Below, piece after piece: positions 1-64,000 of a stretch of 64,000 nt of DNA. Source of the DNA: Patescibacteria group bacterium (GTDB taxonomy: Bacteria > Patescibacteriota > Patescibacteriia > Patescibacteriales > UBA12465). The translations under genes and the position numbers were made by a program. The first letter of the stretch is position 1. Every line of letters starts with the position of its first letter. Under the pieces are notes generated by a model. It did not search any database, had not been told where the DNA came from, and saw only the letters and a list, made by a program, of their open reading frames with translations. The stretch covers positions 5,869 to 69,868 of the forward strand of contig JBAZNJ010000001.1 in NCBI GenBank assembly GCA_041649315.1. Reading direction: 5' to 3'.

Positions 1-810
1 ACGGACAATATCTTCCGGCGTACCGATGCCGAGCGCGAAGCGCAGAGCGTCCGCCGGGATAAAACCGGCCGTCCGCCGTAAAACCTCGCCTAAGAATTTT
101 CCCTCCTTATCAACCGGCCGGGCGCCAAAGCCATACCCGTCAAAACCGATCTTAACGAGCTCGCGCGTACAATATTCACGCAAATCAATTTCCGCCCCGC
201 CTTGAATTACCGCAAAAAGCAAAGGACGCTTTCGACCGGATAAACGATATTTTTTCAACTGTTTCTCATATTCAAGCTTGCAACGTTTCGCCCAGGCAAT
301 TGTCCGCGCCACGGCTTTTTCTAAATCCGGTCGGGAAAATTCATTCGGCGGGCAGTCATCAAGACAAACCATCATATCCGTGCCAAGCGCGAATTGAATC
401 TGAATCGATTTCTCCGGCGTGAGCTCATGCTTTGCACCGTCAAGCGGCGAACGGAAAACAACCTTATCGTCGCTAATCTTGCCCATGCCGGGATTACGAT
501 GAATAAGAGAAAAAACCTGATAACCACCGGAATCGGACAAAAGCGGGCCGGACCAATCCATGAATTTATGGATGCCGCCGGCTTTTTTTATTATCTTCAG
601 GCCCGGCTGTAAATAAAGATGGAAAGTATTAACGACTAAAGCCGCGGTGCCGGTCCGGCACACCGATTCATTATCAAGAACTTTAACAAAACCGCGCGTC
701 GCGTCCGGCATAAAAAATGGCGTCCGCAAAAAACCATGCGCGGTTTTAAGCGTTCCCTGACGAAGATTCGGCTTATGGATCTTACTGATCTTGAACATAA
801 AATTTTCCAT
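1..810 (-). CDS. tgt: tRNA-guanine transglycosylase (queuine tRNA-ribosyltransferase), N-terminal 270 codons; 3' end runs off the left edge
   Basis: Absent from the ORF track because it is edge-truncated. Manual reverse translation from the ATG at 810..808 stays open to position 1: MENFMFKISKIH...LRTPFFMPDATRG...LSDSGGYQVFSL...MMVCLDDCPP. These are TGT hallmark strings. It starts 3 nt after the stop of the upstream gene. Confidence 0.85.
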   Translation of the reverse strand, partial: MENFMFKISKIHKPNLRQGTLKTAHGFLRTPFFMPDATRGFVKVLDNESVCRTGTAALVVNTFHLYLQPGLKIIKKAGGIHKFMDWSGPLLSDSGGYQVFSLIHRNPGMGKISDDKVVFRSPLDGAKHELTPEKSIQIQFALGTDMMVCLDDCPPNEFSRPDLEKAVARTIAWAKRCKLEYEKQLKKYRLSGRKRPLLFAVIQGGAEIDLREYCTRELVKIGFDGYGFGARPVDKEGKFLGEVLRRTAGFIPADALRFALGIGTPEDIVR

Positions 811-813
811 TCT

Positions 814-2892
814 CTACTGTACAACCCCTGAATTATTCAAACCGGCAATATCATCATCCTCAAGCTTCGTGGTCTTAGCACTGGTTTTTTTAATAATCAC
901 ATCCTTGGTTTCTATATCCGTGGCGCTCACGGTCGAGCCGGACGATAAAACTAAAATCTTATTACGATCGGACTCAAGCGGAGTAATACTAATATCAAAT
1001 TCCGCGTCCGCCCGATAAACGGATAAGGGCAAACGACCGATTTCCCAGATTATCTGCCGGCTCGCGTCGTCATAATAAATCGACCCGACATTTGTTTCTC
1101 CGTTTTCCCAAATAACATAATCCGGCAAATCAAAGACCGCGCGCGCTTCTGCAAGTTCATGAAGATTATTTTCAACTGTCCAATAAACCCGGAAGCTTGT
1201 TTTCTGACCGACCTGCGGCGGCAAAGGCCCGGCCCCGACCGGCAAATTATTATCGTTAAAATAACGAATCCGTTCACTTAACGATAAATCACTATTGATC
1301 CGACTCGTAATCGTATTGCTCTTATTATCCTCTCCCTTGACCGGATTATTATTAACGCTATATTGGCCGTAGGCACTGATCTTTAAATCTTTAGAATAAT
1401 CACCATCCTTAAAAGGCGCGAGTGCGAGAGAAAAATCAATCGTTCCTTCCTGGCCGGGTTTGATTTCCGTTAAAGCCGGAATCTCATTCTTCGTCCAAAT
1501 TATCGATTGATTACCGACTTGGCCGCCGCGACTATTCTGGAGAGAATACCAATCCAGAAAATCGCCTTTAACCGCCGCCAATATCACTACATCATTGAAA
1601 GTCGTAATGCCGCGGTTCGCGTAACTTAAAGAATAATTAAGGGACTGGCCGAAGTTAACCGCGCCATCGCTTTTTGATCCATTTAAAATCAAGGTTAAAT
1701 TTAAATCACTATCTACTAATTCCGGCTTGAAGCTCTTTTCCCAAAAAACATAGCTTTGGCCGTCGGCTAAACGCTTTTCTAAACGAACCTTTATTTCTAA
1801 ATCATCCAGACGCTGGCCTACGCGATAGCTTAAAGGAATTTCTTGACGCCCGGTTCCCATCTTTAGGCCGCTAACCTGCCAACTCGTTCCCGTGCTTTTA
1901 CTGACCGTAAATTCTTCGGAAGCCGGATTTTCAAATTCAGAATCATTATTTTTTGACTTGGCATCATCATCCTTTGACTCAGAATTATTATTTGCTGTTT
2001 CTTCCTCGCTTCCTTCTTCTTCAATTTTCCCCGTTTCCCCGTCTCCTTCTAAAACCACTTCCGCGCTCACTTCCGCCGGCACAGAAAAGGCCAAATTAAA
2101 AGCACCTAAATAATTCTCCCCGATCTCCGAGAATATCAAAGTCATTTCATTGTCCTGATTTAAAAAAGCAGTTTTAGAATAAACAAGATCCAGGCGCCAG
2201 CCCGGCCCGGTCATTAAAGTAGAAGCCGAGGACTCTTTAGTGAATTGGCTCGAAAAATTACCCGGCAAATAGCTTAAACGGCCAGAAATAAGATTAATTG
2301 AATCCGGACGGGCAATAATCCGGCCTTTAATTTCTAAAATTTTAGATTCGTGTGGCGCTAAATCAGTTAAGTCCCAACCATAATTCCCGCTCACCGGATT
2401 CTCGGAAGCGGACTCAAAAATAAAATTCTCCGGATACTGGATTTCCAGGCGCAAATCCGATAAAACATATTTAGTCGGGTTGCGGTATTCAACTTTATAA
2501 GAAAATTCTTCGCCGGCTAAAATAGCTTCCGGCGCTGTAATCTTAAAATTCAAAGCGCTCACATCATTATCACCGCCAAACCAATAAGAATAAGCGAAAT
2601 AAGCGGCCAGGCCGAGCAAAGCTAAAAGCAAGAGGCGACGCAGGAGCCGGACAAAAAACGGCACGCGTTTTTTTACCTTCATTTTTTTAACATCAACCGG
2701 GTCGCCGTCTTGACCGGAATAGAACTCGGACAAATTTGATTCAATTTCCTGATCACGCGCCTCATGCCGCACCACGCGTTCAAAATTAACAACTTCCCTT
2801 TCGGTCGGCACCGGGCGCTCCACAAAAGAAGATAGATTAGAGGCCTCTTCCCGGCCGACTTTTAAAATTTTTCTGACTTTTTTTTCTGGCAT
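814..2892 (-). CDS. hypothetical membrane-anchored envelope protein (N-terminal TM, repeated beta-rich domains, acidic low-complexity linker)
   Basis: 692-aa ORF with an ATG start. It has one TM (LLRRLLLLALLGLAAYFAYSYWF) and an acidic stretch (EGDGETGKIEEEGSEEETANNNSESKDDD). I recognise no catalytic motif. Confidence 0.7.
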   Translation of the reverse strand: MPEKKVRKILKVGREEASNLSSFVERPVPTEREVVNFERVVRHEARDQEIESNLSEFYSGQDGDPVDVKKMKVKKRVPFFVRLLRRLLLLALLGLAAYFAYSYWFGGDNDVSALNFKITAPEAILAGEEFSYKVEYRNPTKYVLSDLRLEIQYPENFIFESASENPVSGNYGWDLTDLAPHESKILEIKGRIIARPDSINLISGRLSYLPGNFSSQFTKESSASTLMTGPGWRLDLVYSKTAFLNQDNEMTLIFSEIGENYLGAFNLAFSVPAEVSAEVVLEGDGETGKIEEEGSEEETANNNSESKDDDAKSKNNDSEFENPASEEFTVSKSTGTSWQVSGLKMGTGRQEIPLSYRVGQRLDDLEIKVRLEKRLADGQSYVFWEKSFKPELVDSDLNLTLILNGSKSDGAVNFGQSLNYSLSYANRGITTFNDVVILAAVKGDFLDWYSLQNSRGGQVGNQSIIWTKNEIPALTEIKPGQEGTIDFSLALAPFKDGDYSKDLKISAYGQYSVNNNPVKGEDNKSNTITSRINSDLSLSERIRYFNDNNLPVGAGPLPPQVGQKTSFRVYWTVENNLHELAEARAVFDLPDYVIWENGETNVGSIYYDDASRQIIWEIGRLPLSVYRADAEFDISITPLESDRNKILVLSSGSTVSATDIETKDVIIKKTSAKTTKLEDDDIAGLNNSGVVQ

Positions 2893-2916
2893 ATGCTTTA
2901 ATTAAATATTTAATTT

Positions 2917-5814
2917 TTAATCTTTTAATAAGATAACCCAATACTTATCCGAATCTAAATCCGTTTCTATTTCCCAACCGGTCTCGCCTGGTAAATCTTC
3001 CGGATGGCGCCAGAAAATTTCCTGATCGTCCGGAAAATAAAGGCGGCTGGAAAATCCTGCCGGCTTGGCGCCCGGCTGTTTCTGGACTAATAAAGAATAA
3101 GGGCGTAATCTTCCGTTTTCCGGATTAAGCCAATTATTTATCCGTTCCGCCCAGCTCCCTTCTTGATCGGACTCAAGCGCGAAAAAATTAAACGGCAAAC
3201 GATATTTCAAAATAACTGTTTCACTGCCGCCCGGATCAAGCATCAGCCAATTAGCAAAAACCGTTTTCCCGTTTTCCGAATAAATCCGCGTGCCGGAATC
3301 CGAATCAGTTTTTGCGGCCCGTTCCGCCGCTAAGAGCGGAATCTCTTCCCAAGAATCTTCCGGCCGCTCCAATAAATATTCTGGATCCGGCGCGCGCCAA
3401 CCCGCCGAACTTAAAAGCTTGCTACCAGCCGGAACATAAACGCGGAGCCAATCAACATTGCGGACGCCAGTCAAGGGCTCATTTTTTACCCCGCGATGCG
3501 TCCGAGTAATGGATAAAGTATTTATAACCACGCCTTCACTATCAACTTCGCTCACTAACTTTATTTCATCATCAATAACCCGATCCGTTTTTTGACCGGC
3601 GATATTAGTGTTCACGACCATTAAATAATCACCGGCCGTATCTTTTACTTCACCCGCCCAATTCCGTTCGGACATTTCCGCTCTCAACGCCGGATCAGAA
3701 AAATAGAACAGAATTTGTTTTTCGGCCATGTTTTTTTCAAAAATCGAAACAATCTTCAATAAGTTTTCCGGACTTAACTTCTGCGGCAAAATTTCCAAAA
3801 TCTTAACCATCAAATCGCCGATGATTTTCTTCGGCTTATTTTCCGAATTGATTTCTAAACCCTGTTCCAAGGGCAAGTCGGTCGCTATTTTATCAGGTAA
3901 TTCATTTTCTAATACATTAAACAAATTTGTTTTTGATCCATCAGGCAAATCAATTTCTAACCCGCCAGAGTAGCCGGATTCCGCAATATCTCTTTTTTCC
4001 GGCAATTCCGACTGAGTCACATTCAAGCCCGCCGCCAGTTCCGGATGGCTTTTAGCTAAATTATCTTTTTCCGTAATCATCTGGACCGTTTCCCAAAAAT
4101 TATCCGCGTCAATTGTTAAGCCGTATTCCGCCATCAAATCGATCGGCCCGCTTATTTCCAATAAACCCTCAACCACCGTCGGGGTCAAGCCGATAACGCC
4201 GTCAACGCTCGGCCCGTCGCTCTTCTCATAAAACCACATTAAATTTTTCGCCGTTGTCGGCCAATCCGGCCACCAATTCGCATCCCAAAAATGCCATAAA
4301 GGATTAACGAGCCAAAGCGGCTCCGGCGCCGCGACCCGAATATTTTTCAAACCGGCTTCCGTATCATAAGATCCACCACCCGGAACTTCTAAATTACGAA
4401 TCTTCCCGTCGCGCAGATCAACTAAAGCATAACTGCCTAAAAACCCGCCGCTCGCTCGCAATTCCGCGTTATTCTGGAAAACCAATAAATATCTTTTATC
4501 CCGACTCAATCCTAGAATTTCTTTTAGTTTATCACCGGCCGAAACAAAATTATCAAGATTATCCGCGAGCGCCGCGCTTCCCTGACTTAAAAAATCAAAT
4601 TTTTCCCGATAAGCGGACGGAAGATTATCCGGATTAATCTTAGCAATAACCTTTTCTAACTCCCGGGCGTCTTTAACCGCCGCCCGGCCGTAAAGCAAAA
4701 ATTGATCCAAGGAATCAGAAAAATTATTTTCATTTTTAGCAAACTCCGCTTCATTGGACTCCGCGGCCGTCGGGTCTAAAATGGAAATTTTTTCAAAATT
4801 ATCTTTTCCAAAATCCGCCTTGAACAAACTATCAGTCGCCAAAACTAAATTACGCCCCAAAGATGAGGCCAGGGCGCCGGCCGTTAAAAACTTTTTACTT
4901 TCAGCCGCCATTTTCACTTCCGGATTACCGGCTAAAGACGCTAAAGACAGAATCGCGTCATTAATTTTACCTAATTCCTCTTGGGCCGCTAAGAAATCAG
5001 CGCTCGCCGCCTGGAAATTAGAATCCGCCCCGCTTAAATCCCAACGGTTAATCGAATCAGCGGCCGCGAACAGATTATTAACCGCCGCTTGCGTCTGGTT
5101 TTTTATTTTCTCTTCAAGCTCGCTGAAATGGAGAAAGCCAAAGCCGGATAATATCTTAAGAGGGACGATTATTAGTAATAAAATCGCAGCAAAAGATAAA
5201 AGCGAACGATAAGGGCCGAGGGATCCGGAATCTTTTTTAGTTTCCGTCTTTACCCGGGAAGAAAAAACCTGGCTTACCCAGCCCCGCCGCGGCCGACAAA
5301 AACGCGCGAAGCGTTCCTCTCGCCGCCGCATAATTTCCCGGCGCCGGCGCGAGGCTGGCCGGAAGAAAAAAAATCTCTTAACTTTACGCTTCCGGCTATT
5401 TTTAATCAAAATATTCAAATTAGAAAAAAATCCTTTTAATCTTTTGCCTGAAAACCAAGATTTCCTGACTAAAAACGGCTTTGGTTTAAAAATATCTTTT
5501 AGAAAAACCCGCTTTTTTTCTTGCGATTCCCTAAAACCGGTTAAGATACGGCCGCCAAAAAAACTCTTCGGCTTCTTTGCTTTTAAAAACTCAAAAGAAA
5601 AAGATTTCCGAGATTCTAATCCCTTTTTCATCTTTAAGCCCTGGAAAAGATTCTGAAAAAGATTCCGAAAACCTGAAGTCTTAAATGATTCATCTTTTAT
5701 TCCCTCCGCTTTATTCCGGGCCGTGGCAATCGCTTTCAAATCCACGACAAAAGCGGAAGGATTCGCCCCCGGAGAATTAAAATTATCAGTTTTAAATTCT
5801 TTTTTCCTTTCCAT
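2917..5814 (-). CDS. DUF4012 domain-containing membrane protein
   Basis: 965-aa ORF. It has a basic N-terminus, one TM, and the DUF4012 signature region LLVFQNNAELRASGGFLGSYALVDLRDGKI. Confidence 0.8.
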   Translation of the reverse strand: MERKKEFKTDNFNSPGANPSAFVVDLKAIATARNKAEGIKDESFKTSGFRNLFQNLFQGLKMKKGLESRKSFSFEFLKAKKPKSFFGGRILTGFRESQEKKRVFLKDIFKPKPFLVRKSWFSGKRLKGFFSNLNILIKNSRKRKVKRFFFFRPASRRRREIMRRREERFARFCRPRRGWVSQVFSSRVKTETKKDSGSLGPYRSLLSFAAILLLIIVPLKILSGFGFLHFSELEEKIKNQTQAAVNNLFAAADSINRWDLSGADSNFQAASADFLAAQEELGKINDAILSLASLAGNPEVKMAAESKKFLTAGALASSLGRNLVLATDSLFKADFGKDNFEKISILDPTAAESNEAEFAKNENNFSDSLDQFLLYGRAAVKDARELEKVIAKINPDNLPSAYREKFDFLSQGSAALADNLDNFVSAGDKLKEILGLSRDKRYLLVFQNNAELRASGGFLGSYALVDLRDGKIRNLEVPGGGSYDTEAGLKNIRVAAPEPLWLVNPLWHFWDANWWPDWPTTAKNLMWFYEKSDGPSVDGVIGLTPTVVEGLLEISGPIDLMAEYGLTIDADNFWETVQMITEKDNLAKSHPELAAGLNVTQSELPEKRDIAESGYSGGLEIDLPDGSKTNLFNVLENELPDKIATDLPLEQGLEINSENKPKKIIGDLMVKILEILPQKLSPENLLKIVSIFEKNMAEKQILFYFSDPALRAEMSERNWAGEVKDTAGDYLMVVNTNIAGQKTDRVIDDEIKLVSEVDSEGVVINTLSITRTHRGVKNEPLTGVRNVDWLRVYVPAGSKLLSSAGWRAPDPEYLLERPEDSWEEIPLLAAERAAKTDSDSGTRIYSENGKTVFANWLMLDPGGSETVILKYRLPFNFFALESDQEGSWAERINNWLNPENGRLRPYSLLVQKQPGAKPAGFSSRLYFPDDQEIFWRHPEDLPGETGWEIETDLDSDKYWVILLKD

Positions 5815-5840
5815 CTAACTAATTAAAATTATTTATAAAC

Positions 5841-7040
5841 TTATTTGTTTTTTTCTCTTAAAACTTCCTGATAGATTTCCAAGGTCTGCCTAGCGCATTC
5901 CCACCAGCTATATTTCTTAACCTGTTCCCGGCCGCGGGCAATCAACTCATTCCGCAAATTTCCGTCTTCAAGTAATAACCGAATCTTAAACAACATATCT
6001 TCCTGGTCTTCCGGATTAAAATATAAGGCTGCATCGCCCAAAATCTCCGGCAAGCTCGCCCGATTCGAACTCGCGACCGGACAACCCTTAGCCATCGCTT
6101 CTAAAGGCGGCAAACCGAATCCTTCATATAAAGACGGAAAAACATAAGCGCGAGCGGCCGCATAAAAAATCTCTAACTGAGCATCCGGCACATAGCCGGG
6201 AAAGATTACCGGACTTTCCGGATCACCCGCCCGCCATAAATTTAAATCTTTTGCCGCTGCCCGAACCCGTTCATAAAAATAATCAATCTTGCCGACCAAA
6301 ACCAAACGCAAATCCGGCCGCTCAAGACGCAAGCGGCTGAAAACTTCAAGTAAGGCCTCTAAATTCTTATGCGGATAAGCATTACCGACATAGAGCAAAA
6401 AATCTTTCGGAATATTATATTGAGCCAAGGTTTCACTACTATCTAACTTAGAAACGAATAAAGAATCGCGGCCCTTGGCTAAATTAGCTACTCCTTCGTA
6501 AGTAACTTTAATTTTTTCCGGCTTGATTTTAAATTGTTCAATGATATCGCACTTGGCATGCTCGGATACCGTGATTATCTTAAGCGAACGATGCAGGGCG
6601 GAAAATATTACCAAACGATAAACTAAATTCTTTAAAAAATAAATCCAATGCGACCGAGTCGTAGCGCGCAGGGTCGGAAAATGCGTTAAAATCAAATCGT
6701 GGATAGTAACCACAAAGCGTTTCGGCGCCAAAAGAGGCACGTTAAAATGAGGGAAATGAACCAAATCTAATTTTTCCCGCCAAAGATAAAAAGGGAAAAA
6801 AATCTGCTCTTGCCAGGAATACCAGCGAAAAGGAACTTTAACTTTTTTAATTCCCCTTCCTTCGGGAAATTCATCAAAATTATCCGGGCTCAAAAAAACT
6901 ACATAATCAAAAACGCCGCGGCCGCTGACCGGCGGCGCCGCGTTCGTGATTTTTATGATATTATCAACCACTTCCTGGGTATAACGGCCTAATCCTTTGC
7001 CGATCGGCCCATAAAAGCGGGCGTCGATTCCTAAACGCAT
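5841..7040 (-). CDS. glycosyltransferase family 1 (GT4-type, GT-B fold)
   Basis: C-terminal motif FPSLYEGFGLPPLEAMAKGCPVASSNRASLPEILGDAALYF is typical of the GT4 E-x7-E region. Confidence 0.85.
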   Translation of the reverse strand: MRLGIDARFYGPIGKGLGRYTQEVVDNIIKITNAAPPVSGRGVFDYVVFLSPDNFDEFPEGRGIKKVKVPFRWYSWQEQIFFPFYLWREKLDLVHFPHFNVPLLAPKRFVVTIHDLILTHFPTLRATTRSHWIYFLKNLVYRLVIFSALHRSLKIITVSEHAKCDIIEQFKIKPEKIKVTYEGVANLAKGRDSLFVSKLDSSETLAQYNIPKDFLLYVGNAYPHKNLEALLEVFSRLRLERPDLRLVLVGKIDYFYERVRAAAKDLNLWRAGDPESPVIFPGYVPDAQLEIFYAAARAYVFPSLYEGFGLPPLEAMAKGCPVASSNRASLPEILGDAALYFNPEDQEDMLFKIRLLLEDGNLRNELIARGREQVKKYSWWECARQTLEIYQEVLREKNK

Positions 7041-7122
7041 GTCTTTAAAAATAATAAGGTCTGAAAATATTTAGAAAAAAATAAAAATCAAAAAATCTCG
7101 GAATCCCACGAAAATATCCAAG

Positions 7123-8571
7123 CTATTCAACAAATGGCAGATTCGGCGGCGGTCCGGCAAGCGGAACGGTTAAATCATGCGGGGCACTCTTAGCCCCCAG
7201 GGTTTCAGTAACATTTTCTGGGGACTGTGAGGCCTGAAAAATATCCGGCAAGGGCGCGGCTTTTTCTTCGGCTAAAGGCAAAGAAGCCGGCGCGTCCGCT
7301 TTGCGGCCCGGCGCTTTCTGAACCATGGCCGCCTTAACATTCGCTTCAACCGGAAAATGCCAGACCGTCGCTAGTTCCTCAATATTATAAACCCCCGGAT
7401 TCCGGCCGCGCGAATCAGAACGTTTTATATAAGCTTCGAAAATCTTCCGTTTCTTTTCTAATAGCCGCGATGCTTTTCGGAAATACTGAGCCTTAGTCAT
7501 AGTCATGTCAACATCCGGCTTAAGATTATTAAGATCTAAAGAAGCAAACTGTTTCATAAAACCAACAATACCATTCGCGACTTTAGCCCTATTTATCACT
7601 TCCCGTTTCGCTACATAGACCATTCGAAATTTCGCTTCAAAGCCAAGTTTCGAGGCCTTGATCTGGATTCCCTCGACCTGACGCTTCTCACCCGGGGTCA
7701 AATCCATCATCGTCTTTGGCTTGTCTTCTTTCTTGTCTTTCGGCTCAATCTCACCCCAAATCGGATAAACAACTTCACTTAAATCGCCAAGCGCGCCGAT
7801 AGCTTGCGCTCCTAACCCTTCCTTAGTCTTAACTTTGCGGCCGAAAATCTTATTGATTTCCTTTTCTGATTCCTTAACCCAATCAAAACCAATCGGAGTA
7901 ACGATTACCTGGAACCATAACTGTTCGCCTTGGCGCAAAGAGCCGCAAAGATCCATTAAAGAAGCCATCGGGTCCTTGAACTGGGTCTCACTCGGACCCA
8001 TCATATGTTCAAATTCCTGGTAGCATTTAATTGGATAAACCCAGGAATCTTTCTGAATAAACTCAACCCCCCAAAGATCATATTCCTCATTCGGGATATC
8101 ACGCGGGATAGTTTCCGTATAATCGTCAACTTCCGAAATTTCCGCGTCCGGATACTGCGAATAAACCGAGGACTCTACTAAATTTCGGAATTCTATCGGC
8201 GTCCGGATTAAAAACTGCGTATAACCCTCTAAGCTAACAATCTCGTAGCTGAACGATTTCTGGAACTGGCCTTCAAACCATTTTTCAAAAAAATTAATTG
8301 AACCGTGCGCTCCGGCCAAATAAGTAAACATATTTTCAACCGCTTTCGGCGACTGCTCATTGCCACGCGGAATATCAACCGCTAACAGAATATCCTTATG
8401 TCCCTTTTCCCATTGCTGTCTAACCCAAAAAAGATAGACCTGTAGAGCCCCAGTTAAAAATACTATAGCGATTATTAACCACCCGAAATTACCCATAAAA
8501 ACCCAAAACATCTGCTCGGGTGGCAGATTAAAAAAGCGGTCAATACTAGTGGTATTGATGACGATATCCAT
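7123..8571 (-). CDS. hypothetical membrane protein (N-terminal TM; conserved-looking but unassigned family)
   Basis: 482-aa ORF with a TM (FWVFMGNFGWLIIAIVFLTGALQVYLFWV) and no P-loop or other catalytic motif. The C-terminus is proline-rich. Confidence 0.65.
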   Translation of the reverse strand: MDIVINTTSIDRFFNLPPEQMFWVFMGNFGWLIIAIVFLTGALQVYLFWVRQQWEKGHKDILLAVDIPRGNEQSPKAVENMFTYLAGAHGSINFFEKWFEGQFQKSFSYEIVSLEGYTQFLIRTPIEFRNLVESSVYSQYPDAEISEVDDYTETIPRDIPNEEYDLWGVEFIQKDSWVYPIKCYQEFEHMMGPSETQFKDPMASLMDLCGSLRQGEQLWFQVIVTPIGFDWVKESEKEINKIFGRKVKTKEGLGAQAIGALGDLSEVVYPIWGEIEPKDKKEDKPKTMMDLTPGEKRQVEGIQIKASKLGFEAKFRMVYVAKREVINRAKVANGIVGFMKQFASLDLNNLKPDVDMTMTKAQYFRKASRLLEKKRKIFEAYIKRSDSRGRNPGVYNIEELATVWHFPVEANVKAAMVQKAPGRKADAPASLPLAEEKAAPLPDIFQASQSPENVTETLGAKSAPHDLTVPLAGPPPNLPFVE

Positions 8572-8597
8572 GTTAATATTTTATCATAAAGGCCGAA

Positions 8598-8626
8598 AAA
8601 AATAAAACCCGCTTTAGATAAAGCGG
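8598..8626 (-). terminator. rho-independent terminator after the 8666..9706 gene
   Basis: Hairpin ccgcttt-agat-aaagcgg (8609..8626). On the minus strand it is followed by GTTTTATTTTTTT. Confidence 0.55.
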
Positions 8627-8665
8627 ATTTTATTCTTATAGGATATTTTTATTGAATATTACCCA

Positions 8666-9706
8666 TTATTTCTGCCATTCTTTCAGGCCATAAGTCCCTC
8701 GATTTACTAAGATATAGCGGCTATCAAGAATCAGTTCATTATGGACGGTCGCGGCATTAGCCTTTTTCTTATCAAATTTAATCTCATTGATCCGATCGGC
8801 GATATCGGTAAAATGAAGCGGCTTACCTTCATGCTTTAAAATCAAATAAATTTTATCATTAACCGTCTTTGGCTTAACTTCGCCCCAATTCGCAATTCCC
8901 CATTCGCCGTATCTATTCTGCTCCAAATTCTTAATCGCCTGCATTAAAGAATATAAAACTTTGTTGCTATTAATAAGCTCACCCCAATCCGGAAAAATTT
9001 TACTTTTAAAAATCGGGGTAATATCCGGGTCATAACTCAATTTAAACTTTTCCTGATTCTTATTATAATTATCAAGCTGTTTCAGAAGTTCAAGTAATTC
9101 TTCGGTCGTAAAGGTTTTCTTTAAGGAATCAACTTTATTAATCAAATCCTCGGCTAATTCTTCCAAATGCGGCGTTTCCTCGTTCCGGATTCGGAAGGAA
9201 GGATGAAACTTACCTGAACCTTCGACTAATTCTAAATCCTCGTTCATCATTTTAGACAATAAGAAATTAAAATGATTACGATATTTCAAGCGATTGCTTT
9301 CATAATCCGGACTATCAACATTATTCTCATTATTTATTTCCAAACAAATAACCGTTAAAATATCTAAAAGATAATCGCGCCGAACCAAGCCGCCGTGATT
9401 TCTTAATAAATCCTTGACCGTATCTCTTAAGGAGCCCAAAGAGGTTTCTATATTTTCTAACTTTTTAATCTTTTTAATGCTGGCCGACTCAATCTGGCGC
9501 ACCCGTTCCCGGGTTAATTTATGCAAGCCGCCGATCTTTTCTAGAGTTTCTCCCTTGTCACCTTTCAAACCAAAACGTCGGGATAAAACATCTTTCTCCC
9601 GCTCTAAAAGATCATTGAATAAAGAATTAACGATATCAATCGCGTCAAGACGGATTAACTCCTCCTTCTTTTTTTCTTTAATCATCTTTTCTAATAAATT
9701 TTCCAT
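8666..9706 (-). CDS. DNA-binding protein with sigma-70 region-4-like HTH (N-term) and HARE-HTH-like domain (C-term)
   Basis: N-terminus: LSRRFGLKGDKGETLEKIGGLHKLTRERVRQIESASIKKIKKL, a sigma r4 pattern. C-terminus: KPLHFTDIADRINEI...ATVHNELILDSRYILVNRGTYGLKEW, a HARE-HTH pattern like the RNAP delta subunit. Confidence 0.7.
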   Translation of the reverse strand: MENLLEKMIKEKKKEELIRLDAIDIVNSLFNDLLEREKDVLSRRFGLKGDKGETLEKIGGLHKLTRERVRQIESASIKKIKKLENIETSLGSLRDTVKDLLRNHGGLVRRDYLLDILTVICLEINNENNVDSPDYESNRLKYRNHFNFLLSKMMNEDLELVEGSGKFHPSFRIRNEETPHLEELAEDLINKVDSLKKTFTTEELLELLKQLDNYNKNQEKFKLSYDPDITPIFKSKIFPDWGELINSNKVLYSLMQAIKNLEQNRYGEWGIANWGEVKPKTVNDKIYLILKHEGKPLHFTDIADRINEIKFDKKKANAATVHNELILDSRYILVNRGTYGLKEWQK

Positions 9707-9759
9707 ATATTATATAAAACCTTTATTAATTCTTCTCTAATCTATCACATTATTTTACA

Positions 9760-10794
9760 TTAGTCAATACCTGAAGAATCTTTAAAAATCCGATAGGCCA
9801 GGGAGTAATTTTTAAGATTAAATTGCTCTAATATAAGCGAAAAAATAAATATAAATAAAATTCTGATTATAATAACGCTCTGGCTCACTAAATTTTGACT
9901 TTTCCAGTGTTTAACATAAATTAGTAATTCGCTCAAGTGCGACCAGGAACGAACCTGGCGGCTTTTTTTAAAACGATCTTGAAGCGCTCGGAATAATCCG
10001 CGCCCGGAAGAGGCCGCCGTCCGATCGTGATAAATTAACGCGGTCGAAACAAGACGGGCAACGCCGCCGATACGATTAAGACGCAGGGCCAAATCGCAAT
10101 CCTCGCGATACATGAAAAATCTTTCATCAAAATATTGTCCTTTTTCTTTTATTTTTTCTAAAGCGCTAAGCCGGAAAAGTCCAGCCGCCCCGGAAGCGGA
10201 TATAATCTTCCCCGGCGCTAAGTGGTCATACTGACCTTCATCTTTCTCACCCTGGCCGAGATCTTTAAAGCGCAGGCCAATTTTCTGAATCAGGCCGCAA
10301 GAATCGATTATCTCGGTTCGCTGGTGGCCGGCAAAATCCCAGCGTCGGATTTTCGGCACGGCCACGGCTAATTCTTGGCTATCCGGACAATCGCTCGGAC
10401 TATCTTTCCGGACTTTCTCGACCTCCATGGCCTTAACTAATTCTGAAATTGTTGCCGCGTCCAAGACCGTATCCGGATTTATCATAAAAAAATAACACGC
10501 GCCGTCCCGGACTGCCTGCTCAATCAAACGGTTATAGGCCCGACCGAAACCTTGGTTAATCCCATCCGCGGCCCGCTGATATTCAATCTTTAAACCAAGA
10601 GCCGAATTTTCGCGATTAAATCGATCAATTATTAATTCATTACTCTTATCGTTAAGCGGACTATTATCAAAAGCGTAAATCCGATACTCGCTCGTCGGTA
10701 AAAACTTTAAAGCGGCCCGCAAGCTCGGCAAAAACTCCGCCAGATATTGGGCGCTATTTTCTTTATAAAGAATAAATCCGACTGCTAATTCCAT
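9760..10794 (-). CDS. glycosyltransferase family 2 (rhamnosyltransferase-like)
   Basis: GT-A features: YAFDNSP, GFGRAYN, SGAAGLFRLSAL, FFMYREDCDLALRL. It sits directly upstream of rmlA and rmlD. Confidence 0.8.
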   Translation of the reverse strand: MELAVGFILYKENSAQYLAEFLPSLRAALKFLPTSEYRIYAFDNSPLNDKSNELIIDRFNRENSALGLKIEYQRAADGINQGFGRAYNRLIEQAVRDGACYFFMINPDTVLDAATISELVKAMEVEKVRKDSPSDCPDSQELAVAVPKIRRWDFAGHQRTEIIDSCGLIQKIGLRFKDLGQGEKDEGQYDHLAPGKIISASGAAGLFRLSALEKIKEKGQYFDERFFMYREDCDLALRLNRIGGVARLVSTALIYHDRTAASSGRGLFRALQDRFKKSRQVRSWSHLSELLIYVKHWKSQNLVSQSVIIIRILFIFIFSLILEQFNLKNYSLAYRIFKDSSGID

Positions 10795-10795
10795 A

Positions 10796-11521
10796 TTAAA
10801 TTACCATCTTATCCGCCAATTTTTCTTTGGCGAAATTCTGGGCCTTAAGTAAGCTATCAAAAGTCCCGGCGTCAAGCCACTCTCCATTAATTAATCCGAC
10901 CTCAAGCTCTCCTTTATCTAAATACCAGTTGTTAACATCAACGATTTCTAGTTCCCCGCGGGCGCTCGGCTTGATTCCTTTAGCGATTTCTACGACCCGC
11001 TTGTCATAAATATAAAGCCCAGTCACGGCGTAATCGCTTAAATATTCCTTGGGCTTTTCAACAATCTTTTCCGCCCGCATTTTTTCATCAAACTTAACGA
11101 CGCCAAAGCGTTCCGGATCCGATACTCGCTTAGCGAAAACTTTCGCGCCGCCCTTAAAGCTTCTTATCTCTTCCGCCAAATCGTCCTCAAAAATATTGTC
11201 GCCCAAAATCATGGCCACATCCTCCTGGTCAATAAAATTTTCGCCGATAATAAAGGCCTGGGCCAATCCCTCTGGATGATCCTGGATTTCATAGGTAAAC
11301 TTGACTCCAAATTCCTTCCCTGAACCGAGCAGATTAAGATAATCACCGGCCCGTTCCGGCGCCACGATAATTAAAATTTCCTTAATACCCGCTTTAATCA
11401 AAGTATTAAGCGGATAATAAATCATCGGCCGGTTATAAATCGGCAATAATTGCTTGCTAGTAATTTTTGTTAGCGGCCGGAGCCGGGTACCCGAGCCGCC
11501 GGATAAAATAATTCCACGCAT
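10796..11521 (-). CDS. rmlA: glucose-1-phosphate thymidylyltransferase-type sugar nucleotidyltransferase (short form)
   Basis: N-terminus MRGIILSGGSGTRLRPLTKITSKQLLPIYNRPMIYYPL carries the G-x-G-T-R-L signature. Confidence 0.85.
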   Translation of the reverse strand: MRGIILSGGSGTRLRPLTKITSKQLLPIYNRPMIYYPLNTLIKAGIKEILIIVAPERAGDYLNLLGSGKEFGVKFTYEIQDHPEGLAQAFIIGENFIDQEDVAMILGDNIFEDDLAEEIRSFKGGAKVFAKRVSDPERFGVVKFDEKMRAEKIVEKPKEYLSDYAVTGLYIYDKRVVEIAKGIKPSARGELEIVDVNNWYLDKGELEVGLINGEWLDAGTFDSLLKAQNFAKEKLADKMVI

Positions 11522-11613
11522 AATATTTTGATGATTAAACTTATGATTAATAATTTATAAAATTTACCAAAATATGGAAACTCAAGACAAAACCGACATT
11601 CGGCGACAGTCCC

Positions 11614-12513
11614 TTATAGTCCTAACTCCAAATATTCTTTCAAGGCCGCTTTCCAGGGTCGCAATTTCCGGGCCTTAGTATTTTTTAAAACCGAAAACTT
11701 CGGCCGCCGAGCCGGACGGGACAAATCCTCGCTCCGAACCGCGCGCAGATTGACCTTTATTTTCTTTAAACGAAAAAGTTCTTCCGCCGCCTCATACCAG
11801 GTTGCCGCTCCGTCGTTTATTAGATGATAAAGACCAAAGGGCATCTGTGTTTCAACCAGCCCTAAAGTCGCAACCGCCAAATCCGGCGTATAAGTAAAAC
11901 AACTCATCTCTTCATTAACAACATTAATTCCCTCCTCATTAATTTTCTCATCATTAGCTCCCTTATCCGCCGCCAAGTCAAACATAATATCAAAAAAGCT
12001 CGGCTTGACGCTCGGCGAAGCGCCGCGCGGCCCGAATAATTTCGAAGTCCGAACCAGATAATATTTTAAACCGCGCCCGGCGCGCCGAAGAATTTCTCGC
12101 TCACCCTGGAATTTACTCTCTCCATATTTATTAACCGGATTCGGCGTGTCGCTTTCCTTAAATTCCGACCGTTCGCTCGTGCCATTAAAAACATAATCCG
12201 TTGAATAATGAACTAAAATCGCGTCTAAAGCTAAGGCGATATCCGCTAAAACCCCGGGTAAATCTCGATTAAGCGCTAAGGCCGCCCGGTATCCATCTTC
12301 TGTTTCACAGTTATCAACCGCGTTATAAGCGGCGGCGTTAACGATTAAATCTGGCGCTAATTCCATTATTCTTTCCTCTAACAAAGAGAAATTTAAAAAA
12401 TCAAGCTCTTCCCGATCCCAAGAAAAAACTTCCCGATCTCTTTTATCTTCAGAAAATACTCTAATCAATTGAGAGCCGAGATTGCCCCGGCCGCCTAAAA
12501 TAAGGATTCGCAT
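11614..12513 (-). CDS. rmlD: dTDP-4-dehydrorhamnose reductase
   Basis: MRILILGGRGNLGSQL Rossmann N-terminus and YSTDYVFNG catalytic region, both typical of RmlD. Confidence 0.85.
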   Translation of the reverse strand: MRILILGGRGNLGSQLIRVFSEDKRDREVFSWDREELDFLNFSLLEERIMELAPDLIVNAAAYNAVDNCETEDGYRAALALNRDLPGVLADIALALDAILVHYSTDYVFNGTSERSEFKESDTPNPVNKYGESKFQGEREILRRAGRGLKYYLVRTSKLFGPRGASPSVKPSFFDIMFDLAADKGANDEKINEEGINVVNEEMSCFTYTPDLAVATLGLVETQMPFGLYHLINDGAATWYEAAEELFRLKKIKVNLRAVRSEDLSRPARRPKFSVLKNTKARKLRPWKAALKEYLELGL

Positions 12514-12537
12514 ATATCCTTAAGTATAATAGAGGCA

Positions 12538-12566
12538 TTGACAAAAAGCAAGGAAATATATATATT
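12538..12566 (+). promoter_or_regulatory. sigma-70-type promoter for 12603..13727
   Basis: TTGACA (12538..12543), 17 nt, then TATATT (12561..12566), about 37 nt upstream of the ATG. Confidence 0.4.
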
Positions 12567-12602
12567 TAAAAGAATTAATTTGTCATTTTAAAACTAAATA
12601 TA

Positions 12603-13727
12603 ATGGAAAAGATAAAAAAATTATACTTTCGTTACCGTTTGTTAACTAAGCGGGGACGACTTGGACAGTGGCTAATCAAAAATAAAATCGCTACGGCTAA
12701 GAAAGATTGGCGTGAAGCTTTTTATGAATCCTGGCAAACCTGGCAGGATACGGAAAAAATCCATTGCTTAAAAAAGGACATTCAAAGAGTACCTGACGAA
12801 ATAGAATCAGCCGAAGAAGCTGATTGGATATTATCTTTATATAGCTGCGCGCCGCCGCACTGGCGACCGGAAATCTGGCAGGATATTTTAAATCCGGAGC
12901 GTCCACCAGCCTGGTTCAAAGAACTTTATTGGACCGGGGCTTCTAATGGTCTAACCTTAAAAGAAGTAAAGGAACTATTAGAAACTTGGCGCGAATCAAG
13001 CCGAAGATTCATTGATAAAATTGATAGCCCAGATGTTCTTCTAAATTATTGCGAAGAATTAGCCGAAGAATATCCGGGGAAAGCGAAACTTAAAGCTTCT
13101 TTCGATATTGCTTCGCTGGACTGGAAACCAGAACATCTTATCGAGGTATACAAACGAATATGCGCTCCCTGGTTCTTATCTCTCCCGGCTTGTAAAAAAA
13201 TAATTTCTTTGCTTAAAACAAGTAAAGAAATTGCGGATAATATTGAATTAATGGGCGGAGAAATTTCGCGGGGACAAAGCGACCATCACTTTAATTCTTT
13301 TAAAGATAACGATAGAATCCAGGAATTGAAAAAATTCTGGTATCATCTATCTTTAAAAAGATTAGAGAGGTCTGAAAATATCCGCGAAGCGCAACAAGCG
13401 CTAAAAAAAGCGCCTATGGATATTTTAAAAGAAAATCCAAAAATAGTTAGGAAATTGATCATCTTAGCTAAAAATTATTCGAATAGCAAATTTGTTTATG
13501 ATATTATTTGGCGGGATTTCGGGCCGGACAAAATTGAAACCCATTTAGCTCTCGCTAAATGGTCGCCCTTCCTCTTAAATAAAATATTCAACCGGCAAAT
13601 TCCCTTATCAAAAATGGAAAAAATCTGGGAATCTCTGCCGGCTGGACGGACTAGAGAGCTCATCTTTGAGCTCATCCAGCGTGAATATTTTCGAAATAAA
13701 AAAACGGCCGATAAGCCAGGCGAATAA
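12603..13727 (+). CDS. hypothetical protein (Trp-rich, helical; no recognisable domain)
   Basis: 374-aa ORF with an ATG start. It has its own promoter-like element and is followed by a strong terminator. It is one of very few plus-strand genes. Confidence 0.7.
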   Translation: MEKIKKLYFRYRLLTKRGRLGQWLIKNKIATAKKDWREAFYESWQTWQDTEKIHCLKKDIQRVPDEIESAEEADWILSLYSCAPPHWRPEIWQDILNPERPPAWFKELYWTGASNGLTLKEVKELLETWRESSRRFIDKIDSPDVLLNYCEELAEEYPGKAKLKASFDIASLDWKPEHLIEVYKRICAPWFLSLPACKKIISLLKTSKEIADNIELMGGEISRGQSDHHFNSFKDNDRIQELKKFWYHLSLKRLERSENIREAQQALKKAPMDILKENPKIVRKLIILAKNYSNSKFVYDIIWRDFGPDKIETHLALAKWSPFLLNKIFNRQIPLSKMEKIWESLPAGRTRELIFELIQREYFRNKKTADKPGE

Positions 13728-13754
13728 AATCGCGGGTCCAAGGCCTTAAAAATA

Positions 13755-13785
13755 AAAAACCCTGTTTATCTAAAACAGGGTTTTT
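13755..13785. terminator. bidirectional rho-independent terminator
   Basis: Perfect 13-bp stem aaaaaccctgttt / aaacagggttttt (13755..13767 and 13773..13785) with loop atcta. It has an A-run on one side and a T-run on the other, and lies between convergent genes. Confidence 0.75.
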
Positions 13786-13792
13786 CTTTAGA

Positions 13793-13960
13793 TTAGGCCG
13801 CTATGTCTTGTAAGCGGATCAAGCGAAGCTCAATCTGTTCAATGGACTTCAGCAACCTAATATTTTCTCTTTCGGCTTCAATAGCATCAACAATCATTTG
13901 ATACATGAAGCCGATAACCAACACTTTGCCGATTATTCTTAAAATTTTTTCTTTTCTCAT
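13793..13960 (-). CDS. possible small protein (55 aa), below the ORF-track cutoff
   Basis: Manual translation: MRKEKILRIIGKVLVIGFMYQMIVDAIEAERENIRLLKSIEQIELRLIRLQDIAA*. It lies between the murF stop and the terminator. No homology was recognised. Confidence 0.3.
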   Translation of the reverse strand: MRKEKILRIIGKVLVIGFMYQMIVDAIEAERENIRLLKSIEQIELRLIRLQDIAA

Positions 13961-14004
13961 GGCTGATTATTTTTAAAATGAACAAAATTATTTAAATTAT
14001 CTAA

Positions 14005-15288
14005 TTATTCCCATTCCTTTCCTTGCCGGACCAATAATTCTTTAGCCCTTTCTGGTTCGGCCATTATCTCTTTAACCACTTTTTCCATCCGTGCGCCCTG
14101 CGACCCTTTAATCAAAATTACGTCGCCGGCTTTAATCCGATTCTGTAAAAATTTTCCCGCTTCTTCCGGCCGATCAAAACAAAATAAAACCGCATCATCC
14201 AATCCGGCCTCGGCCGCACCCCGGACAATATCGCGCGCCCGTTCGCCGACCGCAATCAAACAATTAATTCCGGCCCGCGCCACCTTTTCTCCGACTAAAC
14301 GATGTCCCTCTTCCGTATAAGCACCAAGTTCAAGCATGTCACCGAGAACCGCATATTTTAAAGCCGGCTCCTCAATTTTAAAATCACCTAAAGTTTTTAA
14401 AGCCGCACCGGACGCTTCCGGCGAAGAATTATAAGTATCATCAATAATAAAAGAATTTTTCAAGCCCGGCAAAAGTTTCATCCGTCCGGCCGGCAAAGAA
14501 AAATCTTTTAAGGATCGGGCGATTTCCACTAAATTGCGTTCAAATAAAATACCGACCGCCGCCGCCGCCAAGGCCGCGTAAACTGCGGTCTCAGACATAA
14601 CATTATCCATAAAAACCGGCACGACCGAACCTTTATAATTCAATTTAAAATTTAAACCATTAAATTCATAATTCCCCTTTGTGCCGTTATAAACAATATC
14701 CTGGGCCCGAAGGTCCGCCCCTTCGTCCAAACCATAAGTTAAAGTCCGAACTCGGCTATCCGCCGCCATCTCCCGCGTCGCCTCATTATCATAATTCAAG
14801 ATTGCCGTACCTTCCGGCTCTATTTTTTTAATTAAAACCTGTTTTTCTTTTTTAATATTTATAAGTTCACCGAAATATTCTAGATGCGAATAGCTCACCG
14901 CGGTCACTATCCCGATCTGCGGCGGCGCGATGGCCGTCAAATATTCCATATCGCCCGGCCGATCAACGCCCATCTCTAAAATTAAAACCCGAGGATAATT
15001 CTTGTCTTTAAAAAATAATAAACGGCCGGCGCGGGCAAAAACTTTAAGCCAACCAAAAATATCTCGTCCGGCCGAAGACGCGCCGATTATCGTAAGGGGC
15101 AAACCGATTTCATTATTATAATTCTTCTCGCTCATCCGGACCGACACTGTATCACGCAAAACCGCGGCAACCGCTTCTTTCGCGCTGGTCTTGCCTAAAG
15201 AACCGGTAATGCCGATAATTGTCGGCTGATATTTTTTCAAAATCAGCTTAGCCAGGGTCTTTAATTTTAATTGCAATATTTTGCGCAT
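14005..15288 (-). CDS. murF: UDP-N-acetylmuramoyl-tripeptide--D-alanyl-D-alanine ligase
   Basis: Mur ligase P-loop GITGSLGKTSAKE, with MurF-like overall length and position after ftsI. Confidence 0.9.
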   Translation of the reverse strand: MRKILQLKLKTLAKLILKKYQPTIIGITGSLGKTSAKEAVAAVLRDTVSVRMSEKNYNNEIGLPLTIIGASSAGRDIFGWLKVFARAGRLLFFKDKNYPRVLILEMGVDRPGDMEYLTAIAPPQIGIVTAVSYSHLEYFGELINIKKEKQVLIKKIEPEGTAILNYDNEATREMAADSRVRTLTYGLDEGADLRAQDIVYNGTKGNYEFNGLNFKLNYKGSVVPVFMDNVMSETAVYAALAAAAVGILFERNLVEIARSLKDFSLPAGRMKLLPGLKNSFIIDDTYNSSPEASGAALKTLGDFKIEEPALKYAVLGDMLELGAYTEEGHRLVGEKVARAGINCLIAVGERARDIVRGAAEAGLDDAVLFCFDRPEEAGKFLQNRIKAGDVILIKGSQGARMEKVVKEIMAEPERAKELLVRQGKEWE

Positions 15289-15290
15289 AA

Positions 15291-17276
15291 TTATTTTCTG
15301 GTTTTCGGCACTTGATAATATTTCAAGATGAAATCAGCGATGTCCTTCCAAAGCGGCACAACCGAACCCTCAGCGTACTGGACGTCTTTCGGATTATCAA
15401 TTTTCGTAAGCATTACGAAAGCCGGCTCATCAATCGGAGCAATGCCGATGAAAGTATGGATATAATTATCCGAACTATAACCGCCCGAAGTCGCGACCTG
15501 AGCCGTTCCAGTTTTCCCGCCGATATAATAACCCTCAATATAGGCCTTTTGCGAATGACCGCGCTCAACGACATTAACCAACATGGCGGAAATCGTGGCC
15601 GCGGTTTTTTCACTAATTACCTGCTTAACCGCCTGCGGCGCAACCTCTTCCCGTTCTTCGCCACGGACAATCGCTTTAACCACATAGGGTTTCATCATCA
15701 AACCGCGGTTGGCAATCGCCTGGTAAGGCATGATCATCTGCAGCGGAGTAACGGCGATTCCTTGACCGAAAGAGGCGGTCGCGGCATCAATTTCCTTTAC
15801 TTTTGTTTTTAAAAGATTGCCGATATTCCCGGCACTTTCCGAACCGAATTCAAGGCCGATTTTTTCTCCAAACCCAAAATCTCTAACATAGTCGGCAAAG
15901 ATTTTAGCGCCGACCTGGCGCATGGCGAAAATTGCGCCGGTATTCAAAGAATTTTCCAAAACCGAATTCATGTCCACGACCCCGTGCGGACCATGCGTGG
16001 AAAAATCCGAATTCTTAATCGGCTTATTCCAACCGCTAATCATAATCTGACCTTGATCCTCGTAAGTCGTTGACGGCGATACTTTCCCTTGGTCTAAAGC
16101 GATAGCCATGGTCACCGTCTTAAAAACCGACCCCGGCTCGTACTGATAAAGCAAGGCCGGATTATTATAAACGCTAATATCTTTAACCTCTTTATAATTA
16201 TTAGGATCAAAATCCGGCACCGAACACATAGCGATTATCGCCCCAGTCCTAGGATCAAGCACGATTACTGTCCCGCCGTCTGCGCCGTGCTTCTTAACTG
16301 CTTCTTTTAATTTTTGACAGGCGACCGATTCAATATTGCGATCAATTGTCAAAATTAAATCCGCACCGTTTTCCGGCTCAATATATTCCCGATTATTAAC
16401 GATTATACTACCGCCACCGCCCTTTTCTGATTTTAAAGATCCGTACTGACCGAAAAGCTCGGTATTAAAAAATTCTTCTAAGCCATATTTGCCGGCTTCC
16501 TCATTTTCCGCGTAACTGACAAAGCCGAGAAGATGCGCGCCGTCAGCCGTTTCCGGATAATAACGGAATTTCCGGATATCAAAACCTAAACCGGGAATTT
16601 TTACTTCCGATCCGGCGGACACGCCGAGAGCTTCCGCCGCCATTTCTTTATAAACAACTTTATCAACTTTTAATTCCAGGTCCGTCGCCGCAATCGGCGT
16701 CGAAGTCGCCGAGGATAAAAAAGCAAACAACTCTAGTAAAACGCCGGTCTCTATTTTCTTGTTTTCTAAAGGTTCATAAACATCACCCGGCTTATCCAAA
16801 CGTTTTAAATAAGTAGCGAGCACCGCTTCCTTGGTGCTGGTCGCAACCATAATTTCCGAAGAAGAAGCCGCACTTAAAGTCCCGAGCTTCTCCGCCTCCT
16901 GCCTTAATTCTTCTTCTAAAACAGGCCGCTCAAAAAAATCATATAATTTTTCCGCCAAGGCCGGCGGGTCAACCACATCTTTCGGTACAGCGTAAAGCAC
17001 GGCAAAATCTTTATTAGTCGCCGCCGGATAATTTTTTTCCTCGCCGTTAACTTCGCCGGTAAAAAAAATCCGGCCGCGTTCCGGCTTTAAACGGCTCTCA
17101 ACTTCATGCTGGCTCGCCGCCATTGCCGTATAAAGGTCGCATTGCCGTATTTGAATAGCGAATAATTTATAAATCAAAGCCCCGCTTAATAAAAAAACAA
17201 TCGCGACGATTAAACGCCAGCGACCGCCGCTAATCTTAATTTTTTCCGCTTCTGCTTTTCTTTTATTATGCCACAT
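15291..17276 (-). CDS. ftsI: penicillin-binding protein 2/3-type peptidoglycan D,D-transpeptidase
   Basis: N-terminal TM, SxxK (GSVFK), a later SxN-like region and KTGT (GGKTGTA). It is in dcw context. Confidence 0.9.
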   Translation of the reverse strand: MWHNKRKAEAEKIKISGGRWRLIVAIVFLLSGALIYKLFAIQIRQCDLYTAMAASQHEVESRLKPERGRIFFTGEVNGEEKNYPAATNKDFAVLYAVPKDVVDPPALAEKLYDFFERPVLEEELRQEAEKLGTLSAASSSEIMVATSTKEAVLATYLKRLDKPGDVYEPLENKKIETGVLLELFAFLSSATSTPIAATDLELKVDKVVYKEMAAEALGVSAGSEVKIPGLGFDIRKFRYYPETADGAHLLGFVSYAENEEAGKYGLEEFFNTELFGQYGSLKSEKGGGGSIIVNNREYIEPENGADLILTIDRNIESVACQKLKEAVKKHGADGGTVIVLDPRTGAIIAMCSVPDFDPNNYKEVKDISVYNNPALLYQYEPGSVFKTVTMAIALDQGKVSPSTTYEDQGQIMISGWNKPIKNSDFSTHGPHGVVDMNSVLENSLNTGAIFAMRQVGAKIFADYVRDFGFGEKIGLEFGSESAGNIGNLLKTKVKEIDAATASFGQGIAVTPLQMIMPYQAIANRGLMMKPYVVKAIVRGEEREEVAPQAVKQVISEKTAATISAMLVNVVERGHSQKAYIEGYYIGGKTGTAQVATSGGYSSDNYIHTFIGIAPIDEPAFVMLTKIDNPKDVQYAEGSVVPLWKDIADFILKYYQVPKTRK

Positions 17277-17359
17277 AATCCTGAATTTTTACCCTGATTT
17301 ATCCTTTTCCTCCCGATGCCAAATTTTTTCGCCTCGGCTACTTTCGGGCGACATCCCTA

Positions 17360-17701
17360 TTATTTCCGAGCGACATCCGAACGATTGACTGCTAAATATT
17401 CTACATTATCAATTGCGACCATATTTAATTTCGCAGTGCGCTCGTTTAAAGAATAATAGGATTGGATAATATTAACTTTTTCTTCATTACTCGCTTTTTC
17501 TCCGGATAAATAAGCGGCCTCCGCTTTTAATTCCTGGAGCGCAAAACCCTGGACAGTCAAGTCATTAATATCAACTAAATAGACGGCGCCCAAAATCGCA
17601 ATCAAGGAAAACAAAACGATATTGAATTTTTTTAAGTTAAGGCGCTTTTTCGGGCCGGACGTCTTAAACGGCACGGCGCGGGAATTAACAATCTTGGTCA
17701 T
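17360..17701 (-). CDS. ftsL: FtsL-like small bitopic cell-division protein
   Basis: 113 aa with a single TM (FNIVLFSLIAILGAVYLV) followed by a coiled segment. It occupies the canonical slot between rsmH and ftsI. Confidence 0.6.
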   Translation of the reverse strand: MTKIVNSRAVPFKTSGPKKRLNLKKFNIVLFSLIAILGAVYLVDINDLTVQGFALQELKAEAAYLSGEKASNEEKVNIIQSYYSLNERTAKLNMVAIDNVEYLAVNRSDVARK

Positions 17702-17739
17702 AAGAGATGGAATGAAGTTTAGTTATCTTAATTTAAAAA

Positions 17740-18687
17740 TTATCTTTTTTGCGCGGCCCGGAACTTAGCGCTCCGAGCGCGGGGGTTAGCATCTATCTCA
17801 ACGGTATCCGGAACTAAGGGCTTCTTGGTTAAAATTTCCAGATCTTCATTCTCCTTAAAAAATCTTTTAACAATCCGGTCTTCGCCGCTATGGAAAGAAA
17901 CAACTACCAGGCGTCCGCCTTTGTCCAACAAGGAAACAGCGACCGGTAAGACGGCAGATAGCGCCGCCAATTCCCCGTTGGTTTCCATCCGCAAGGCCTG
18001 AAAAACTTTGGTTGCCGGATGAATTCGGGAATGGAAACGGAAAGGAACATTGTGCTCGATAATCGCGGTGAGATCAGCCGTCGTCCGAATCGCTTTCTGC
18101 CGGCGCGCGGCCACGATTGCTTTCGCTAATTGATAAGCCCGACGCTCTTCCCCATATTCCCGGAAAATTCTAGTGAGCTCTAACAGCGGATACCTATTAA
18201 CGATTTCAACCGTTGAAAGTCGGTTTGTATTTGCATCCACATCTGCGTCTACAGCTACCTCCGTGTCTGAATCCACGCCTGAAGCGTTCGGACCGAAAGC
18301 CATATCTAGCGGCCGTTCGCCTTTAAAGGAGAAGCCCCTGGCTTCATCCGCGAGCTGTGCAGAAGACAAGCCGAGATCAAAAACAATTCCCTGAAAGCGA
18401 GTAGCGGCCGAAAAATTATCCGCCGCAATCTTTTTTAAATTTTTAAAATTATCTTGAACTAAAACAATATTTTTTAATTTCCGCAAAGCGATTTCCCGGG
18501 TAGCATTCTTGATTGCCAATTCATCCAGATCAATCCCCAAAATTTTCCCTTTCGGCCCGACGGCCGCGGCCATCGCTAAAGTATATCCAGCGCCACCCAA
18601 AGTACAATCAATGTATTTCCCGCCTGGACGGAGCGCTAAATATTCAAGCGCTTCCTTAAGCATCACCGGCGCGTGGGAATATTCCAT
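17740..18687 (-). CDS. rsmH: 16S rRNA (cytosine1402-N4)-methyltransferase
   Basis: MEYSHAPVMLKEALEYL...YIDCTLGGAGYT and SFHSGEDRIVK are RsmH/MraW signatures. Confidence 0.92.
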   Translation of the reverse strand: MEYSHAPVMLKEALEYLALRPGGKYIDCTLGGAGYTLAMAAAVGPKGKILGIDLDELAIKNATREIALRKLKNIVLVQDNFKNLKKIAADNFSAATRFQGIVFDLGLSSAQLADEARGFSFKGERPLDMAFGPNASGVDSDTEVAVDADVDANTNRLSTVEIVNRYPLLELTRIFREYGEERRAYQLAKAIVAARRQKAIRTTADLTAIIEHNVPFRFHSRIHPATKVFQALRMETNGELAALSAVLPVAVSLLDKGGRLVVVSFHSGEDRIVKRFFKENEDLEILTKKPLVPDTVEIDANPRARSAKFRAAQKR

Positions 18688-18697
18688 AGTGGAGAAA

Positions 18698-19129
18698 TTA
18701 GATTCCTAAATCGCCTAATTCTTCCGCAATCGCATTGCTATTCTTTTCCGCTTCGCCTTTATACTTATTCCAAGCCGCTTCATCCCAGATTTCCAGATGA
18801 TTATACAAGCCGGCAATGATTACGCTTTTTTTTACACTAGAAAATTTCCGCAAGTACTCCGGCAAGGTTACCCGCCCCTGATTATCAAATTCAACATCCA
18901 TAGCCCCGGCCAACATGTGACGGGTAAAAGCCCGAGCCCGCGCTTGGCTAATCGGCAAAGACGCGAACTTCGCGGCAATCTTCTCAAACTGTTCTTTAGA
19001 ATATAAAAACAAACAGTTATCTAGACCCTTGGTAACAACTGCGCCCTTTTTTAAAATAAGACGAAACTTCGCCGGAATGGCGAGCCGTCCTTTATCATCT
19101 AAGTTGTGCTTGTATTCGCCGATGAACAT
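18698..19129 (-). CDS. mraZ: transcriptional regulator MraZ
   Basis: MFIGEYKHNLDDKGRLAIPAKFR and a second DxxGR(V) repeat (FDNQGRVTLPEYL) form the duplicated MraZ/SpoVT-AbrB motif. Confidence 0.92.
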   Translation of the reverse strand: MFIGEYKHNLDDKGRLAIPAKFRLILKKGAVVTKGLDNCLFLYSKEQFEKIAAKFASLPISQARARAFTRHMLAGAMDVEFDNQGRVTLPEYLRKFSSVKKSVIIAGLYNHLEIWDEAAWNKYKGEAEKNSNAIAEELGDLGI

Positions 19130-19261
19130 AATTTAGTAATAATGGAACCGTAACGGCTAAATCTAGAAAGGAAGAAATTTGGATATGATTAAAGTTAGAT
19201 TAATAAATAAAAGTAGAAATTATGGTGATGAGGAGAAGAGCGATGACGACAAGCATATTTC

Positions 19262-19324
19262 ACCACTCTTCCCCACAATTCACCTTACAAATATAATTAT
19301 ACACCACGAAGCCCCAGTGGTCAA
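19262..19324 (-). promoter_or_regulatory. dcw/mraZ promoter with candidate MraZ operator repeats
   Basis: Minus strand: TTGACC (19324..19319), 17 nt, TATAAT (19301..19296). Four (C/G)TGG(G/T) pentamers occur as two 10-bp-phased pairs. CTGGG-N5-GTGGT lies in the spacer. GTGGG-N5-GTGGT lies downstream at 19276..19262. Confidence 0.55.
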
Positions 19325-19340
19325 CACTTAAGTTTAGGCG

Positions 19341-19388
19341 AAAAAAAGCCAAAAAATAAAAGAAAAAGCCACTTTTCAACAAGTAGCT
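19341..19388 (-). terminator. rho-independent terminator after tsaB-like gene
   Basis: Minus strand: AGCTACTT-GTTGAA-AAGTGGCT (one G-U pair) followed by TTTTTCTTTTATTTTTT. Confidence 0.5.
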
Positions 19389-19448
19389 TTTTCTTTTATA
19401 ATAATTTGTTAAAAATGTCTAAAAGTTTTCAACAATTAATACACAGGG

Positions 19449-19874
19449 CTATTTAAGCTTTCCTGCCCCTGGACCTTTCTTAATCCGGCCAATTTGCGGC
19501 TCTTGATCATAAACCGGGGCTACTAAAGAATAAGCGGATAAGCTATTTTTCGGTCCAATCTTCTTAGGGCCGGCTTCCGCCTCGACCGGAATTTTTAAAG
19601 CATAGCCCAAAGCGTTGGCGGTAATAACGCCAATGCGAAGCGAAGTAAAACTGCCGCCGCGACTGGCAACGACAATTTTCTTTAAAGACGACTTCTTTAT
19701 CTTCGCCGCCTTAAGCAAGGCATCAATCGCCGGCAATAGCCGCTCGGCCTGGCGACGAGGCGCGCGGAATTTTTTTCGAGCGATAATCTTGGCCCGATCG
19801 GTAAAATCAACCTTATCTTTAAATAAAGCGATAATTATTTCATCATAACTGGCGGTGTTGATGTAGAGGGTCAT
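19449..19874 (-). CDS. tsaB: TsaB/YeaZ-like protein (short, N-terminal domain only)
   Basis: 141 aa. IVVASRGGSFTSLRIGVITANALGYALKIPV resembles the TsaB GPGSFTGLRIG segment. The C-terminal half of the canonical protein is absent. Confidence 0.65.
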   Translation of the reverse strand: MTLYINTASYDEIIIALFKDKVDFTDRAKIIARKKFRAPRRQAERLLPAIDALLKAAKIKKSSLKKIVVASRGGSFTSLRIGVITANALGYALKIPVEAEAGPKKIGPKNSLSAYSLVAPVYDQEPQIGRIKKGPGAGKLK

Positions 19875-19909
19875 AGATTATATAAACATATTTAAATAAT
19901 AGCATGGAT

Positions 19910-19950
19910 AAAAAAATCCTGCACACCACCCCCGAAGGGGCAGGCACAGG
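19910..19950 (-). terminator. possible terminator downstream of dus
   Basis: Minus strand: CCTGC-CCC-TTCG-GGGG...GCAGG followed by ATTTTTTT. The stem is imperfect. Confidence 0.35.
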
Positions 19951-20067
19951 AGACTTTATGTTTATATTTTACATTTTAAATAGCCGAATGTCAAAAATAT
20001 GTATTAATTCGACACATATTGGAAACAGAACAAATTATTTATTAAATCATCCACGGAAGGAGCTAAT

Positions 20068-21018
20068 TTAATCCCCCAAAACATTCTTCACTTCCTCTAA
20101 ACTATTAACCTTAACCAACTTTTCCCTTAAGCGGGCGGCGCCAGGCAGACCTTTCGCGTACCAGGCTAGATGTTTTCTTAGTTCCAGAATACCGGACTGG
20201 CCTTTCTGCTTCTCAACTGCAGCCGCCTGGCCAAGCATAATCTTAAAAATTTCCCGCGGCTTAAGCTTAATTTCCTTATTCTCCTTTATTTCTTTAAACA
20301 GCCAGGGGCGGCCTAAAACGCCGCGCGCTAAACCAAGACCGTCGGCGCCGCTTTCTTTCAGTGCCACTCTTGCCTCGGTTAAATTATTAATTCCGCCATT
20401 CGCCAATATTACTCCTTTAAAATATTGCCGCGCTTTCTTAACAATCTTAAAATCCGGTGCACCAACAAAACCCTGGGCTAAAGTCCGGCCATGGATCATT
20501 AAAGCCGCGACCGGCAAATCAGAAATATTTTTTAAAAATTCCAAAGCGTCAATGCTTCCGGCCTTAGTCCGAATTTTTATTGACACCGGCAAGTCAGTAT
20601 TAGCTAAAACCGCCTCAACAACCGCCCGAGAATTTTTCAAATCTTTCATTAAAGCGGCGCCGGCACCTTGGCGGCAAACCTTCGGCACCGGACAACCGAA
20701 ATTAATATCAATTCCGTCCGGCTTTATTTTTTCCGCTATAATCCGAGTTGCCGCCGCAAAATGTTCCGGATCAGATCCGAAAAGCTGGACAACATAATAT
20801 TTTTCTTTCCGGCGTTCAAATCTTAAAAGCTCCAGAGTCGCGTTATCGCGCGTACTATAATATAAAGCCGTGGCCGAAGCCATCTCGCTATACAAAACAT
20901 CCGCCCCATATTTCTTGCAAAGCTGGCGGAAAACAGAATCAGTAAAACCGGCCATGGGCGCGAGCGCCAAAATTGGCTGCGAACGCCGATTTAATTTTTT
21001 CCAAAAATCAACCGGCAT
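20068..21018 (-). CDS. dusB: tRNA-dihydrouridine synthase
   Basis: LAPMAGFTDSVFRQLCKKYGADVLYSEM and DINFGCP are Dus family signatures. Confidence 0.9.
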   Translation of the reverse strand: MPVDFWKKLNRRSQPILALAPMAGFTDSVFRQLCKKYGADVLYSEMASATALYYSTRDNATLELLRFERRKEKYYVVQLFGSDPEHFAAATRIIAEKIKPDGIDINFGCPVPKVCRQGAGAALMKDLKNSRAVVEAVLANTDLPVSIKIRTKAGSIDALEFLKNISDLPVAALMIHGRTLAQGFVGAPDFKIVKKARQYFKGVILANGGINNLTEARVALKESGADGLGLARGVLGRPWLFKEIKENKEIKLKPREIFKIMLGQAAAVEKQKGQSGILELRKHLAWYAKGLPGAARLREKLVKVNSLEEVKNVLGD

Positions 21019-21020
21019 GA

Positions 21021-21131
21021 TTATTTTTTATTTTTAGTCTTCCTTAATTCTTTAGCCGCCGGAGTAACAAAAATAAAACCAAGACCGGCCATAACTAAGC
21101 AAAAAAGATAAAAAATGATTAAACCATCCAT
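21021..21131 (-). CDS. possible 36-aa hydrophobic peptide
   Basis: The ATG at 21131 comes 1 nt after the stop of the 21133..21327 ORF. Sequence: MDGLIIFYLFCLVMAGLGFIFVTPAAKELRKTKNKK. The longer ORF-track version begins at a TTG and overlaps the upstream ORF. Confidence 0.3.
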   Translation of the reverse strand: MDGLIIFYLFCLVMAGLGFIFVTPAAKELRKTKNKK

Positions 21132-21132
21132 A

Positions 21133-21327
21133 TTATTTTCTAAGATTAATACTAAAAATAAACACTGCCAATGAGCTAGTAAACCCAAACAAAAACCGCA
21201 CAAGATTAAAATTACCAAAAAAATTAGGAAAAACCAAGGAAACTAAACAGACTATTCCTATATCAGACGAGATGTCCGATATCTTTATGATCTGATATCG
21301 GGAAAAATTCGGTTTTGCTATTTTCAT
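21133..21327 (-). CDS. possible small membrane protein (64 aa)
   Basis: ATG start with a hydrophobic core IGIVCLVSLVFPNFFGNFNLVRFLFGFTSSLAVFIFSI. It is tightly packed upstream of dus. Confidence 0.4.
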   Translation of the reverse strand: MKIAKPNFSRYQIIKISDISSDIGIVCLVSLVFPNFFGNFNLVRFLFGFTSSLAVFIFSINLRK

Positions 21328-21413
21328 ATAGATTAATAATTACCAAATAATTATAGCTCAAGCTATATGAAAATAAATTAAACTTTTTCTAAAGACTTTC
21401 TAAAAGAACAAAC

Positions 21414-22823
21414 TTAAGCGGTTTTCTTTATCTTCTGCCCGTCTTTAGTATCCTCAACCGTAAAACCAAGTTTTTCAAGCTCATCCCTTAAACTATCGGC
21501 CTTAGCCCAATCTTTAGCGATGCGAGCGACCTGTCTTTCCGTTATTAATTTTCGAGCCGATCCCGACAAATCATTTGATTCTACCTCTTGATTCATCTCT
21601 TCCTCGGCTTTATCTAAATTTAATCCTAAAACTTTATCAAAATCTAAAATTGTCGCTAATTTATCAGCCGGAACTAAATCGGATTTCAAGACCGCGGCCG
21701 CGACCGCCAAGGCCTGCGGCATATTCAAATCATCATTAATCGCGGCTAAAAACTTCTCCTGAAATCCGGAGTCAATTTTTCCGCATTTATCTCCTAAAGC
21801 CGCTACTTGTTTTTTTAGACTCTCCAGGCCCTGAACCGCCTGAGCCAGGCCAGCCTCCGAATATTCCATCGGTTTACGGTAATGGACCTGGAGGGCGGCA
21901 AAGCGATAGGCGAGCGGGTCAATCCCTTTCTTAATCAAAGCTTTTTCCAAAGTCAAAAAATTCTCCGCGCTTTTTGCCATTTTCTTCCCGCCTTTAATGT
22001 TTAGAAAAGCTCCATGTAACCAGTAATTAAAAAACTTCTTCCCGGTCGCGGCCTCACTCTGAGCGATTTCATTAGTATGATGAATATTAATATGATCAAT
22101 CCCGCCGCAATGAATATCTAACTGGTCTTTTAACTCGGCCAAACTCATGGCCGAACATTCAATATGCCAACCCGGAAAACCAAGGCCCCAAGGCGACTCC
22201 CATTCCATCTGCCGCTTCTCGCCGGCCGGCGAAAATTTCCATAAGGCAAAATCAGTCAAATTCTTTTTCTCCGGATTTTTTTCTACCCGCGCGCCTTCCT
22301 TTAATTCTTCCAAAGGCAAATGGCTTAATTTATTATAATCTTTTACCTTAGCGGTATTAAAATAAATTCCGTCGGAGGTTTTATAAGTATAGCCCTTCTC
22401 TTCCAAGGTCTTAATCATCGCGATCTGCTCGCTAATATTATCGGTCGCCTTGCACCAAACATCCGGCTCTAAAATATTTAAAGCGGCTAAATCTTTTTTA
22501 AAAGCAACAGTATAAAATTCCGCGATTTCCCAAGCGCTCTTCCCTTCACGCGCCGCGCCGGATTCTATCTTATCCTCGCCCATATCCATATCTCCAGTCA
22601 GATGTCCGACATCGGTAACGTTCATGACTTGTTTTACTTTATAACCGTTATAAATTAAAACGCGCCGCAAAAAATCCTCAAACAGATAAGTTCGCAAATT
22701 ACCGATATGGGCATAATTATAAACCGTCGGGCCACAGGTATATAAACCGACTTCGCCTTTTTTGATCGGGATGAATTCTTCTTTTTTCCGGCTAAGCGTG
22801 TTGTATAAAAATAATTTTGGCAT
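21414..22823 (-). CDS. cysS: cysteine--tRNA ligase
   Basis: [17 protein letters not shown] (HIGH region) and KMAKSAENF (KMSKS). Confidence 0.95.
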
Positions 22824-22835
22824 GATTTTATTAAT

Positions 22836-23723
22836 TTAAGCGGCGGCCTTGGGGCCGGAACCGGCCTGCTTATCAGTCAGACCGACAGTCCGATTAAGAG
22901 AATCCTTAATCTTCTCCAAGGAATCTTTAAACTTATCTAAATTCGCTTTCAACTCCGCCGGCAAATCCGGACGGACAGCAAAAATTTCAAACTGCTTATC
23001 TAGCGAAGCAATCAAGCTATTGAAAATCTTATTCTCGGCCTGGCCAGCTGCTTCTCCGGCCGCTAAGGCTTCTAAAGCATTATTTAAATCCTCCTTAGTC
23101 AGCGCTAAATAAAAAGCCGGAATATTCTTTAACGAACACCGCTCCAGGCGCCCCTCTTTAATCGTCGCTCCGTATTTCAAGCGCGCACCGCCGTTTAACA
23201 TCTTTTCCTCGATCTTCTTTTCTTTTTTTGGTGAAGCGCCGTCAGACATATGTGTTATCACTTCATCAAAACCACAGACGACCGCACCGGTTTTTTTATC
23301 AATAATAACCTGATCAACGCCATTATTATAATCATCATAAGCCGAAGCGCGAGCGACAATAAAATCATCTTTAAGAAATTTATCTAAAATCAAAGTTAAG
23401 GCCATTTCTGTTAAACTGGCCGGATTGGATTCTTTGCTCCTCCGCCAGTCCGCCAGATTTTTCCCGGCGCCGGCGGCAAAGGCCGCTTCCTGCTGTCCGA
23501 CTAAATCACTATCTCCAGACGCGCTTTGCCCGAACATGGTCATCTGGCCATTCGTATCTAACAAACCGGAAAATTCTTGATTAACTTCCTCGGCTAAACC
23601 GGCTAATTGCTCTTTTAATTTATTTAAAAACGCTTCCGGCCGGAAATTTCTTTCCGACTTCTTAAAACGGCTTAAATCTATTTTATCACCCGGCTTGATG
23701 CCGGATAAATATTCAATACCCAT
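22836..23723 (-). CDS. hypothetical protein
   Basis: 295-aa ORF with an ATG start, tightly packed after cysS. No recognisable motif. Confidence 0.65.
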   Translation of the reverse strand: MGIEYLSGIKPGDKIDLSRFKKSERNFRPEAFLNKLKEQLAGLAEEVNQEFSGLLDTNGQMTMFGQSASGDSDLVGQQEAAFAAGAGKNLADWRRSKESNPASLTEMALTLILDKFLKDDFIVARASAYDDYNNGVDQVIIDKKTGAVVCGFDEVITHMSDGASPKKEKKIEEKMLNGGARLKYGATIKEGRLERCSLKNIPAFYLALTKEDLNNALEALAAGEAAGQAENKIFNSLIASLDKQFEIFAVRPDLPAELKANLDKFKDSLEKIKDSLNRTVGLTDKQAGSGPKAAA

Positions 23724-23798
23724 ATTTATAAATGATTATAAAACATATTTCTGATTTCCGATTTTTACCGAAACACAATCTTCTTTTTAAAAGCGCCC

Positions 23799-24536
23799 TT
23801 ATCTAAACCGCACCGGCAATTTTAGGAAAGCGTCGTTTTCTGGCAGGCCGGAAGGATTATCTTTAGCGACGATTAAATAACCGGAATTAACTTTCGGTGT
23901 TTCAAAAATTAATATACCCCGGAACGGAATCATTTCTTCCGTCATCCAATCGACCGCGGTAGACGCGCCAACGCGGGCGATAACCAAGCCGTTTTCATCA
24001 ACTAGCCATAAAGGTAGATTAGCTTCAAAAAACCAAGTACCTTTAGCCGTACCCTCAACTGCTAAAGGCGAACTCACTAAAGCCCCAGCTAAAGGAACGG
24101 ACAGTGTCGCTTCTGTTTCCGCGCTAATATCCGGAATAGCTTCCAAGGGCGAACAAAGCTCTTCCCAGATTCTTAAACATTTTCCTTTTGCTTCACACCA
24201 GGAATAACCGGCCGAACCGATACAGCCATGCTCATCACGATCACCGCCTAAAATCGGCTGACCAATTATATTAGGCGCGCCAATCTCTGATTCTTCCGCC
24301 CCTCCGGCCAGATTTTCTAATTCGTCAACCGATCCATCTTCGATTTCATCCATAATTTCCAATTCGCCAAACTCGGATACACAAGGTTCGGACGGCATCG
24401 GATCAGAGGGCTGGCCATGCTTAACCCATTCTCCGCCGGAGCAGACCCAATCATCTTCTTTATCAGTTATTCTTAAAACCAGGGCGGCCGCTAAAATTAT
24501 CAGGCAAATGATAAATAAAAAATTTTTCTTGCTCAT
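23799..24536 (-). CDS. secreted/anchored protein with Cys-rich module and C-terminal Gmad2-type Ig-like domain
   Basis: N-terminal signal/TM (FLFIICLIILAAALVL). Cys motif GCIGSAGYSWCEAKGKCLRIWEELC. C-terminus VEGTAKGTWFFEANLPLWLVDENGLVIA...IPFRGILIF resembles Gmad2. Confidence 0.7.
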   Translation of the reverse strand: MSKKNFLFIICLIILAAALVLRITDKEDDWVCSGGEWVKHGQPSDPMPSEPCVSEFGELEIMDEIEDGSVDELENLAGGAEESEIGAPNIIGQPILGGDRDEHGCIGSAGYSWCEAKGKCLRIWEELCSPLEAIPDISAETEATLSVPLAGALVSSPLAVEGTAKGTWFFEANLPLWLVDENGLVIARVGASTAVDWMTEEMIPFRGILIFETPKVNSGYLIVAKDNPSGLPENDAFLKLPVRFR

Positions 24537-24609
24537 ATAAATGATTTAAAAATTAACCTCGAATTATCTTATAAACCAAACTGTCTTATATAAAGCCCAA
24601 TTTAAAAAA

Positions 24610-24792
24610 TCACATCTCATTTTCTAATTCCTTAAACTTTTTCTTGTACCGCGGCGGCTTTAATTTCCGGCTCACCTGCGGCCCGCCGGCCGATGGTAAG
24701 CTTTTTTTCTTTTCCCAGGCCGTGCGGCTCAAACCCCGGACAATCGCCCGGTTCAAATCAACTTTTTTTATTTTTATCACCTGCTTGGCCAT
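24610..24792 (-). CDS. small basic hypothetical protein (60 aa)
   Basis: ATG start 10 nt downstream of tRNA-Val. Lys/Arg-rich: MAKQVIKIKKVDLNRAIVRGLSRTAWEKKK... Confidence 0.4.
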   Translation of the reverse strand: MAKQVIKIKKVDLNRAIVRGLSRTAWEKKKSLPSAGGPQVSRKLKPPRYKKKFKELENEM

Positions 24793-24801
24793 AAATAAAA
24801 G

Positions 24802-24875
24802 TGGTCGTTAGTGGATTCGAACCACTGACCTCCGCGATGTGAACGCGGCGCTCTAACCAGCTGAGCCAAACGACC
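24802..24875 (-). tRNA. tRNA-Val (anticodon CAC)
   Basis: Manually folded 74-nt cloverleaf: acceptor GGTCGTT/AACGACC, D arm GCTC..GAGC, anticodon stem CCGCG/CGCGG with loop TTCACAT, T arm AGTGG-TTCGAAT-CCACT, discriminator A. No CCA is encoded. Confidence 0.9.
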
Positions 24876-25022
24876 TTTCTGCCGTTCTATAATCTTTCTA
24901 CCGCGAAAGAACGGCAAAAAAATTTAAAAATATAAAGAAAACCTTTGGCTGAAATCACCTCCGACTTATAACTGAAACCACTTCCAACTAAACTCAGAGG
25001 GTACTTTCAAATTAAAATCGAA

Positions 25023-25250
25023 TCAAACCCGACGATAGTCCTCTTTAACGATTTTAATTAAGTTTTCCGTAATCTTGATGTGTCGGGCTTCATCGCTGAT
25101 GATTTTCTTTAAATCTTCTTTATCTTCTTCATTATCAACGAGGGTTAAAAGCTCCGAACATAAATCCATGGCTTTCTGTTCATTTTCCAAGCCCTTGGCT
25201 AAATTGCTCAGGATTCCCTCCTGACTCATGTTACATTCTGAATTGATCAT
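25023..25250 (-). CDS. half-ferritin-like two-helix protein, partner B
   Basis: The ORF-track start (25286) is a TTG that overlaps the upstream gene. The ATG at 25250 lies 4 nt after the upstream stop, and 25229 is an alternative ATG. It contains GLENEQKAMDLCSELL and IISDEARHIKI (E...ExxH). Confidence 0.5.
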   Translation of the reverse strand: MINSECNMSQEGILSNLAKGLENEQKAMDLCSELLTLVDNEEDKEDLKKIISDEARHIKITENLIKIVKEDYRRV

Positions 25251-25254
25251 ATGG

Positions 25255-25482
25255 TTAATTTTGATAATTCGCTTTAATCTTATCAATCATCAAGCGATGT
25301 TCCCGCGATTCGTCGGCTAAGATTTTCATACCGACCCGGATTTCTTGGCCGCGATCCGGCGGGAAACAGTTTTCCACCCCCATATCAAGCAAGGTGTCGT
25401 AAATCCAGATTAAACTGCTTTCTGTCTCCTCTTCCGCCTCTAAGTCGGCTAAGAGTTTGGCGCGATTTTTTTCTTGTTCCAT
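25255..25482 (-). CDS. half-ferritin-like two-helix protein, partner A
   Basis: 75 aa with an ATG start. It contains LEAEEETESSLIWIYDTLL and ILADESREHRLMI, a Glu-rich helix followed by an E/H cluster. Confidence 0.5.
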   Translation of the reverse strand: MEQEKNRAKLLADLEAEEETESSLIWIYDTLLDMGVENCFPPDRGQEIRVGMKILADESREHRLMIDKIKANYQN

Positions 25483-25542
25483 ATTTTTATTATTTATAAA
25501 CTAACTCTACCAATTATACTCATATTATAGCAAGAAAAAACC

Positions 25543-25570
25543 AAAATAAAAACCTCGCCGGAAGGCGAGG
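25543..25570 (-). terminator. rho-independent terminator after tRNA-Leu
   Basis: Minus strand: CCTCGCC-TTCC-GGCGAGG then TTTTTATTTT. It starts 6 nt after the tRNA 3' end. Confidence 0.7.
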
Positions 25571-25575
25571 AATAG

Positions 25576-25659
25576 TGCCCGGAGGGGGACTTGAACCCCC
25601 ATGGGATTGCTCCCGCAGCGTTCTGAACACTGTGTGTCTACCAATTTCACCATCCGGGC
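25576..25659 (-). tRNA. tRNA-Leu (anticodon CAG), type II with long variable arm
   Basis: Manually folded, 84 nt: acceptor GCCCGGA/TCCGGGC, anticodon stem CAGTG/CGCTG with loop TTCAGAA, variable arm CGGGAGCAATCCCATG, T arm GGGGG-TTCAAGT-CCCCC. No CCA is encoded. Confidence 0.9.
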
Positions 25660-25720
25660 GGAAAAATCAAGCTTAACTAGCTATAGCTTGCCATAAAACT
25701 TTAACCTTGTAAACCCGGAT

Positions 25721-25749
25721 TTGACATAATTTTTTTCGTGTTTTAGTAT
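25721..25749 (+). promoter_or_regulatory. sigma-70-type promoter for 25791..26099
   Basis: TTGACA (25721..25726), 17 nt, then TAGTAT (25744..25749). Confidence 0.45.
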
Positions 25750-25790
25750 AGAAATTGATAGGTTCTTTTGTTTAATTTAATATTTTTAGC

Positions 25791-26099
25791 ATGAGTGAAA
25801 AAATTATTATCGGTTTTCATCAACCGAAGAGAGGCGTCGGTCAGACCGTGGATATTGATCTGGAAGAAATTAAAGTGAATGGTGGAGGAATCCTAAATTC
25901 ACAATTAAAGGTTAGCCCGAGAAAAGAGGGATGCGGGTCATATTTTGCGAGTTACTGTGAGATAAAATTTAATCCGAGAGATCGGAAAAGAGTAAAAAAA
26001 GTTATCTCCAATCTAATTAGTGGCAAAAAACCCGGCGCTAATCATGCTGAAAAAAATAAGTTACCAAAGCCCTTTATGCAAAGGGCAGCGGTAAATTAG
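25791..26099 (+). CDS. hypothetical protein (102 aa)
   Basis: ATG start, with its own promoter-like element and a terminator. No motif recognised. Confidence 0.55.
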   Translation: MSEKIIIGFHQPKRGVGQTVDIDLEEIKVNGGGILNSQLKVSPRKEGCGSYFASYCEIKFNPRDRKRVKKVISNLISGKKPGANHAEKNKLPKPFMQRAAVN

Positions 26100-26113
26100 C
26101 ATTCATGTTAAAG

Positions 26114-26143
26114 CCGGCTCAGACCTAAGAGCCGGTTTTTTTT
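26114..26143 (+). terminator. rho-independent terminator
   Basis: ccggctc-agacctaa-gagccgg followed by T8. Confidence 0.7.
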
Positions 26144-26168
26144 ATTCCGCGCCTTTTAGCTCGGTCTA

Positions 26169-26177
26169 TGATATAAT
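26169..26177 (+). promoter_or_regulatory. extended -10 promoter element upstream of rnhB
   Basis: TGATATAAT (TGnTATAAT), about 90 nt upstream of the rnhB ATG. No clear -35. Confidence 0.35.
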
Positions 26178-26268
26178 AGAAGAACAATCATCCCTAGACG
26201 GGGTTTAAGCGTCTAATCTGATTAATCAGCCAAACAAAGAATCAACCGGTCTAAAAATAATTTTCCCT

Positions 26269-26907
26269 ATGCTCGACCTAAAAACCGAAAAAGAATATTT
26301 TGCCCGCGGTTATAAATTCATTGCCGGCGTGGACGAAGCCGGGCGCGGGCCTTTAGCCGGTCCGGTCGTGGCCGCGGCCGTGGTTATTGGGGCGGATTTT
26401 GAAATCGGCGACGATGACTTAACTTTAGTCGCGGATTCTAAAAAACTAAGTGCTAAACGGCGGGAAGAATTATTTGGAATTATAAAATCCCGGGTTTTGG
26501 CGGTTGAGATCGGCTTGGCCGATAATCAAACGATTGATAAAATTAATATTCTCCAGGCGAGCTTTCTGGCCATGCGCCGAGCACTACGCAAATTACCGGT
26601 CGCGCCGGATTATATTTTAACCGACGGAAAATTTATGATTCCAAAACTGGATAAGCCGCAAAGTGCGATTATCAGCGGCGACGCCAAGGTTTGGGCGATC
26701 GCAGCCGCTTCAATTATTGCGAAAGTGAGCCGCGACTGGCTGATGTCGGAACTGGATAAAAAATATCCGGCCTATGAATTCGCGCGACATAAAGGTTATG
26801 GAACAAAACTGCATCTGGAAAAAATCGCGGAGCATGGCCCCTGCCCAATCCATCGCTATAGTTTTGCGCCGATTAAGGGGATGGCGGAAAGGGATCCGAA
26901 CGGTTAA
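26269..26907 (+). CDS. rnhB: ribonuclease HII
   Basis: AGVDEAGRGPLAGPVVAAAVV and DSKKLS are RNase HII catalytic motifs. Confidence 0.92.
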   Translation: MLDLKTEKEYFARGYKFIAGVDEAGRGPLAGPVVAAAVVIGADFEIGDDDLTLVADSKKLSAKRREELFGIIKSRVLAVEIGLADNQTIDKINILQASFLAMRRALRKLPVAPDYILTDGKFMIPKLDKPQSAIISGDAKVWAIAAASIIAKVSRDWLMSELDKKYPAYEFARHKGYGTKLHLEKIAEHGPCPIHRYSFAPIKGMAERDPNG

Positions 26908-26930
26908 AACCTAAGGAGCCCTTTTATTTT
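26887..26930 (+). repeat. direct repeat copy 1 (rnhB 3' end + terminator-like hairpin)
   Basis: gaaagggatccgaacggttaaaacctaaggagcccttttatttt. Compare copy 2 at 27041..27087. Confidence 0.65.
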
Positions 26931-27040
26931 TGGCACAATTCACCCGGTCCCAAAAAAATCCGAGATGCCACCCCTTAATCAAAATAATATTTTAAACTCT
27001 TGACCATTTTTTAAAATCTGTTAATATATAAGTATTACGA

Positions 27041-27087
27041 CGAAAGGGGATCCGAACGGTTAACTACCTAAGGTACCCTTTTTTTGT
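27041..27087 (+). repeat. direct repeat copy 2 (overlaps the 3' end of the NYN gene on the opposite strand)
   Basis: gaaaggggatccgaacggttaactacctaaggtaccctttttttgtatttt. By eye it is roughly 85-90 percent identical to copy 1, and it keeps the ...DPNG* reading frame. Confidence 0.65.
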
Positions 27088-27593
27088 ATTTTATTTCTAA
27101 CGTCTATATCATCTAAATAGGCGAAAAATCTATTTAATAAACTCTTATAAAGAGACGAGCTTTTGCTTCTATCGGGAAACAATATCTTTCCAAACCTATT
27201 TTCTTCAATCAAAAAATCAACCAATAATTTATAATCCCCATCTCCGGAAACTAGAATAATTTTGTCAAAATCTTCCCTTTTATACATCTTTTTCATTATT
27301 TGAAAGATAATATCTGAATCGACATTTCCCTTTTTCTTTCCAATCATCGCCGGGCTATGTTCGCGAAAGACTAAAATAAAGCCGGCGCCCTGAATTTCCT
27401 CATACAACTTTTGATTGGTTTCTTGAACATAACCTAAAAAATAATAAGCCTGATTAACATTATATTTCCTCTCTAAGTACACGTAAAAACGAGCCAAATC
27501 TATTTTCCAGGGGTCGACAATTTTTCTGGTCGTACCCATATATAAATTTTGCCCGTCTATAAAAGCCAAATTTTTTATTAGATTATTATCCAT
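27060..27593 (-). CDS. NYN/LabA-like domain protein (predicted RNase fold)
   Basis: AFIDGQNLYMG near the N-terminus and ILVSGDGDYKLLVDFL are NYN (LabA/DUF88) acidic motifs. Confidence 0.8.
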   Translation of the reverse strand: MDNNLIKNLAFIDGQNLYMGTTRKIVDPWKIDLARFYVYLERKYNVNQAYYFLGYVQETNQKLYEEIQGAGFILVFREHSPAMIGKKKGNVDSDIIFQIMKKMYKREDFDKIILVSGDGDYKLLVDFLIEENRFGKILFPDRSKSSSLYKSLLNRFFAYLDDIDVRNKIQKKGTLGS

Positions 27594-27815
27594 TATAAAA
27601 TAATTATTAATTATCCATTAAAACTATCACCTAATTATAACAGATTGCCAACACTATTTCAATGCTAATATTAGATAAAATATTTATAAATTAAAGATAA
27701 ATTAAAGATAAAAACTTTTTAGCGACGGTCAGCGGGAAACTCATTTAAAAACTCACTATAACATTTGAAAATGCCTCAAAATAAAAAGCCCGCGGTTTCC
27801 TGTCCCCATACCAAA

Positions 27816-27846
27816 AGACCCGCCGATTTCTCGGAGGGTCTTTTTT
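27816..27846. terminator. terminator hairpin downstream of surface-protein gene
   Basis: agacccgccga-tttc-tcggagggtct (10 of 11 bp paired), flanked by AAAA and TTTTTT. Confidence 0.5.
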
Positions 27847-27868
27847 CTATATCTTTAATTCTCTAGAA

Positions 27869-29401
27869 TTACTTTACGTCTTCAACGGAAATCTGGCGCA
27901 GGTTATCGTTAGTGATACCTAAGCCAAGATTGCGCATAATCGCGAAAGCGTCAGCCGGACGACCTAAATAATGTAATTTAAGATCGAGCGGATTAACGTA
28001 ATACGCTTCACCTTTAGCCTGGACTCTTAATAGAATCCGGCCGGCTAAACGGGACGGCGCCTTGCCGTTCCAGGAAGCATAATCTTTCTCACTAACGCCT
28101 AAGCCAAGCCCGCGCATGATGCCGAAAGCATCGGCCGGACGGCCTAAGTAATACTTAGCGGAATTAACCGGATTAACATACCAGGCCTCGCCTTTAGCTT
28201 GGACCTGTAAAAGAATCCGACCAGCTAAGCGTTTCGCCAAAGCGGCGTTAACTCTCTTAACCAAGCCTTTTTCCGCCATAACGAAAGCGTTTCTTACCGC
28301 ACTATCCATACCGACTTCGGCCGGAGTTTCGGTAATCACCGTCGGCTGATCAGCCGCGCCGCAAACTTTCTTGGTCGCTTCCTGCTGAGCCGCGGTCAAA
28401 GTACAATTGTTCGGCGTACTGGAAAGGACATTGCGATACTGGTAGCCGCCAAAGCAAGCCGCCGCATATTCACCATAAGTTACGCTCGTACAATAAGCCG
28501 CCGCTACCCGGCTACCGCCGGAAGAAGAGCTACCGGAGCTACTCGAAGAATAAGTCGCGAAATAAGAAGCTCGACAGGTATAAACCGTAGCATAGCCGCC
28601 GCTAACTACTACAGCCGTTGCCGGATCACTGCCGACACCAGAACTACAAGTATCCGTGGACGCTACAGTTAAACCGGTTGAAACCCAAGTTGAACCGCTA
28701 TCAGCACTTCTCTTGATATAAAGAGTAGTACCGTTAAGCGAAGAATCAACCGGGATCTTAACGGTTACCGGCGCGCTGAAATACAAAGTTTCGCTGGTCG
28801 CACCGAATTCAATCGCCCCCTTGACCGAAGCCGAGGAAGAAATCGTGGAAGCGGTAATCGAGCTTAACTTATCAGCGCTCGTTAAAGTCGTGGCATCAAA
28901 AGCTGTGCCGCCGCTATTGGTAATAACCGTGCCGCTCGGAATTAAGACCTGAACATCACCCGCCGTAGCCGTCGCCGTGAAAGCGATATTATCCGCGGCC
29001 GTTAACGAAGTAACTGCCGTCGGATCACTCCCACTTAAAGTAAACAGGGTCGGAACCGCCGAAGCGATGCTGGCCGCCGGGACTTCCTGGTAGGAAGTTG
29101 AGCCGACAGTTACGCTATCAGCGCTGGCGCGATAACCATAACCATAGCCATAGCCATAGGCGTCAGTCGCGGAAGTGGTGAAGTCGGTCTTATAACCATA
29201 CAAAGTACCACCGTCAAAACCGGAGCCGTAGCCGTAACCATAGCCGTAACCATAACCCCAACCGGCGCTGCCGGTCTGGCGCATAAATTGCGCGTACAAG
29301 TTCGGACCGAAAACCAAAGCAAAAACCGCTACGGCCAAAAAGCCAAAAATCGCGGTTGCCACCTTATTCTCGGAGAACAGAAAACCTTTAATTTTTTTCA
29401 T
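27869..29401 (-). CDS. secreted surface protein: signal/TM, Gly-Tyr repeats, Ser/Thr-rich region, two C-terminal ~60-aa repeat domains
   Basis: 510 aa. It contains WGYGYGYGYGYGSGF and AYGYGYGYGY, an SSSSSGSSSSGGS tract, and a duplicated LAGRILL(Q/R)VQAKGEA(W/Y)YVNP...YLGRPADAF(G/A)IMR.LGLG module. Confidence 0.8.
   Translation of the reverse strand: MKKIKGFLFSENKVATAIFGFLAVAVFALVFGPNLYAQFMRQTGSAGWGYGYGYGYGYGSGFDGGTLYGYKTDFTTSATDAYGYGYGYGYRASADSVTVGSTSYQEVPAASIASAVPTLFTLSGSDPTAVTSLTAADNIAFTATATAGDVQVLIPSGTVITNSGGTAFDATTLTSADKLSSITASTISSSASVKGAIEFGATSETLYFSAPVTVKIPVDSSLNGTTLYIKRSADSGSTWVSTGLTVASTDTCSSGVGSDPATAVVVSGGYATVYTCRASYFATYSSSSSGSSSSGGSRVAAAYCTSVTYGEYAAACFGGYQYRNVLSSTPNNCTLTAAQQEATKKVCGAADQPTVITETPAEVGMDSAVRNAFVMAEKGLVKRVNAALAKRLAGRILLQVQAKGEAWYVNPVNSAKYYLGRPADAFGIMRGLGLGVSEKDYASWNGKAPSRLAGRILLRVQAKGEAYYVNPLDLKLHYLGRPADAFAIMRNLGLGITNDNLRQISVEDVK
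27872..28234 (-). repeat. tandem duplication of a ~180-nt domain-coding unit inside the surface-protein gene
   Basis: The two C-terminal repeat domains are at 27872..28054 and 28055..28234. Their core (AGRILL..VQAKGEA.YVNP...YLGRPADAF.IMR.LGLG) is near-identical at protein level. Confidence 0.7.
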
Positions 29402-29414
29402 TTGTTTTGTTATT

Positions 29415-29454
29415 AAATCTTTTAAAAAATCTATAATATTATTTTAAAAGATTT
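29415..29454. promoter_or_regulatory. 13-bp perfect inverted repeat just upstream of the surface-protein ATG
   Basis: aaatcttttaaaa (29415..29427) and ttttaaaagattt (29442..29454), with a 14-nt loop that contains tataat. It lies 14-53 nt upstream of the ATG at 29401. Confidence 0.4.
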
Positions 29455-29481
29455 TGAGAAAATATGATTTAAAATAATTAC

Positions 29482-29497
29482 AAAATTACGTAATTTT
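29482..29497. promoter_or_regulatory. perfect 16-bp palindrome AAAATTACGTAATTTT
   Basis: Self-complementary sequence about 80-95 nt upstream of the surface-protein ATG. It is a candidate dimeric regulator site. Confidence 0.3.
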
Positions 29498-29595
29498 TAT
29501 AATTATTCTAATCGTTATTTAATTCGACCTTTATAAATAAATTATAACATTTTTATAAAATAAGGCCAAATATTAGATAAAATTTATCTATAGAC

Positions 29596-29622
29596 AAAAA
29601 GCCCTAAAAATAGGGCTTTTTT
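29596..29622. terminator. bidirectional rho-independent terminator ending the long envelope operon
   Basis: aaaaa-gcccta-aaaa-tagggc-tttttt. Confidence 0.65.
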
Positions 29623-29702
29623 ATATCTTCAAAAAAGTTATCCACAGCTTTAATTATTTTTAATTATCATTTTTTATGTTTTTTTCTTTTTTTATTATTT
29701 CT

Positions 29703-30407
29703 TTATTCTCTCATCCCTGGACCGATAATCTCGTTCCCTTTCTCGCCTTCATCCGTTTTCTCGTCTTCTTCCGATTCTGTCCCTCTATCCCGACGCAGTT
29801 CCCTAATCTGAGTCAAAACCGTAATCACTAAAAAATAAAAGGCGGAAATCGCCGAGGACTCGGCTAAAATTTCCCGATTAGAAATCAAAAGAACCGGACA
29901 GGCGGCTAAAAAAACCAAAGCGGCCCCGGCGGCCCAGCGGCTATCTAGAATATAAACGAGCGAACAGGCGGCGTAAAACAAAACAACAAATTCCCAGGCA
30001 CTAACTCCTTTAAATAAACCCAAAGCGGCGATTAAAACAACAATTAAAACTTTTAGCCAGTCCTTTCTTTTAAACGCCTTGATCCGCGCTATTAATTTAA
30101 TCAGAAAACGTCCGAAAGGCCGGCTTAATAAACGAAGAAAATGCCGGAACCAGAAAAAAAATCTGCGGAAAGGCTCTATGGGCCGCGCCTCTTTCGGATG
30201 GAGTAAATTATAAGCCACGGCCGCTAAAATCGTTAAAATGATAAAAGCTCCATGCAAGCCCGGCCAATAAAAATAAGTACGAGCCGCGGGAAAGATAACC
30301 GCGAATAAAAGAACGGTAATATAAAAAATCAAGAAATAAGAATAATATTTTTTTATTTTTTTCGCCAGCTCCTGCCATAAGCCGGGCCAATTCATTTTAT
30401 CTTTCAT
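29703..30407 (-). CDS. hypothetical polytopic membrane protein with acidic C-terminal tail
   Basis: 234 aa with about 5 TM segments and the tail GTESEEDEKTDEGEKGNE. Its ATG overlaps the flippase TGA (ATGA). Confidence 0.7.
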   Translation of the reverse strand: MKDKMNWPGLWQELAKKIKKYYSYFLIFYITVLLFAVIFPAARTYFYWPGLHGAFIILTILAAVAYNLLHPKEARPIEPFRRFFFWFRHFLRLLSRPFGRFLIKLIARIKAFKRKDWLKVLIVVLIAALGLFKGVSAWEFVVLFYAACSLVYILDSRWAAGAALVFLAACPVLLISNREILAESSAISAFYFLVITVLTQIRELRRDRGTESEEDEKTDEGEKGNEIIGPGMRE

Positions 30408-31954
30408 AAAGTTTCTTTTTTAACGACTTCTGATTTAATAACTTCCGATACTATTTCTTCTTTAATAATTTCTTCCTTAATAATTCCCGAACCATTAATA
30501 TTCTTTTCTCCTGCACCCGCGCCTTGCCGCTCTTGAAAAAGTTTTATAAGCAAAATCAAATCAACTAAGCCGAAAACCGCGACTAAAGAAATAATGACCT
30601 GACGGAAATCAAACGGGATAAAAATCAGGACTAAAACTTCGGCAATCGCGCCAAGAGTCATAATCAACAAGCCGCGCCGACGCGCCAAGGCTAGAAAATA
30701 CTGTGCCAAAACATTCATTAAAGTTAATAATAAAATTGCTAAAGCAAATAAAGGCAAATAAGGCGCGGCGCTCAGATACTTTCCGCCAACCACGATCTTA
30801 ATCATAAACTCCGGCCAAAAAACAATAACTAAAAGAGCGGGAATCGTTAAGAGCGCCATCAGGCCCAAAGATTTTAAAAGCACCTTAAATCGCCGCCGCG
30901 TCCGATCATCTTTTAACCCGGCCAAGACCGGAAACATTACGGTCGGCACCGCTCCGCCGACAAAATAAATTATCCGGCCGACCGTCAACAGCGAGCCGTA
31001 AAAACCGGCTTCTTCCGGCGTAAAACTGGCTTTAACAAAAAGCATGTCAAAATTATAAAAAAACTGGCTTAAACCCGTGAACCATAAAACCAATAAAGCA
31101 TAAGGCGTCCAAACTCCGGTCCGGGAAATCTTGTTTTTAATTTCAGCTGAATCGTTTACTCGGACATCTATCCGGCTGTCTGCCTGAACGCCTGCCTGAG
31201 TGTCCGCCTGAACGCCTTCTAAGCCAGGCGCGCCAAACGGCAAAACAGAAGTATTTTGATCGGCCGCAATACTTTGACCAGCCACCGTCTTTTCACCAAG
31301 TGAATCATCCGCCTTTCGCCGGCCAAGCGCAGTAAAAGCCCGGCGGATATAATAGAAACTGATTACAAAAGCTAAAAGCGAAGTCCCGGCTAAAGACCAG
31401 GCCGCGCCAAGCAGGCCGCCGGCCAAACCGGCTACTAAAACCGCGGCTAAAACTAAACGAAAAGCCGATTCATATAAACCGAGCCAAGCTAAAGGCGCAA
31501 AAGCCTGAAGGCCGGTTAAGATAGCGCGATTAACCGTCAAGGGAAAAACATAAATAAAACATAAAGCGGCAATCGGTAAAATTTCCGGCAAAGAGATATT
31601 TAGTAAAACGCTAAGCGAACGGGAAAAAATCAAGATTAAAATTACTAAGACTAAGCCCAAAAGCGACAAACGGCCGGCGGCGCGGCGATGCAGACGAGAT
31701 AATTCTTCCGGCGAATCCGTTAATAAGGCCGTTTCCCGGGTCAAGGCAGTTTTGACCACGGCGGTAAGAATTCCTAAAATAGCGATAAAAGACAAGAGCG
31801 CCTGAAAATCGCCGTAAGCGCCGACGGATAAATAGCGCGATAAGATCGGATGGACTAAATAATTAAAGGCGGAAGCTAAAAAAGTCCCGACCGTTAAGAT
31901 AAAGGTGCCACGAACGAATTTATCCGACCAAAGATGTTTAAACCGAGTAAGCAT
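30404..31954 (-). CDS. MOP-superfamily (Wzx/MurJ-like) polysaccharide flippase
   Basis: 516 aa with 12 or more TMs in two halves, split by a hydrophilic insert (GVQADTQAGVQADSRIDV). The N-terminus FVRGTFILTVGTFLASAFNYLVHPILSRYL is typical of polysaccharide biosynthesis proteins. Confidence 0.8.
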   Translation of the reverse strand: MLTRFKHLWSDKFVRGTFILTVGTFLASAFNYLVHPILSRYLSVGAYGDFQALLSFIAILGILTAVVKTALTRETALLTDSPEELSRLHRRAAGRLSLLGLVLVILILIFSRSLSVLLNISLPEILPIAALCFIYVFPLTVNRAILTGLQAFAPLAWLGLYESAFRLVLAAVLVAGLAGGLLGAAWSLAGTSLLAFVISFYYIRRAFTALGRRKADDSLGEKTVAGQSIAADQNTSVLPFGAPGLEGVQADTQAGVQADSRIDVRVNDSAEIKNKISRTGVWTPYALLVLWFTGLSQFFYNFDMLFVKASFTPEEAGFYGSLLTVGRIIYFVGGAVPTVMFPVLAGLKDDRTRRRFKVLLKSLGLMALLTIPALLVIVFWPEFMIKIVVGGKYLSAAPYLPLFALAILLLTLMNVLAQYFLALARRRGLLIMTLGAIAEVLVLIFIPFDFRQVIISLVAVFGLVDLILLIKLFQERQGAGAGEKNINGSGIIKEEIIKEEIVSEVIKSEVVKKETL

Positions 31955-31974
31955 TTGATAATTGATATTTTTTT

Positions 31975-33756
31975 CTAATAATTTATTTCAAAAACCACTA
32001 AAGTTTCTGTTTCTAAAATTAAATTTAAATAACCTAACTTAGCTAACCAAAGATAATTAAGCCAATCTAATTCTTTGGCTAAAATAATATAACGGAAAGA
32101 TTCGCCATCCGGCAAGACCGGCGGACCGGATAAGCCCTCTTCCCTCATCCAGACGTCCACCGCGGCACTAACCGGATTTTGGCTATTATCATAAATTCCA
32201 CCCCATTCCATATTAGTTCCGGTCTGGACCGGACAGGAAAAAAACTGCGGCGCCGGATTGGCGATAATCCGGCCGGTCCAATTGAAACTCATGTACATGT
32301 GCCAGGGTAGAAACAAAATTCGATCGGAACAAGCTCGATTCTCCTTTGACCGGCTAAGTAATAATTCATTAATCTGATACCAATCTGCAGGATAAGGCGT
32401 TGGCCGAACCTGGCCGGCAAAACCAAAAATTAATAAAGGCGCCTGGGCAAAAATTATTAAAGCGAAAACCAAGGCAATAAGATGGCGACGAACAAGCGAC
32501 AAACGCGAAAAAAATCTGCTTAAACTTATACGCCGGACGGCCAAAGATAAATAAAACAAATAAATCGGAATAACCAGAGCGACGAATTTTTGCGGCTCGC
32601 GCAAACCGCGATAACCGGGTAAATTATCATGCAGCCAGAAAATTATTGGCGCGAATAATGGCGACTTGACCCCAACCGCCAAAATTACGCTCGCAAGATA
32701 AATAATAATCAAAGAAATGCTAAAAATCTTTTGTCGCCGGGAAGCGCGATAAAAGCTAAGATAGACTCCATATAAAATAAAAGGTAAAAGAATAACAAAG
32801 GCCTTTTGCCAGCCCGGCGTCGTAGCTAAATCCGCGTAGCGATTCTGATCCTGGCCCCAAAAGCCGCTCATCAAAACGACTTTAGTAAAAGTTTCGGCCG
32901 GAATATTCCCCGAAGTCTGGAAAGTGAATAAATCCTGGTGGCTGATTCCTTGTTCCACGAATTCAACTATGGACGATTGACCGGAAGCCATGGCAAAAAG
33001 CCAATTGGCATTAAGCGCGATAATAATCGCTCCGGCGACTAAAAGCTTAAGCCAAAAAAAGCGGCCAACCCGAGCCGAACGGACGGCTTTTCTTTTTAAA
33101 AATAGCGCTAGGAAAAAAATCAGATAAAGCGGCAAAAGGAAGAAAATAAAATGAAGGGCGAACATCAGAGTCAAACCGGTAAACATCGCCGCCAAGAATA
33201 ATTCCTTGGCTTTAAGCGTCCGCCAAAACTCAAAGAGATAAGCCGCCGTAAACAATAAAGCGCCGTAGGCAATTAAAACCCCAAACTGGCCATAAAGCGC
33301 CCGATCATAAACAAAGGGATTAAATAAAGCGAATAAGCTTAAAACAAAAACCAATCCGGCCGAAGGAACGGACGATGCCAGCTCTTTTTCGTCCGAAGAA
33401 AATTCTCTGGCCTCCTGTTTAACCGGAAAAAATTTCCCTGCCCCTTGTCCAGCTTGATATTTTAAAATCGCTTTGACCAACAAACGGCCGCCGAATAAAA
33501 TCAGGGCTAAAATAAGACCGATAAAAATCTTCTGAATAAAAGCCGAGGGAAGAAAATAATCTAAAAATTTCCAGATTAGATTCATTAAAAAAGATCCCCG
33601 GGTCCAATCCACGGGAACAATCGGTCCGCGGACGAAATCGGTAAAAAAAAGATAGCCGGATTTAAAAAACCAGGGCAGAATTATCGCCAGGATGACGAGC
33701 CAATAAGCGCCCTGAGCGGATAAGAATTTTTTAATTTTTTCTTGTATGGTTTTCAT
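31975..33756 (-). CDS. polytopic membrane protein, possible GT-C-type glycosyltransferase
   Basis: 593 aa with many TMs and a C-terminal soluble domain. The function is inferred only from architecture and context. Confidence 0.6.
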   Translation of the reverse strand: MKTIQEKIKKFLSAQGAYWLVILAIILPWFFKSGYLFFTDFVRGPIVPVDWTRGSFLMNLIWKFLDYFLPSAFIQKIFIGLILALILFGGRLLVKAILKYQAGQGAGKFFPVKQEAREFSSDEKELASSVPSAGLVFVLSLFALFNPFVYDRALYGQFGVLIAYGALLFTAAYLFEFWRTLKAKELFLAAMFTGLTLMFALHFIFFLLPLYLIFFLALFLKRKAVRSARVGRFFWLKLLVAGAIIIALNANWLFAMASGQSSIVEFVEQGISHQDLFTFQTSGNIPAETFTKVVLMSGFWGQDQNRYADLATTPGWQKAFVILLPFILYGVYLSFYRASRRQKIFSISLIIIYLASVILAVGVKSPLFAPIIFWLHDNLPGYRGLREPQKFVALVIPIYLFYLSLAVRRISLSRFFSRLSLVRRHLIALVFALIIFAQAPLLIFGFAGQVRPTPYPADWYQINELLLSRSKENRACSDRILFLPWHMYMSFNWTGRIIANPAPQFFSCPVQTGTNMEWGGIYDNSQNPVSAAVDVWMREEGLSGPPVLPDGESFRYIILAKELDWLNYLWLAKLGYLNLILETETLVVFEINY

Positions 33757-33793
33757 GAGTTATCAAAAACTAATTATCTAAATTTCATGACAA

Positions 33794-34930
33794 TCATTTC
33801 AAACTATTTAAAATCTCTAAAAGATTTTGTTTAGTCAAAAGCCGCGGATTATTTTTTACCCGATCGGGGTTAAATCCATTTTTAATAATTATCTTTATCC
33901 CGTCGCTATTTATTCCTAAATCACTTAAACTAATTTTCAACCCAACAGCCAACAATAAATCATTAATTCTTTGCTTAGCTTTTAAAACATCGGAAGCACC
34001 TAGAAGTTTGACTAAGTTGTTTATATTTTTTCTTACATATTCAACTCCTCTTTTGTCTACAACATCTTCGGAAGCAACCCGACTATTATAAACCAAAAAG
34101 CTCCCTAAGGTTAAAGCGACAGCCTGACCGTGGGCTACGCCAAAATATGAAGTAATGGGATAAGAAATCGCGTGGCAAGCCGTGGTTTCTGAAATATTAA
34201 TAGCGCGGCCGGCCAGATTAGCCGCCCGGCTCATCGCCAACCTGGATTTTTTATCAGGATTATTTACCGCTTTTTTAAAATTCTTTAATACCATCTTAAT
34301 CGCTTGAGCGGCATATCTTTTGGACTCCGGCGTAGAATTAACGCTCCAATATGATTCAATCGCCTGAGTTAAAGCGTCGGCGCCGGTTTCAGCCGTAATT
34401 TTCTTGTTCAAATTAAAAGTAAATTGAGGATCAATGATAGAACAATCTGGTAATATAAATTTATGTTTTAAAGAATATTTATTTTTACCAATATAAATTA
34501 CCGAAAAGCAGGTAGCTTCGCTACCAGTCCCAGCCGTAGTAGGGATTGTTATTAACTTTTTACCAGGGTTTACTATTTCTTTCTTTTTCAAAATATAATT
34601 TTCGGGAGAACAATTTTGAACAGCTAAAATATTTATAGACTTAGCAACATCAATTGCGCTCCCGCCACCAACAGCAATAATTATATCAGGATTATATTTT
34701 CTAAATAATTTTATTCCTCTTTTAATGTCAGCTAATTTTGGATTAGGAGAAAAATCAGTAAAATTAAAAACTGAATATTTTTTTAAAATCGGTTTTAATA
34801 TTCTTTCCGCTCCACAAAGCTTATATGAAGTCTTTCCGGATATTAAAAAAACTTTCTTCACTTTATTTTGGTGAAGATATTTATCTAAATTTTTAATTGA
34901 ATTTATGCCAATATAAATTTTCTGTGGCAT
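33794..34930 (-). CDS. group III iron-containing alcohol dehydrogenase; predicted phosphonoacetaldehyde reductase (FomC/PhpC-like role)
   Basis: AVGGGSAIDVAKS and the Fe-ADH His cluster region (ACHAISYPITSYFGVAHGQAV). It is directly downstream of Ppd. Confidence 0.7.
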   Translation of the reverse strand: MPQKIYIGINSIKNLDKYLHQNKVKKVFLISGKTSYKLCGAERILKPILKKYSVFNFTDFSPNPKLADIKRGIKLFRKYNPDIIIAVGGGSAIDVAKSINILAVQNCSPENYILKKKEIVNPGKKLITIPTTAGTGSEATCFSVIYIGKNKYSLKHKFILPDCSIIDPQFTFNLNKKITAETGADALTQAIESYWSVNSTPESKRYAAQAIKMVLKNFKKAVNNPDKKSRLAMSRAANLAGRAINISETTACHAISYPITSYFGVAHGQAVALTLGSFLVYNSRVASEDVVDKRGVEYVRKNINNLVKLLGASDVLKAKQRINDLLLAVGLKISLSDLGINSDGIKIIIKNGFNPDRVKNNPRLLTKQNLLEILNSLK

Positions 34931-34940
34931 TTTTATTTAT

Positions 34941-36068
34941 TTAGGTATTCTTAATAAACTTTATAAAATTTTTCTTATTATCAATCGGGCTAATATTCGG
35001 CCGACCCAAATCTTCTCTTGATAAGCTATTTATTCTTATTTCCAAAAAAGATGGACCAACGCTATCGTTTAATAATTTAAGACTATTTTTAATATCTTCT
35101 AGAGAGTTGGCTTGATAAACATTCTTATAACCACAAGCCTGGGCTAGAAGTTGCATGTCAACATTAAACCCAACCGTTGGCTGGCCGCCGACCGATTCAT
35201 GACAGCCGTTATTCAAAATTATATGATTAAAATTATGTAGCGCTTGAGAGCCGATAATCGCCAAAGATCCCATATGCATAATAAGCGCGCCGTCGCCGTC
35301 TAAACAATAAATTTTTCTATTTTTTTTCTCGCGAGCAATTCCTAAGGCGATGGAAGAAGAATGCCCCATTGAACCAACCGTTAAAAAATCCTTGTCATGC
35401 CCTTGGTGCCGGTAATCGCGATATTCAAAAAGTTCTCGCGAAGCTTTACCGGTCGTGGAAACAATAATGTCTTCCGGTGTCAAAGCGTCAACAATACATT
35501 TAATTGCTTCTTCCCGGGACACCGGATAATTATTGACCGGCTTATTCTGTAAAAAATATTTTTCAAAAGTGTCTTTTCTGACAAGCAAAACATAAGGAGC
35601 GCTTTTCTCTTTCATATAAACGCATGCTTTCTCTAGACATTTCTCCGCCTCATCTAGAGACGATGGCAAAATATCATAAGGAATAGACAGAGCCTCAAAT
35701 AATTTCTCGGTAACCTCCCCCTGTTTAATATGCTGGGGTTCATCTTTAATATTAGGCTCACCGCGCCAACCGACTACTATCAGCATCGGGATACTATATA
35801 CTTCCGGATCAACTAACGATACCAAGGGATTAACAGCGTTTCCGATACCGGAATTCTGCATATACACCAAGCCGATATTCCCGGTAGCGAGATAATGGCC
35901 GGCGGCTAAAGCGACGGCGTTACCTTCGTTGGCGCTGATGATATGATTTTCTCCGGCCCAGTCCATTAAATAAGAACAAAAATTCTTTAGTAAAGAATCC
36001 GGCACGCCAGTAAAAAAATCTATATTCTTTTCCAATAAACTTTGATAAAATTTTTCCGGATTAAGCAT
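34941..36068 (-). CDS. aepY: phosphonopyruvate decarboxylase
   Basis: N-terminus IDFFTGVPDSLLKNFCSYL and ThDP motif LDGDGALIMHMGSLAIIG...ILNNGCHESVGGQ. Length about 375 aa, as in Ppd/Fom2/AepY. Confidence 0.85.
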   Translation of the reverse strand: MLNPEKFYQSLLEKNIDFFTGVPDSLLKNFCSYLMDWAGENHIISANEGNAVALAAGHYLATGNIGLVYMQNSGIGNAVNPLVSLVDPEVYSIPMLIVVGWRGEPNIKDEPQHIKQGEVTEKLFEALSIPYDILPSSLDEAEKCLEKACVYMKEKSAPYVLLVRKDTFEKYFLQNKPVNNYPVSREEAIKCIVDALTPEDIIVSTTGKASRELFEYRDYRHQGHDKDFLTVGSMGHSSSIALGIAREKKNRKIYCLDGDGALIMHMGSLAIIGSQALHNFNHIILNNGCHESVGGQPTVGFNVDMQLLAQACGYKNVYQANSLEDIKNSLKLLNDSVGPSFLEIRINSLSREDLGRPNISPIDNKKNFIKFIKNT

Positions 36069-36069
36069 A

Positions 36070-37383
36070 TTATTTCCCGCCCGGGATTAAGGTTAAAATT
36101 TCTTTGATTGATAAACATTCATCTTCACATTCATAAGACCGTTCATTTAATAAAATTGATTTTGCGGTATTAACCATCGCCGGATAAGCGCTGCGCAATA
36201 AATGATTCGCATAAATTATAACATTCACTCCGGCTTCTATTAATTCTGTTTCATAAATTTTATTATAACTTGACGGAACCGCCACTAAGGGCACTTTTTT
36301 TTCAAATTTTTTATATTCTCGGCAAAATTCCAATATTTCATCAGGCTCTTTCTCCCGGCTATGAATCATTATCCCGTCCGCGCCGGCCTCAATATAAGCC
36401 CGGGCGCGCTTAACGGCATCATCTAAACCTTTTTTAAGAATAAGGCTTTCAATTCTGGCGATAATCATAAAATCATCGGTCACCTGTGCTTTTTTGCCCA
36501 TGGAAATTTTATGGCAAAAACTATCAATATTATCCTGAGTCTGCTCAACATCCGTTCCGAATAAAGAATTTTTTTTCAAACCGATCTTATCTTCAATAAT
36601 AACCGCCGAGACCCCCATTCGTTCCAAGGTTTTAACTCCGAAGACAAAATGTTCCGGAATTCCGCCAGTGTCGCCGTCAAAAATTATCGGCTTAGTCGTT
36701 ACCTCCATAATATCGTTAACCGTGGTTAAGCGGGAAGTCAAATCTACACATTCAATATCCGGCTTTCCTTTGGCGGTTGAATCCGTCAAACTACTAAGCC
36801 ACATGCCGTCAAACTCCTTGATTCCCTTTTCATCCTTAATTTTTAAATTATCAACTATCAACCCGGTCAGGCCGTTATGCGCTTCCATAATCCGCACCGC
36901 CGGCTTCACCTCCAACAATCTCTTCAGTCTTTTCATCCTTATCTCCGGCGTTGTCCCAATTTCATGCATTTTTTCATGCAAGGAGGTAGAGGAAATACCT
37001 TTAGTATAGGGTAGTTCCACTAATTCTCCGCCCCATTCTTTCAGGGCGGCAATAACCCGAGCGCGGGTTTCCTTCTGCGCCCCCTCTTTCCAATCATCAC
37101 CATGAACAACATAATCCGGCTTTAACTCCTTTAAATTAGAAACATAATCAAGAGTATCCTGAGGAATAACTTTGGCGACGCCTTTTAAATTTTCCACAAT
37201 CTGTTTCCTCTGATCATAAGTTAAAAACGGTAAGCGCTTATAGCTGGCGATTGCCTTATCCGTTAACAAACCGACCACGACTTCGCCGATTTCTTTGGCG
37301 CGATTTATTATATTCAAATGGCCGGGATGAATAAGGTCAGCACTCATCCCGACATAAACGACTTTTTTCTGGTTATCAGGCAT
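36070..37383 (-). CDS. pepM: bifunctional cytidylyltransferase / phosphoenolpyruvate mutase (Fom1-like fusion)
   Basis: N-terminal roughly 130 aa: [24 protein letters not shown] (HxGH cytidylyltransferase). C-terminus: [21 protein letters not shown] and the PEP-mutase-specific EDKxxxxxNS ([12 protein letters not shown]). Confidence 0.88.
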
Positions 37384-37399
37384 AGAATTAAACTTTGAA

Positions 37400-38119
37400 T
37401 TATTTATAACCCCTTCTTAATTGACTCGCTAAACCTTTAAATGTAAATATAAATAAAAACAAGTCTTTTAGTAATAAAATTAAAACAAACAAGAATAATT
37501 TATTAAAAACAACAAGACATGCTATAAGAGCACAGGAGAATCCTCGATCCCATTTTATATATTTTCTAAGATCAATATTCGAAATAAATTTTGTAATTCT
37601 TCTTAAATTATTCACCGTGCTATTATTTCCCTCCCCATTTACCTTATTATCAATATATAAAGATAAATAGGTGATAATCAAAAAAACTACATACAAATAA
37701 ATTAACAAAGAACCTTGACTAGAAACTAAATAGTAACCATGAATAATCGCTCCAACTAAAATAACATCGGATACCCTGTCTAAAAATGGGTCTAAAAATG
37801 CTCCAAATTTAGACTTTCTGTTAGTAAGTCTGGCGACCTCTCCGTCTGACATGTCGAGAATGGAAGCAAAAAAATAAAAAACTAAACCTAAAACATTATT
37901 AGGATACCCTCCAAGAAAAAACCAATACGCGGCACCCAAATTCATAATAAATGAAAAAAACGTTATCTTATTTGGGGAAATATCAAAAGAAGCAAAAACC
38001 CAGGAAAAATATATAGATATCTTTCTAAATATAAAAACATTAAAAAACCCTTCAGATAAACCATCCTTAACTGAAGACTGTTTGTAAACTTCTTTTAAAT
38101 CCTTTTTTAATATTTTCAT
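37400..38119 (-). CDS. CDP-alcohol phosphotransferase family membrane enzyme
   Basis: Complete motif [27 protein letters not shown] (DGx2ARx8Gx3Dx3D). About 6 TMs. Confidence 0.85.
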
Positions 38120-38149
38120 TTTTTATCTATAACTAAGTGCTTTAAGTAG

Positions 38150-40744
38150 TTAATTATTTTTCACTCTCTTCAATAAGCCCCAGCCAAAACATCCCAAACA
38201 GCTCAACAGAACAGCCCCCGATACAAATGAACCTAATATAAAAAACCTCTGCGGCCAAAATTCAATTACCAGCTCAAAATCATAACTGCCGTCGGGATTC
38301 TTAACACATTTTATATTATCAGCGCAAATCTCCTCCGGATTGATGAACCAAGAATTAGCATAGCCGTTAACCATTAAATGATTCTCGTTATTATTAATCG
38401 GTTTTTTAAACCAGGTTTCATAAAAACGGCCGGACGTTAAATTATCATTTTGAATCGTATCCTGAAAATTCTTGGAAACAAAATCAATCTTATAGGGTTC
38501 ATTATAATCTAAAACTTCCTTATTATTTTCCCATTTAATATGTTTGATATTCTTCTCTTCAAAGTCTCCTAAAGTAGAAATATATCCCTGGTTAATAAAT
38601 TCTTTTAATTCATTAGCATCGGCCTGATCCTCATCATTGCCGTCTAAAATCTTATAATCAGTTTCATTAAAATCAATATCTTTTTTCTTATAATCAGCTA
38701 AATAGCTTTTCCAGCCCTCATGAAAGGACTCGCTAAAAACCAAAGGGAAATCTTCCGTGGCGCCATGGACAACCACGCGGTATTTAGTCGGATTTATTTT
38801 TTTGAATTCAAGTACTGGCACTTTACTTATTACCTCTTTTTGTAGTTCATTATAAAACATTGGAGAGAATGCTGTATCTACTGTATTGAATGAAAAATTG
38901 GCCATAATATTATCTCGAGTATTATTGAAATATATAGCCAACCTAATGTCGCTGTTTTCTTGCAAAACTATTTCCGGCAAAATTTCTAAATCTTTAGGAG
39001 TAACAAAAATAATCTCAGGCGCATAAAAATGAGGTAAAAAAACTCTATTTTGAAAAATATAAATATTGTCAAAACTTTTATATTTATTAATATAATGTTC
39101 TCCCTCTAAAGACTTTATAAAAATCTCGGAATTATCATTTAAAGGATCATCTATATCTAAATTAAGAATTAAATACTTAATGTTAATTAAATTTAATACT
39201 CCTCCTAATTCCATAAATCGCATTTCTGCTAGAATATTATTCAATTCTTTAGAAATACGTTGGGGCGACCCCAGACCACTTTGATAAAAAGTGATACTAC
39301 CGGGATGGAATGAATAAATGGAAAAAAGATTTCTTGCCCCGCGAAAAATACCATTGAATTCAAGATTATTTTTTATTTCCATGACTTCGCCAAGAGGTAA
39401 ATAAAGAATCTTACCGTCTAGCTTTAAATCATTCGCCAAATTCTCTACTTGAAAATTCCCTTTCGGGAAATTATAAGTTCGCAATCGAATATCCGAGCCA
39501 AACTTAGGATCACCAACTATATATCCTAAAAAAAACGGTAAAGTATTTATAATAGCTGAAAAACACAAAATAAATGATAAAACTATTAAATACTTCTTCC
39601 TGGATTGAAATAAAAATTGAAGTAATAATATAAACAAAACCACATATGCCAATGAAGATAAAATTGAAAATCTGGCTACATCTCTTATTAGATTAGAAAA
39701 AGGAATTTCCGCAATCAAGCCTGGCCCAATTGTAAATAAAAGGGGGGGTATTAAATATATAAAAACTAAAGAAATTACTATCTTTTTATTCCTCAAAAAT
39801 AACAATGATAAAATTATTATTATCGGTTCTAAAAAAGAAAAAAATTCAAGAAATTTCGGATAACTGACTTCATACTGATAATTTACTACACTTCCCCACG
39901 ACCGTAGAAGATTAAGATAATTTAAACGAACCCACGTCCCCCTACTCATCTCATTAGTTACCAAATCGGATCCCAAAACGCTCGACGCAGGGCTAACAAA
40001 CAAGGGGATTAACCACATAGCATGTAAACCTAGCCCGACGATAAAGACAATTGCAAGAGATCTACTATATACCCAAAAAGTTTTTTTGTTATTAATTAGA
40101 AAGAAAGACAACATTAACAAGACTAAAGGGTACCAAATAATACTCTGGGATTGAATAATTGCTATGGCGTATAAAAACCCGGAAATTAGAGAATAACGAA
40201 TTTTATTTTCCAAAACCGACCTGATAAAAAATAAAATAATTATTGGTAGAATGGCTAAGGAAAACAAAACATACGTCCAGCCCATAATAGAATAGTTAAA
40301 AAAAACAGGGGTAGTAATAAAAACGAGCCCACCAAATAAAGATATCCATTTATCACATTTCAAAAATCTGGCCAACGAATACATAGAGCATCCGCCTAAA
40401 ACAAAAAGTCCCAACAACCATAATTTTAAAATAAGCTGCCCGCCCAAACCCACTAATGACAAAATTTTTACCAAACCCTGAAACCATAATGCAATCGAAA
40501 ATGGTTGTCTGCCACCTAGTAAATTATTTTGGTTTGTCCATGTAGTAAATCCATTGGAAAAATAAGCTTGAATCTGTTGGTTGGTAAAAGGAAGACTCCA
40601 ATCACTTCCAATAATTACCCCGGGCGAAAATAAAACTCCACGTAAAAAAATTACTCCAAAAAAAATAAAAAACAAAACTGGAAAAATCTCTATAAAGATC
40701 TTTCTTAATGATTCGGCTATTTTGGAATCCAAAAATTTTAACAT
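38150..40744 (-). CDS. very large polytopic membrane protein with extracytoplasmic C-terminal domain (possible GT-C glycosyltransferase/polymerase)
   Basis: The ORF-track start at 40747 is a TTG, and the adjacent ATG at 40744 is preferred. It has about 14 N-terminal TMs, a roughly 400-aa soluble region and a final C-terminal TM. The sequence is AT-rich. Confidence 0.7.
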   Translation of the reverse strand: MLKFLDSKIAESLRKIFIEIFPVLFFIFFGVIFLRGVLFSPGVIIGSDWSLPFTNQQIQAYFSNGFTTWTNQNNLLGGRQPFSIALWFQGLVKILSLVGLGGQLILKLWLLGLFVLGGCSMYSLARFLKCDKWISLFGGLVFITTPVFFNYSIMGWTYVLFSLAILPIIILFFIRSVLENKIRYSLISGFLYAIAIIQSQSIIWYPLVLLMLSFFLINNKKTFWVYSRSLAIVFIVGLGLHAMWLIPLFVSPASSVLGSDLVTNEMSRGTWVRLNYLNLLRSWGSVVNYQYEVSYPKFLEFFSFLEPIIIILSLLFLRNKKIVISLVFIYLIPPLLFTIGPGLIAEIPFSNLIRDVARFSILSSLAYVVLFILLLQFLFQSRKKYLIVLSFILCFSAIINTLPFFLGYIVGDPKFGSDIRLRTYNFPKGNFQVENLANDLKLDGKILYLPLGEVMEIKNNLEFNGIFRGARNLFSIYSFHPGSITFYQSGLGSPQRISKELNNILAEMRFMELGGVLNLINIKYLILNLDIDDPLNDNSEIFIKSLEGEHYINKYKSFDNIYIFQNRVFLPHFYAPEIIFVTPKDLEILPEIVLQENSDIRLAIYFNNTRDNIMANFSFNTVDTAFSPMFYNELQKEVISKVPVLEFKKINPTKYRVVVHGATEDFPLVFSESFHEGWKSYLADYKKKDIDFNETDYKILDGNDEDQADANELKEFINQGYISTLGDFEEKNIKHIKWENNKEVLDYNEPYKIDFVSKNFQDTIQNDNLTSGRFYETWFKKPINNNENHLMVNGYANSWFINPEEICADNIKCVKNPDGSYDFELVIEFWPQRFFILGSFVSGAVLLSCLGCFGWGLLKRVKNN

Positions 40745-40750
40745 CAAAAA

Positions 40751-41572
40751 TTACTTCTTAGAATTACTTAAACCCACTTTTGTTATTTCCGCTCCAAGAT
40801 CCCGATAAAAAATTGGGCCCACTCTAGGCAAGCAACCCAATAAAGAAAATAATTTAATTATTACGCTTGGGCTAGAATTAAAAAGCCACACTTTCCCATT
40901 AAAACCCAACCGATCAATAAGATTACTAAAGTATTCTTTTGACCATTTAAAATAGTGCTCATCATGAAAAATAGACCCCGTATTTAAAACCCTAAATACC
41001 AATACACCTAACCAATCGGAATTATCAGTATACACTCTTACCGTATCCTTGCATACTCTAAAATGTTCCTTAATCATTTCTGTCGGAAATAAATTGTGTT
41101 CGATAACATAAGCGCTCCTCACTATGTCAAAAGAATTATTTTTAAAAGGCAGCAGCTCCGCTGAAGCCAGAACAAAATTTTTAGGAAGAGGGTCAGGAAT
41201 ATACACGTCAACATTAAAATCACCCTGGGCTTTGCCTCCGCAACCTACATCCAACATAGTTTTCTTCACTTTTTTATCTACTACCCTCCCCGAGCCCATC
41301 CCAAACCTTATAAGATTAACGAAAAAATTTGGGGTCCATTTTCTGCGGCCAGGTCGCCAGCGCCCCGTATTCTCCATAGTTTCTGTTATAATCCCTAAAT
41401 CTTTGATTTTTTCATAACCACGCAAACCATCTGGCAAAAAATCAGCCACACAACCCTTTATAACTGGGTAATGACGTTGACATTTTTTACACTCAAAATA
41501 ATCATTGCCTTGCAAAATAACCTCGCTATGATCATAAGGGCAGACCAATTTATTAATAATTTCTTCATTCAT
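40751..41572 (-). CDS. class I SAM-dependent methyltransferase with N-terminal Trm112-like zinc ribbon
   Basis: CPYDHSEV...CKKCQRHYPVIKGCVADFLP (zinc ribbon) and LDVGCGGKAQGDFNVD (motif I). Confidence 0.8.
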   Translation of the reverse strand: MNEEIINKLVCPYDHSEVILQGNDYFECKKCQRHYPVIKGCVADFLPDGLRGYEKIKDLGIITETMENTGRWRPGRRKWTPNFFVNLIRFGMGSGRVVDKKVKKTMLDVGCGGKAQGDFNVDVYIPDPLPKNFVLASAELLPFKNNSFDIVRSAYVIEHNLFPTEMIKEHFRVCKDTVRVYTDNSDWLGVLVFRVLNTGSIFHDEHYFKWSKEYFSNLIDRLGFNGKVWLFNSSPSVIIKLFSLLGCLPRVGPIFYRDLGAEITKVGLSNSKK

Positions 41573-41582
41573 ATATTTTTAA

Positions 41583-42428
41583 TTAATATTCTCCAGTAAA
41601 ATGCACCCCCTTAGCAGTAAAACTAAGATGTTTCAACATCCACGCCTCAACTTCATAAATTATATTAATTGGGAATAATAATAATAACCAAAGTTTATTC
41701 AAAACAATCCAAAGATTACTAATCTTGCCTTGGACTCCGGAACCACAAGAGCTCCGAAATTTTCTTTGCACACTTGAATTAAAAATAGAAATAAATTTTT
41801 TTGGCAAATAAAGGGTGAGTAAATGAAATAATTGGGAAATCCAATGGTCACTATACGTAATTACAGTTTTCGAAAAATATGGACAAACAAGGTTCTTTAT
41901 ATCTTTTTGAGTAAAATATTGAATATGACCAAAATTATTTCTCGTAAAATCTCGAAGATTTAAAAAATTGGTTACTCTTAAAAATTTATCCAATGTAAAC
42001 GGTTGCCCCTCACAAGGTACATAAAAATGAAATAGCCCAGATGGCGATAAAACCCTTTTAACCTCAATAATTGCTTGTTGTGGGTTACTTAAATGTTCTA
42101 AAACATCCATAATTACAACGGCGTCAAAAAAGTTGTCTTGAAATGGTATTTTTTCAGCGCTACCCACCAAAAAGGTCCCCTCAATAGATTTATCTTCTTT
42201 TGCAATACAAATTGCCGTATGACTTATATCTACTCCGTACAATATAGCATCTGGACGTAACCTTGAAATTTTCTTTAAAAATCTTCCTTGCCCCATGCCA
42301 ATTTCTAAAATCCTAGGGTTCTTTAAATTTTTAATCGCATTAATAAATCTTTTAGTTCTCTTGTCCATCTTAAAATCAAAAGCGGTGGAAACGCCCTGTG
42401 AATTTTTTTCATAATTATACTCAACCAT
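41583..42428 (-). CDS. class I SAM-dependent methyltransferase
   Basis: RILEIGMGQGRFL (motif I), FFDAVVIMDVLEHL, LSPSGLFHFYVP. Confidence 0.8.
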   Translation of the reverse strand: MVEYNYEKNSQGVSTAFDFKMDKRTKRFINAIKNLKNPRILEIGMGQGRFLKKISRLRPDAILYGVDISHTAICIAKEDKSIEGTFLVGSAEKIPFQDNFFDAVVIMDVLEHLSNPQQAIIEVKRVLSPSGLFHFYVPCEGQPFTLDKFLRVTNFLNLRDFTRNNFGHIQYFTQKDIKNLVCPYFSKTVITYSDHWISQLFHLLTLYLPKKFISIFNSSVQRKFRSSCGSGVQGKISNLWIVLNKLWLLLLFPINIIYEVEAWMLKHLSFTAKGVHFTGEY

Positions 42429-42429
42429 A

Positions 42430-43656
42430 CTAAATTGTGTTATATATTATTTCTAAATCTCTTTTGGCAATATCAAACCAATTAAATTGTTCGGCAAAAA
42501 TTATACTTTTATTGCGTAGTTGTCTGCGAATATCCTCATCGATCAAAAGAAATTTAATTTTATTAATTACAGAATTAATATCTCCAATTTTATTTTTTTG
42601 CAGAATATCTTCTCTATATATATGATTATAAATCGCTAAATCATATGTAATAGCAGGTAAACCACACGCTAAAGCCTCCATTAAACTAATCCCCCAACTT
42701 TCATCAGCGTTTACTTTACTTAAAAAAATAAAAATTTTACTACTTCTAAAAATTTCATATTTTTTATTACCACTAACATATCCAAAATAATCAATATTTT
42801 CCTCCAAATTACCATCCTTGATTTTATTTAAAAATTTTTTTACAACGTCTTCGCGCCCTGTACCCATAACCGCTAATTTAGCATTTGGAATAATCTTAAT
42901 TATTCCCGACCAAACAGACAAAAGATCAAATATACCTTTATTCTCAGTGATTCTTCCCATATAAACTCCATCGTATATTTTTTCTTTTCTAGCTAAAACT
43001 TTATTAATTTTATCCATAAACAATCCGTTTTGCGTTAAAAAAATTTTTTTTTCATCAATACCTTGTTTAACTATTTCTTTTTTTAACTCTGGATTAACAG
43101 TAAAAATAATTGAAGTAAAACGACTTATAATTTTAACTACAAACTTAGATTCTAAATGCGTAATTGTATTTATAAAAATATTGCCGGAACGTTGAGATGG
43201 TTTCGGGACTATGCTATCTATCATTAAAATAAAATGACGACATTTTCCAAATAACTTTAAAAATAAAATCGGTATTACGTCCACTAATAAAGCCGAGTTA
43301 GCATAACAAACATCAAATTTTGGTATATTTTTAAAAAGTAAAATCGGAGAAAATAATACTCTAATAAAATAAGAAAAAATTATACCAAATCCAGATGAGC
43401 GCATTTTAGAAGAAAAGGGTAATGTAATAATTTTTACTTTTTTTGAATTTGTACTTATACTACTCATCTCACTGCGAGTCGCATCTTTAATTAACTGCGG
43501 AATTAATAAAAAAACTTCACTTTTTTCAATCACCCACCCCAAACATCTACCAATAGTTTTATCAGAACAATAAACACCGACACCACCTAAATTAACATAC
43601 AACATTTTTAACTTTTTTTTTGAAATATTAAGTTCTGAAATTATATTTTTATTCAT
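42430..43656 (-). CDS. glycosyltransferase family 1 (GT4-type)
   Basis: C-terminus ADESWGISLMEALACGLPAITYDLAIYNHIY matches the GT-B E-x7-E region. Confidence 0.8.
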   Translation of the reverse strand: MNKNIISELNISKKKLKMLYVNLGGVGVYCSDKTIGRCLGWVIEKSEVFLLIPQLIKDATRSEMSSISTNSKKVKIITLPFSSKMRSSGFGIIFSYFIRVLFSPILLFKNIPKFDVCYANSALLVDVIPILFLKLFGKCRHFILMIDSIVPKPSQRSGNIFINTITHLESKFVVKIISRFTSIIFTVNPELKKEIVKQGIDEKKIFLTQNGLFMDKINKVLARKEKIYDGVYMGRITENKGIFDLLSVWSGIIKIIPNAKLAVMGTGREDVVKKFLNKIKDGNLEENIDYFGYVSGNKKYEIFRSSKIFIFLSKVNADESWGISLMEALACGLPAITYDLAIYNHIYREDILQKNKIGDINSVINKIKFLLIDEDIRRQLRNKSIIFAEQFNWFDIAKRDLEIIYNTI

Positions 43657-44350
43657 GATATTTCTTCCTAAATTTTATAAAAATATTAGTAAATCCTTTT
43701 TCTTGTCTATACTCTTCATCTTGTTTTTTATTAAATAAATCTTCAAAAAAGGGCGCTCTTCTAAAGATCCATTTGGCAATATATAAATTATTTATTCCTA
43801 AAATTTCCCACCAGCCACCATTTAAAACAATTTTTTCAATTTTGAAGCCATTGTTTTCAGCAAATTTTATTAAGTCATTTTTTTTATAATGCCGGTGACC
43901 AATTAACCACCATGCAGGATCAAATATATTAGAAAAAAAATTATTATAAGGGGTGCTTAAATAAAAAACTCCATTATTTTTTAAAACTCTCTTAACTTCC
44001 CTAAACATTATATTTTCAGTATTCTTTGGTATATGTTCAATAACTTCCCATGAGACAATTGAATCAAATTCATTATCATTAAAAGGCAACTGAATAGCAC
44101 TACCAGTTTTAAATTCTATTCTATCATTATCTATATTTTCTTTCGCGGTTTTTAAATCTTCTCCGGATATTTCTATCCCTATTATCTTACTGCAGCCCCT
44201 CTTTACTGCGCTCAATTCAAACCAACCATAACCACACCCTACATCTAAAACTGTTTTATTTTTTATGTCGGAATCATCAACAAAAATAGTATTAAATAAA
44301 GTTCGCCCATGTAATTCTGTTGCTGGCTTTTCATTTATTATATTTTCCAT
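43649..44350 (-). CDS. class I SAM-dependent methyltransferase
   Basis: VLDVGCGYGWFEL (motif I), FDSIVSWEVIEHI, LKNNGVFYLSTP. Confidence 0.8.
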   Translation of the reverse strand: MENIINEKPATELHGRTLFNTIFVDDSDIKNKTVLDVGCGYGWFELSAVKRGCSKIIGIEISGEDLKTAKENIDNDRIEFKTGSAIQLPFNDNEFDSIVSWEVIEHIPKNTENIMFREVKRVLKNNGVFYLSTPYNNFFSNIFDPAWWLIGHRHYKKNDLIKFAENNGFKIEKIVLNGGWWEILGINNLYIAKWIFRRAPFFEDLFNKKQDEEYRQEKGFTNIFIKFRKKYHE

Positions 44351-44351
44351 C

Positions 44352-45245
44352 TTATTTCCCTCTAATTAAATAAATAACCCCCACCATCCCTCTTAAAAAA
44401 TACATTCCTAAAGTTAAGAGCGGATGTGCCAATAACTTGCGCCATTTCCCTTTTTCCAAAAATACTCCGAAAAAGCGATATTTGAAACCTAACTGTTTCT
44501 TAATATCCGGATCATTCTTACCCCATTTACTAATATAAGCGTCAAAACTTTTTGCGTAATAGTCTTTCTTTTTTAAATACTTCCTCAAATTAAATTCTGA
44601 TTCGTTATGATAAATTACCGTCTGATACTTGGCCGGATTAACCCCCTTCTCCTTAATTAAAGCGCTTAAGGGCCATTCCTCTACCGCGATTCCCCGGCCG
44701 GCCGGCACTAAGGCAATCTGCCCGATTTGTTTTATTTTCTTATCAATATCCCAATCCTCCGGACCGCTCATACTTTCGTCAAATCCGCCGACCTCTACAA
44801 ATCTATCTTTACGAAAAAACCTGGCACCATCAATTACTGTCCCGTCATAAAAAGATCGCTCAAAACGCCTCACCCGGCTCCAAAAATTCCGGCCTAAGAC
44901 GATTTCGCTGATATGGAGGGCTGAGCAATTTTCTTTATTTATAAACTCCACGCAATCGCCGATTAGCCCTGGCGACAAAATCATATCGGCATCAACAAAC
45001 ATCACATACTCACCATTACTCTTTTCAATCATCCCGTAATTCCTCTGTGCACTCCGCTCCGGTCCTTTATCATATACTTTATCCGTATACTCCCCCACTA
45101 TCTCCTTAGTTCGGTCACTGGAGCCATTATCAACAACAATAATCTCAATATTATTATAACCCTGGACATTGATTGAGCGCAAGCAATTTTCTATATTTTT
45201 TTCTTCATTTTTGGTGGTAATAACTACCGAAACTAATGGGCTCAT
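44352..45245 (-). CDS. glycosyltransferase family 2
   Basis: MSPLVSVVITTKNEEKNIENCLRSI...IIVVDNGSSDRT...FVDADM (GT-A DxD). The ORF-track start at 45317 is a TTG. The ATG at 45245 is preferred because both fossil stubs at 46538 and 46713 start at the homologous Met. Confidence 0.85.
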   Translation of the reverse strand: MSPLVSVVITTKNEEKNIENCLRSINVQGYNNIEIIVVDNGSSDRTKEIVGEYTDKVYDKGPERSAQRNYGMIEKSNGEYVMFVDADMILSPGLIGDCVEFINKENCSALHISEIVLGRNFWSRVRRFERSFYDGTVIDGARFFRKDRFVEVGGFDESMSGPEDWDIDKKIKQIGQIALVPAGRGIAVEEWPLSALIKEKGVNPAKYQTVIYHNESEFNLRKYLKKKDYYAKSFDAYISKWGKNDPDIKKQLGFKYRFFGVFLEKGKWRKLLAHPLLTLGMYFLRGMVGVIYLIRGK

Positions 45246-45310
45246 GATTTTGTTATTATTTATTGTTAGGCTCCTAATAGCACTTCCGACTACACTTTTT
45301 AACTCATTCT

Positions 45311-46237
45311 TTAACAAAGCTTACTCTTTAAAAAAATATTCTCAAAATTATTTGCTCTTTCATCATCATCTTTTATTTTTATATATTCCATATCACACTT
45401 AATAACTTTATCTTTAAAGAAAAAATTGACAAACATTATAATAGCTAAATTGTTTTTGGGAATCCCATTTTTTATCTCATCAAGCTTGGTTTTTATATAA
45501 GATAAACTATAATGATAAGAACTGCTTTCAGAAAGGTCAACAATTAAAATAGATGAATTTCTGGCGGCTGATCTAGTATTTTTATTTAAAATAACCTCTA
45601 TTATGTCCAACCGTTTTTCCATAAACCAAAGTTTTAAATTATAATCAGTCCTACTGCTCAAACAAACAGTACTCCAAATATTATCTGGCAGCAAAGATGC
45701 AACCAAGTCGCCCTTCTCCCTTAACGTCATCTCATAGTATTCATTAGAAATCACATTTTTTTCTAAAAGTACTGGAAAATCTCGCTTTAAAGAGGCTAAT
45801 ATTATTTTAGGTTCATTGGATTTTAATTTAATCTCTATTTCAAAATCTCTATAGCCCGATAAATCGCACTGATCTATAAATTTTTCAATTTTTGACAGTA
45901 ATAAATTATTATCATCTCCAATTCTAATTAATTCTATACCCATTCCATCATTAAGTAAAAAATCTAAAGGTGGATTACTAAGCTCTAAACCATTAAGAAT
46001 TCCTCTTTCTTTAAATTTATAAGCTAAAAGTAATTGAGTAAAACATCTATTAATATTGGCATTGCCATTTCGAAAATCTTTTACCAAATTATCACATACA
46101 AGTTTCACTCCCGGCACATCCGCCAACTCGTCGATACAGGAACACAGGCCGGCATAATATTCTGATTTATTTAATTGCAATTTCCCAATTATAAAATCGA
46201 GATCGTCCTTATTTATCAATTTATATATTCTATTCAT
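45311..46237 (-). CDS. hypothetical protein (308 aa), no recognisable domain
   Basis: ATG start, AT-rich, cytoplasmic-looking with no TM. It is bounded on both sides by copies of the GT2 5' repeat. Confidence 0.6.
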   Translation of the reverse strand: MNRIYKLINKDDLDFIIGKLQLNKSEYYAGLCSCIDELADVPGVKLVCDNLVKDFRNGNANINRCFTQLLLAYKFKERGILNGLELSNPPLDFLLNDGMGIELIRIGDDNNLLLSKIEKFIDQCDLSGYRDFEIEIKLKSNEPKIILASLKRDFPVLLEKNVISNEYYEMTLREKGDLVASLLPDNIWSTVCLSSRTDYNLKLWFMEKRLDIIEVILNKNTRSAARNSSILIVDLSESSSYHYSLSYIKTKLDEIKNGIPKNNLAIIMFVNFFFKDKVIKCDMEYIKIKDDDERANNFENIFLKSKLC

Positions 46238-46261
46238 GTCTTCTTTAATATTTTCATAAAA

Positions 46262-46384
46262 CTATCGATCCCAAAAAACTATATCTCCTAAATTATCCAC
46301 TATTTCTTTCCGAGATATAGAAGGGCTTTTTTCTATCAAATCTATAATTTTCAGGGACATTTTCAGGGACATTTTCAGGGGCAT
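46262..46384 (-). pseudogene. 40-codon fragment resembling the start of a winged-HTH protein
   Basis: Manual translation: MPLKMSLKMSLKIIDLIEKSPSISRKEIVDNLGDIVFWDR*. The HTH-like helix pair is truncated before a recognition helix. The N-terminus is encoded by the 12-nt tandem repeat. Confidence 0.3.
46347..46382. repeat. 12-nt tandem repeat x3 (attttcagggac)
   Basis: Units at 46347..46358, 46359..46370 and 46371..46382 (the last reads attttcaggggc). The array is flanked by 19-nt direct repeats ttttttctatcaa(a/c)tctat at 46327..46345 and 46392..46410. Confidence 0.9.
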
Positions 46385-46490
46385 AGAAAAATTTTTTCTA
46401 TCAACTCTATTCTTTCTCCTTCTTTTTAAATTATTCTGAATTTCCGAATAATTGCTAAATAATTAATTTCTCCTTTGTTTATAATATTTT

Positions 46491-46538
46491 TTAAATGTCA
46501 TTTTTTGTGGTAATGACTACCGAAACAAGAGGATTCAT
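46491..46538 (-). pseudogene. fossil 5' stub of a GT2 gene (15 codons then stop)
   Basis: ATGAATCCTCTTGTTTCGGTAGTCATTACCACAAAAAATGACATTTAA encodes MNPLVSVVITTKNDI*. This is homologous to the start of the intact GT2 at 45245. Confidence 0.55.
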
Positions 46539-46644
46539 GAAATTTATGCATTTATGTAATAATTATCTTACAAATTTACGCGTTTATGTAATGATTATAT
46601 TACAAATTTACGCATTTATGTAATGATTATATTACAAATTTACC
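46539..46644. repeat. 32-bp tandem direct repeat, about 3.3 units
   Basis: U1 46539..46570 is degenerate. U2 46571..46602 is caaatttacgcgtttatgtaatgattatatta. U3 46603..46634 differs from U2 by 1 nt. A partial U4 lies at 46635..46644. Each full unit contains TGTAAT-N6-ATTACA. Confidence 0.9.
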
Positions 46645-46671
46645 AAAGAGTAAAATTTTAATTAAAATTAG

Positions 46672-46713
46672 CTAATTTTTTGTGGTAATTACTACCGAAA
46701 CTAATGGGGGCAT
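46672..46713 (-). pseudogene. fossil 5' stub of a GT2 gene (13 codons then stop)
   Basis: ATGCCCCCATTAGTTTCGGTAGTAATTACCACAAAAAATTAG encodes MPPLVSVVITTKN*. It begins 1 nt after the stop of the AAA ATPase gene. Confidence 0.55.
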
Positions 46714-46714
46714 A

Positions 46715-47884
46715 TTAATAAAAATTATCAGCCGTAAGCATTCTAAGCTTAGCTTCCGGATACCTATTTTTAAAAGCCTTATTCATAGCTTTTCGTTTAT
46801 ATTTCACCTCCACTCCGATAAGTTCCTTCCCTTTTTCAAGAACAACATCAATTTCCGATCCTTGTTTTGTGCGCCAATAATAAAATTTTGAATTTTTTTC
46901 TAAATAACTGTCTTGTTTTATGAGTTCGCTGATTATAAAATTTTCAAATAACCCGCCCTTGTCATTCCTTGATTCTAAGGCGGAAAAATCGCCAATTATT
47001 GCGTTCCTGACCCCCGAATCATAAAAAAATATTTTTGGCGCTTTAGTGATTTCATCTCTTTTATTCTTCGAGTAGGGATACAAACGAAACAAAATAAAAC
47101 TCTGTTCAAAAATTTCAATATATTTCTTAATCGTTCTCTGATCGGCTCTTAAACTAACGGCTAATTCCGAATAATTTATCAGATTACCGATTTGCCAAGC
47201 CAATAATCGCAACAAATCTTTAGCCAATTTCTTATCCTCTATTAAACTTAGCTCTAAAATATCTTTAAAAATTAAACTATCAACAAAATTCAAAAGATAT
47301 TTCTCATCATTAGAATTACTAATTAAATGAGGATACTGCCCGTAAATTAAGACGTTATTCAGAATATTTTTCACATCAAAACGATATAAATGATCTTTTG
47401 CATCGGCCTTCCGATCAGAGATTATTTTTTCTAAGATATTAAAATTTAAATCTGACTCAATATCTTTTTGATTAAGATATTCCGAAAAGGTAAGTGGATA
47501 AATATTATAATCAATTTTCCTCCCTGCCAGGCTTTCGCCGGTTTTATTTTTAATATGAAAAGAAGAAGAACCGGTAATAATTAGTTTAATATTTTCCAGT
47601 TGATCATAAATTATTTTTACCGCTCGTCCGGGATCATTAAGTAAGTGAATTTCATCAATAATAATTTCTTTAAAAGTTTTATTAATTAGCGTTTTATAAG
47701 TCTCGATATCATATGATTCTAAAATTTTCTTAATTGGTTCATTATCAACTAAAAAATAATCTGCTTTGGGAAATAATTTTTTAACCAAAGTAGTTTTTCC
47801 AACCTGCCTCGAGCCAAGTAAGATAAGTACTTGCTTGTATTTAGTAAAATGTTGTTTAATTTTAAGATCTAGATGCCTTTTCAT
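46715..47884 (-). CDS. AAA+ ATPase with C-terminal DUF4143 (restriction-endonuclease-like) domain
   Basis: Walker A LGSRQVGKTTLVKKL, Walker B IIIDEIH, and C-terminus GGLFENFIISELIK...YYWRTKQGSEIDVVLEKGKELIGVEVKY. Confidence 0.85.
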   Translation of the reverse strand: MKRHLDLKIKQHFTKYKQVLILLGSRQVGKTTLVKKLFPKADYFLVDNEPIKKILESYDIETYKTLINKTFKEIIIDEIHLLNDPGRAVKIIYDQLENIKLIITGSSSFHIKNKTGESLAGRKIDYNIYPLTFSEYLNQKDIESDLNFNILEKIISDRKADAKDHLYRFDVKNILNNVLIYGQYPHLISNSNDEKYLLNFVDSLIFKDILELSLIEDKKLAKDLLRLLAWQIGNLINYSELAVSLRADQRTIKKYIEIFEQSFILFRLYPYSKNKRDEITKAPKIFFYDSGVRNAIIGDFSALESRNDKGGLFENFIISELIKQDSYLEKNSKFYYWRTKQGSEIDVVLEKGKELIGVEVKYKRKAMNKAFKNRYPEAKLRMLTADNFY

Positions 47885-47965
47885 ATAAACATATTACTTT
47901 TTTGACATTATGTGCTTAAAAAGATATATCTAATTATACATTGGTAATTTTATTTTGTCAAATAA

Positions 47966-49489
47966 TTACTTCCTAAAATCCATCAAATGTCCTAAAACCT
48001 TTACTCCTGCCCGCCAAAGGAATTTTATATCGGCCCAGGAACGGATGCCGGCGATCTTGCGAAAAACAAACTGCGGCGTGATAAAGGACTTATATAATCC
48101 CTGGGTCATCTCTTTTACTTCGGTTGTGGTTAATTCGCATTTCATTACCTGCTCCCGCTGATCAAAGCGGTCATAATCATTGAAATTCAACAAGCGGTTA
48201 TCATAACAATACTTATACAAAGGCGTGCCCGGATATGGAATCAAAACCGTGGCCTGTAAAGTATCAACATAGCCCTTCTTAAATAAATCAGCCGCTAAGT
48301 CCACGGTCTTTTGCGCATCTTCCCGGCTCTCCCAAGGGTAGCCGATCATGGTTGTGATATGCGGCTCAAGTCCGGCCTCTTTGCACATCTTCAAGCCCGG
48401 CTCAATTTCTTCAACCTTAAGGCCCTTGCTAATCGCGTCTAAGGTTTTCTGACTCGCCGATTCTAAACCGAAAAGAATAAAACGAAAACCGGCCTGCTTC
48501 ATTAATTTCCAGGTCTCCAAATCACGAATACCGTTAATCCGCATATTACAGCTCATCACTACTTTTTTATTATAGCCCCGTTCAATCATGCCGCTACAGA
48601 ATTCTGTTAACCAGTCGCCGATCGGTAAAGAGCCGGAATCTTCCATAATCTCCTTTATACCTAAATCTATTAACTGCCCGACTTCGTCTAAAGCTAATCG
48701 CGCCGAACGAGTTCGAAAATCCTTACCCGGGAAAAGGGTTGTCCAGGAGCAAAACGAACAGCGCCCCCACCAGCAATCCCGGCCGCTCATCATATAGGCG
48801 CCGGGCGTAAATTTAAAATTCCCGTTTTTATAGGCATACATCCGCCATTTTGTGAGTTCCCGATCAATAGCCGGCAAAACATTCAAATCATGGAGATGAT
48901 AATCCTGGCGCGCGCCGCTATTTCTAAATTCCGGATTTTTAAATTCCCCGTCCGCCCAGTTTATCGCCTCATTCCGGCCCGCGGAATCCCATTCGCCGCC
49001 AACACGCCAATACCAACCCGGCTCCAGTTCGGCCTGGCCGGCCAAATGCTCCGCTAAATTAGCCACGCCAAAATCATAATCGCCGCCGGCTAGGACATAA
49101 TCAACTTTAGAATATTTCAAACTTTCTTCGGGCTGAGCCGTAATATGGTCGCCGACCAAAGCGATTTTCAGCGGCCAATCCACCTTTTCTTTTAATTCAT
49201 TAATAATCCGCCAATGCCGCTTTACAACCGGCGTTTTCGTTTCAATCATTATTAAATCCGGACGGGCCGCCAAAAGCCGGGCCCGCCATTCTTCATAGCT
49301 TAGTCCCTCGGCAATGCCGTCGTCCCAGACAACTTCCTGCCCCCTCGTTTTTAAAAGCGTCGCCGTATAAGCCGGAATAACCGGGTAAATATAGGTCGGG
49401 CTGTTGAACCATTGGAACTGGCGGTTCTGACCTAAAAGCGGCACGCCTTTTTCCGAAGCCAAAGGCGGATATGAGATGAATATTTTCAT
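47966..49489 (-). CDS. B12-binding-domain radical SAM enzyme (class B-like)
   Basis: N-terminal Rossmann-like B12-domain pattern (PDLIMIETKTPVV...IALVGDHIT) followed by the cluster motif SGRDCWWGRCSFCSW (C-x4-C-x2-C). It is visibly more GC-rich than both neighbours. Confidence 0.8.
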   Translation of the reverse strand: MKIFISYPPLASEKGVPLLGQNRQFQWFNSPTYIYPVIPAYTATLLKTRGQEVVWDDGIAEGLSYEEWRARLLAARPDLIMIETKTPVVKRHWRIINELKEKVDWPLKIALVGDHITAQPEESLKYSKVDYVLAGGDYDFGVANLAEHLAGQAELEPGWYWRVGGEWDSAGRNEAINWADGEFKNPEFRNSGARQDYHLHDLNVLPAIDRELTKWRMYAYKNGNFKFTPGAYMMSGRDCWWGRCSFCSWTTLFPGKDFRTRSARLALDEVGQLIDLGIKEIMEDSGSLPIGDWLTEFCSGMIERGYNKKVVMSCNMRINGIRDLETWKLMKQAGFRFILFGLESASQKTLDAISKGLKVEEIEPGLKMCKEAGLEPHITTMIGYPWESREDAQKTVDLAADLFKKGYVDTLQATVLIPYPGTPLYKYCYDNRLLNFNDYDRFDQREQVMKCELTTTEVKEMTQGLYKSFITPQFVFRKIAGIRSWADIKFLWRAGVKVLGHLMDFRK

Positions 49490-49491
49490 AA

Positions 49492-50325
49492 TTAATCTAA
49501 ATATTTTTTTATTATTTCTTGATAATTATTACAAAAACCCTTGATAAATTCCTGTTCATCAAAAAAATTAGCTAAATCATAATGGAGCTTGGCCGGCGTT
49601 ACGGCCTTAATGATTTTTTCTTTCAAACGGGCTTTAAGCTCCGCCATATCTTTAATTTTGAATTTTGAAGCTAAGGTTTTAAAATCCGGCTCAATTCCTT
49701 TTTCCAAATACCAGAATAAATCATAATAATCTCGTCCCTTAATATCTATTTCGTTATCACTTCCTTTAAACCAGGCCCGCTCTAAAATCGCGCAAATTTT
49801 TCCGGTCATTAGAAATTTTAAATTATAGGTTTTAACGATGAAGTTAAAACCAAAACCGGAAACCGGGGCAACTTCGTATTCCGGCCGCTGAAAATCTTCT
49901 ATTGATAATTCAATCTTCACATATAAAAAATCACTCTCGCTTTTATCGCCCGCTAAACCAAGCTCCTGTAAAATTGGAAATTTCAAATATAGACGATTTT
50001 TTCCCTGGGCCCGATAAATGATTTCCATCCGGAACTGGTCTTGAAAATATTCTTTTATTGCCTCGCCTAAAACTTGTAAATCTAATTCATCATAAACCGC
50101 GACCGGTAAATTAAAATCCAAATCTTCCGATAAACGCGGCAAATCATAAATAATCCTTAATGCCGAGCCGCCCATAAAGACCCACTTTTGATAAGCCGGT
50201 CGGCCATACAAAAAAGCCAGAACCGGAAATTGTAAATATTCCTTAACCGCGTTTTTAATTACAAAATCCGGCCAAGCGGCTTGTTTTTTCTGGCTGACAA
50301 AATCTTTTAATAAATCAAGCAACAT
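49492..50325 (-). CDS. AbiEii/AbiGii-family nucleotidyltransferase toxin (type IV TA / abortive infection)
   Basis: FMGGSALRIIYDLPRLSEDLDFN is the family signature. The ORF-track start at 50334 is a TTG. The ATG at 50325 gives MLLDLLKDF. Either start overlaps the upstream antitoxin gene. Confidence 0.85.
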   Translation of the reverse strand: MLLDLLKDFVSQKKQAAWPDFVIKNAVKEYLQFPVLAFLYGRPAYQKWVFMGGSALRIIYDLPRLSEDLDFNLPVAVYDELDLQVLGEAIKEYFQDQFRMEIIYRAQGKNRLYLKFPILQELGLAGDKSESDFLYVKIELSIEDFQRPEYEVAPVSGFGFNFIVKTYNLKFLMTGKICAILERAWFKGSDNEIDIKGRDYYDLFWYLEKGIEPDFKTLASKFKIKDMAELKARLKEKIIKAVTPAKLHYDLANFFDEQEFIKGFCNNYQEIIKKYLD

Positions 50326-50950
50326 GTTTTTCAATTATTTTTTTTAATTTTTGCCAACGGCGACCGGGCGTTAATTTGAAATAAAAAAACAGCTCCGTTC
50401 GCTCTTTTTTATTTAAATTTTCCCAATTCAAACGTAAATCAACGATATTTTTTTCATTCGGCTCGCCTCCCCGCCGAAAACGAAGATACAAAAAATCAAA
50501 TAAGGCCTTGGCTTTTGAGGCCTCAAAAATCGGCTGGCCTTTAAAATATTTAATCTTATATCCGAGAAAAAGTTTTGTTGGCAAGGAATAATAACGCCAA
50601 ACCCCTAAAGAATTACTGAATTCCCGAGCCGTTTTATTAGTAATTGAAGTTAAAGCCCGGGCCGATTCGCTTAAAAGAGAAAATTTATCCAAGACATATT
50701 CTAAAGATAAGTAAGATGGCGCCAATAATTTATTGGCTAAATATTCAAGATATTCATTTTTTAAATTTTCCGCTTCATATTTATCTTTAAAAATATAAAG
50801 TCCTTTTTTTAAAGCGATAAGCTCACCGCTTTTCAACCAATATTTTAAATTAGCGTTAAGATTATTATCATCTTTTTCTAATAATTTTAGCGAATTTTTA
50901 TCAAAAACCAACAATTTAGCCGTTTTCTTTTTTAAATCTTCAAGCTTCAT
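50315..50950 (-). CDS. AbiEi-family antitoxin/transcriptional regulator
   Basis: N-terminal wHTH pattern LKYWLKSGELIALKKGLYIF, then PSYLSLEYVLDKFSLLSE, typical of AbiEi. It overlaps the toxin gene by 11-20 nt. Confidence 0.75.
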   Translation of the reverse strand: MKLEDLKKKTAKLLVFDKNSLKLLEKDDNNLNANLKYWLKSGELIALKKGLYIFKDKYEAENLKNEYLEYLANKLLAPSYLSLEYVLDKFSLLSESARALTSITNKTAREFSNSLGVWRYYSLPTKLFLGYKIKYFKGQPIFEASKAKALFDFLYLRFRRGGEPNEKNIVDLRLNWENLNKKERTELFFYFKLTPGRRWQKLKKIIEKHVA

Positions 50951-50998
50951 ATTTACTTAAAATATTCATTAAATACTTTTTTATAAATTAGTATAAAA

Positions 50999-51007
50999 AT
51001 TATACCA
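50999..51007 (-). promoter_or_regulatory. extended -10 element upstream of abiEi
   Basis: Minus strand TGGTATAAT (TGnTATAAT), about 50 nt upstream of the abiEi ATG. Confidence 0.35.
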
Positions 51008-51058
51008 TTTCCTAAAAAAATATACAAACTCACCGAACAAAAGCGTATAATTTTTAAC

Positions 51059-52084
51059 CTATCTCAACTTGCTCTTTAAATTTTTTATTATTAATCCTTT
51101 GAAAAAATTATAACCGTAAACTAGATGGGTTAAAAAAATATAATAAACCGCGTTCAGGGCGATTAAAATATTTTTTTCATAACGACGGATGTCAAGTAAT
51201 GATTTTACTAAAGCTAATAAATAAAGCGCGCCGCCGCCTAATATCAGGCCTCGTAAAATTAAGAAGATCTGATTTTCAAAAAAACTTTGATTACCGCTCA
51301 AAGCGGCGAATGAGGCGGCAATGCTAAAAACAATGGCAAAAATTACAAACAATAAAAACAAACTCGGGATGAAATATTTTAACCGACAAGATGTTTCCGG
51401 ATACTTTTTCGCAAAAAAACCGCGGTGGACGCCGTAGCCGGCAATCTGTTTTAAATGTTTTTTCAGGCCCGGCCGGCGATGATGATAAGCAATTAGTTTC
51501 GGATCATAAATAATTCCGTCCGGGTATTTTTTTATCAAATCTAAACACAACTTAGTGTCCTCGCCCGGCCAGAATTCACTCGCGAAGCCGCCAAGCTCCG
51601 CAAAAACCGCTTTGCGAATAGAAAAATTAACGCTCGGCCAATCATTAACCAGTCGCGACGCACCAATCGGCACATATCTCTCCGGATTCCCGCCGGACAG
51701 CGCGCTTAGAAAAACCGCGCCGGAAACTTTGGCCCAAAAACTATCGTCCGGCGGCGTCAAAGCCGGACCGCCAACCGCTTTTACTTTTTCGTTTTTAAAA
51801 TTCTCATCTAAAATTTCTAAAAAATCATTAGCCGGATAAGCGTCGTCGTCAATGAATACTAAAATTTCTCCAACCGCATCTTTAATCGCCCGCGTCCGCT
51901 TCTCGGCCGGACCGCAATGGCCAGTCGCTATTTGCCGCGTCTTCGGCCAGGTCTCATCATTGATTTCGTCCGGGTAAATTATGATTTCATAATCATCGCG
52001 GCCAATTGCTAAAATTTTAGGTATTGCCTCGCGAATATAATCGTTAATCGCTTTAACCGGAATTATAAAACTGTTTTTGATCAT
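51059..52084 (-). CDS. glycosyltransferase family 2 with C-terminal TM segments
   Basis: SFIIPVKAIND..., FIDDDAYP (DxD), and C-terminal hydrophobic helices. Confidence 0.8.
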   Translation of the reverse strand: MIKNSFIIPVKAINDYIREAIPKILAIGRDDYEIIIYPDEINDETWPKTRQIATGHCGPAEKRTRAIKDAVGEILVFIDDDAYPANDFLEILDENFKNEKVKAVGGPALTPPDDSFWAKVSGAVFLSALSGGNPERYVPIGASRLVNDWPSVNFSIRKAVFAELGGFASEFWPGEDTKLCLDLIKKYPDGIIYDPKLIAYHHRRPGLKKHLKQIAGYGVHRGFFAKKYPETSCRLKYFIPSLFLLFVIFAIVFSIAASFAALSGNQSFFENQIFLILRGLILGGGALYLLALVKSLLDIRRYEKNILIALNAVYYIFLTHLVYGYNFFKGLIIKNLKSKLR

Positions 52085-52112
52085 GTCTTTAAAAATAATA
52101 GGGCAATCGCGG

Positions 52113-52140
52113 AAAACCCTGGCGTTCTAACACGCCCGGG
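52113..52140 (-). terminator. possible terminator after UDP-xylose synthase gene
   Basis: Minus strand CCC(g)GGCG-TGTTAGAA-CGCC(a)GGG followed by TTTTCC. Confidence 0.4.
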
Positions 52141-52157
52141 ATTCAAGCTAAATTTAT

Positions 52158-53093
52158 CTAAATCTTCCCGCGAAAATATTCAATCGTCTTTTTTAGACCC
52201 TCTTCTAAATTTATCTTCGGCTCCCAATTTAATTTTTCTTTGGCTAAAGCAATATCCGGCTTCCGTTGGCGCGGATCATCGGCCGGCAAGGACTTGAAAA
52301 CCAATTTACTTTTACTTTCCGGAATAAGCGCCAAAACTTTTTCCGCTAATTCCTTAATCGTGAACTCACCCGGATTACCAAGATTAACCGGCCCGACAAA
52401 GCCGCTCTCATTATTCATCATCCTAATCATCGCCTCCACTAAATCATCAACATATTGAAAGCTCCGGGTCTGCGAACCGTCGCCATAAATCGTGATATCT
52501 TCATTACGCAAAGCCTGCATTATAAAATTAGATACGACGCGGCCGTCGGCCGGATGCATATTCGGGCCGTAAGTATTAAAAATCCGAACCACGCGGATAT
52601 CGGTTTTATGCTGACGGTGATAATCAAAAAACAGGGTCTCGGCGCAACGCTTGCCTTCATCGTAGCAAGAACGAATCCCGATACAGTTCACGCGGCCCCA
52701 ATAGCTTTCCGGCTGAGGATGAACTTCCGGATCGCCGTAAACTTCGGAAGTTGAAGCTTGAAGAATCCGCGCCCGCGTCCGCTTCGCCAGTCCTAACATA
52801 TTAATCGCGCCGTGAACCGAGGTCTTGGTTGTCTGGACCGGATCAAATTGATAATGGATCGGTGAAGCCGGACAAGCTAAATTATAAATCTGGTCGACTT
52901 CAACATAGAGTGGAAAAGTAACATCATGGCGCAAAAATTCAAAGCGCGGATTGGTTAAAAGCGGCCGGATGTTTTCTTTCGTGCCGGTGAAAAAATTATC
53001 CACGCATAGAACTTCGTTCCCTTCGTCTAGAAGGCGGCGGCAAAGATGCGAGCCGATAAAACCAGCTCCGCCGGTTACTAAAATTTTTTTCAT
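52158..53093 (-). CDS. uxs: UDP-glucuronate decarboxylase (UDP-xylose synthase)
   Basis: [44 protein letters not shown] and YDEGKR (YxxxK) form the classic UXS pattern. Confidence 0.9.
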
Positions 53094-53139
53094 AAATTAT
53101 TTACCAAGGCTAATTTTCTAAAAACTTTCTCTTAATATG

Positions 53140-54147
53140 TTAATCTTTCTTTTTTCTTAAAACATAAAGCGGCCGGGCTAAAACTTCGCCATGAATATGC
53201 GCGATATACAGAGCAACCAAACCGAGCGAACATAAAACTATGCCGACTAAAAAAGTAATTAAAAGTGCCAGTTGCGCCGGGCCGGAAAAAGAAACCGCGT
53301 ATTTCCAAGCCCAAATATATTTCCCGAGCAAGACATAAAGTCCGAATGGCCCGACCGTAAAAATAATTAATAAGCCCAAATAACCGGCCCATTTAAGCGG
53401 AATCAGGCTTAAAGAAACAAAACTGTTCATCGCCAAGCTTATTAGTTTCCGGACATTATAAGCGGCGTGGCCGTTTTCCCGTTCCCGCGCTTCAAAATAA
53501 ACATAATCGCGTTTGAAGCCGAGCCAGGCAATAAGCGCCCGAGTCATTCGCTGGCGCTCAGAAAATTTATTAAATTCATTGATTACTGCCCGATCCAAAA
53601 GCCGAAAATCCGTAGAATAAGGCAAAAGCGGCACTTCGGAAATCCGCTTCATAATCTTATAAAAAATAATCGAACCCCAATGCTTGATAAAGCCGCAATT
53701 CTTATTTTTCTGCCGCACACCGATAACCACTTCCGCCCCCGCCTCCCATTTCGCGATAAATTCCGTAATCTTTTCCACTGGATGCTGGAGGTCGGCATCA
53801 ATCATGATTGCTGCCTGGCCGGAACAATGGTTAAGGCCGGCGGTCAAAGCGATTTCTTTTCCAAAATTGCGGGAGAATTCTAAAACCCGGACGCGCCCAT
53901 CTCCCGCCGCTAATTTTTCCAGTTCCGCCTGCGAAGCATCGCTTGAACCGTCGTTGATAAAAATTATTTCATAAGACCGGCCAAGACCGTCTAAAACTTT
54001 TTTTGCCGCTTCATAAAAAGCCGAGAGATTTTTTTCTTCATTATGAACCGGCACGATGACCGACAGATAAATTTCTGTTTGATTGTCCAAGCGTTGATCG
54101 TTTGAGTGCCGATCGGCTAAACTTTGATTGTCTAAATGGTTATCCAT
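53140..54147 (-). CDS. GT2 polyprenyl-phosphate glycosyltransferase (ArnC/GtrB/DPM1-like) with two C-terminal TMs
   Basis: LSVIVPVHNEEKNL, IFINDGSSD, MIDADLQHP, and C-terminal TM pair. Confidence 0.85.
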   Translation of the reverse strand: MDNHLDNQSLADRHSNDQRLDNQTEIYLSVIVPVHNEEKNLSAFYEAAKKVLDGLGRSYEIIFINDGSSDASQAELEKLAAGDGRVRVLEFSRNFGKEIALTAGLNHCSGQAAIMIDADLQHPVEKITEFIAKWEAGAEVVIGVRQKNKNCGFIKHWGSIIFYKIMKRISEVPLLPYSTDFRLLDRAVINEFNKFSERQRMTRALIAWLGFKRDYVYFEARERENGHAAYNVRKLISLAMNSFVSLSLIPLKWAGYLGLLIIFTVGPFGLYVLLGKYIWAWKYAVSFSGPAQLALLITFLVGIVLCSLGLVALYIAHIHGEVLARPLYVLRKKKD

Positions 54148-54253
54148 ATTTTTAATTCCCGGCCAGGCAATTTACGTTAAGAAAAGTTAGGCCTAGTAAG
54201 GGAATAAGAATTTTAGTTATACTTAAAATAAATATTTACCCCTTTACGTTCAT

Positions 54254-55111
54254 TTATTCCCCATAAACCGCTTTTAATAAATCTAAATCTTTGCCGCTAT
54301 CACGCAGGAGAGATAAATTTTTATTTTCAACAGCGCGCAAGAATTCTAAAGACAAATTGTCTAAACCGGCTTCTTCAGCGTAACGGCGCAAAGCGGCAAA
54401 ATCTTTGATAAAGCAGTTGCCGCCCGCCCCTCGACCGGTTTTTTCGCTAAGCCCGGAAGCATGGACCGGATCAAGATGGCTCCCGCCAATGCGCGGATCC
54501 GCGGCGATACCGGCGGCGATACGCTTCCAATCGCTTCCCTCTTTGGTGGCTAGGTCATAAAAAATATTGGCGTATAAAACTTTTAAGAGCAGGAAAGTAT
54601 TAGCGGCGTATTTTATAATCTCCGCTTCCTTAACCGGACAACTTAAGCTTAAAGGCGCCGGCGGCAAAATACTTAAAATCTCTTCGGCCCGGCGGCGATA
54701 TTCCTCATTATCAATCGGATAACCGACGACATTGCGAGTCGGATTGGCCGCGTCATAAGCCGCGGTCTTTTCAGTTAAAAATTCCGGCGAATGAAAAACA
54801 TAACGATCCGGATACAACTCCTGTAAAGCAGCGCAAGTGCCGGGCAGAATCGTGGATTTTATGACCGCGGACTTTCCTGAGCCGACCAAAGCTAAAACTT
54901 CTTTTAAAGTATCGTAGTTAAAGCCCGTCGGGGTAGTCGGGGTAGGGACGGCAATAAAAACAATATCACAGCCAGTAATCCGCTCTTTATTATTGCGAAA
55001 TTCTTCCGAACGGGCATAGCGGATTACTTCATAGCCGCGATTAGTAAAATCGTCGGCATAGCTTCGACCAATAAATCCTTGGCCGATAAAGCCGATGAGG
55101 GGTTTAGACAT
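54254..55111 (-). CDS. UDP-glucose/GDP-mannose dehydrogenase family protein, short form lacking the C-terminal nucleotide-sugar domain
   Basis: IGFIGQGFIG (NAD), FIAVPTP, SPEFLTEKTA, EAEIIKYAANTFL, and catalytic-Cys region GGNCFIKD. At 285 aa it is shorter than the canonical length of about 390-440 aa. Confidence 0.7.
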   Translation of the reverse strand: MSKPLIGFIGQGFIGRSYADDFTNRGYEVIRYARSEEFRNNKERITGCDIVFIAVPTPTTPTGFNYDTLKEVLALVGSGKSAVIKSTILPGTCAALQELYPDRYVFHSPEFLTEKTAAYDAANPTRNVVGYPIDNEEYRRRAEEILSILPPAPLSLSCPVKEAEIIKYAANTFLLLKVLYANIFYDLATKEGSDWKRIAAGIAADPRIGGSHLDPVHASGLSEKTGRGAGGNCFIKDFAALRRYAEEAGLDNLSLEFLRAVENKNLSLLRDSGKDLDLLKAVYGE

Positions 55112-55148
55112 AAATAATAACTGATTAAATAGATACTTAATTAATATT

Positions 55149-56456
55149 TTAAACCTTTTCCTCCCGCTCTTCTCCGCTTCGCATATCTTTTATCTTATAA
55201 ATGCCGCGAGACGCTTCGTCTTCGCCAAAAATTATAACCTGGCTTATTTTCCGCTTATCCGCGAACTCAAGCGCCTTGCCGATTTTTTGTTCTTCCAAAC
55301 CGGCCAAAATATTCAAACCGCGCTCATCCTCGCCTCCACCGACGCGCAAACGCTTCGCTAATTTAGCGGTTTCTATCTCCAGCTTTTTTGATAAAAGAGG
55401 CAGATAATAACTTTCCTCTTCAAACTCTGCGGCCTTTCCTAAAAGCCCCCAGCTTTCTAAAAATAGGCGCATCGTTTCATCGCCGGGCGCGAAACCGACG
55501 GCCGGAAAATTCTTCTCGCCAAAAATTTCAGCCAAACCGTTATAACGGCCGCCGCCGAAAAGCGCCCGCTTGTTTTCCGGGTTCCTATCAAAAACTTCAA
55601 ACACTAATCCGTCATAATAATCAAAACCGCGAATAATCGTCGGCCGGAATTCGATCCATTCGCCATAGCCAAGTTCGCTTAAAATATTCATCGCTTCGCT
55701 TAGCTCCATAAACCCTTCGTTTTTTTCTAATTCCGGTAAGGCCGCGATTAATCTTTCTAAGCTTTCGCTCATCATAAACCTTTGTAAGATCAAAGTCGCC
55801 GCCTTATCTAGTCCGGCTTCGCTCAAACGCTTATTTACTTCTGCCTCGCTTAATTTATCCCATTTATCAAGTGTCCGGATAACAAAAATTCTGTCTTCAG
55901 ACCGGAGACGTCCGGCGCCGCTTAGCTCAAGAATCGCGTCAATCAGTTTCCGATTATTAAGCGCCAGGACAAAAGAATCCTGAGGCGGATCAAATTCTAA
56001 CATGATATCTAGGGCGAGCTGGAGCGTTTCAATATCCGCTTTAAGCGAGGCGCTGCCAAAAATATCGCAATTCAACTGCCAAAATTCCCGATTGCGGCCG
56101 CGCTGGGGTTTCTCATTGCGCATAAAATTCGCAATGGAAAAATATTTTAAGGGCTTCGGACTGGAAGCGTAAATCTTCGTGATCATCCGGGTCACCGACG
56201 GCGTCATTTCCGGCCGGATTGATAATTCCCGATCGCCTAAATCCTTAAAAGTCACAAGTTCTTTCCCACCGATATCCTCACCGCTTTTCGCCCGATAAAT
56301 ATCGGCCGATTCCACGAGCGGCGTCAAATATTCCTCAAAGCCATAACGCCGGCAAACCCGTCGCCAAGTATCAAAAATATATTTCCTAATCAAAAACTCC
56401 TCGGGTAGCCAATCCCGGGTTCCTTTCGGTTCTTGTTTTGATAATATTTTACTCAT
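55149..56456 (-). CDS. hisS: histidine--tRNA ligase
   Basis: GTRDWLPEE, class II motifs (FRPEMTPSVTRM, RGRNREFWQLNCDIFG, GGGRY), and a C-terminal anticodon-binding domain. Confidence 0.9.
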   Translation of the reverse strand: MSKILSKQEPKGTRDWLPEEFLIRKYIFDTWRRVCRRYGFEEYLTPLVESADIYRAKSGEDIGGKELVTFKDLGDRELSIRPEMTPSVTRMITKIYASSPKPLKYFSIANFMRNEKPQRGRNREFWQLNCDIFGSASLKADIETLQLALDIMLEFDPPQDSFVLALNNRKLIDAILELSGAGRLRSEDRIFVIRTLDKWDKLSEAEVNKRLSEAGLDKAATLILQRFMMSESLERLIAALPELEKNEGFMELSEAMNILSELGYGEWIEFRPTIIRGFDYYDGLVFEVFDRNPENKRALFGGGRYNGLAEIFGEKNFPAVGFAPGDETMRLFLESWGLLGKAAEFEEESYYLPLLSKKLEIETAKLAKRLRVGGGEDERGLNILAGLEEQKIGKALEFADKRKISQVIIFGEDEASRGIYKIKDMRSGEEREEKV

Positions 56457-56677
56457 ATTAGCATAATCTAAACCTAACAGATTATATCTGTTGATTATTT
56501 ATATTTTACTCTTTTTCATTATTTGGCGCAAATCAGACTCCAGGTTTATTCTTTCTTTAAAAAAACTTTAACTTTCTTTCATGGTTCATTTTATATACTT
56601 AAAGCATTAAATAAATTTAATAAATTAATTAACGGCGCTTATATTTTTCTTTAAAAATATCCGTGCCGAAAAAACTT

Positions 56678-57382
56678 ATGAAAATTCTAATCATTGACGA
56701 TGAAAAAGCTATCGTTCAATTCCTAAAAGACGGCTTGGAGGCGAATATGTACAGCGTTGAAACCGCGGCCGACGGCGAGCGCGGATCCTTTATGGCTCGA
56801 ACGGGAAAATACGATCTGATAATCCTTGACTACATGCTACCGAAACAAAACGGCGCCCAGGTTCTAAAAGAAATCCGACAGGAAAAAAACCATGTCCCGG
56901 TCATAATGCTCACGGTCAAATCTGAAATCAAGGATAAGGAAGAGGTCTTCGCGCTCGGCGCCGATGATTATCTTACTAAGCCCTTTCTCTTTGATGAACT
57001 ACTTTTACGCGTCCGGGCGCTTTTAAAACGACCAGCGAAGATCCAAAGCGAATTATTTAAAATCGATAATCTCACGCTAAATACGCGGAGCCAAATAGTC
57101 CGGCGCGGCGGCCGGGAAATCTATCTTACCAGGCGGGAGTTTGCCCTCTTGGAATATCTGATGGCTAACCGCGGTCAGATCATGTCCCGCAACCAGATTT
57201 TAGAGCATGTCTGGGATTATAACGCCGATCCTTTTTCTAATTCCGTGGAAACGCATCTGGCTAGCTTACGCCGGAAAATAAACGCCGAGGGCCAGCGCAA
57301 TTTAATCCATACTTTCAACGGCCGGGGCTACAAGATGGCGCTGGATAAACTATGGCGACCTGATAAACGAAGAAGAAATTGA
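56678..57382 (+). CDS. OmpR/PhoB-family response regulator (no adjacent histidine kinase)
   Basis: MKILIIDDEK...DLIILDYMLP (receiver Asp) plus a winged-helix C-terminus (LTRREFALLEYL...GRGYK). The ORF-track start at 56663 is a GTG, so the ATG at 56678 is preferred. Confidence 0.9.
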   Translation: MKILIIDDEKAIVQFLKDGLEANMYSVETAADGERGSFMARTGKYDLIILDYMLPKQNGAQVLKEIRQEKNHVPVIMLTVKSEIKDKEEVFALGADDYLTKPFLFDELLLRVRALLKRPAKIQSELFKIDNLTLNTRSQIVRRGGREIYLTRREFALLEYLMANRGQIMSRNQILEHVWDYNADPFSNSVETHLASLRRKINAEGQRNLIHTFNGRGYKMALDKLWRPDKRRRN

Positions 57383-57460
57383 TTGATAATTAAAAATAGG
57401 TAATTGCCGATTAAAAGATAAAATTAATCTGATAGTGCCTCGGATAGTCAGCTTAATCCT

Positions 57461-57487
57461 AAAAAACGACCAGCCGGCCGTTTTTTT
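57461..57487. terminator. bidirectional terminator between convergent response regulator and rarA
   Basis: AAAAAA-cg(a)cc-agcc-gg(c)cg-TTTTTTT. The GC stem is short, with one mismatch, and is extended by A:T pairs. Confidence 0.45.
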
Positions 57488-57545
57488 ATGACAAAATTTT
57501 TTCCTTTTTACGGAAATATCTTTTCTGGTAAAAATTTTTTCTTCT

Positions 57546-58838
57546 TTATGGTAAAAACTTCTTCCTTTTAATCTTCTCCGGCAGATACTCTTGGCGACTA
57601 TCATCTTCAAGCGGCGTATATTTATAGTCCTTAGCATAACCCAAGTTCTTCATCAACTTTGTCGGCGCGTTGCGCAGATGCAAAGGCACAGGCAGATTGC
57701 CGGATTCTTCAACTTCGCGCTTGGCCGCTTCATAAGCTATATAAGCGGCAATGCTTTTAGGAGATTTTGCTAAGTAAATTACGCAGTGGGCAAGATTAAC
57801 GCCGCACTCGGGCAGGCCGGTTTTTTGACAAGCGTCATAAGCGGCCGTTGTCAGCATCAAGGCGCTATTATTAGCTAAGCCAACATCTTCAGAAGCGAAA
57901 CGAATAAGGCGGCGGGCAATATAAAGCGGATCTTCGCCGGCCTCAATCATCCGAGCTAAATAATAAACCGCCGCATCGGCGTTCCCCCCGCGCATTGATT
58001 TATGTAAAGCGGAAATTAAATTATAGTGCTCCTCGCCGCTCTTGTCATAAAGCAGATTCGGCTTACTGATTATTTCTTTAATTAACGCTGTAGTTATTTT
58101 TCCGGTTCCGGATTGATTATTATCAAGGGCGGCCATTATGCCTTGGTCGGCCATTGCGTTTTTGCCACTTCTTTTCTTTCTGGTTTGGCCGGTTTGACCG
58201 CTGTCAGTCGCCGCCATAGTACAATGCTCGGCCGCGCTTTCTAAAATATTTAAAGCTTTGCGCGCATCGCCGTTAGCCAATTTGGCAATCAGTCCCCTAA
58301 CCGCTACATCTAATTTTATTTTTAATTCAAGCGCCGCCCGAGCGATAATTTTTTCTAATTCCGCCGGCATTAGCGCTTCCAACACGACTACCTTAACCCG
58401 CGACAATAAAGCGCCGTTAACCGCAAAACTTGGATTCTCGGTAGTTGCGCCAATTAGAATAATCGCGCCGCTTTCTACATTAGGCAGAAGGGCGTCCTGC
58501 TGAGCTTTATTCCAGCGATGAATCTCATCAATAAATAATATTGTCTTGATGCCCAGTCGCCGACTCTCTTTGGCTCGATCGGTAATACTCCTAAGATCTT
58601 TGATGCCGCTCGCGGTTGCTGATAGCTCGACGAACTCGGCTTTCGTTTCTTTAGCAATAATAAAAGCCAGAGTCGTCTTACCGCTACCGGGCGGCCCCCA
58701 AAAAATCAAAGACGGCACCTTATCGTTCTTTATGGCGGCATAAAGCCAAGCCTTAGAACCGATAATTTTTTCCTGACCGACGAATTCCTTTAAAGTTTTC
58801 GGCCGTAAATATGTAGCTAAGGGCTGATCTTTTAACAT
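57546..58838 (-). CDS. rarA: replication-associated recombination protein A (AAA+ ATPase)
   Basis: LIFWGPPGSGKTTLA, ILFIDEIHRWNK, GATTENP, SALHKSMRGGNADAAVYYLARM (MgsA C-terminal domain). It contains a roughly 40-aa hydrophilic insert. Confidence 0.92.
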   Translation of the reverse strand: MLKDQPLATYLRPKTLKEFVGQEKIIGSKAWLYAAIKNDKVPSLIFWGPPGSGKTTLAFIIAKETKAEFVELSATASGIKDLRSITDRAKESRRLGIKTILFIDEIHRWNKAQQDALLPNVESGAIILIGATTENPSFAVNGALLSRVKVVVLEALMPAELEKIIARAALELKIKLDVAVRGLIAKLANGDARKALNILESAAEHCTMAATDSGQTGQTRKKRSGKNAMADQGIMAALDNNQSGTGKITTALIKEIISKPNLLYDKSGEEHYNLISALHKSMRGGNADAAVYYLARMIEAGEDPLYIARRLIRFASEDVGLANNSALMLTTAAYDACQKTGLPECGVNLAHCVIYLAKSPKSIAAYIAYEAAKREVEESGNLPVPLHLRNAPTKLMKNLGYAKDYKYTPLEDDSRQEYLPEKIKRKKFLP

Positions 58839-58926
58839 AAATATATCTTAAAATCACATCGCTAATATATTTTAACCCTTTTTCCTTGTCCTGGAAACCT
58901 TGACAAAAACTTAAAATAGTGATTAA

Positions 58927-59271
58927 ATGGAGGCAGTACATTCACTAAAAATAAATATTATGAATAATACAAGAAGTTTAGTAGCGGCTCTAGGGCTTAA
59001 TATTTTTATCACCAGTGTTTGCTGTGTATTGGCCAGCGCCTTTTTATTGGTAATAACATATATGTTAAGCTCTTATGGAATAGAAATCCCAAACGGCGCG
59101 GCCCAAGAGCCGGAAAAAATTATTACCGGCTTCGGCTTATCCGCAATCGTTTGCTGTTTCGTCGGGCTTCTGATAACCGATAAATTTTCCGAAGTCGGAA
59201 CGCCGGCGAACAAGAACAGCGACAGGATTGAAGAGCTAGAAACCGCGGTCGGGACCGAAGCCGGAAGCTGA
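58927..59271 (+). CDS. hypothetical membrane protein (2 TMs)
   Basis: 114-aa ORF. The true start may be the internal Met at 58960, because a TTGACA-17-TTAAAT promoter-like element ends at the annotated ATG. Confidence 0.55.
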   Translation: MEAVHSLKINIMNNTRSLVAALGLNIFITSVCCVLASAFLLVITYMLSSYGIEIPNGAAQEPEKIITGFGLSAIVCCFVGLLITDKFSEVGTPANKNSDRIEELETAVGTEAGS

Positions 59272-59296
59272 GGACAAAAAAATTAAAAAAAACAAA

Positions 59297-59324
59297 AATC
59301 CGAGAAACATTTCCCGGGTTTTTT
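59297..59324. terminator. terminator between convergent genes
   Basis: aatccgagaaa-cat-tttcccgggtt (imperfect stem) followed by a T-run. Confidence 0.45.
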
Positions 59325-59355
59325 ATTTTAAAATCAAAAACAACCCTAAATTAAT

Positions 59356-60105
59356 TTAATGCCCGAAAGCAATCTTAACCAAAAACATCAAAGCGATGCC
59401 GGCGATAATAAAAATCAACTGCAATAAAGAGCGGCTTAAAACCGGCTCTTTTTTTATTTCCGGCAGAAGATCGGCGGTCGCGATATAAATAAAACCGCCG
59501 GCCGTAAACGGAATAATAAATTCGGAAAATCCGCCAATCCTAGCGCTGAAAATAATCGCCGCGGCCGCCCCGAGCACTGCGGTTAAAGCGGTTAAAAGAT
59601 TCATTAGAATCGCCCGGCCGCGCGAATAACCCGCGTAAATCAAAACACCGAAGTCACCGATTTCCTGGGGAATCTCATGAGCGATAACTGCAATTAAAGT
59701 CGCTAAACCGAGCGGCACGCTCACTAAGAATGCGCCGGCAATCACCACCCCGTCAAAAAAATTATGCAAGCCGTCGCCGACAATATTCATCACGCCTAAA
59801 TGATGCGGATGTTCGGGGCAAGTCGGGATATGGCAATGCCGCCAATGGACAACTTTTTCTAAAATAAAAAAGCCGATTATGCCGGCGAGTAAAGCCAGCC
59901 AAACTTTCTCTCCATCGCCACTCTCCAGGGCTTCGGGCAAAAGATGTAAAAAACTGCCACCAAGCAAAGTCCCGGCTGATAAGCTCACTAAAAACAAGGT
60001 TATCTTTTTCAATAGCCGAGGCGATAAAGACAAGAAAAAAACGCCGACCAACGACAAAAGCGAAATCAAGAATACGCCACCGAAAATATAGAGATAGAGA
60101 TGCAT
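59356..60105 (-). CDS. ZIP-family divalent metal transporter
   Basis: HNFFDGVVIAGAF and AHEIPQEIGDFGVLIYAG are ZIP/ZupT signature helices. There is a His-rich loop, HCHIPTCPEHPHHLG. Confidence 0.88.
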   Translation of the reverse strand: MHLYLYIFGGVFLISLLSLVGVFFLSLSPRLLKKITLFLVSLSAGTLLGGSFLHLLPEALESGDGEKVWLALLAGIIGFFILEKVVHWRHCHIPTCPEHPHHLGVMNIVGDGLHNFFDGVVIAGAFLVSVPLGLATLIAVIAHEIPQEIGDFGVLIYAGYSRGRAILMNLLTALTAVLGAAAAIIFSARIGGFSEFIIPFTAGGFIYIATADLLPEIKKEPVLSRSLLQLIFIIAGIALMFLVKIAFGH

Positions 60106-60212
60106 AAATTTTATTTTGTATAATCGGGCTGCCGCTATCAGCTATGCTGAGCATTTAAAGACAGTCCCTTAATTCACTTCTCTATTCTATCAAGTTTTAA
60201 AAAAATAACAAA

Positions 60213-60227
60213 GGATAATAATTATCC
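60213..60227. promoter_or_regulatory. Fur-family 7-1-7 palindrome upstream of the ZIP transporter
   Basis: GGATAAT-A-ATTATCC is a perfect 7-1-7 inverted repeat. Compare the Fur-family core TGATAATnATTATCA. It lies about 110-120 nt upstream of the ZIP ATG. Confidence 0.45.
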
Positions 60228-60318
60228 GGCCTAAAAGCGCATCAGTGCATACCCATTACCGGCGGCTAATTCCGCTCTACAAAATTACAAACGCAAAAAA
60301 ATAACACCAGCTAAATTC

Positions 60319-61536
60319 CTACTCACTCCGCAAAGCATCAACCGGATCAAGCCGGCTCGCCTTATAGGCCGGATAAAACCCAAAGAAAACGCCGACTAAG
60401 ACAGAAAAGGAGAAACCGAGAATCGGCCCGGTCGTTGAACTATCTACGGCGATAAGATTAAAATGGGAAATAATCGGAATCGCCGCCTGGCCGATAACAA
60501 TGCCGATTAATCCGCCGATCGTTGATAAGATCACTGATTCCAATAAAAATTGAGTCAAAATATCAGAACGCTTACCGCCGATTGCCTTAGCGATACCAAT
60601 CTCTTTAGTCCGCTCGGAAACGATAACGAACATCACGTTCATAATTCCAATGCCAGAAACTAATAAAGTAATCGCGGCAATGGCGGTTAAGAGCGCAGTC
60701 ATGGTCTTGGCTGATTCCTGCGCAGCGGCAACCATACTGCCGGCGTCCATGATGCCGAAATCATTTTCCTGGGCGGCCGTGAGCTTATGTTCCGCGCGCA
60801 AAATCGTTTCAATACTAGAAGTCGCTACACCGGTATTATCAAGATCAGCAACAGTCGCTACGATCATCACCTGGCCGCGCGTGCCTAAGATACTTTTTTC
60901 GGCCGTGGTGCTCGGAATGATTACAGAATCATCGATAGAAATCATGCCAATACGCGAACCGAGTTTTTTTAAAACACCCACAACTTCCAAACGCTTGCCA
61001 CCGACGGTAATTTCGGCCGCGAGCGGATCATCGCCATCAACAAATAAATCAGCGGCGACAGTCGCACCAATAACCGCGACCATCGCCCGGTCAGAAACAT
61101 CTTCCTCCTCAATACCCCGACCGCTCTCGATTTTCAGATTAGAAACCGTTAAATAATTATGATCGACACCAACCAGGCTATAACTGTTCTCAACCGAACC
61201 ATAAGAAACGCTGGCGTTCCCCTGGATTGCGCCGGTCGCCGAAGAAATATTTTCCGCTTGCTCTAAAATCGCCTGAGCGTCAGCGGTCGTTAATTTTGAA
61301 CTGCTGATCGCGCCGCGGCCACCACCAGACATCATCATCCGGTTCGGCGTAATCATCAAAGAATTAGCGCTTAAATTCCGAAACTGGGAATTGACCGATT
61401 CCTGGGCACCTTTCCCGACGGCAAAAACGGCAATGACCGTAGCCACGCCGATAATGATTCCCAGCATCGACAAAAAAGTCCTGGTTTTTTTGGCCAATAA
61501 GGAATCAAACGCCATTTTTATGATTTCTAAAATCAT
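60319..61536 (-). CDS. ABC transporter permease, MacB/FtsX type
   Basis: N-terminal TM, a large periplasmic domain and three C-terminal TMs (FtsX domain). The protein ends in RLDPVDALRSE. Confidence 0.88.
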   Translation of the reverse strand: MILEIIKMAFDSLLAKKTRTFLSMLGIIIGVATVIAVFAVGKGAQESVNSQFRNLSANSLMITPNRMMMSGGGRGAISSSKLTTADAQAILEQAENISSATGAIQGNASVSYGSVENSYSLVGVDHNYLTVSNLKIESGRGIEEEDVSDRAMVAVIGATVAADLFVDGDDPLAAEITVGGKRLEVVGVLKKLGSRIGMISIDDSVIIPSTTAEKSILGTRGQVMIVATVADLDNTGVATSSIETILRAEHKLTAAQENDFGIMDAGSMVAAAQESAKTMTALLTAIAAITLLVSGIGIMNVMFVIVSERTKEIGIAKAIGGKRSDILTQFLLESVILSTIGGLIGIVIGQAAIPIISHFNLIAVDSSTTGPILGFSFSVLVGVFFGFYPAYKASRLDPVDALRSE

Positions 61537-61539
61537 AAC

Positions 61540-62250
61540 TTAATAATTGCTCTTTAACTTATAATCATTATCCAAAACCTGGCCATCGCGCAAATAAATT
61601 ATTCGATCAGCGTATTTCGCGACTTCAGCCGTATGCGTAACCATCACGACCGTCCGTCCCTGTTTCTTGAACCCAGTAAAAATGTCCATCACCTCCAAGC
61701 CGGATTTAGAATCCAGGGCGCCAGTCGGCTCATCCGCTAAAATTATTTCCGGATCATTTATTAAGGCGCGGCAAATCGCCACCCGTTGCTGTTGGCCGCC
61801 GGAAAGTTCAGTCGGCTTATGGCTAGCCCGATCGGCCATGCCCACTGATTTAAGCAAAGCGGCCGCTTTCGTTTCCCGTTCCAAAGCGGAAACGCCGGCG
61901 TAAAGCGCCGGCAAAGCGACATTCTTTAAAGCAGAAAATCGAGTAAATAAATTAAACTGCTGGAAAATAAAACCCATTTTCTTATTACGGATAAACGCCA
62001 AAGTAAAATCATCGCGAACCACGCCGATATCTTCGCCGTTCAAAAAATATCGACCCTGACTTAAAGGATGTAAACAACCGATAACATTAAGTAACGTTGT
62101 CTTACCACCACCGGACTCACCCATGATCGCCACAAACTCGCCTTTTTTTATTTCTAAATCTATGCCTTTGAGCACAGGAATTTCCTCGCCGTTGGCCAGG
62201 TAATATGATTTATAAGCCCTTTCTAATTTTATCGCGCTTGCTTCAGCCAT
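61540..62250 (-). CDS. ABC transporter ATP-binding protein (MacB/LolD type)
   Basis: Walker A GESGGGKTTL, signature LSGGQQQRV, Walker B ILADEPTGALD. Confidence 0.92.
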   Translation of the reverse strand: MAEASAIKLERAYKSYYLANGEEIPVLKGIDLEIKKGEFVAIMGESGGGKTTLLNVIGCLHPLSQGRYFLNGEDIGVVRDDFTLAFIRNKKMGFIFQQFNLFTRFSALKNVALPALYAGVSALERETKAAALLKSVGMADRASHKPTELSGGQQQRVAICRALINDPEIILADEPTGALDSKSGLEVMDIFTGFKKQGRTVVMVTHTAEVAKYADRIIYLRDGQVLDNDYKLKSNY

Positions 62251-62265
62251 AAAAAACGATTACTT

Positions 62266-64000
62266 TTAATAAACAACAATTTCTCCTTCATTTAAGCCGC
62301 TGATTACTTCAACCTTTTTGCCGTCCGTAAATCCGGTAACCACCGCCGTGAAACTGCCGTCGAATTTTTGAATCGATGGACTACCCCCGACATTGCGCAC
62401 AGCCGCGACCGGTACCGTTAAGACATCACGCGCTTCCGCGGTAATAAACTCCAAGGATGCGGTCATCCCTTCCCGAATCTGAAGACCGGTGGAATTATCA
62501 AAAACGACCCGGACTAAATAAGTCACGATGCCGTTAGAACTCGTCTGTGAAGTTAGAGAGATAAAGCTTATCTCCCCGTCTAAACTAGCCCCGCCAACCG
62601 CGTCAAAAACAGCGCGAACCTTATCGCCGACCGCTAACTTACTGATATCCGCTTCTTCAATATTAGTTTCGATGAACAGCGTATCGTTATTAATTATCGT
62701 CGCCATGGTCTTGGCGCCGTCGCTTAAAATTATATCGCCGGCTTTATAATTAAGCATCGCGATTACGCCATCGATTGGCGAAATAAGCGTCGCCTGGCTT
62801 ACATTATGTTTCGCCTTGTCGACCGAAATTGCGGCCGAAGCCAACTGCGACCGAGCTGAAGACAAATCAGTTTCAGTCGGACCGGCTAACAGGTCGGCGT
62901 AATCATTTTGCGCCTGGGTTAAAGTTATCTCTCGGGAACGAATGGTTACTTCCGCGTTATTTACGTTCTGCTCGGCCTGGGTCTTAGCGATTTCCAAATC
63001 GCTTATCGCCTTTTCATAAGCAACCCGATAGGAGTCTAGATTATTTTTCGCGGTCCGGACGCTTTGGATAGAGCTATCCAAACTGGCCAGCGAAGAATTC
63101 ACGCTTGTCCGATCTGAACTCGCCGTATTCTTCAAAGCATCAAGCTCGGCCTGGGTCAAACCCGTAAAAGTAATTGTCGCGTCCAGCATCACTTGCATAT
63201 CGTAAAAATGGGTCTGGGCCGCTAATAATAATTGACGGGCTTTATCCGCGGCTAAATCAATTGTAGCGGCCGGCGCGTCAGTTAAATTTAAAACCAAGGG
63301 CTCAAGCTCTAGTCTTAAGGCCTTGAGCGTATTATAACTCAGCTTTGCCAAACTTAAGGAGGAAGAACTTTTCACGCCCAGGACCTCTTCAAAATCATCG
63401 TTAAGAGAAATTTCGTCGACTCCCAAAATCGCGTCGGACTCGCGCAACCAACGCTGGGCACTCACTTCGATTCCTTTAACTGTTGACGCTAAACTATTAT
63501 AAGACGTCCGGACGCTTTCGCTATCATCAACATTCCTATTTGAATTATAATTTCGCTCGGCCGTCGCTAAAGAATTTTCCGCGTTAACTACTGACTGGGC
63601 GGCGCTAAGCTTCGTGCTCACTAAACTACTCTTAGCCTGCTCTAAAGAAACTTCAGCTTGCTCAACCGTAGTTTTTGATTTCAAAAGCTCGCTTTCGGTC
63701 GCTCCGGCCAACTTCGTATTCAAATTAGTAAGTGCTGATTGATAATTATTATAAGCACTGCGCAATTCAAATTCTAAACTTTCGGTCTTAACCGCAGCAA
63801 TCTGGTCGCCTTTTTTTATCTGGTCCCCTTCTTTAACATAGACCGCACTCACTTCTAAACTGCCGCTCACCGGAAAAGATAGGGTAACCCCGTCTTTAGC
63901 CACGACTTTGCCGGTCGCTGAAACTGAAATTCTTAGATCCTCTTTTTTTGCAGTCCAATTTTTAGTCTGGACTACGGCCGCCTGGCCCTTGCTATTCCGG
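62266..64000 (-). CDS. HlyD/MacA-type periplasmic adaptor (membrane fusion protein); 5' end beyond the right edge
   Basis: Lipoyl-like hairpins (VYVKEGDQIKKGDQIAAV; YKAGDII), a long coiled coil and a beta-barrel C-terminus. The ORF-track start at 63903 is a GTG, and the frame stays open to position 64000 (...NSKGQAAVVQTKNWTAKKEDLRISVSATGKVV-). Confidence 0.85.
   Translation of the reverse strand, partial: RNSKGQAAVVQTKNWTAKKEDLRISVSATGKVVAKDGVTLSFPVSGSLEVSAVYVKEGDQIKKGDQIAAVKTESLEFELRSAYNNYQSALTNLNTKLAGATESELLKSKTTVEQAEVSLEQAKSSLVSTKLSAAQSVVNAENSLATAERNYNSNRNVDDSESVRTSYNSLASTVKGIEVSAQRWLRESDAILGVDEISLNDDFEEVLGVKSSSSLSLAKLSYNTLKALRLELEPLVLNLTDAPAATIDLAADKARQLLLAAQTHFYDMQVMLDATITFTGLTQAELDALKNTASSDRTSVNSSLASLDSSIQSVRTAKNNLDSYRVAYEKAISDLEIAKTQAEQNVNNAEVTIRSREITLTQAQNDYADLLAGPTETDLSSARSQLASAAISVDKAKHNVSQATLISPIDGVIAMLNYKAGDIILSDGAKTMATIINNDTLFIETNIEEADISKLAVGDKVRAVFDAVGGASLDGEISFISLTSQTSSNGIVTYLVRVVFDNSTGLQIREGMTASLEFITAEARDVLTVPVAAVRNVGGSPSIQKFDGSFTAVVTGFTDGKKVEVISGLNEGEIVVY

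Follow-up and report, generated by a model that had tools for sequence, protein, structure and literature searches.

A predicted CMP-2-hydroxyethylphosphonate module coupled to an AF2299-like CDP-alcohol phosphotransferase in a Patescibacteria glycan gene block

AF2299 and IPCT-DIPPS, users of soluble CDP-alcohol donors, are the closest solved relatives of the membrane transferase described here. Both have cytidylyltransferase-like domains and a small hydrophilic donor pocket and process no lipids, and the pocket of AF2299 has been shown to hold the glycerol of CDP-glycerol (PMC4634129). Six-transmembrane (TM) members of the CDP-alcohol phosphotransferase (CDP-OH) family characteristically take small soluble acceptors, whereas lipid-acceptor members, e.g. 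CEPT1, possess three to four additional C-terminal TM helices (PMC4634129). AEP clusters containing CDP-OH genes have already been described (PMC8942020, PMC5987646). In the literature searched, no case was found of a bacterial CDP-alcohol phosphotransferase shown to use a CMP-phosphonate.

The window, i.e. the whole 64-kb stretch of DNA analysed, contains four tightly packed genes, all on the minus strand, and an ORF check placed each exactly where an earlier, sequence-only reading had located it. In order of transcription, they encode a CDP-OH transferase (38119 to 37400), a cytidylyltransferase (CyTase)-PEP mutase (PepM) fusion (37383 to 36070), a phosphonopyruvate decarboxylase (Ppd; 36068 to 34941), and an alcohol dehydrogenase (ADH; 34930 to 33794), with intergenic gaps of 16, 1, and 10 bp. 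These genes lie within a co-directional block (46237 to 29703) whose intergenic gaps range from -8 to 37 bp. A contig of an independent Logan assembly (L001) matches 16,347 bp (window positions 31037-47383) with 100% identity, and therefore the gene order is not an assembly chimera. Every motif string quoted earlier from the four proteins is present in the translations, and profile-HMM searches (Pfam and NCBIfam) matched all of the proposed families. Pfam E-values were 6.5e-17 (CTP_transf_like), 5.9e-56 (PEP_mutase), 7e-43 (Fe-ADH), and 2.7e-18 (CDP-OH_P_transf), all above gathering scores, and PepM and Ppd also exceeded curated equivalog cut-offs; the matches of the four genes are far beyond chance. 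Family identities, catalytic residues, gene order, and comparative associations are established at the sequence level. The block is probably, at somewhat better than even confidence, the phosphonate branch within an operon for a surface glycan on the chromosome of a patescibacterium with a tiny genome.

The fusion protein (437 aa; 36070..37383) is of the Fom1 type, as had been proposed, with PF01467-type and PEP_mutase matches. Its CyTase domain (aa 5-142; 36958..37371) contains HxGH at aa 19-22 and shares 67% identity (E = 9.3e-62) with the crystallised HEP CyTase domain of Fom1 (PDB 5x3d); on the TagD model TIGR01518 it reaches just 58.8 bits (cut-off 165.4). In a natural CyTase-ADH fusion, P0160, the two parts are 65 and 56% identical, respectively, to the CyTase and ADH of this locus. 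Six positions that divide ADH-type from aminotransferase (AEPT)-type fusions (I25, L40, A44, Q58, Y80, and S132) are all of the Fom1/HEP type here, but these residues could also mirror phylogeny because the AEPT loci sampled were mostly from Clostridium or other Bacillota. AEPT clusters also contain a Fom1-type CyTase fused to PepM, together with a LicC-type PntC, and family membership alone therefore does not fix the substrate of the fused domain. We strongly infer that the domain is a CTP:2-hydroxyethylphosphonate (HEP) cytidylyltransferase making CMP-HEP. The PepM domain (aa 150-435; 36079..36936) scored 413.9 bits on TIGR02320 (cut-off 319.6), and its 10-letter signature is located at aa 264-273 (nt 36565-36594). 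Every catalytic residue is kept on alignment with Mytilus PepM: S197/L199, D209, D236/D238, E264, K270, N272, R310, and H341 correspond to S46/L48, D58, D85/D87, E114, K120, N122, R159, and H190. An identity as isocitrate or methylisocitrate lyase, the grouping that would have spoken against PepM, was rejected (TIGR02320, 414 bits; prpB, 97 bits; catalytic residues complete).

The predicted Ppd (375 aa; 34941..36068), a ThDP enzyme, passed the equivalog cut-off of TIGR03297 over its full length (495.2 vs 312.5 bits), in agreement with its earlier assignment, and contains both TPP_enzyme_N and TPP_enzyme_C as well as the FFTGVPDSLLK and GDG...NN strings. The ADH (378 aa; 33794..34930), a group III metal-dependent enzyme with Fe-ADH and ADH_Fe_C matches and a GGGSAIDVAK string, is a putative PhpC-type phosphonoacetaldehyde reductase. 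Residues K151, T249, Y257, and R357, invariant or nearly so among 44 Ppd-adjacent homologues, correspond to Lys157, Thr256, Tyr264, and Arg349 of PhpC when matched by offsets from the conserved metal ligands (D185, Q189, H253, and H267); the HEP-binding residues of PhpC, including a PhpC-specific Tyr, are those given in PMC13576164. On TIGR03405, the sole PhpC-related NCBIfam model, the protein scored 191.5 bits (cut-off 423.7), and it scored slightly better on an AdhE model; the NCBI name for the exact protein is phosphonoacetaldehyde reductase. These residues and this name bear out the reductase function suggested previously, and the enzyme most likely converts phosphonoacetaldehyde to HEP.

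Eighty Fom1-type fusion loci from many phyla were surveyed. In 63 of these loci, the fusion has a Ppd gene downstream, and in 47 the ADH orthologue cluster comes after Ppd. The CyTase-PepM/Ppd/ADH trio is present in 47/80; this three-gene HEP module is common. Among the 47 ADH (HEP) loci, 16 contain a TagF-like gene and 7 a CDP-OH transferase gene, never both, whereas neither was found in any of 18 AEPT loci. When only loci with full 10-kb flanks were counted, a TagF-like or CDP-OH gene was present in 17 of 25 ADH loci versus 0 of 15 AEPT loci (Fisher p = 1.3e-5). The contiguous order CyTase-PepM, Ppd, ADH, and CDP-OH recurs in two DPANN archaea (L015 and L072). The nearest relative of the HEP module (L007; fusion 93% identical) has a TagF-like enzyme without a CDP-OH gene, a point against the reading proposed here. 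The route had been described as unusual, which is overstated: the trio is frequent, a CDP-OH gene is nearby in 11 of the 80 loci, and AEP clusters with such genes are published. In the window itself, tblastn of the whole 64 kb found no AEPT-like or LicC/PntC-like sequence, and Pfam scans of the cluster ORFs found no cupin, HppE, or FomD-type family, upholding, within the scope of these searches, the reported absence of an AepZ-type aminotransferase, HppE, and FomD.

The CDP-OH transferase (239 aa; 37400..38119) scored 67.2 bits on PF01066 (cut-off 22) and contains a complete Dx2DGx2ARx8Gx3Dx3D motif (aa 89-114; nt 37778-37855), a juxtamembrane helix, and six TM helices. It is a predicted member of an AF2299-like subfamily whose 17 proteins all have E<1e-29, the next matches after this set starting at 1e-9. 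The subfamily profile matched the PDB entries AF2299 (5.8e-26), DIPPS (5.6e-15), PIPS (7e-13), CEPT1 (2e-6), and PgsA (5e-3), and the best Foldseek match of the AF2 model (pLDDT 86.3) was also AF2299, with E ~1 for CHPT1 and E = 0.34 for PgsA. Several subfamily members carry the JGI annotation phosphatidylglycerophosphate synthase.

In all nine other loci examined for this subfamily, a small stand-alone PF01467 cytidylyltransferase gene adjoins the transferase gene or is one gene off, and the three enzymes tested passed the equivalog cut-off for TagD, CDP-glycerol synthase (177-190 vs 165.4 bits). No separate TagD-like sequence was found in the 64-kb window, where the CyTase domain of the fusion is the sole such sequence; the HEP/CMP-HEP module appears to stand in TagD's place, in evolutionary terms a module swap. 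Two observations support the coupling of CMP-HEP to the transferase: its orthologues are always paired with a cytidylyltransferase, and its nearest characterised relatives, AF2299 and DIPPS, take soluble CDP-alcohols. With moderate confidence in the donor, the enzyme is proposed to be a CMP-HEP:acceptor hydroxyethylphosphonyl transferase. The roles might instead be reversed as in PgsA, with CDP-diacylglycerol as donor, the HEP hydroxyl (glycerol-3-phosphate in the relatives) as acceptor, phosphatidyl-HEP as product, and the cytidylyltransferase serving another purpose. The JGI labels would fit such a scheme, as would GpsA, the maker of the PgsA acceptor glycerol-3-phosphate, which is also encoded in one TagD-type related locus. 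The scheme is nevertheless highly improbable: no solved relative is more distant than PgsA, the transferase reached only 27.8 bits on PgsA models (cut-off 109), and the cytidylyltransferase adjacent in 10/10 loci, a true TagD where tested, would be left unexplained.

The genes surrounding the module, all on the minus strand, include the flippase, GT-C-like protein, glycosyltransferases, and methyltransferases named in the sequence-only reading. Upstream of the CDP-OH gene, an 865-aa polytopic membrane protein (38150..40747) has no Pfam match, but its AF2 model (pLDDT 77.6, pTM 0.80) has the fold of an AftD-like GT-C glycosyltransferase: the top Foldseek PDB match was AftD (6w98; E = 7e-10), followed by STT3, AglB, PglB, and AftA. 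Giant homologues, translationally coupled to the CDP-OH gene in related loci, directly follow it in L004, L087, L088, and L089, and the two genes overlap or abut in several loci (L004, L087, and L089). Further upstream (40751..45317; gaps of -8 to 10 bp), Pfam and NCBIfam matches identified two SAM methyltransferases (40751-41572 and 41583-42428), a GT4 (42430-43656), a third SAM methyltransferase (43649-44350), and a GT2 (44352-45317); the methyltransferase MT233 and the GT2 have counterparts in the TagD-type locus L005 that are 60 and 40% identical, respectively. Downstream of the ADH gene lies a gene for an MmpA-like polytopic membrane protein (593 aa; 31975..33756; NF053599 5.6e-27, with 94.5 bits short of the 210-bit cut-off). 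Its relatives occupy the same place in L007-L009 (50-54% identity), and the TagD-type loci L004 and L005 also encode similar proteins (26-27% identical), of which that of L004 scores 148.6 bits on the MmpA model. The MmpA-like gene is followed by a gene for a Wzx/MOP-type flippase (516 aa; 30404..31954; Polysacc_synt 51.8 vs 28.2 bits, Polysacc_synt_3 41.7 vs 23), syntenic in L007-L009, and, overlapping this by 4 bp, the last gene of the block, encoding a 234-aa small membrane protein (29703..30407) whose homologues occur in L008 and L009, with weaker matches in L004 and L005. The 301-bp gap beyond it contains a palindromic hairpin (29596..29621; AAAAAGCCCTAAAAATAGGGCTTTTT; stem of 11 pairs, flanked by A and T runs), which by consensus match is likely a terminator closing the block.

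A glycan cluster of like kind surrounds the transferase gene in 10/10 loci, this one included, and the gene has a GT-C protein, not lipid genes, as its partner. This context bears on two further alternatives. In eukaryotes, members of the CDP-alcohol phosphotransferase family, to which this transferase belongs, make phosphonolipids from CMP-AEP, and Patescibacteria rely on remodelling acquired lipids. A Kennedy/CEPT1-type synthesis, in which the hydroxyethylphosphonyl group of CMP-HEP passes onto diacylglycerol or a scavenged lipid alcohol instead of a glycan, might be considered, and phosphonolipid synthesis has been predicted for AEP clusters that contain PntC and CDP-OH genes (PMC8942020, PMC5987646). 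Such a synthesis is unlikely, however, given the glycan setting, the distance from CEPT1 and CHPT1 relative to AF2299, and a length of 239 aa that accommodates about six TM helices without the C-terminal extension of CEPT1. The kinship with AF2299 and DIPPS in sequence and fold, and the lipid-free chemistry and soluble acceptors noted above, would agree with a soluble phospho- or phosphonodiester, formed from CMP-HEP and a small alcohol (sugar phosphate, glycerol phosphate, or HEP) as in DIPP or diglycerol-phosphate synthases and either remaining a free metabolite or being incorporated later. Conservation of the gene in Wzx/GT/GT-C clusters and its overlap with or abutment on the GT-C gene make this reading quite unlikely; to our knowledge, compatible solutes of the DIPP or diglycerol-phosphate type come from hyperthermophiles and not from such organisms.

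A fosfomycin-like or other small-molecule phosphonate, with CMP-HEP as a transient (e.g. for Fom3-like B12-radical SAM methylation and hydrolysis) and the transferase unrelated, would suit the Fom1, Fom2, and FomC architecture and a B12-binding radical SAM gene (47966-49489) co-directional with the block. A 47%-identical orthologue of the latter adjoins an orthologue of the cluster GT2 in another CyPepM locus, L034, and the product of the gene at 47966-49489 could modify the phosphonate. However, the protein falls far under every curated NCBIfam cut-off (65 vs 600 bits for the PhpK family) and shares only 22% identity with the radical SAM family near other fusions, B12-radical SAM genes occur in only 7/80 fusion loci, and an AAA_14/DUF4143 gene stands between this gene and the block. 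Cluster scans also found no epoxidase, FomD-type hydrolase, kinase, resistance, or peptide-ligase gene, and such a pathway is very unlikely. The earlier proposal that CMP-HEP serves as a donor in envelope decoration, and not in making an antibiotic, gains support from the TagD pairing, the AF2299/DIPPS kinship, and the 80-locus associations.

Most likely, HEP is made by the four-gene set, activated as its CMP derivative, and coupled to a surface sugar structure. The PepM domain would convert PEP to phosphonopyruvate, and Ppd would decarboxylate this to phosphonoacetaldehyde, drawing the unfavourable PepM equilibrium forward; the PhpC-type reductase would then yield HEP, which the CyTase domain would join with CTP to give CMP-HEP. 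In the six-TM transferase, CMP-HEP would replace the CDP-alcohol, the hydroxyethylphosphonyl group passing to a hydroxyl of the acceptor on the cytoplasmic side of the membrane with release of CMP. The acceptor would most likely be a hydrophilic head group on a glycan intermediate anchored in the membrane, built by the adjoining GT2, GT4, and methyltransferases and exported and delivered by the Wzx flippase, GT-C, and MmpA-like proteins; the choice of a glycan intermediate over diacylglycerol is tentative. As a whole, a CMP-HEP donor pathway to a glycan intermediate is the best explanation and a reasonably probable one. This locus would supply a phosphonate, whereas the systems of related bacteria with the same transferase subfamily would attach glycerol phosphate. 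If the module swap is true, a phosphonate ester would replace the glycerophosphate decoration.

The four genes of the phosphonate module were found where the sequence-only reading had placed them, and every motif string that it quoted is present in the translations. All four lie on the minus strand and are transcribed in the order CDP-alcohol phosphotransferase (38119 to 37400), cytidylyltransferase (CyTase)-PEP mutase (PepM) fusion (37383 to 36070), phosphonopyruvate decarboxylase (Ppd; 36068 to 34941), and Fe-type alcohol dehydrogenase (ADH; 34930 to 33794), with intergenic gaps of 16, 1, and 10 bp. They form part of a co-directional block that extends from 46237 to 29703, its genes lying -8 to 37 bp apart, and ends at a 301-bp gap holding a palindromic hairpin (29596-29621). 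A promoter and terminator scan was uninformative within the block, with 25 terminator-like sites (20.2 +/- 4.8 expected); this hairpin was its only notable result.

The window belongs to the chromosome of a Patescibacteria MAG. Housekeeping genes flank the block on both sides, e.g. those for CysS, HisS, MraW, a PBP, and a Mur ligase, and an Rfam scan of the window found two tRNA genes only (24802-24875 and 25576-25659, minus strand), both outside the block. The G+C content drops from about 0.44 to 0.37 in the phosphonate genes and lies at 0.28-0.34 in the genes upstream of them. An assembly chimera at this shift was ruled out by a contig from an independent assembly that matches the window at 100% identity across 16.3 kb; the gene arrangement is thus not chimeric. 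The glycan region is broken by genes for an AAA_14/DUF4143 ATPase and for an AbiEii-type toxin, the latter accompanied by a small partner ORF (46715-47884 and 49492-50950, minus strand), and an AAA_14/DUF4143 gene is also contained in a related Patescibacteria cluster, L087. These interrupting genes and the low-G+C stretch at 38-48 kb suggest a recombination-prone variable locus.

The fusion protein is composed of an N-terminal domain assigned to PF01467 (62.4 bits), with the HxGH motif in the form HPGH (aa 19-22), and a C-terminal PepM domain. Over its N-terminal 142 residues, the protein is 67% identical to the crystallised Fom1 CyTase domain (5x3d; E = 9.3e-62), which bears out the proposed CyTase-PepM fusion; PF01467-PepM fusions account for 23.6% of PEP mutases (PMC6697681). 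The EDKxxxxxNS-type motif, a criterion for PEP mutases (PMC6697681), lies at aa 264-273 of the fusion. The PepM domain scored 413.9 bits on the PEP mutase equivalog TIGR02320 (cut-off, 319.55) and remained below the cut-offs of the related models PrpB (96.9 bits) and phosphonopyruvate hydrolase (141.4 bits), and identity as an isocitrate or methylisocitrate lyase was ruled out by the difference between the PEP mutase and methylisocitrate lyase scores. Residues D209, D236, D238, and E264 align with D58, D85, D87, and E114 of Mytilus PepM, and K270, N272, R310, and H341 with its K120, N122, R159, and H190; these are the catalytic and Mg-binding residues of the Mytilus enzyme, and none is missing from the domain. 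The assignment of a PEP mutase thus holds by equivalog score, motif, and aligned catalytic residues.

Ppd likewise proved to be the predicted phosphonopyruvate decarboxylase: it scored 495.2 bits on TIGR03297 (cut-off, 312.5) over profile positions 1-360 of 360, and both TPP_enzyme_N and TPP_enzyme_C were found by Pfam. The ADH is the sole component of the module that failed a curated test, scoring 191.5 bits on TIGR03405 (Phn_Fe-ADH/PsrA; cut-off, 423.7) and slightly higher, 201 bits, on the AdhE model. TIGR03405 is a narrow model, since PhpC-type enzymes are very divergent, with a mean identity of 39% and a minimum of 27% (PMC13576164). In PhpC, 2-hydroxyethylphosphonate (HEP) is bound by Lys157, Thr256, Tyr264, and Arg349, of which Tyr264 is strictly conserved and is replaced by Phe in sulfoacetaldehyde reductases (PMC13576164). 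Across 44 aligned Ppd-adjacent homologues, K151, T249, and Y257 of the ADH are invariant (44/44) and are spaced from the metal ligands as their PhpC counterparts are; R357, which corresponds only approximately to Arg349, is present in 42/44. The metal ligands are D185, Q189, H253, and H267. Q189 stands where PhpC has His195; a Gln at this position (Gln196) is a metal ligand in a Zn-dependent sulfoacetaldehyde reductase (PMC13576164). Among the 44 homologues, this second ligand position is Gln in 27 and His in 17. The exact ADH protein is already named phosphonoacetaldehyde reductase at NCBI. The view of the ADH as a HEP-forming enzyme of the FomC/PhpC type is thus supported by the PhpC residues and by association with pepM and ppd, but not by the curated cut-off.

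The CyTase domain carries the Fom1/HEP-type residue at all six positions that separate fusions of ADH-containing loci from those of loci containing the aminotransferase (AEPT) of the aminophosphonate (AEP) branch. Mean CyTase identity to Fom1 is 63% for the ADH-type and 52% for the AEPT-type fusions; the six-position split is confounded by phylogeny, the AEPT class being mostly Clostridium or other Bacillota. Fom1 itself makes CMP-HEP from CTP and HEP (PMC6697681). A database protein of 512 aa found on eight contigs (P0160) is a natural fusion of a Fom1-type CyTase (65% identity) and a phosphonoacetaldehyde-reductase-type ADH (56%), and therefore provides a Rosetta-stone link between HEP formation and HEP cytidylylation. 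The domain in the window is thus a predicted CTP:2-HEP cytidylyltransferase, with the P0160 fusion as indirect support. Its derivation from the glycerol-3-phosphate cytidylyltransferase (TagD) partners of the transferase family described below was ruled out, as it shares 33-38% identity with those TagDs versus 67% with Fom1. In the mostly Clostridium AEPT-type loci (e.g. L020, L033, L053, and L055), both a LicC-type PntC and a PF01467 domain fused to PepM are present, and the fused CyTase of AEPT clusters differs from the Fom1/HEP type at V25, H40, V44, E58, Q80, and I132. We conclude that the module probably makes HEP and CMP-HEP.

The first gene of the module encodes a protein with the complete signature D(x)2DG(x)2AR(x)8G(x)3D(x)3D at aa 89-114, which includes the motif claimed in the sequence-only reading, and a PF01066 score of 67.2 bits (gathering score, 22); all eight signature residues are invariant across the subfamily alignment. 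The AF2 model of this six-TM protein (pLDDT 86.3) gave Foldseek matches to AF2299 of Archaeoglobus fulgidus (5.8e-6; TM-score 0.61, 27% identity), DIPPS (1.3e-5), and PIPS (3.3e-5), and the subfamily profile matched AF2299 (5.8e-26), IPCT-DIPPS (5.6e-15), CEPT1 (2e-6), and PgsA (5e-3) in the PDB. The transferase reached no cut-off among the named phospholipid synthase models PgsA, PssA, PIPS, AIPS, and ClsA, scoring 75.3 bits on AIPS (cut-off, 180), 59.5 on PIPS (170), 27.8 on PgsA (109.1), and 26.6 on PssA (107). A PgsA-type phospholipid synthase, as annotated by JGI, was ruled out by this profile distance, by the fold distance, and by an invariable adjacency to cytidylyltransferases.

AF2299 and IPCT-DIPPS (PDB 4o6m and 4mnd) are thus the best matches in both sequence and fold. 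They share with the transferase of the window a juxtamembrane helix followed by six TM segments, the signature motif, and a functional tie to a cytidylyltransferase; as donors they use soluble CDP-alcohols. Both have cytidylyltransferase-like domains and no role in lipid processing, and their donor pocket is small and hydrophilic; the glycerol moiety of CDP-glycerol was shown to occupy this pocket in AF2299 (PMC4634129). Unlike in the window, the archaeal proteins combine the transferase and the cytidylyltransferase-like domain in a single chain. AF2299 shares only about 27% identity with the window protein, and DIPPS is known to make a soluble precursor of an osmolyte.

The transferase subfamily is compact, comprising 17 proteins at E<1e-29, with the next match only at 1e-9. 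In all nine other subfamily loci examined, a small stand-alone PF01467 cytidylyltransferase gene adjoins the transferase gene or is one gene off, often with overlapping stop and start codons. The three stand-alone enzymes tested all exceeded the TagD equivalog cut-off (TIGR01518), and one of these loci also encodes GpsA. PepM, Ppd, and ADH were found in none of the nine, and the donor there should therefore be CDP-glycerol. In the window, the sole TagD-like sequence is the CyTase domain of the fusion. The TagD-coupled clusters of Patescibacteria (L002-L006 and L087-L092), whose transferases are 32-58% identical to that of the window, contain, where enough flank is available, the same Wzx, GT2, GT4, GT2, and SAM methyltransferase genes, together with genes for a giant protein related to the 865-aa neighbour described below, a small protein, and an MmpA-like protein of 550 aa. 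The two cluster types differ in that the TagD-coupled clusters have a stand-alone TagD, no PepM, Ppd, or ADH, and Gly at transferase position 192, whereas the window shows the opposite on each count. Arg192 of the window transferase (codon 37544-37546) replaces a Gly conserved in 16/16 other members, at least nine of which are paired with a small stand-alone cytidylyltransferase, changing KWDGGF to KWDRGF. This is the only near-invariant subfamily column at which the phosphonate-coupled member departs, and G192R may represent a specificity change. Because the relatives carry TagD without HEP genes and the window carries HEP genes without a separate TagD, the simplest reading would be a module swap, i.e. 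a glycan system fed by CDP-glycerol elsewhere and by CMP-HEP in the window. The transferase most likely takes CMP-HEP as its donor and frees CMP.

The surroundings of the module are as the sequence-only reading had described them, with a flippase, GT-C-like proteins, GTs, and methyltransferases. The 865-aa protein encoded upstream of the transferase has no Pfam match, but its model (pLDDT 77.6, pTM 0.80) matched AftD (6w98; E = 7e-10) and then STT3, AglB, PglB, and AftA (E<=1e-4) in Foldseek, i.e. it has a GT-C membrane fold; a distant homologue, P0064, carries PF11847. Downstream lie genes for a 593-aa protein, MmpA-like at a score below cut-off, and a 516-aa Wzx/MOP flippase, and further glycan genes are present upstream at 51059-55111. 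Just downstream of the cluster, a gene at 27869-29401 (minus strand) encodes a 510-aa protein with no family match, which has an N-terminal hydrophobic, signal- or anchor-like segment, GYGYGYGYG repeats, a long Ser/Thr/Ala-rich region, and two C-terminal repeats of about 50 aa. Homologues are encoded downstream of the corresponding clusters in two other fusion loci (L008 and L009), and the protein may be a glycosylated surface protein.

The acceptor would be the hydrophilic head of a membrane-anchored glycan intermediate. This is favoured because the transferase gene sits in glycan clusters, paired with the GT-C gene in 10/10 loci, and because the protein is devoid of the extra C-terminal TM helices of lipid-acceptor members of the family. 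Diacylglycerol is a possible acceptor as well, in which case the product would be a phosphonolipid, as predicted for the AEP clusters discussed below; the same lack of C-terminal helices speaks for the glycan. A small soluble acceptor is also possible, and DIPPS offers a precedent in its soluble product; the constant pairing with the GT-C gene points instead to the glycan intermediate.

One genome per species was scanned for related fusions, yielding 80 loci with a fusion 65-93% identical to that of the window, in taxa that include Falkowbacteria, DPANN archaea, Clostridium, Bacteroidales, and Glycomyces sp. NRRL B-16210; their flanking ORFs were clustered, and representatives were annotated. 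Ppd is present in 63 of these loci, AEPT in 18 (16 of them also with a LicC-type PntC), and the ADH orthologue cluster in 47, nearly always directly after Ppd. The 47 ADH loci contain a TagF-like enzyme (PF04464) in 16 cases, a CDP-OH transferase (PF01066) in seven, and both in none, while neither type occurs in the 18 AEPT loci; the systematic transferase count covered these two types, and TagF-like loci numbered 20 by HMM versus 13 by BLAST clustering. Among loci with full 10-kb flanks, the corresponding proportions are 17/25 versus 0/15 (Fisher p = 1.3e-5, a figure inflated by the relatedness of the loci). The mutual exclusion of TagF-like and CDP-OH transferases in this sample is as expected of alternative enzymes for one donor. 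Across phyla, there is a clean split in which HEP modules occur with CDP-glycerol-type transferases and AEP modules with LicC-type enzymes.

The neighbourhood survey that the sequence-only reading had called for recovered the contiguous order CyPepM-Ppd-ADH-CDP-OH in one Pacearchaeota and one Woesearchaeota locus. The locus with the most similar fusion (L007; 93% identical) has a TagF-like enzyme as its transferase, and L008 and L009 have distant CDP-OH genes a few kb upstream; in all three, the downstream ADH, MmpA-like, and Wzx genes follow in the same order as in the window. In an Aminicenantes locus (L016, 9998-12986), the CyTase-PepM fusion gene is followed by genes for an LPG_synthase_TM-family protein and a convergent CDP-OH transferase, and Ppd and ADH were not detected nearby, which suggests a different, possibly lipid-directed, phosphonate route.

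Several known systems resemble parts of the module. In Fom1 of Streptomyces wedmorensis, as in the window, PF01467 is N-terminal to PEP mutase in one bifunctional protein, and in the early fosfomycin steps (Fom1, Fom2, and FomC), as in the window judging from its genes, Ppd and a group III ADH make HEP and CMP-HEP is formed. Nothing in the cluster resembles the later steps (Fom3 methyltransferase, FomD hydrolase, and Fom4/HppE epoxidase): family scans of the cluster ORFs found no Fom3-type B12 radical SAM, FomD, or HppE families, in agreement with the earlier remark that the epoxidase and hydrolase are absent. Unlike those of the fosfomycin pathway, the genes of the window lie within a glycan operon with a membrane transferase, and CMP, a transient handle in fosfomycin biosynthesis, is the proposed leaving group of the transfer.

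A gene for a B12-binding radical SAM protein (47966-49489, minus strand) is co-directional with the cluster. Its best match is HpnJ-like, far below cut-off, and its identity to the radical SAM family that accompanies other fusions is only 22%. An orthologue (47% identity) is encoded in another CyTase-PepM locus, L034, where the gene immediately downstream encodes an orthologue (56% identity) of the cluster GT2 (44352-45317), and the protein could conceivably modify the phosphonate or a sugar. A fosfomycin-like pathway was rejected because later-step genes are lacking and the radical SAM protein is below every curated cut-off and distant from the family near other fusions; the pairing in L034 is a caveat to this rejection.

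A second such system is that of Glycomyces, a producer of a HEP-containing phosphonoglycan according to 2014 work as cited in PMC8942020 and PMC13576164. Its locus (L040) has the CyTase-PepM fusion (66% identity), then Ppd and an ADH of the same family (34%), and the product, HEP on a polysaccharide, is, as far as these secondary citations go, the only experimentally characterised outcome of this module type outside antibiotics. Glycomyces is an actinomycete, and its candidate transferases are a weak TagF-like protein and LicD/TPR proteins, in place of the CDP-alcohol phosphotransferase of the Patescibacterium. The 'Burkholderiales CDP-OH family' and Nostoc phosphonolipid AEP clusters share with the window PepM-Ppd, a nucleotidyltransferase, and a CDP-alcohol phosphatidyltransferase, and their predicted logic is that a CMP-phosphonate donates to the membrane transferase (PMC8942020, PMC5987646). 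These clusters have AEPT, a LicC-type PntC (PF12804), and a 2-oxoglutarate oxygenase, and their predicted product is a phosphonolipid (PMC8942020, PMC5987646), whereas the window has the ADH/HEP branch, a PF01467 CyTase, and a glycan cluster, without AEPT or PntC. A tblastn search of the 64-kb window with related-locus sequences, as well as Pfam scans of the cluster, gave no match to AEPT (PF00266) or PntC (PF12804), as expected from the aminotransferase absence reported earlier.

The individual enzymes, the common and auto-annotated HEP trio, and the HEP-bearing glycans of actinomycetes are already known, and CMP-phosphonate clusters with CDP-OH enzymes have been described for AEP (PMC8942020, PMC5987646). 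In the literature searched, CMP-HEP appeared only as a fosfomycin intermediate and not as a transfer donor, and we found nothing linking Patescibacteria to PEP mutase or glycerophosphotransferases to phosphonates, no description of HEP-branch genes paired specifically with transferases of the CDP-glycerol type, and no TagD-to-HEP-module replacement as in this Patescibacterium. The proposal of an unusual, largely uncharacterised route is overstated as regards the HEP trio and the coupling of CMP-phosphonates to CDP-OH enzymes as such. The locus is a useful, testable lead and no first-order surprise.

Bacterial phosphonate capacity is thought mostly to decorate cell surfaces, and what follows cytidylyl activation is still called enigmatic (PMC6697681). 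The locus and its relatives offer a concrete, testable proposal for the missing HEP-branch transferase, namely a membrane protein of small size that in its orthologous forms is tied firmly to the synthesis of CDP-glycerol. Should this proposal hold, a hydrolysable phosphodiester decoration would be swapped for a C-P one in ultra-small symbiotic bacteria and in DPANN archaea, which would bear on envelope stability, on phage or host recognition, and on where the HEP in high-molecular-weight organic phosphorus of the environment comes from. Should it fail, what is left is an ordinary HEP biosynthesis cluster that has been auto-annotated already. More tentatively, and with some doubt on our part, CMP-HEP can be proposed as a general phosphonate stand-in for CDP-glycerol, so that enzymes installing glycerophosphate would put hydroxyethylphosphonyl units on surface glycans. 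The enzymes involved may be AF2299-like CDP-alcohol phosphotransferases in the window and TagF-like transferases in the sister loci, and they might even polymerise HEP to a teichoic-acid-like poly(HEP) chain, since HEP keeps a free hydroxyl. On this view, the window would record a direct replacement of TagD by a HEP module, G192R would be a candidate specificity switch, and candidates would be at hand for the transferases that have long been sought in phosphonate tailoring of surfaces.
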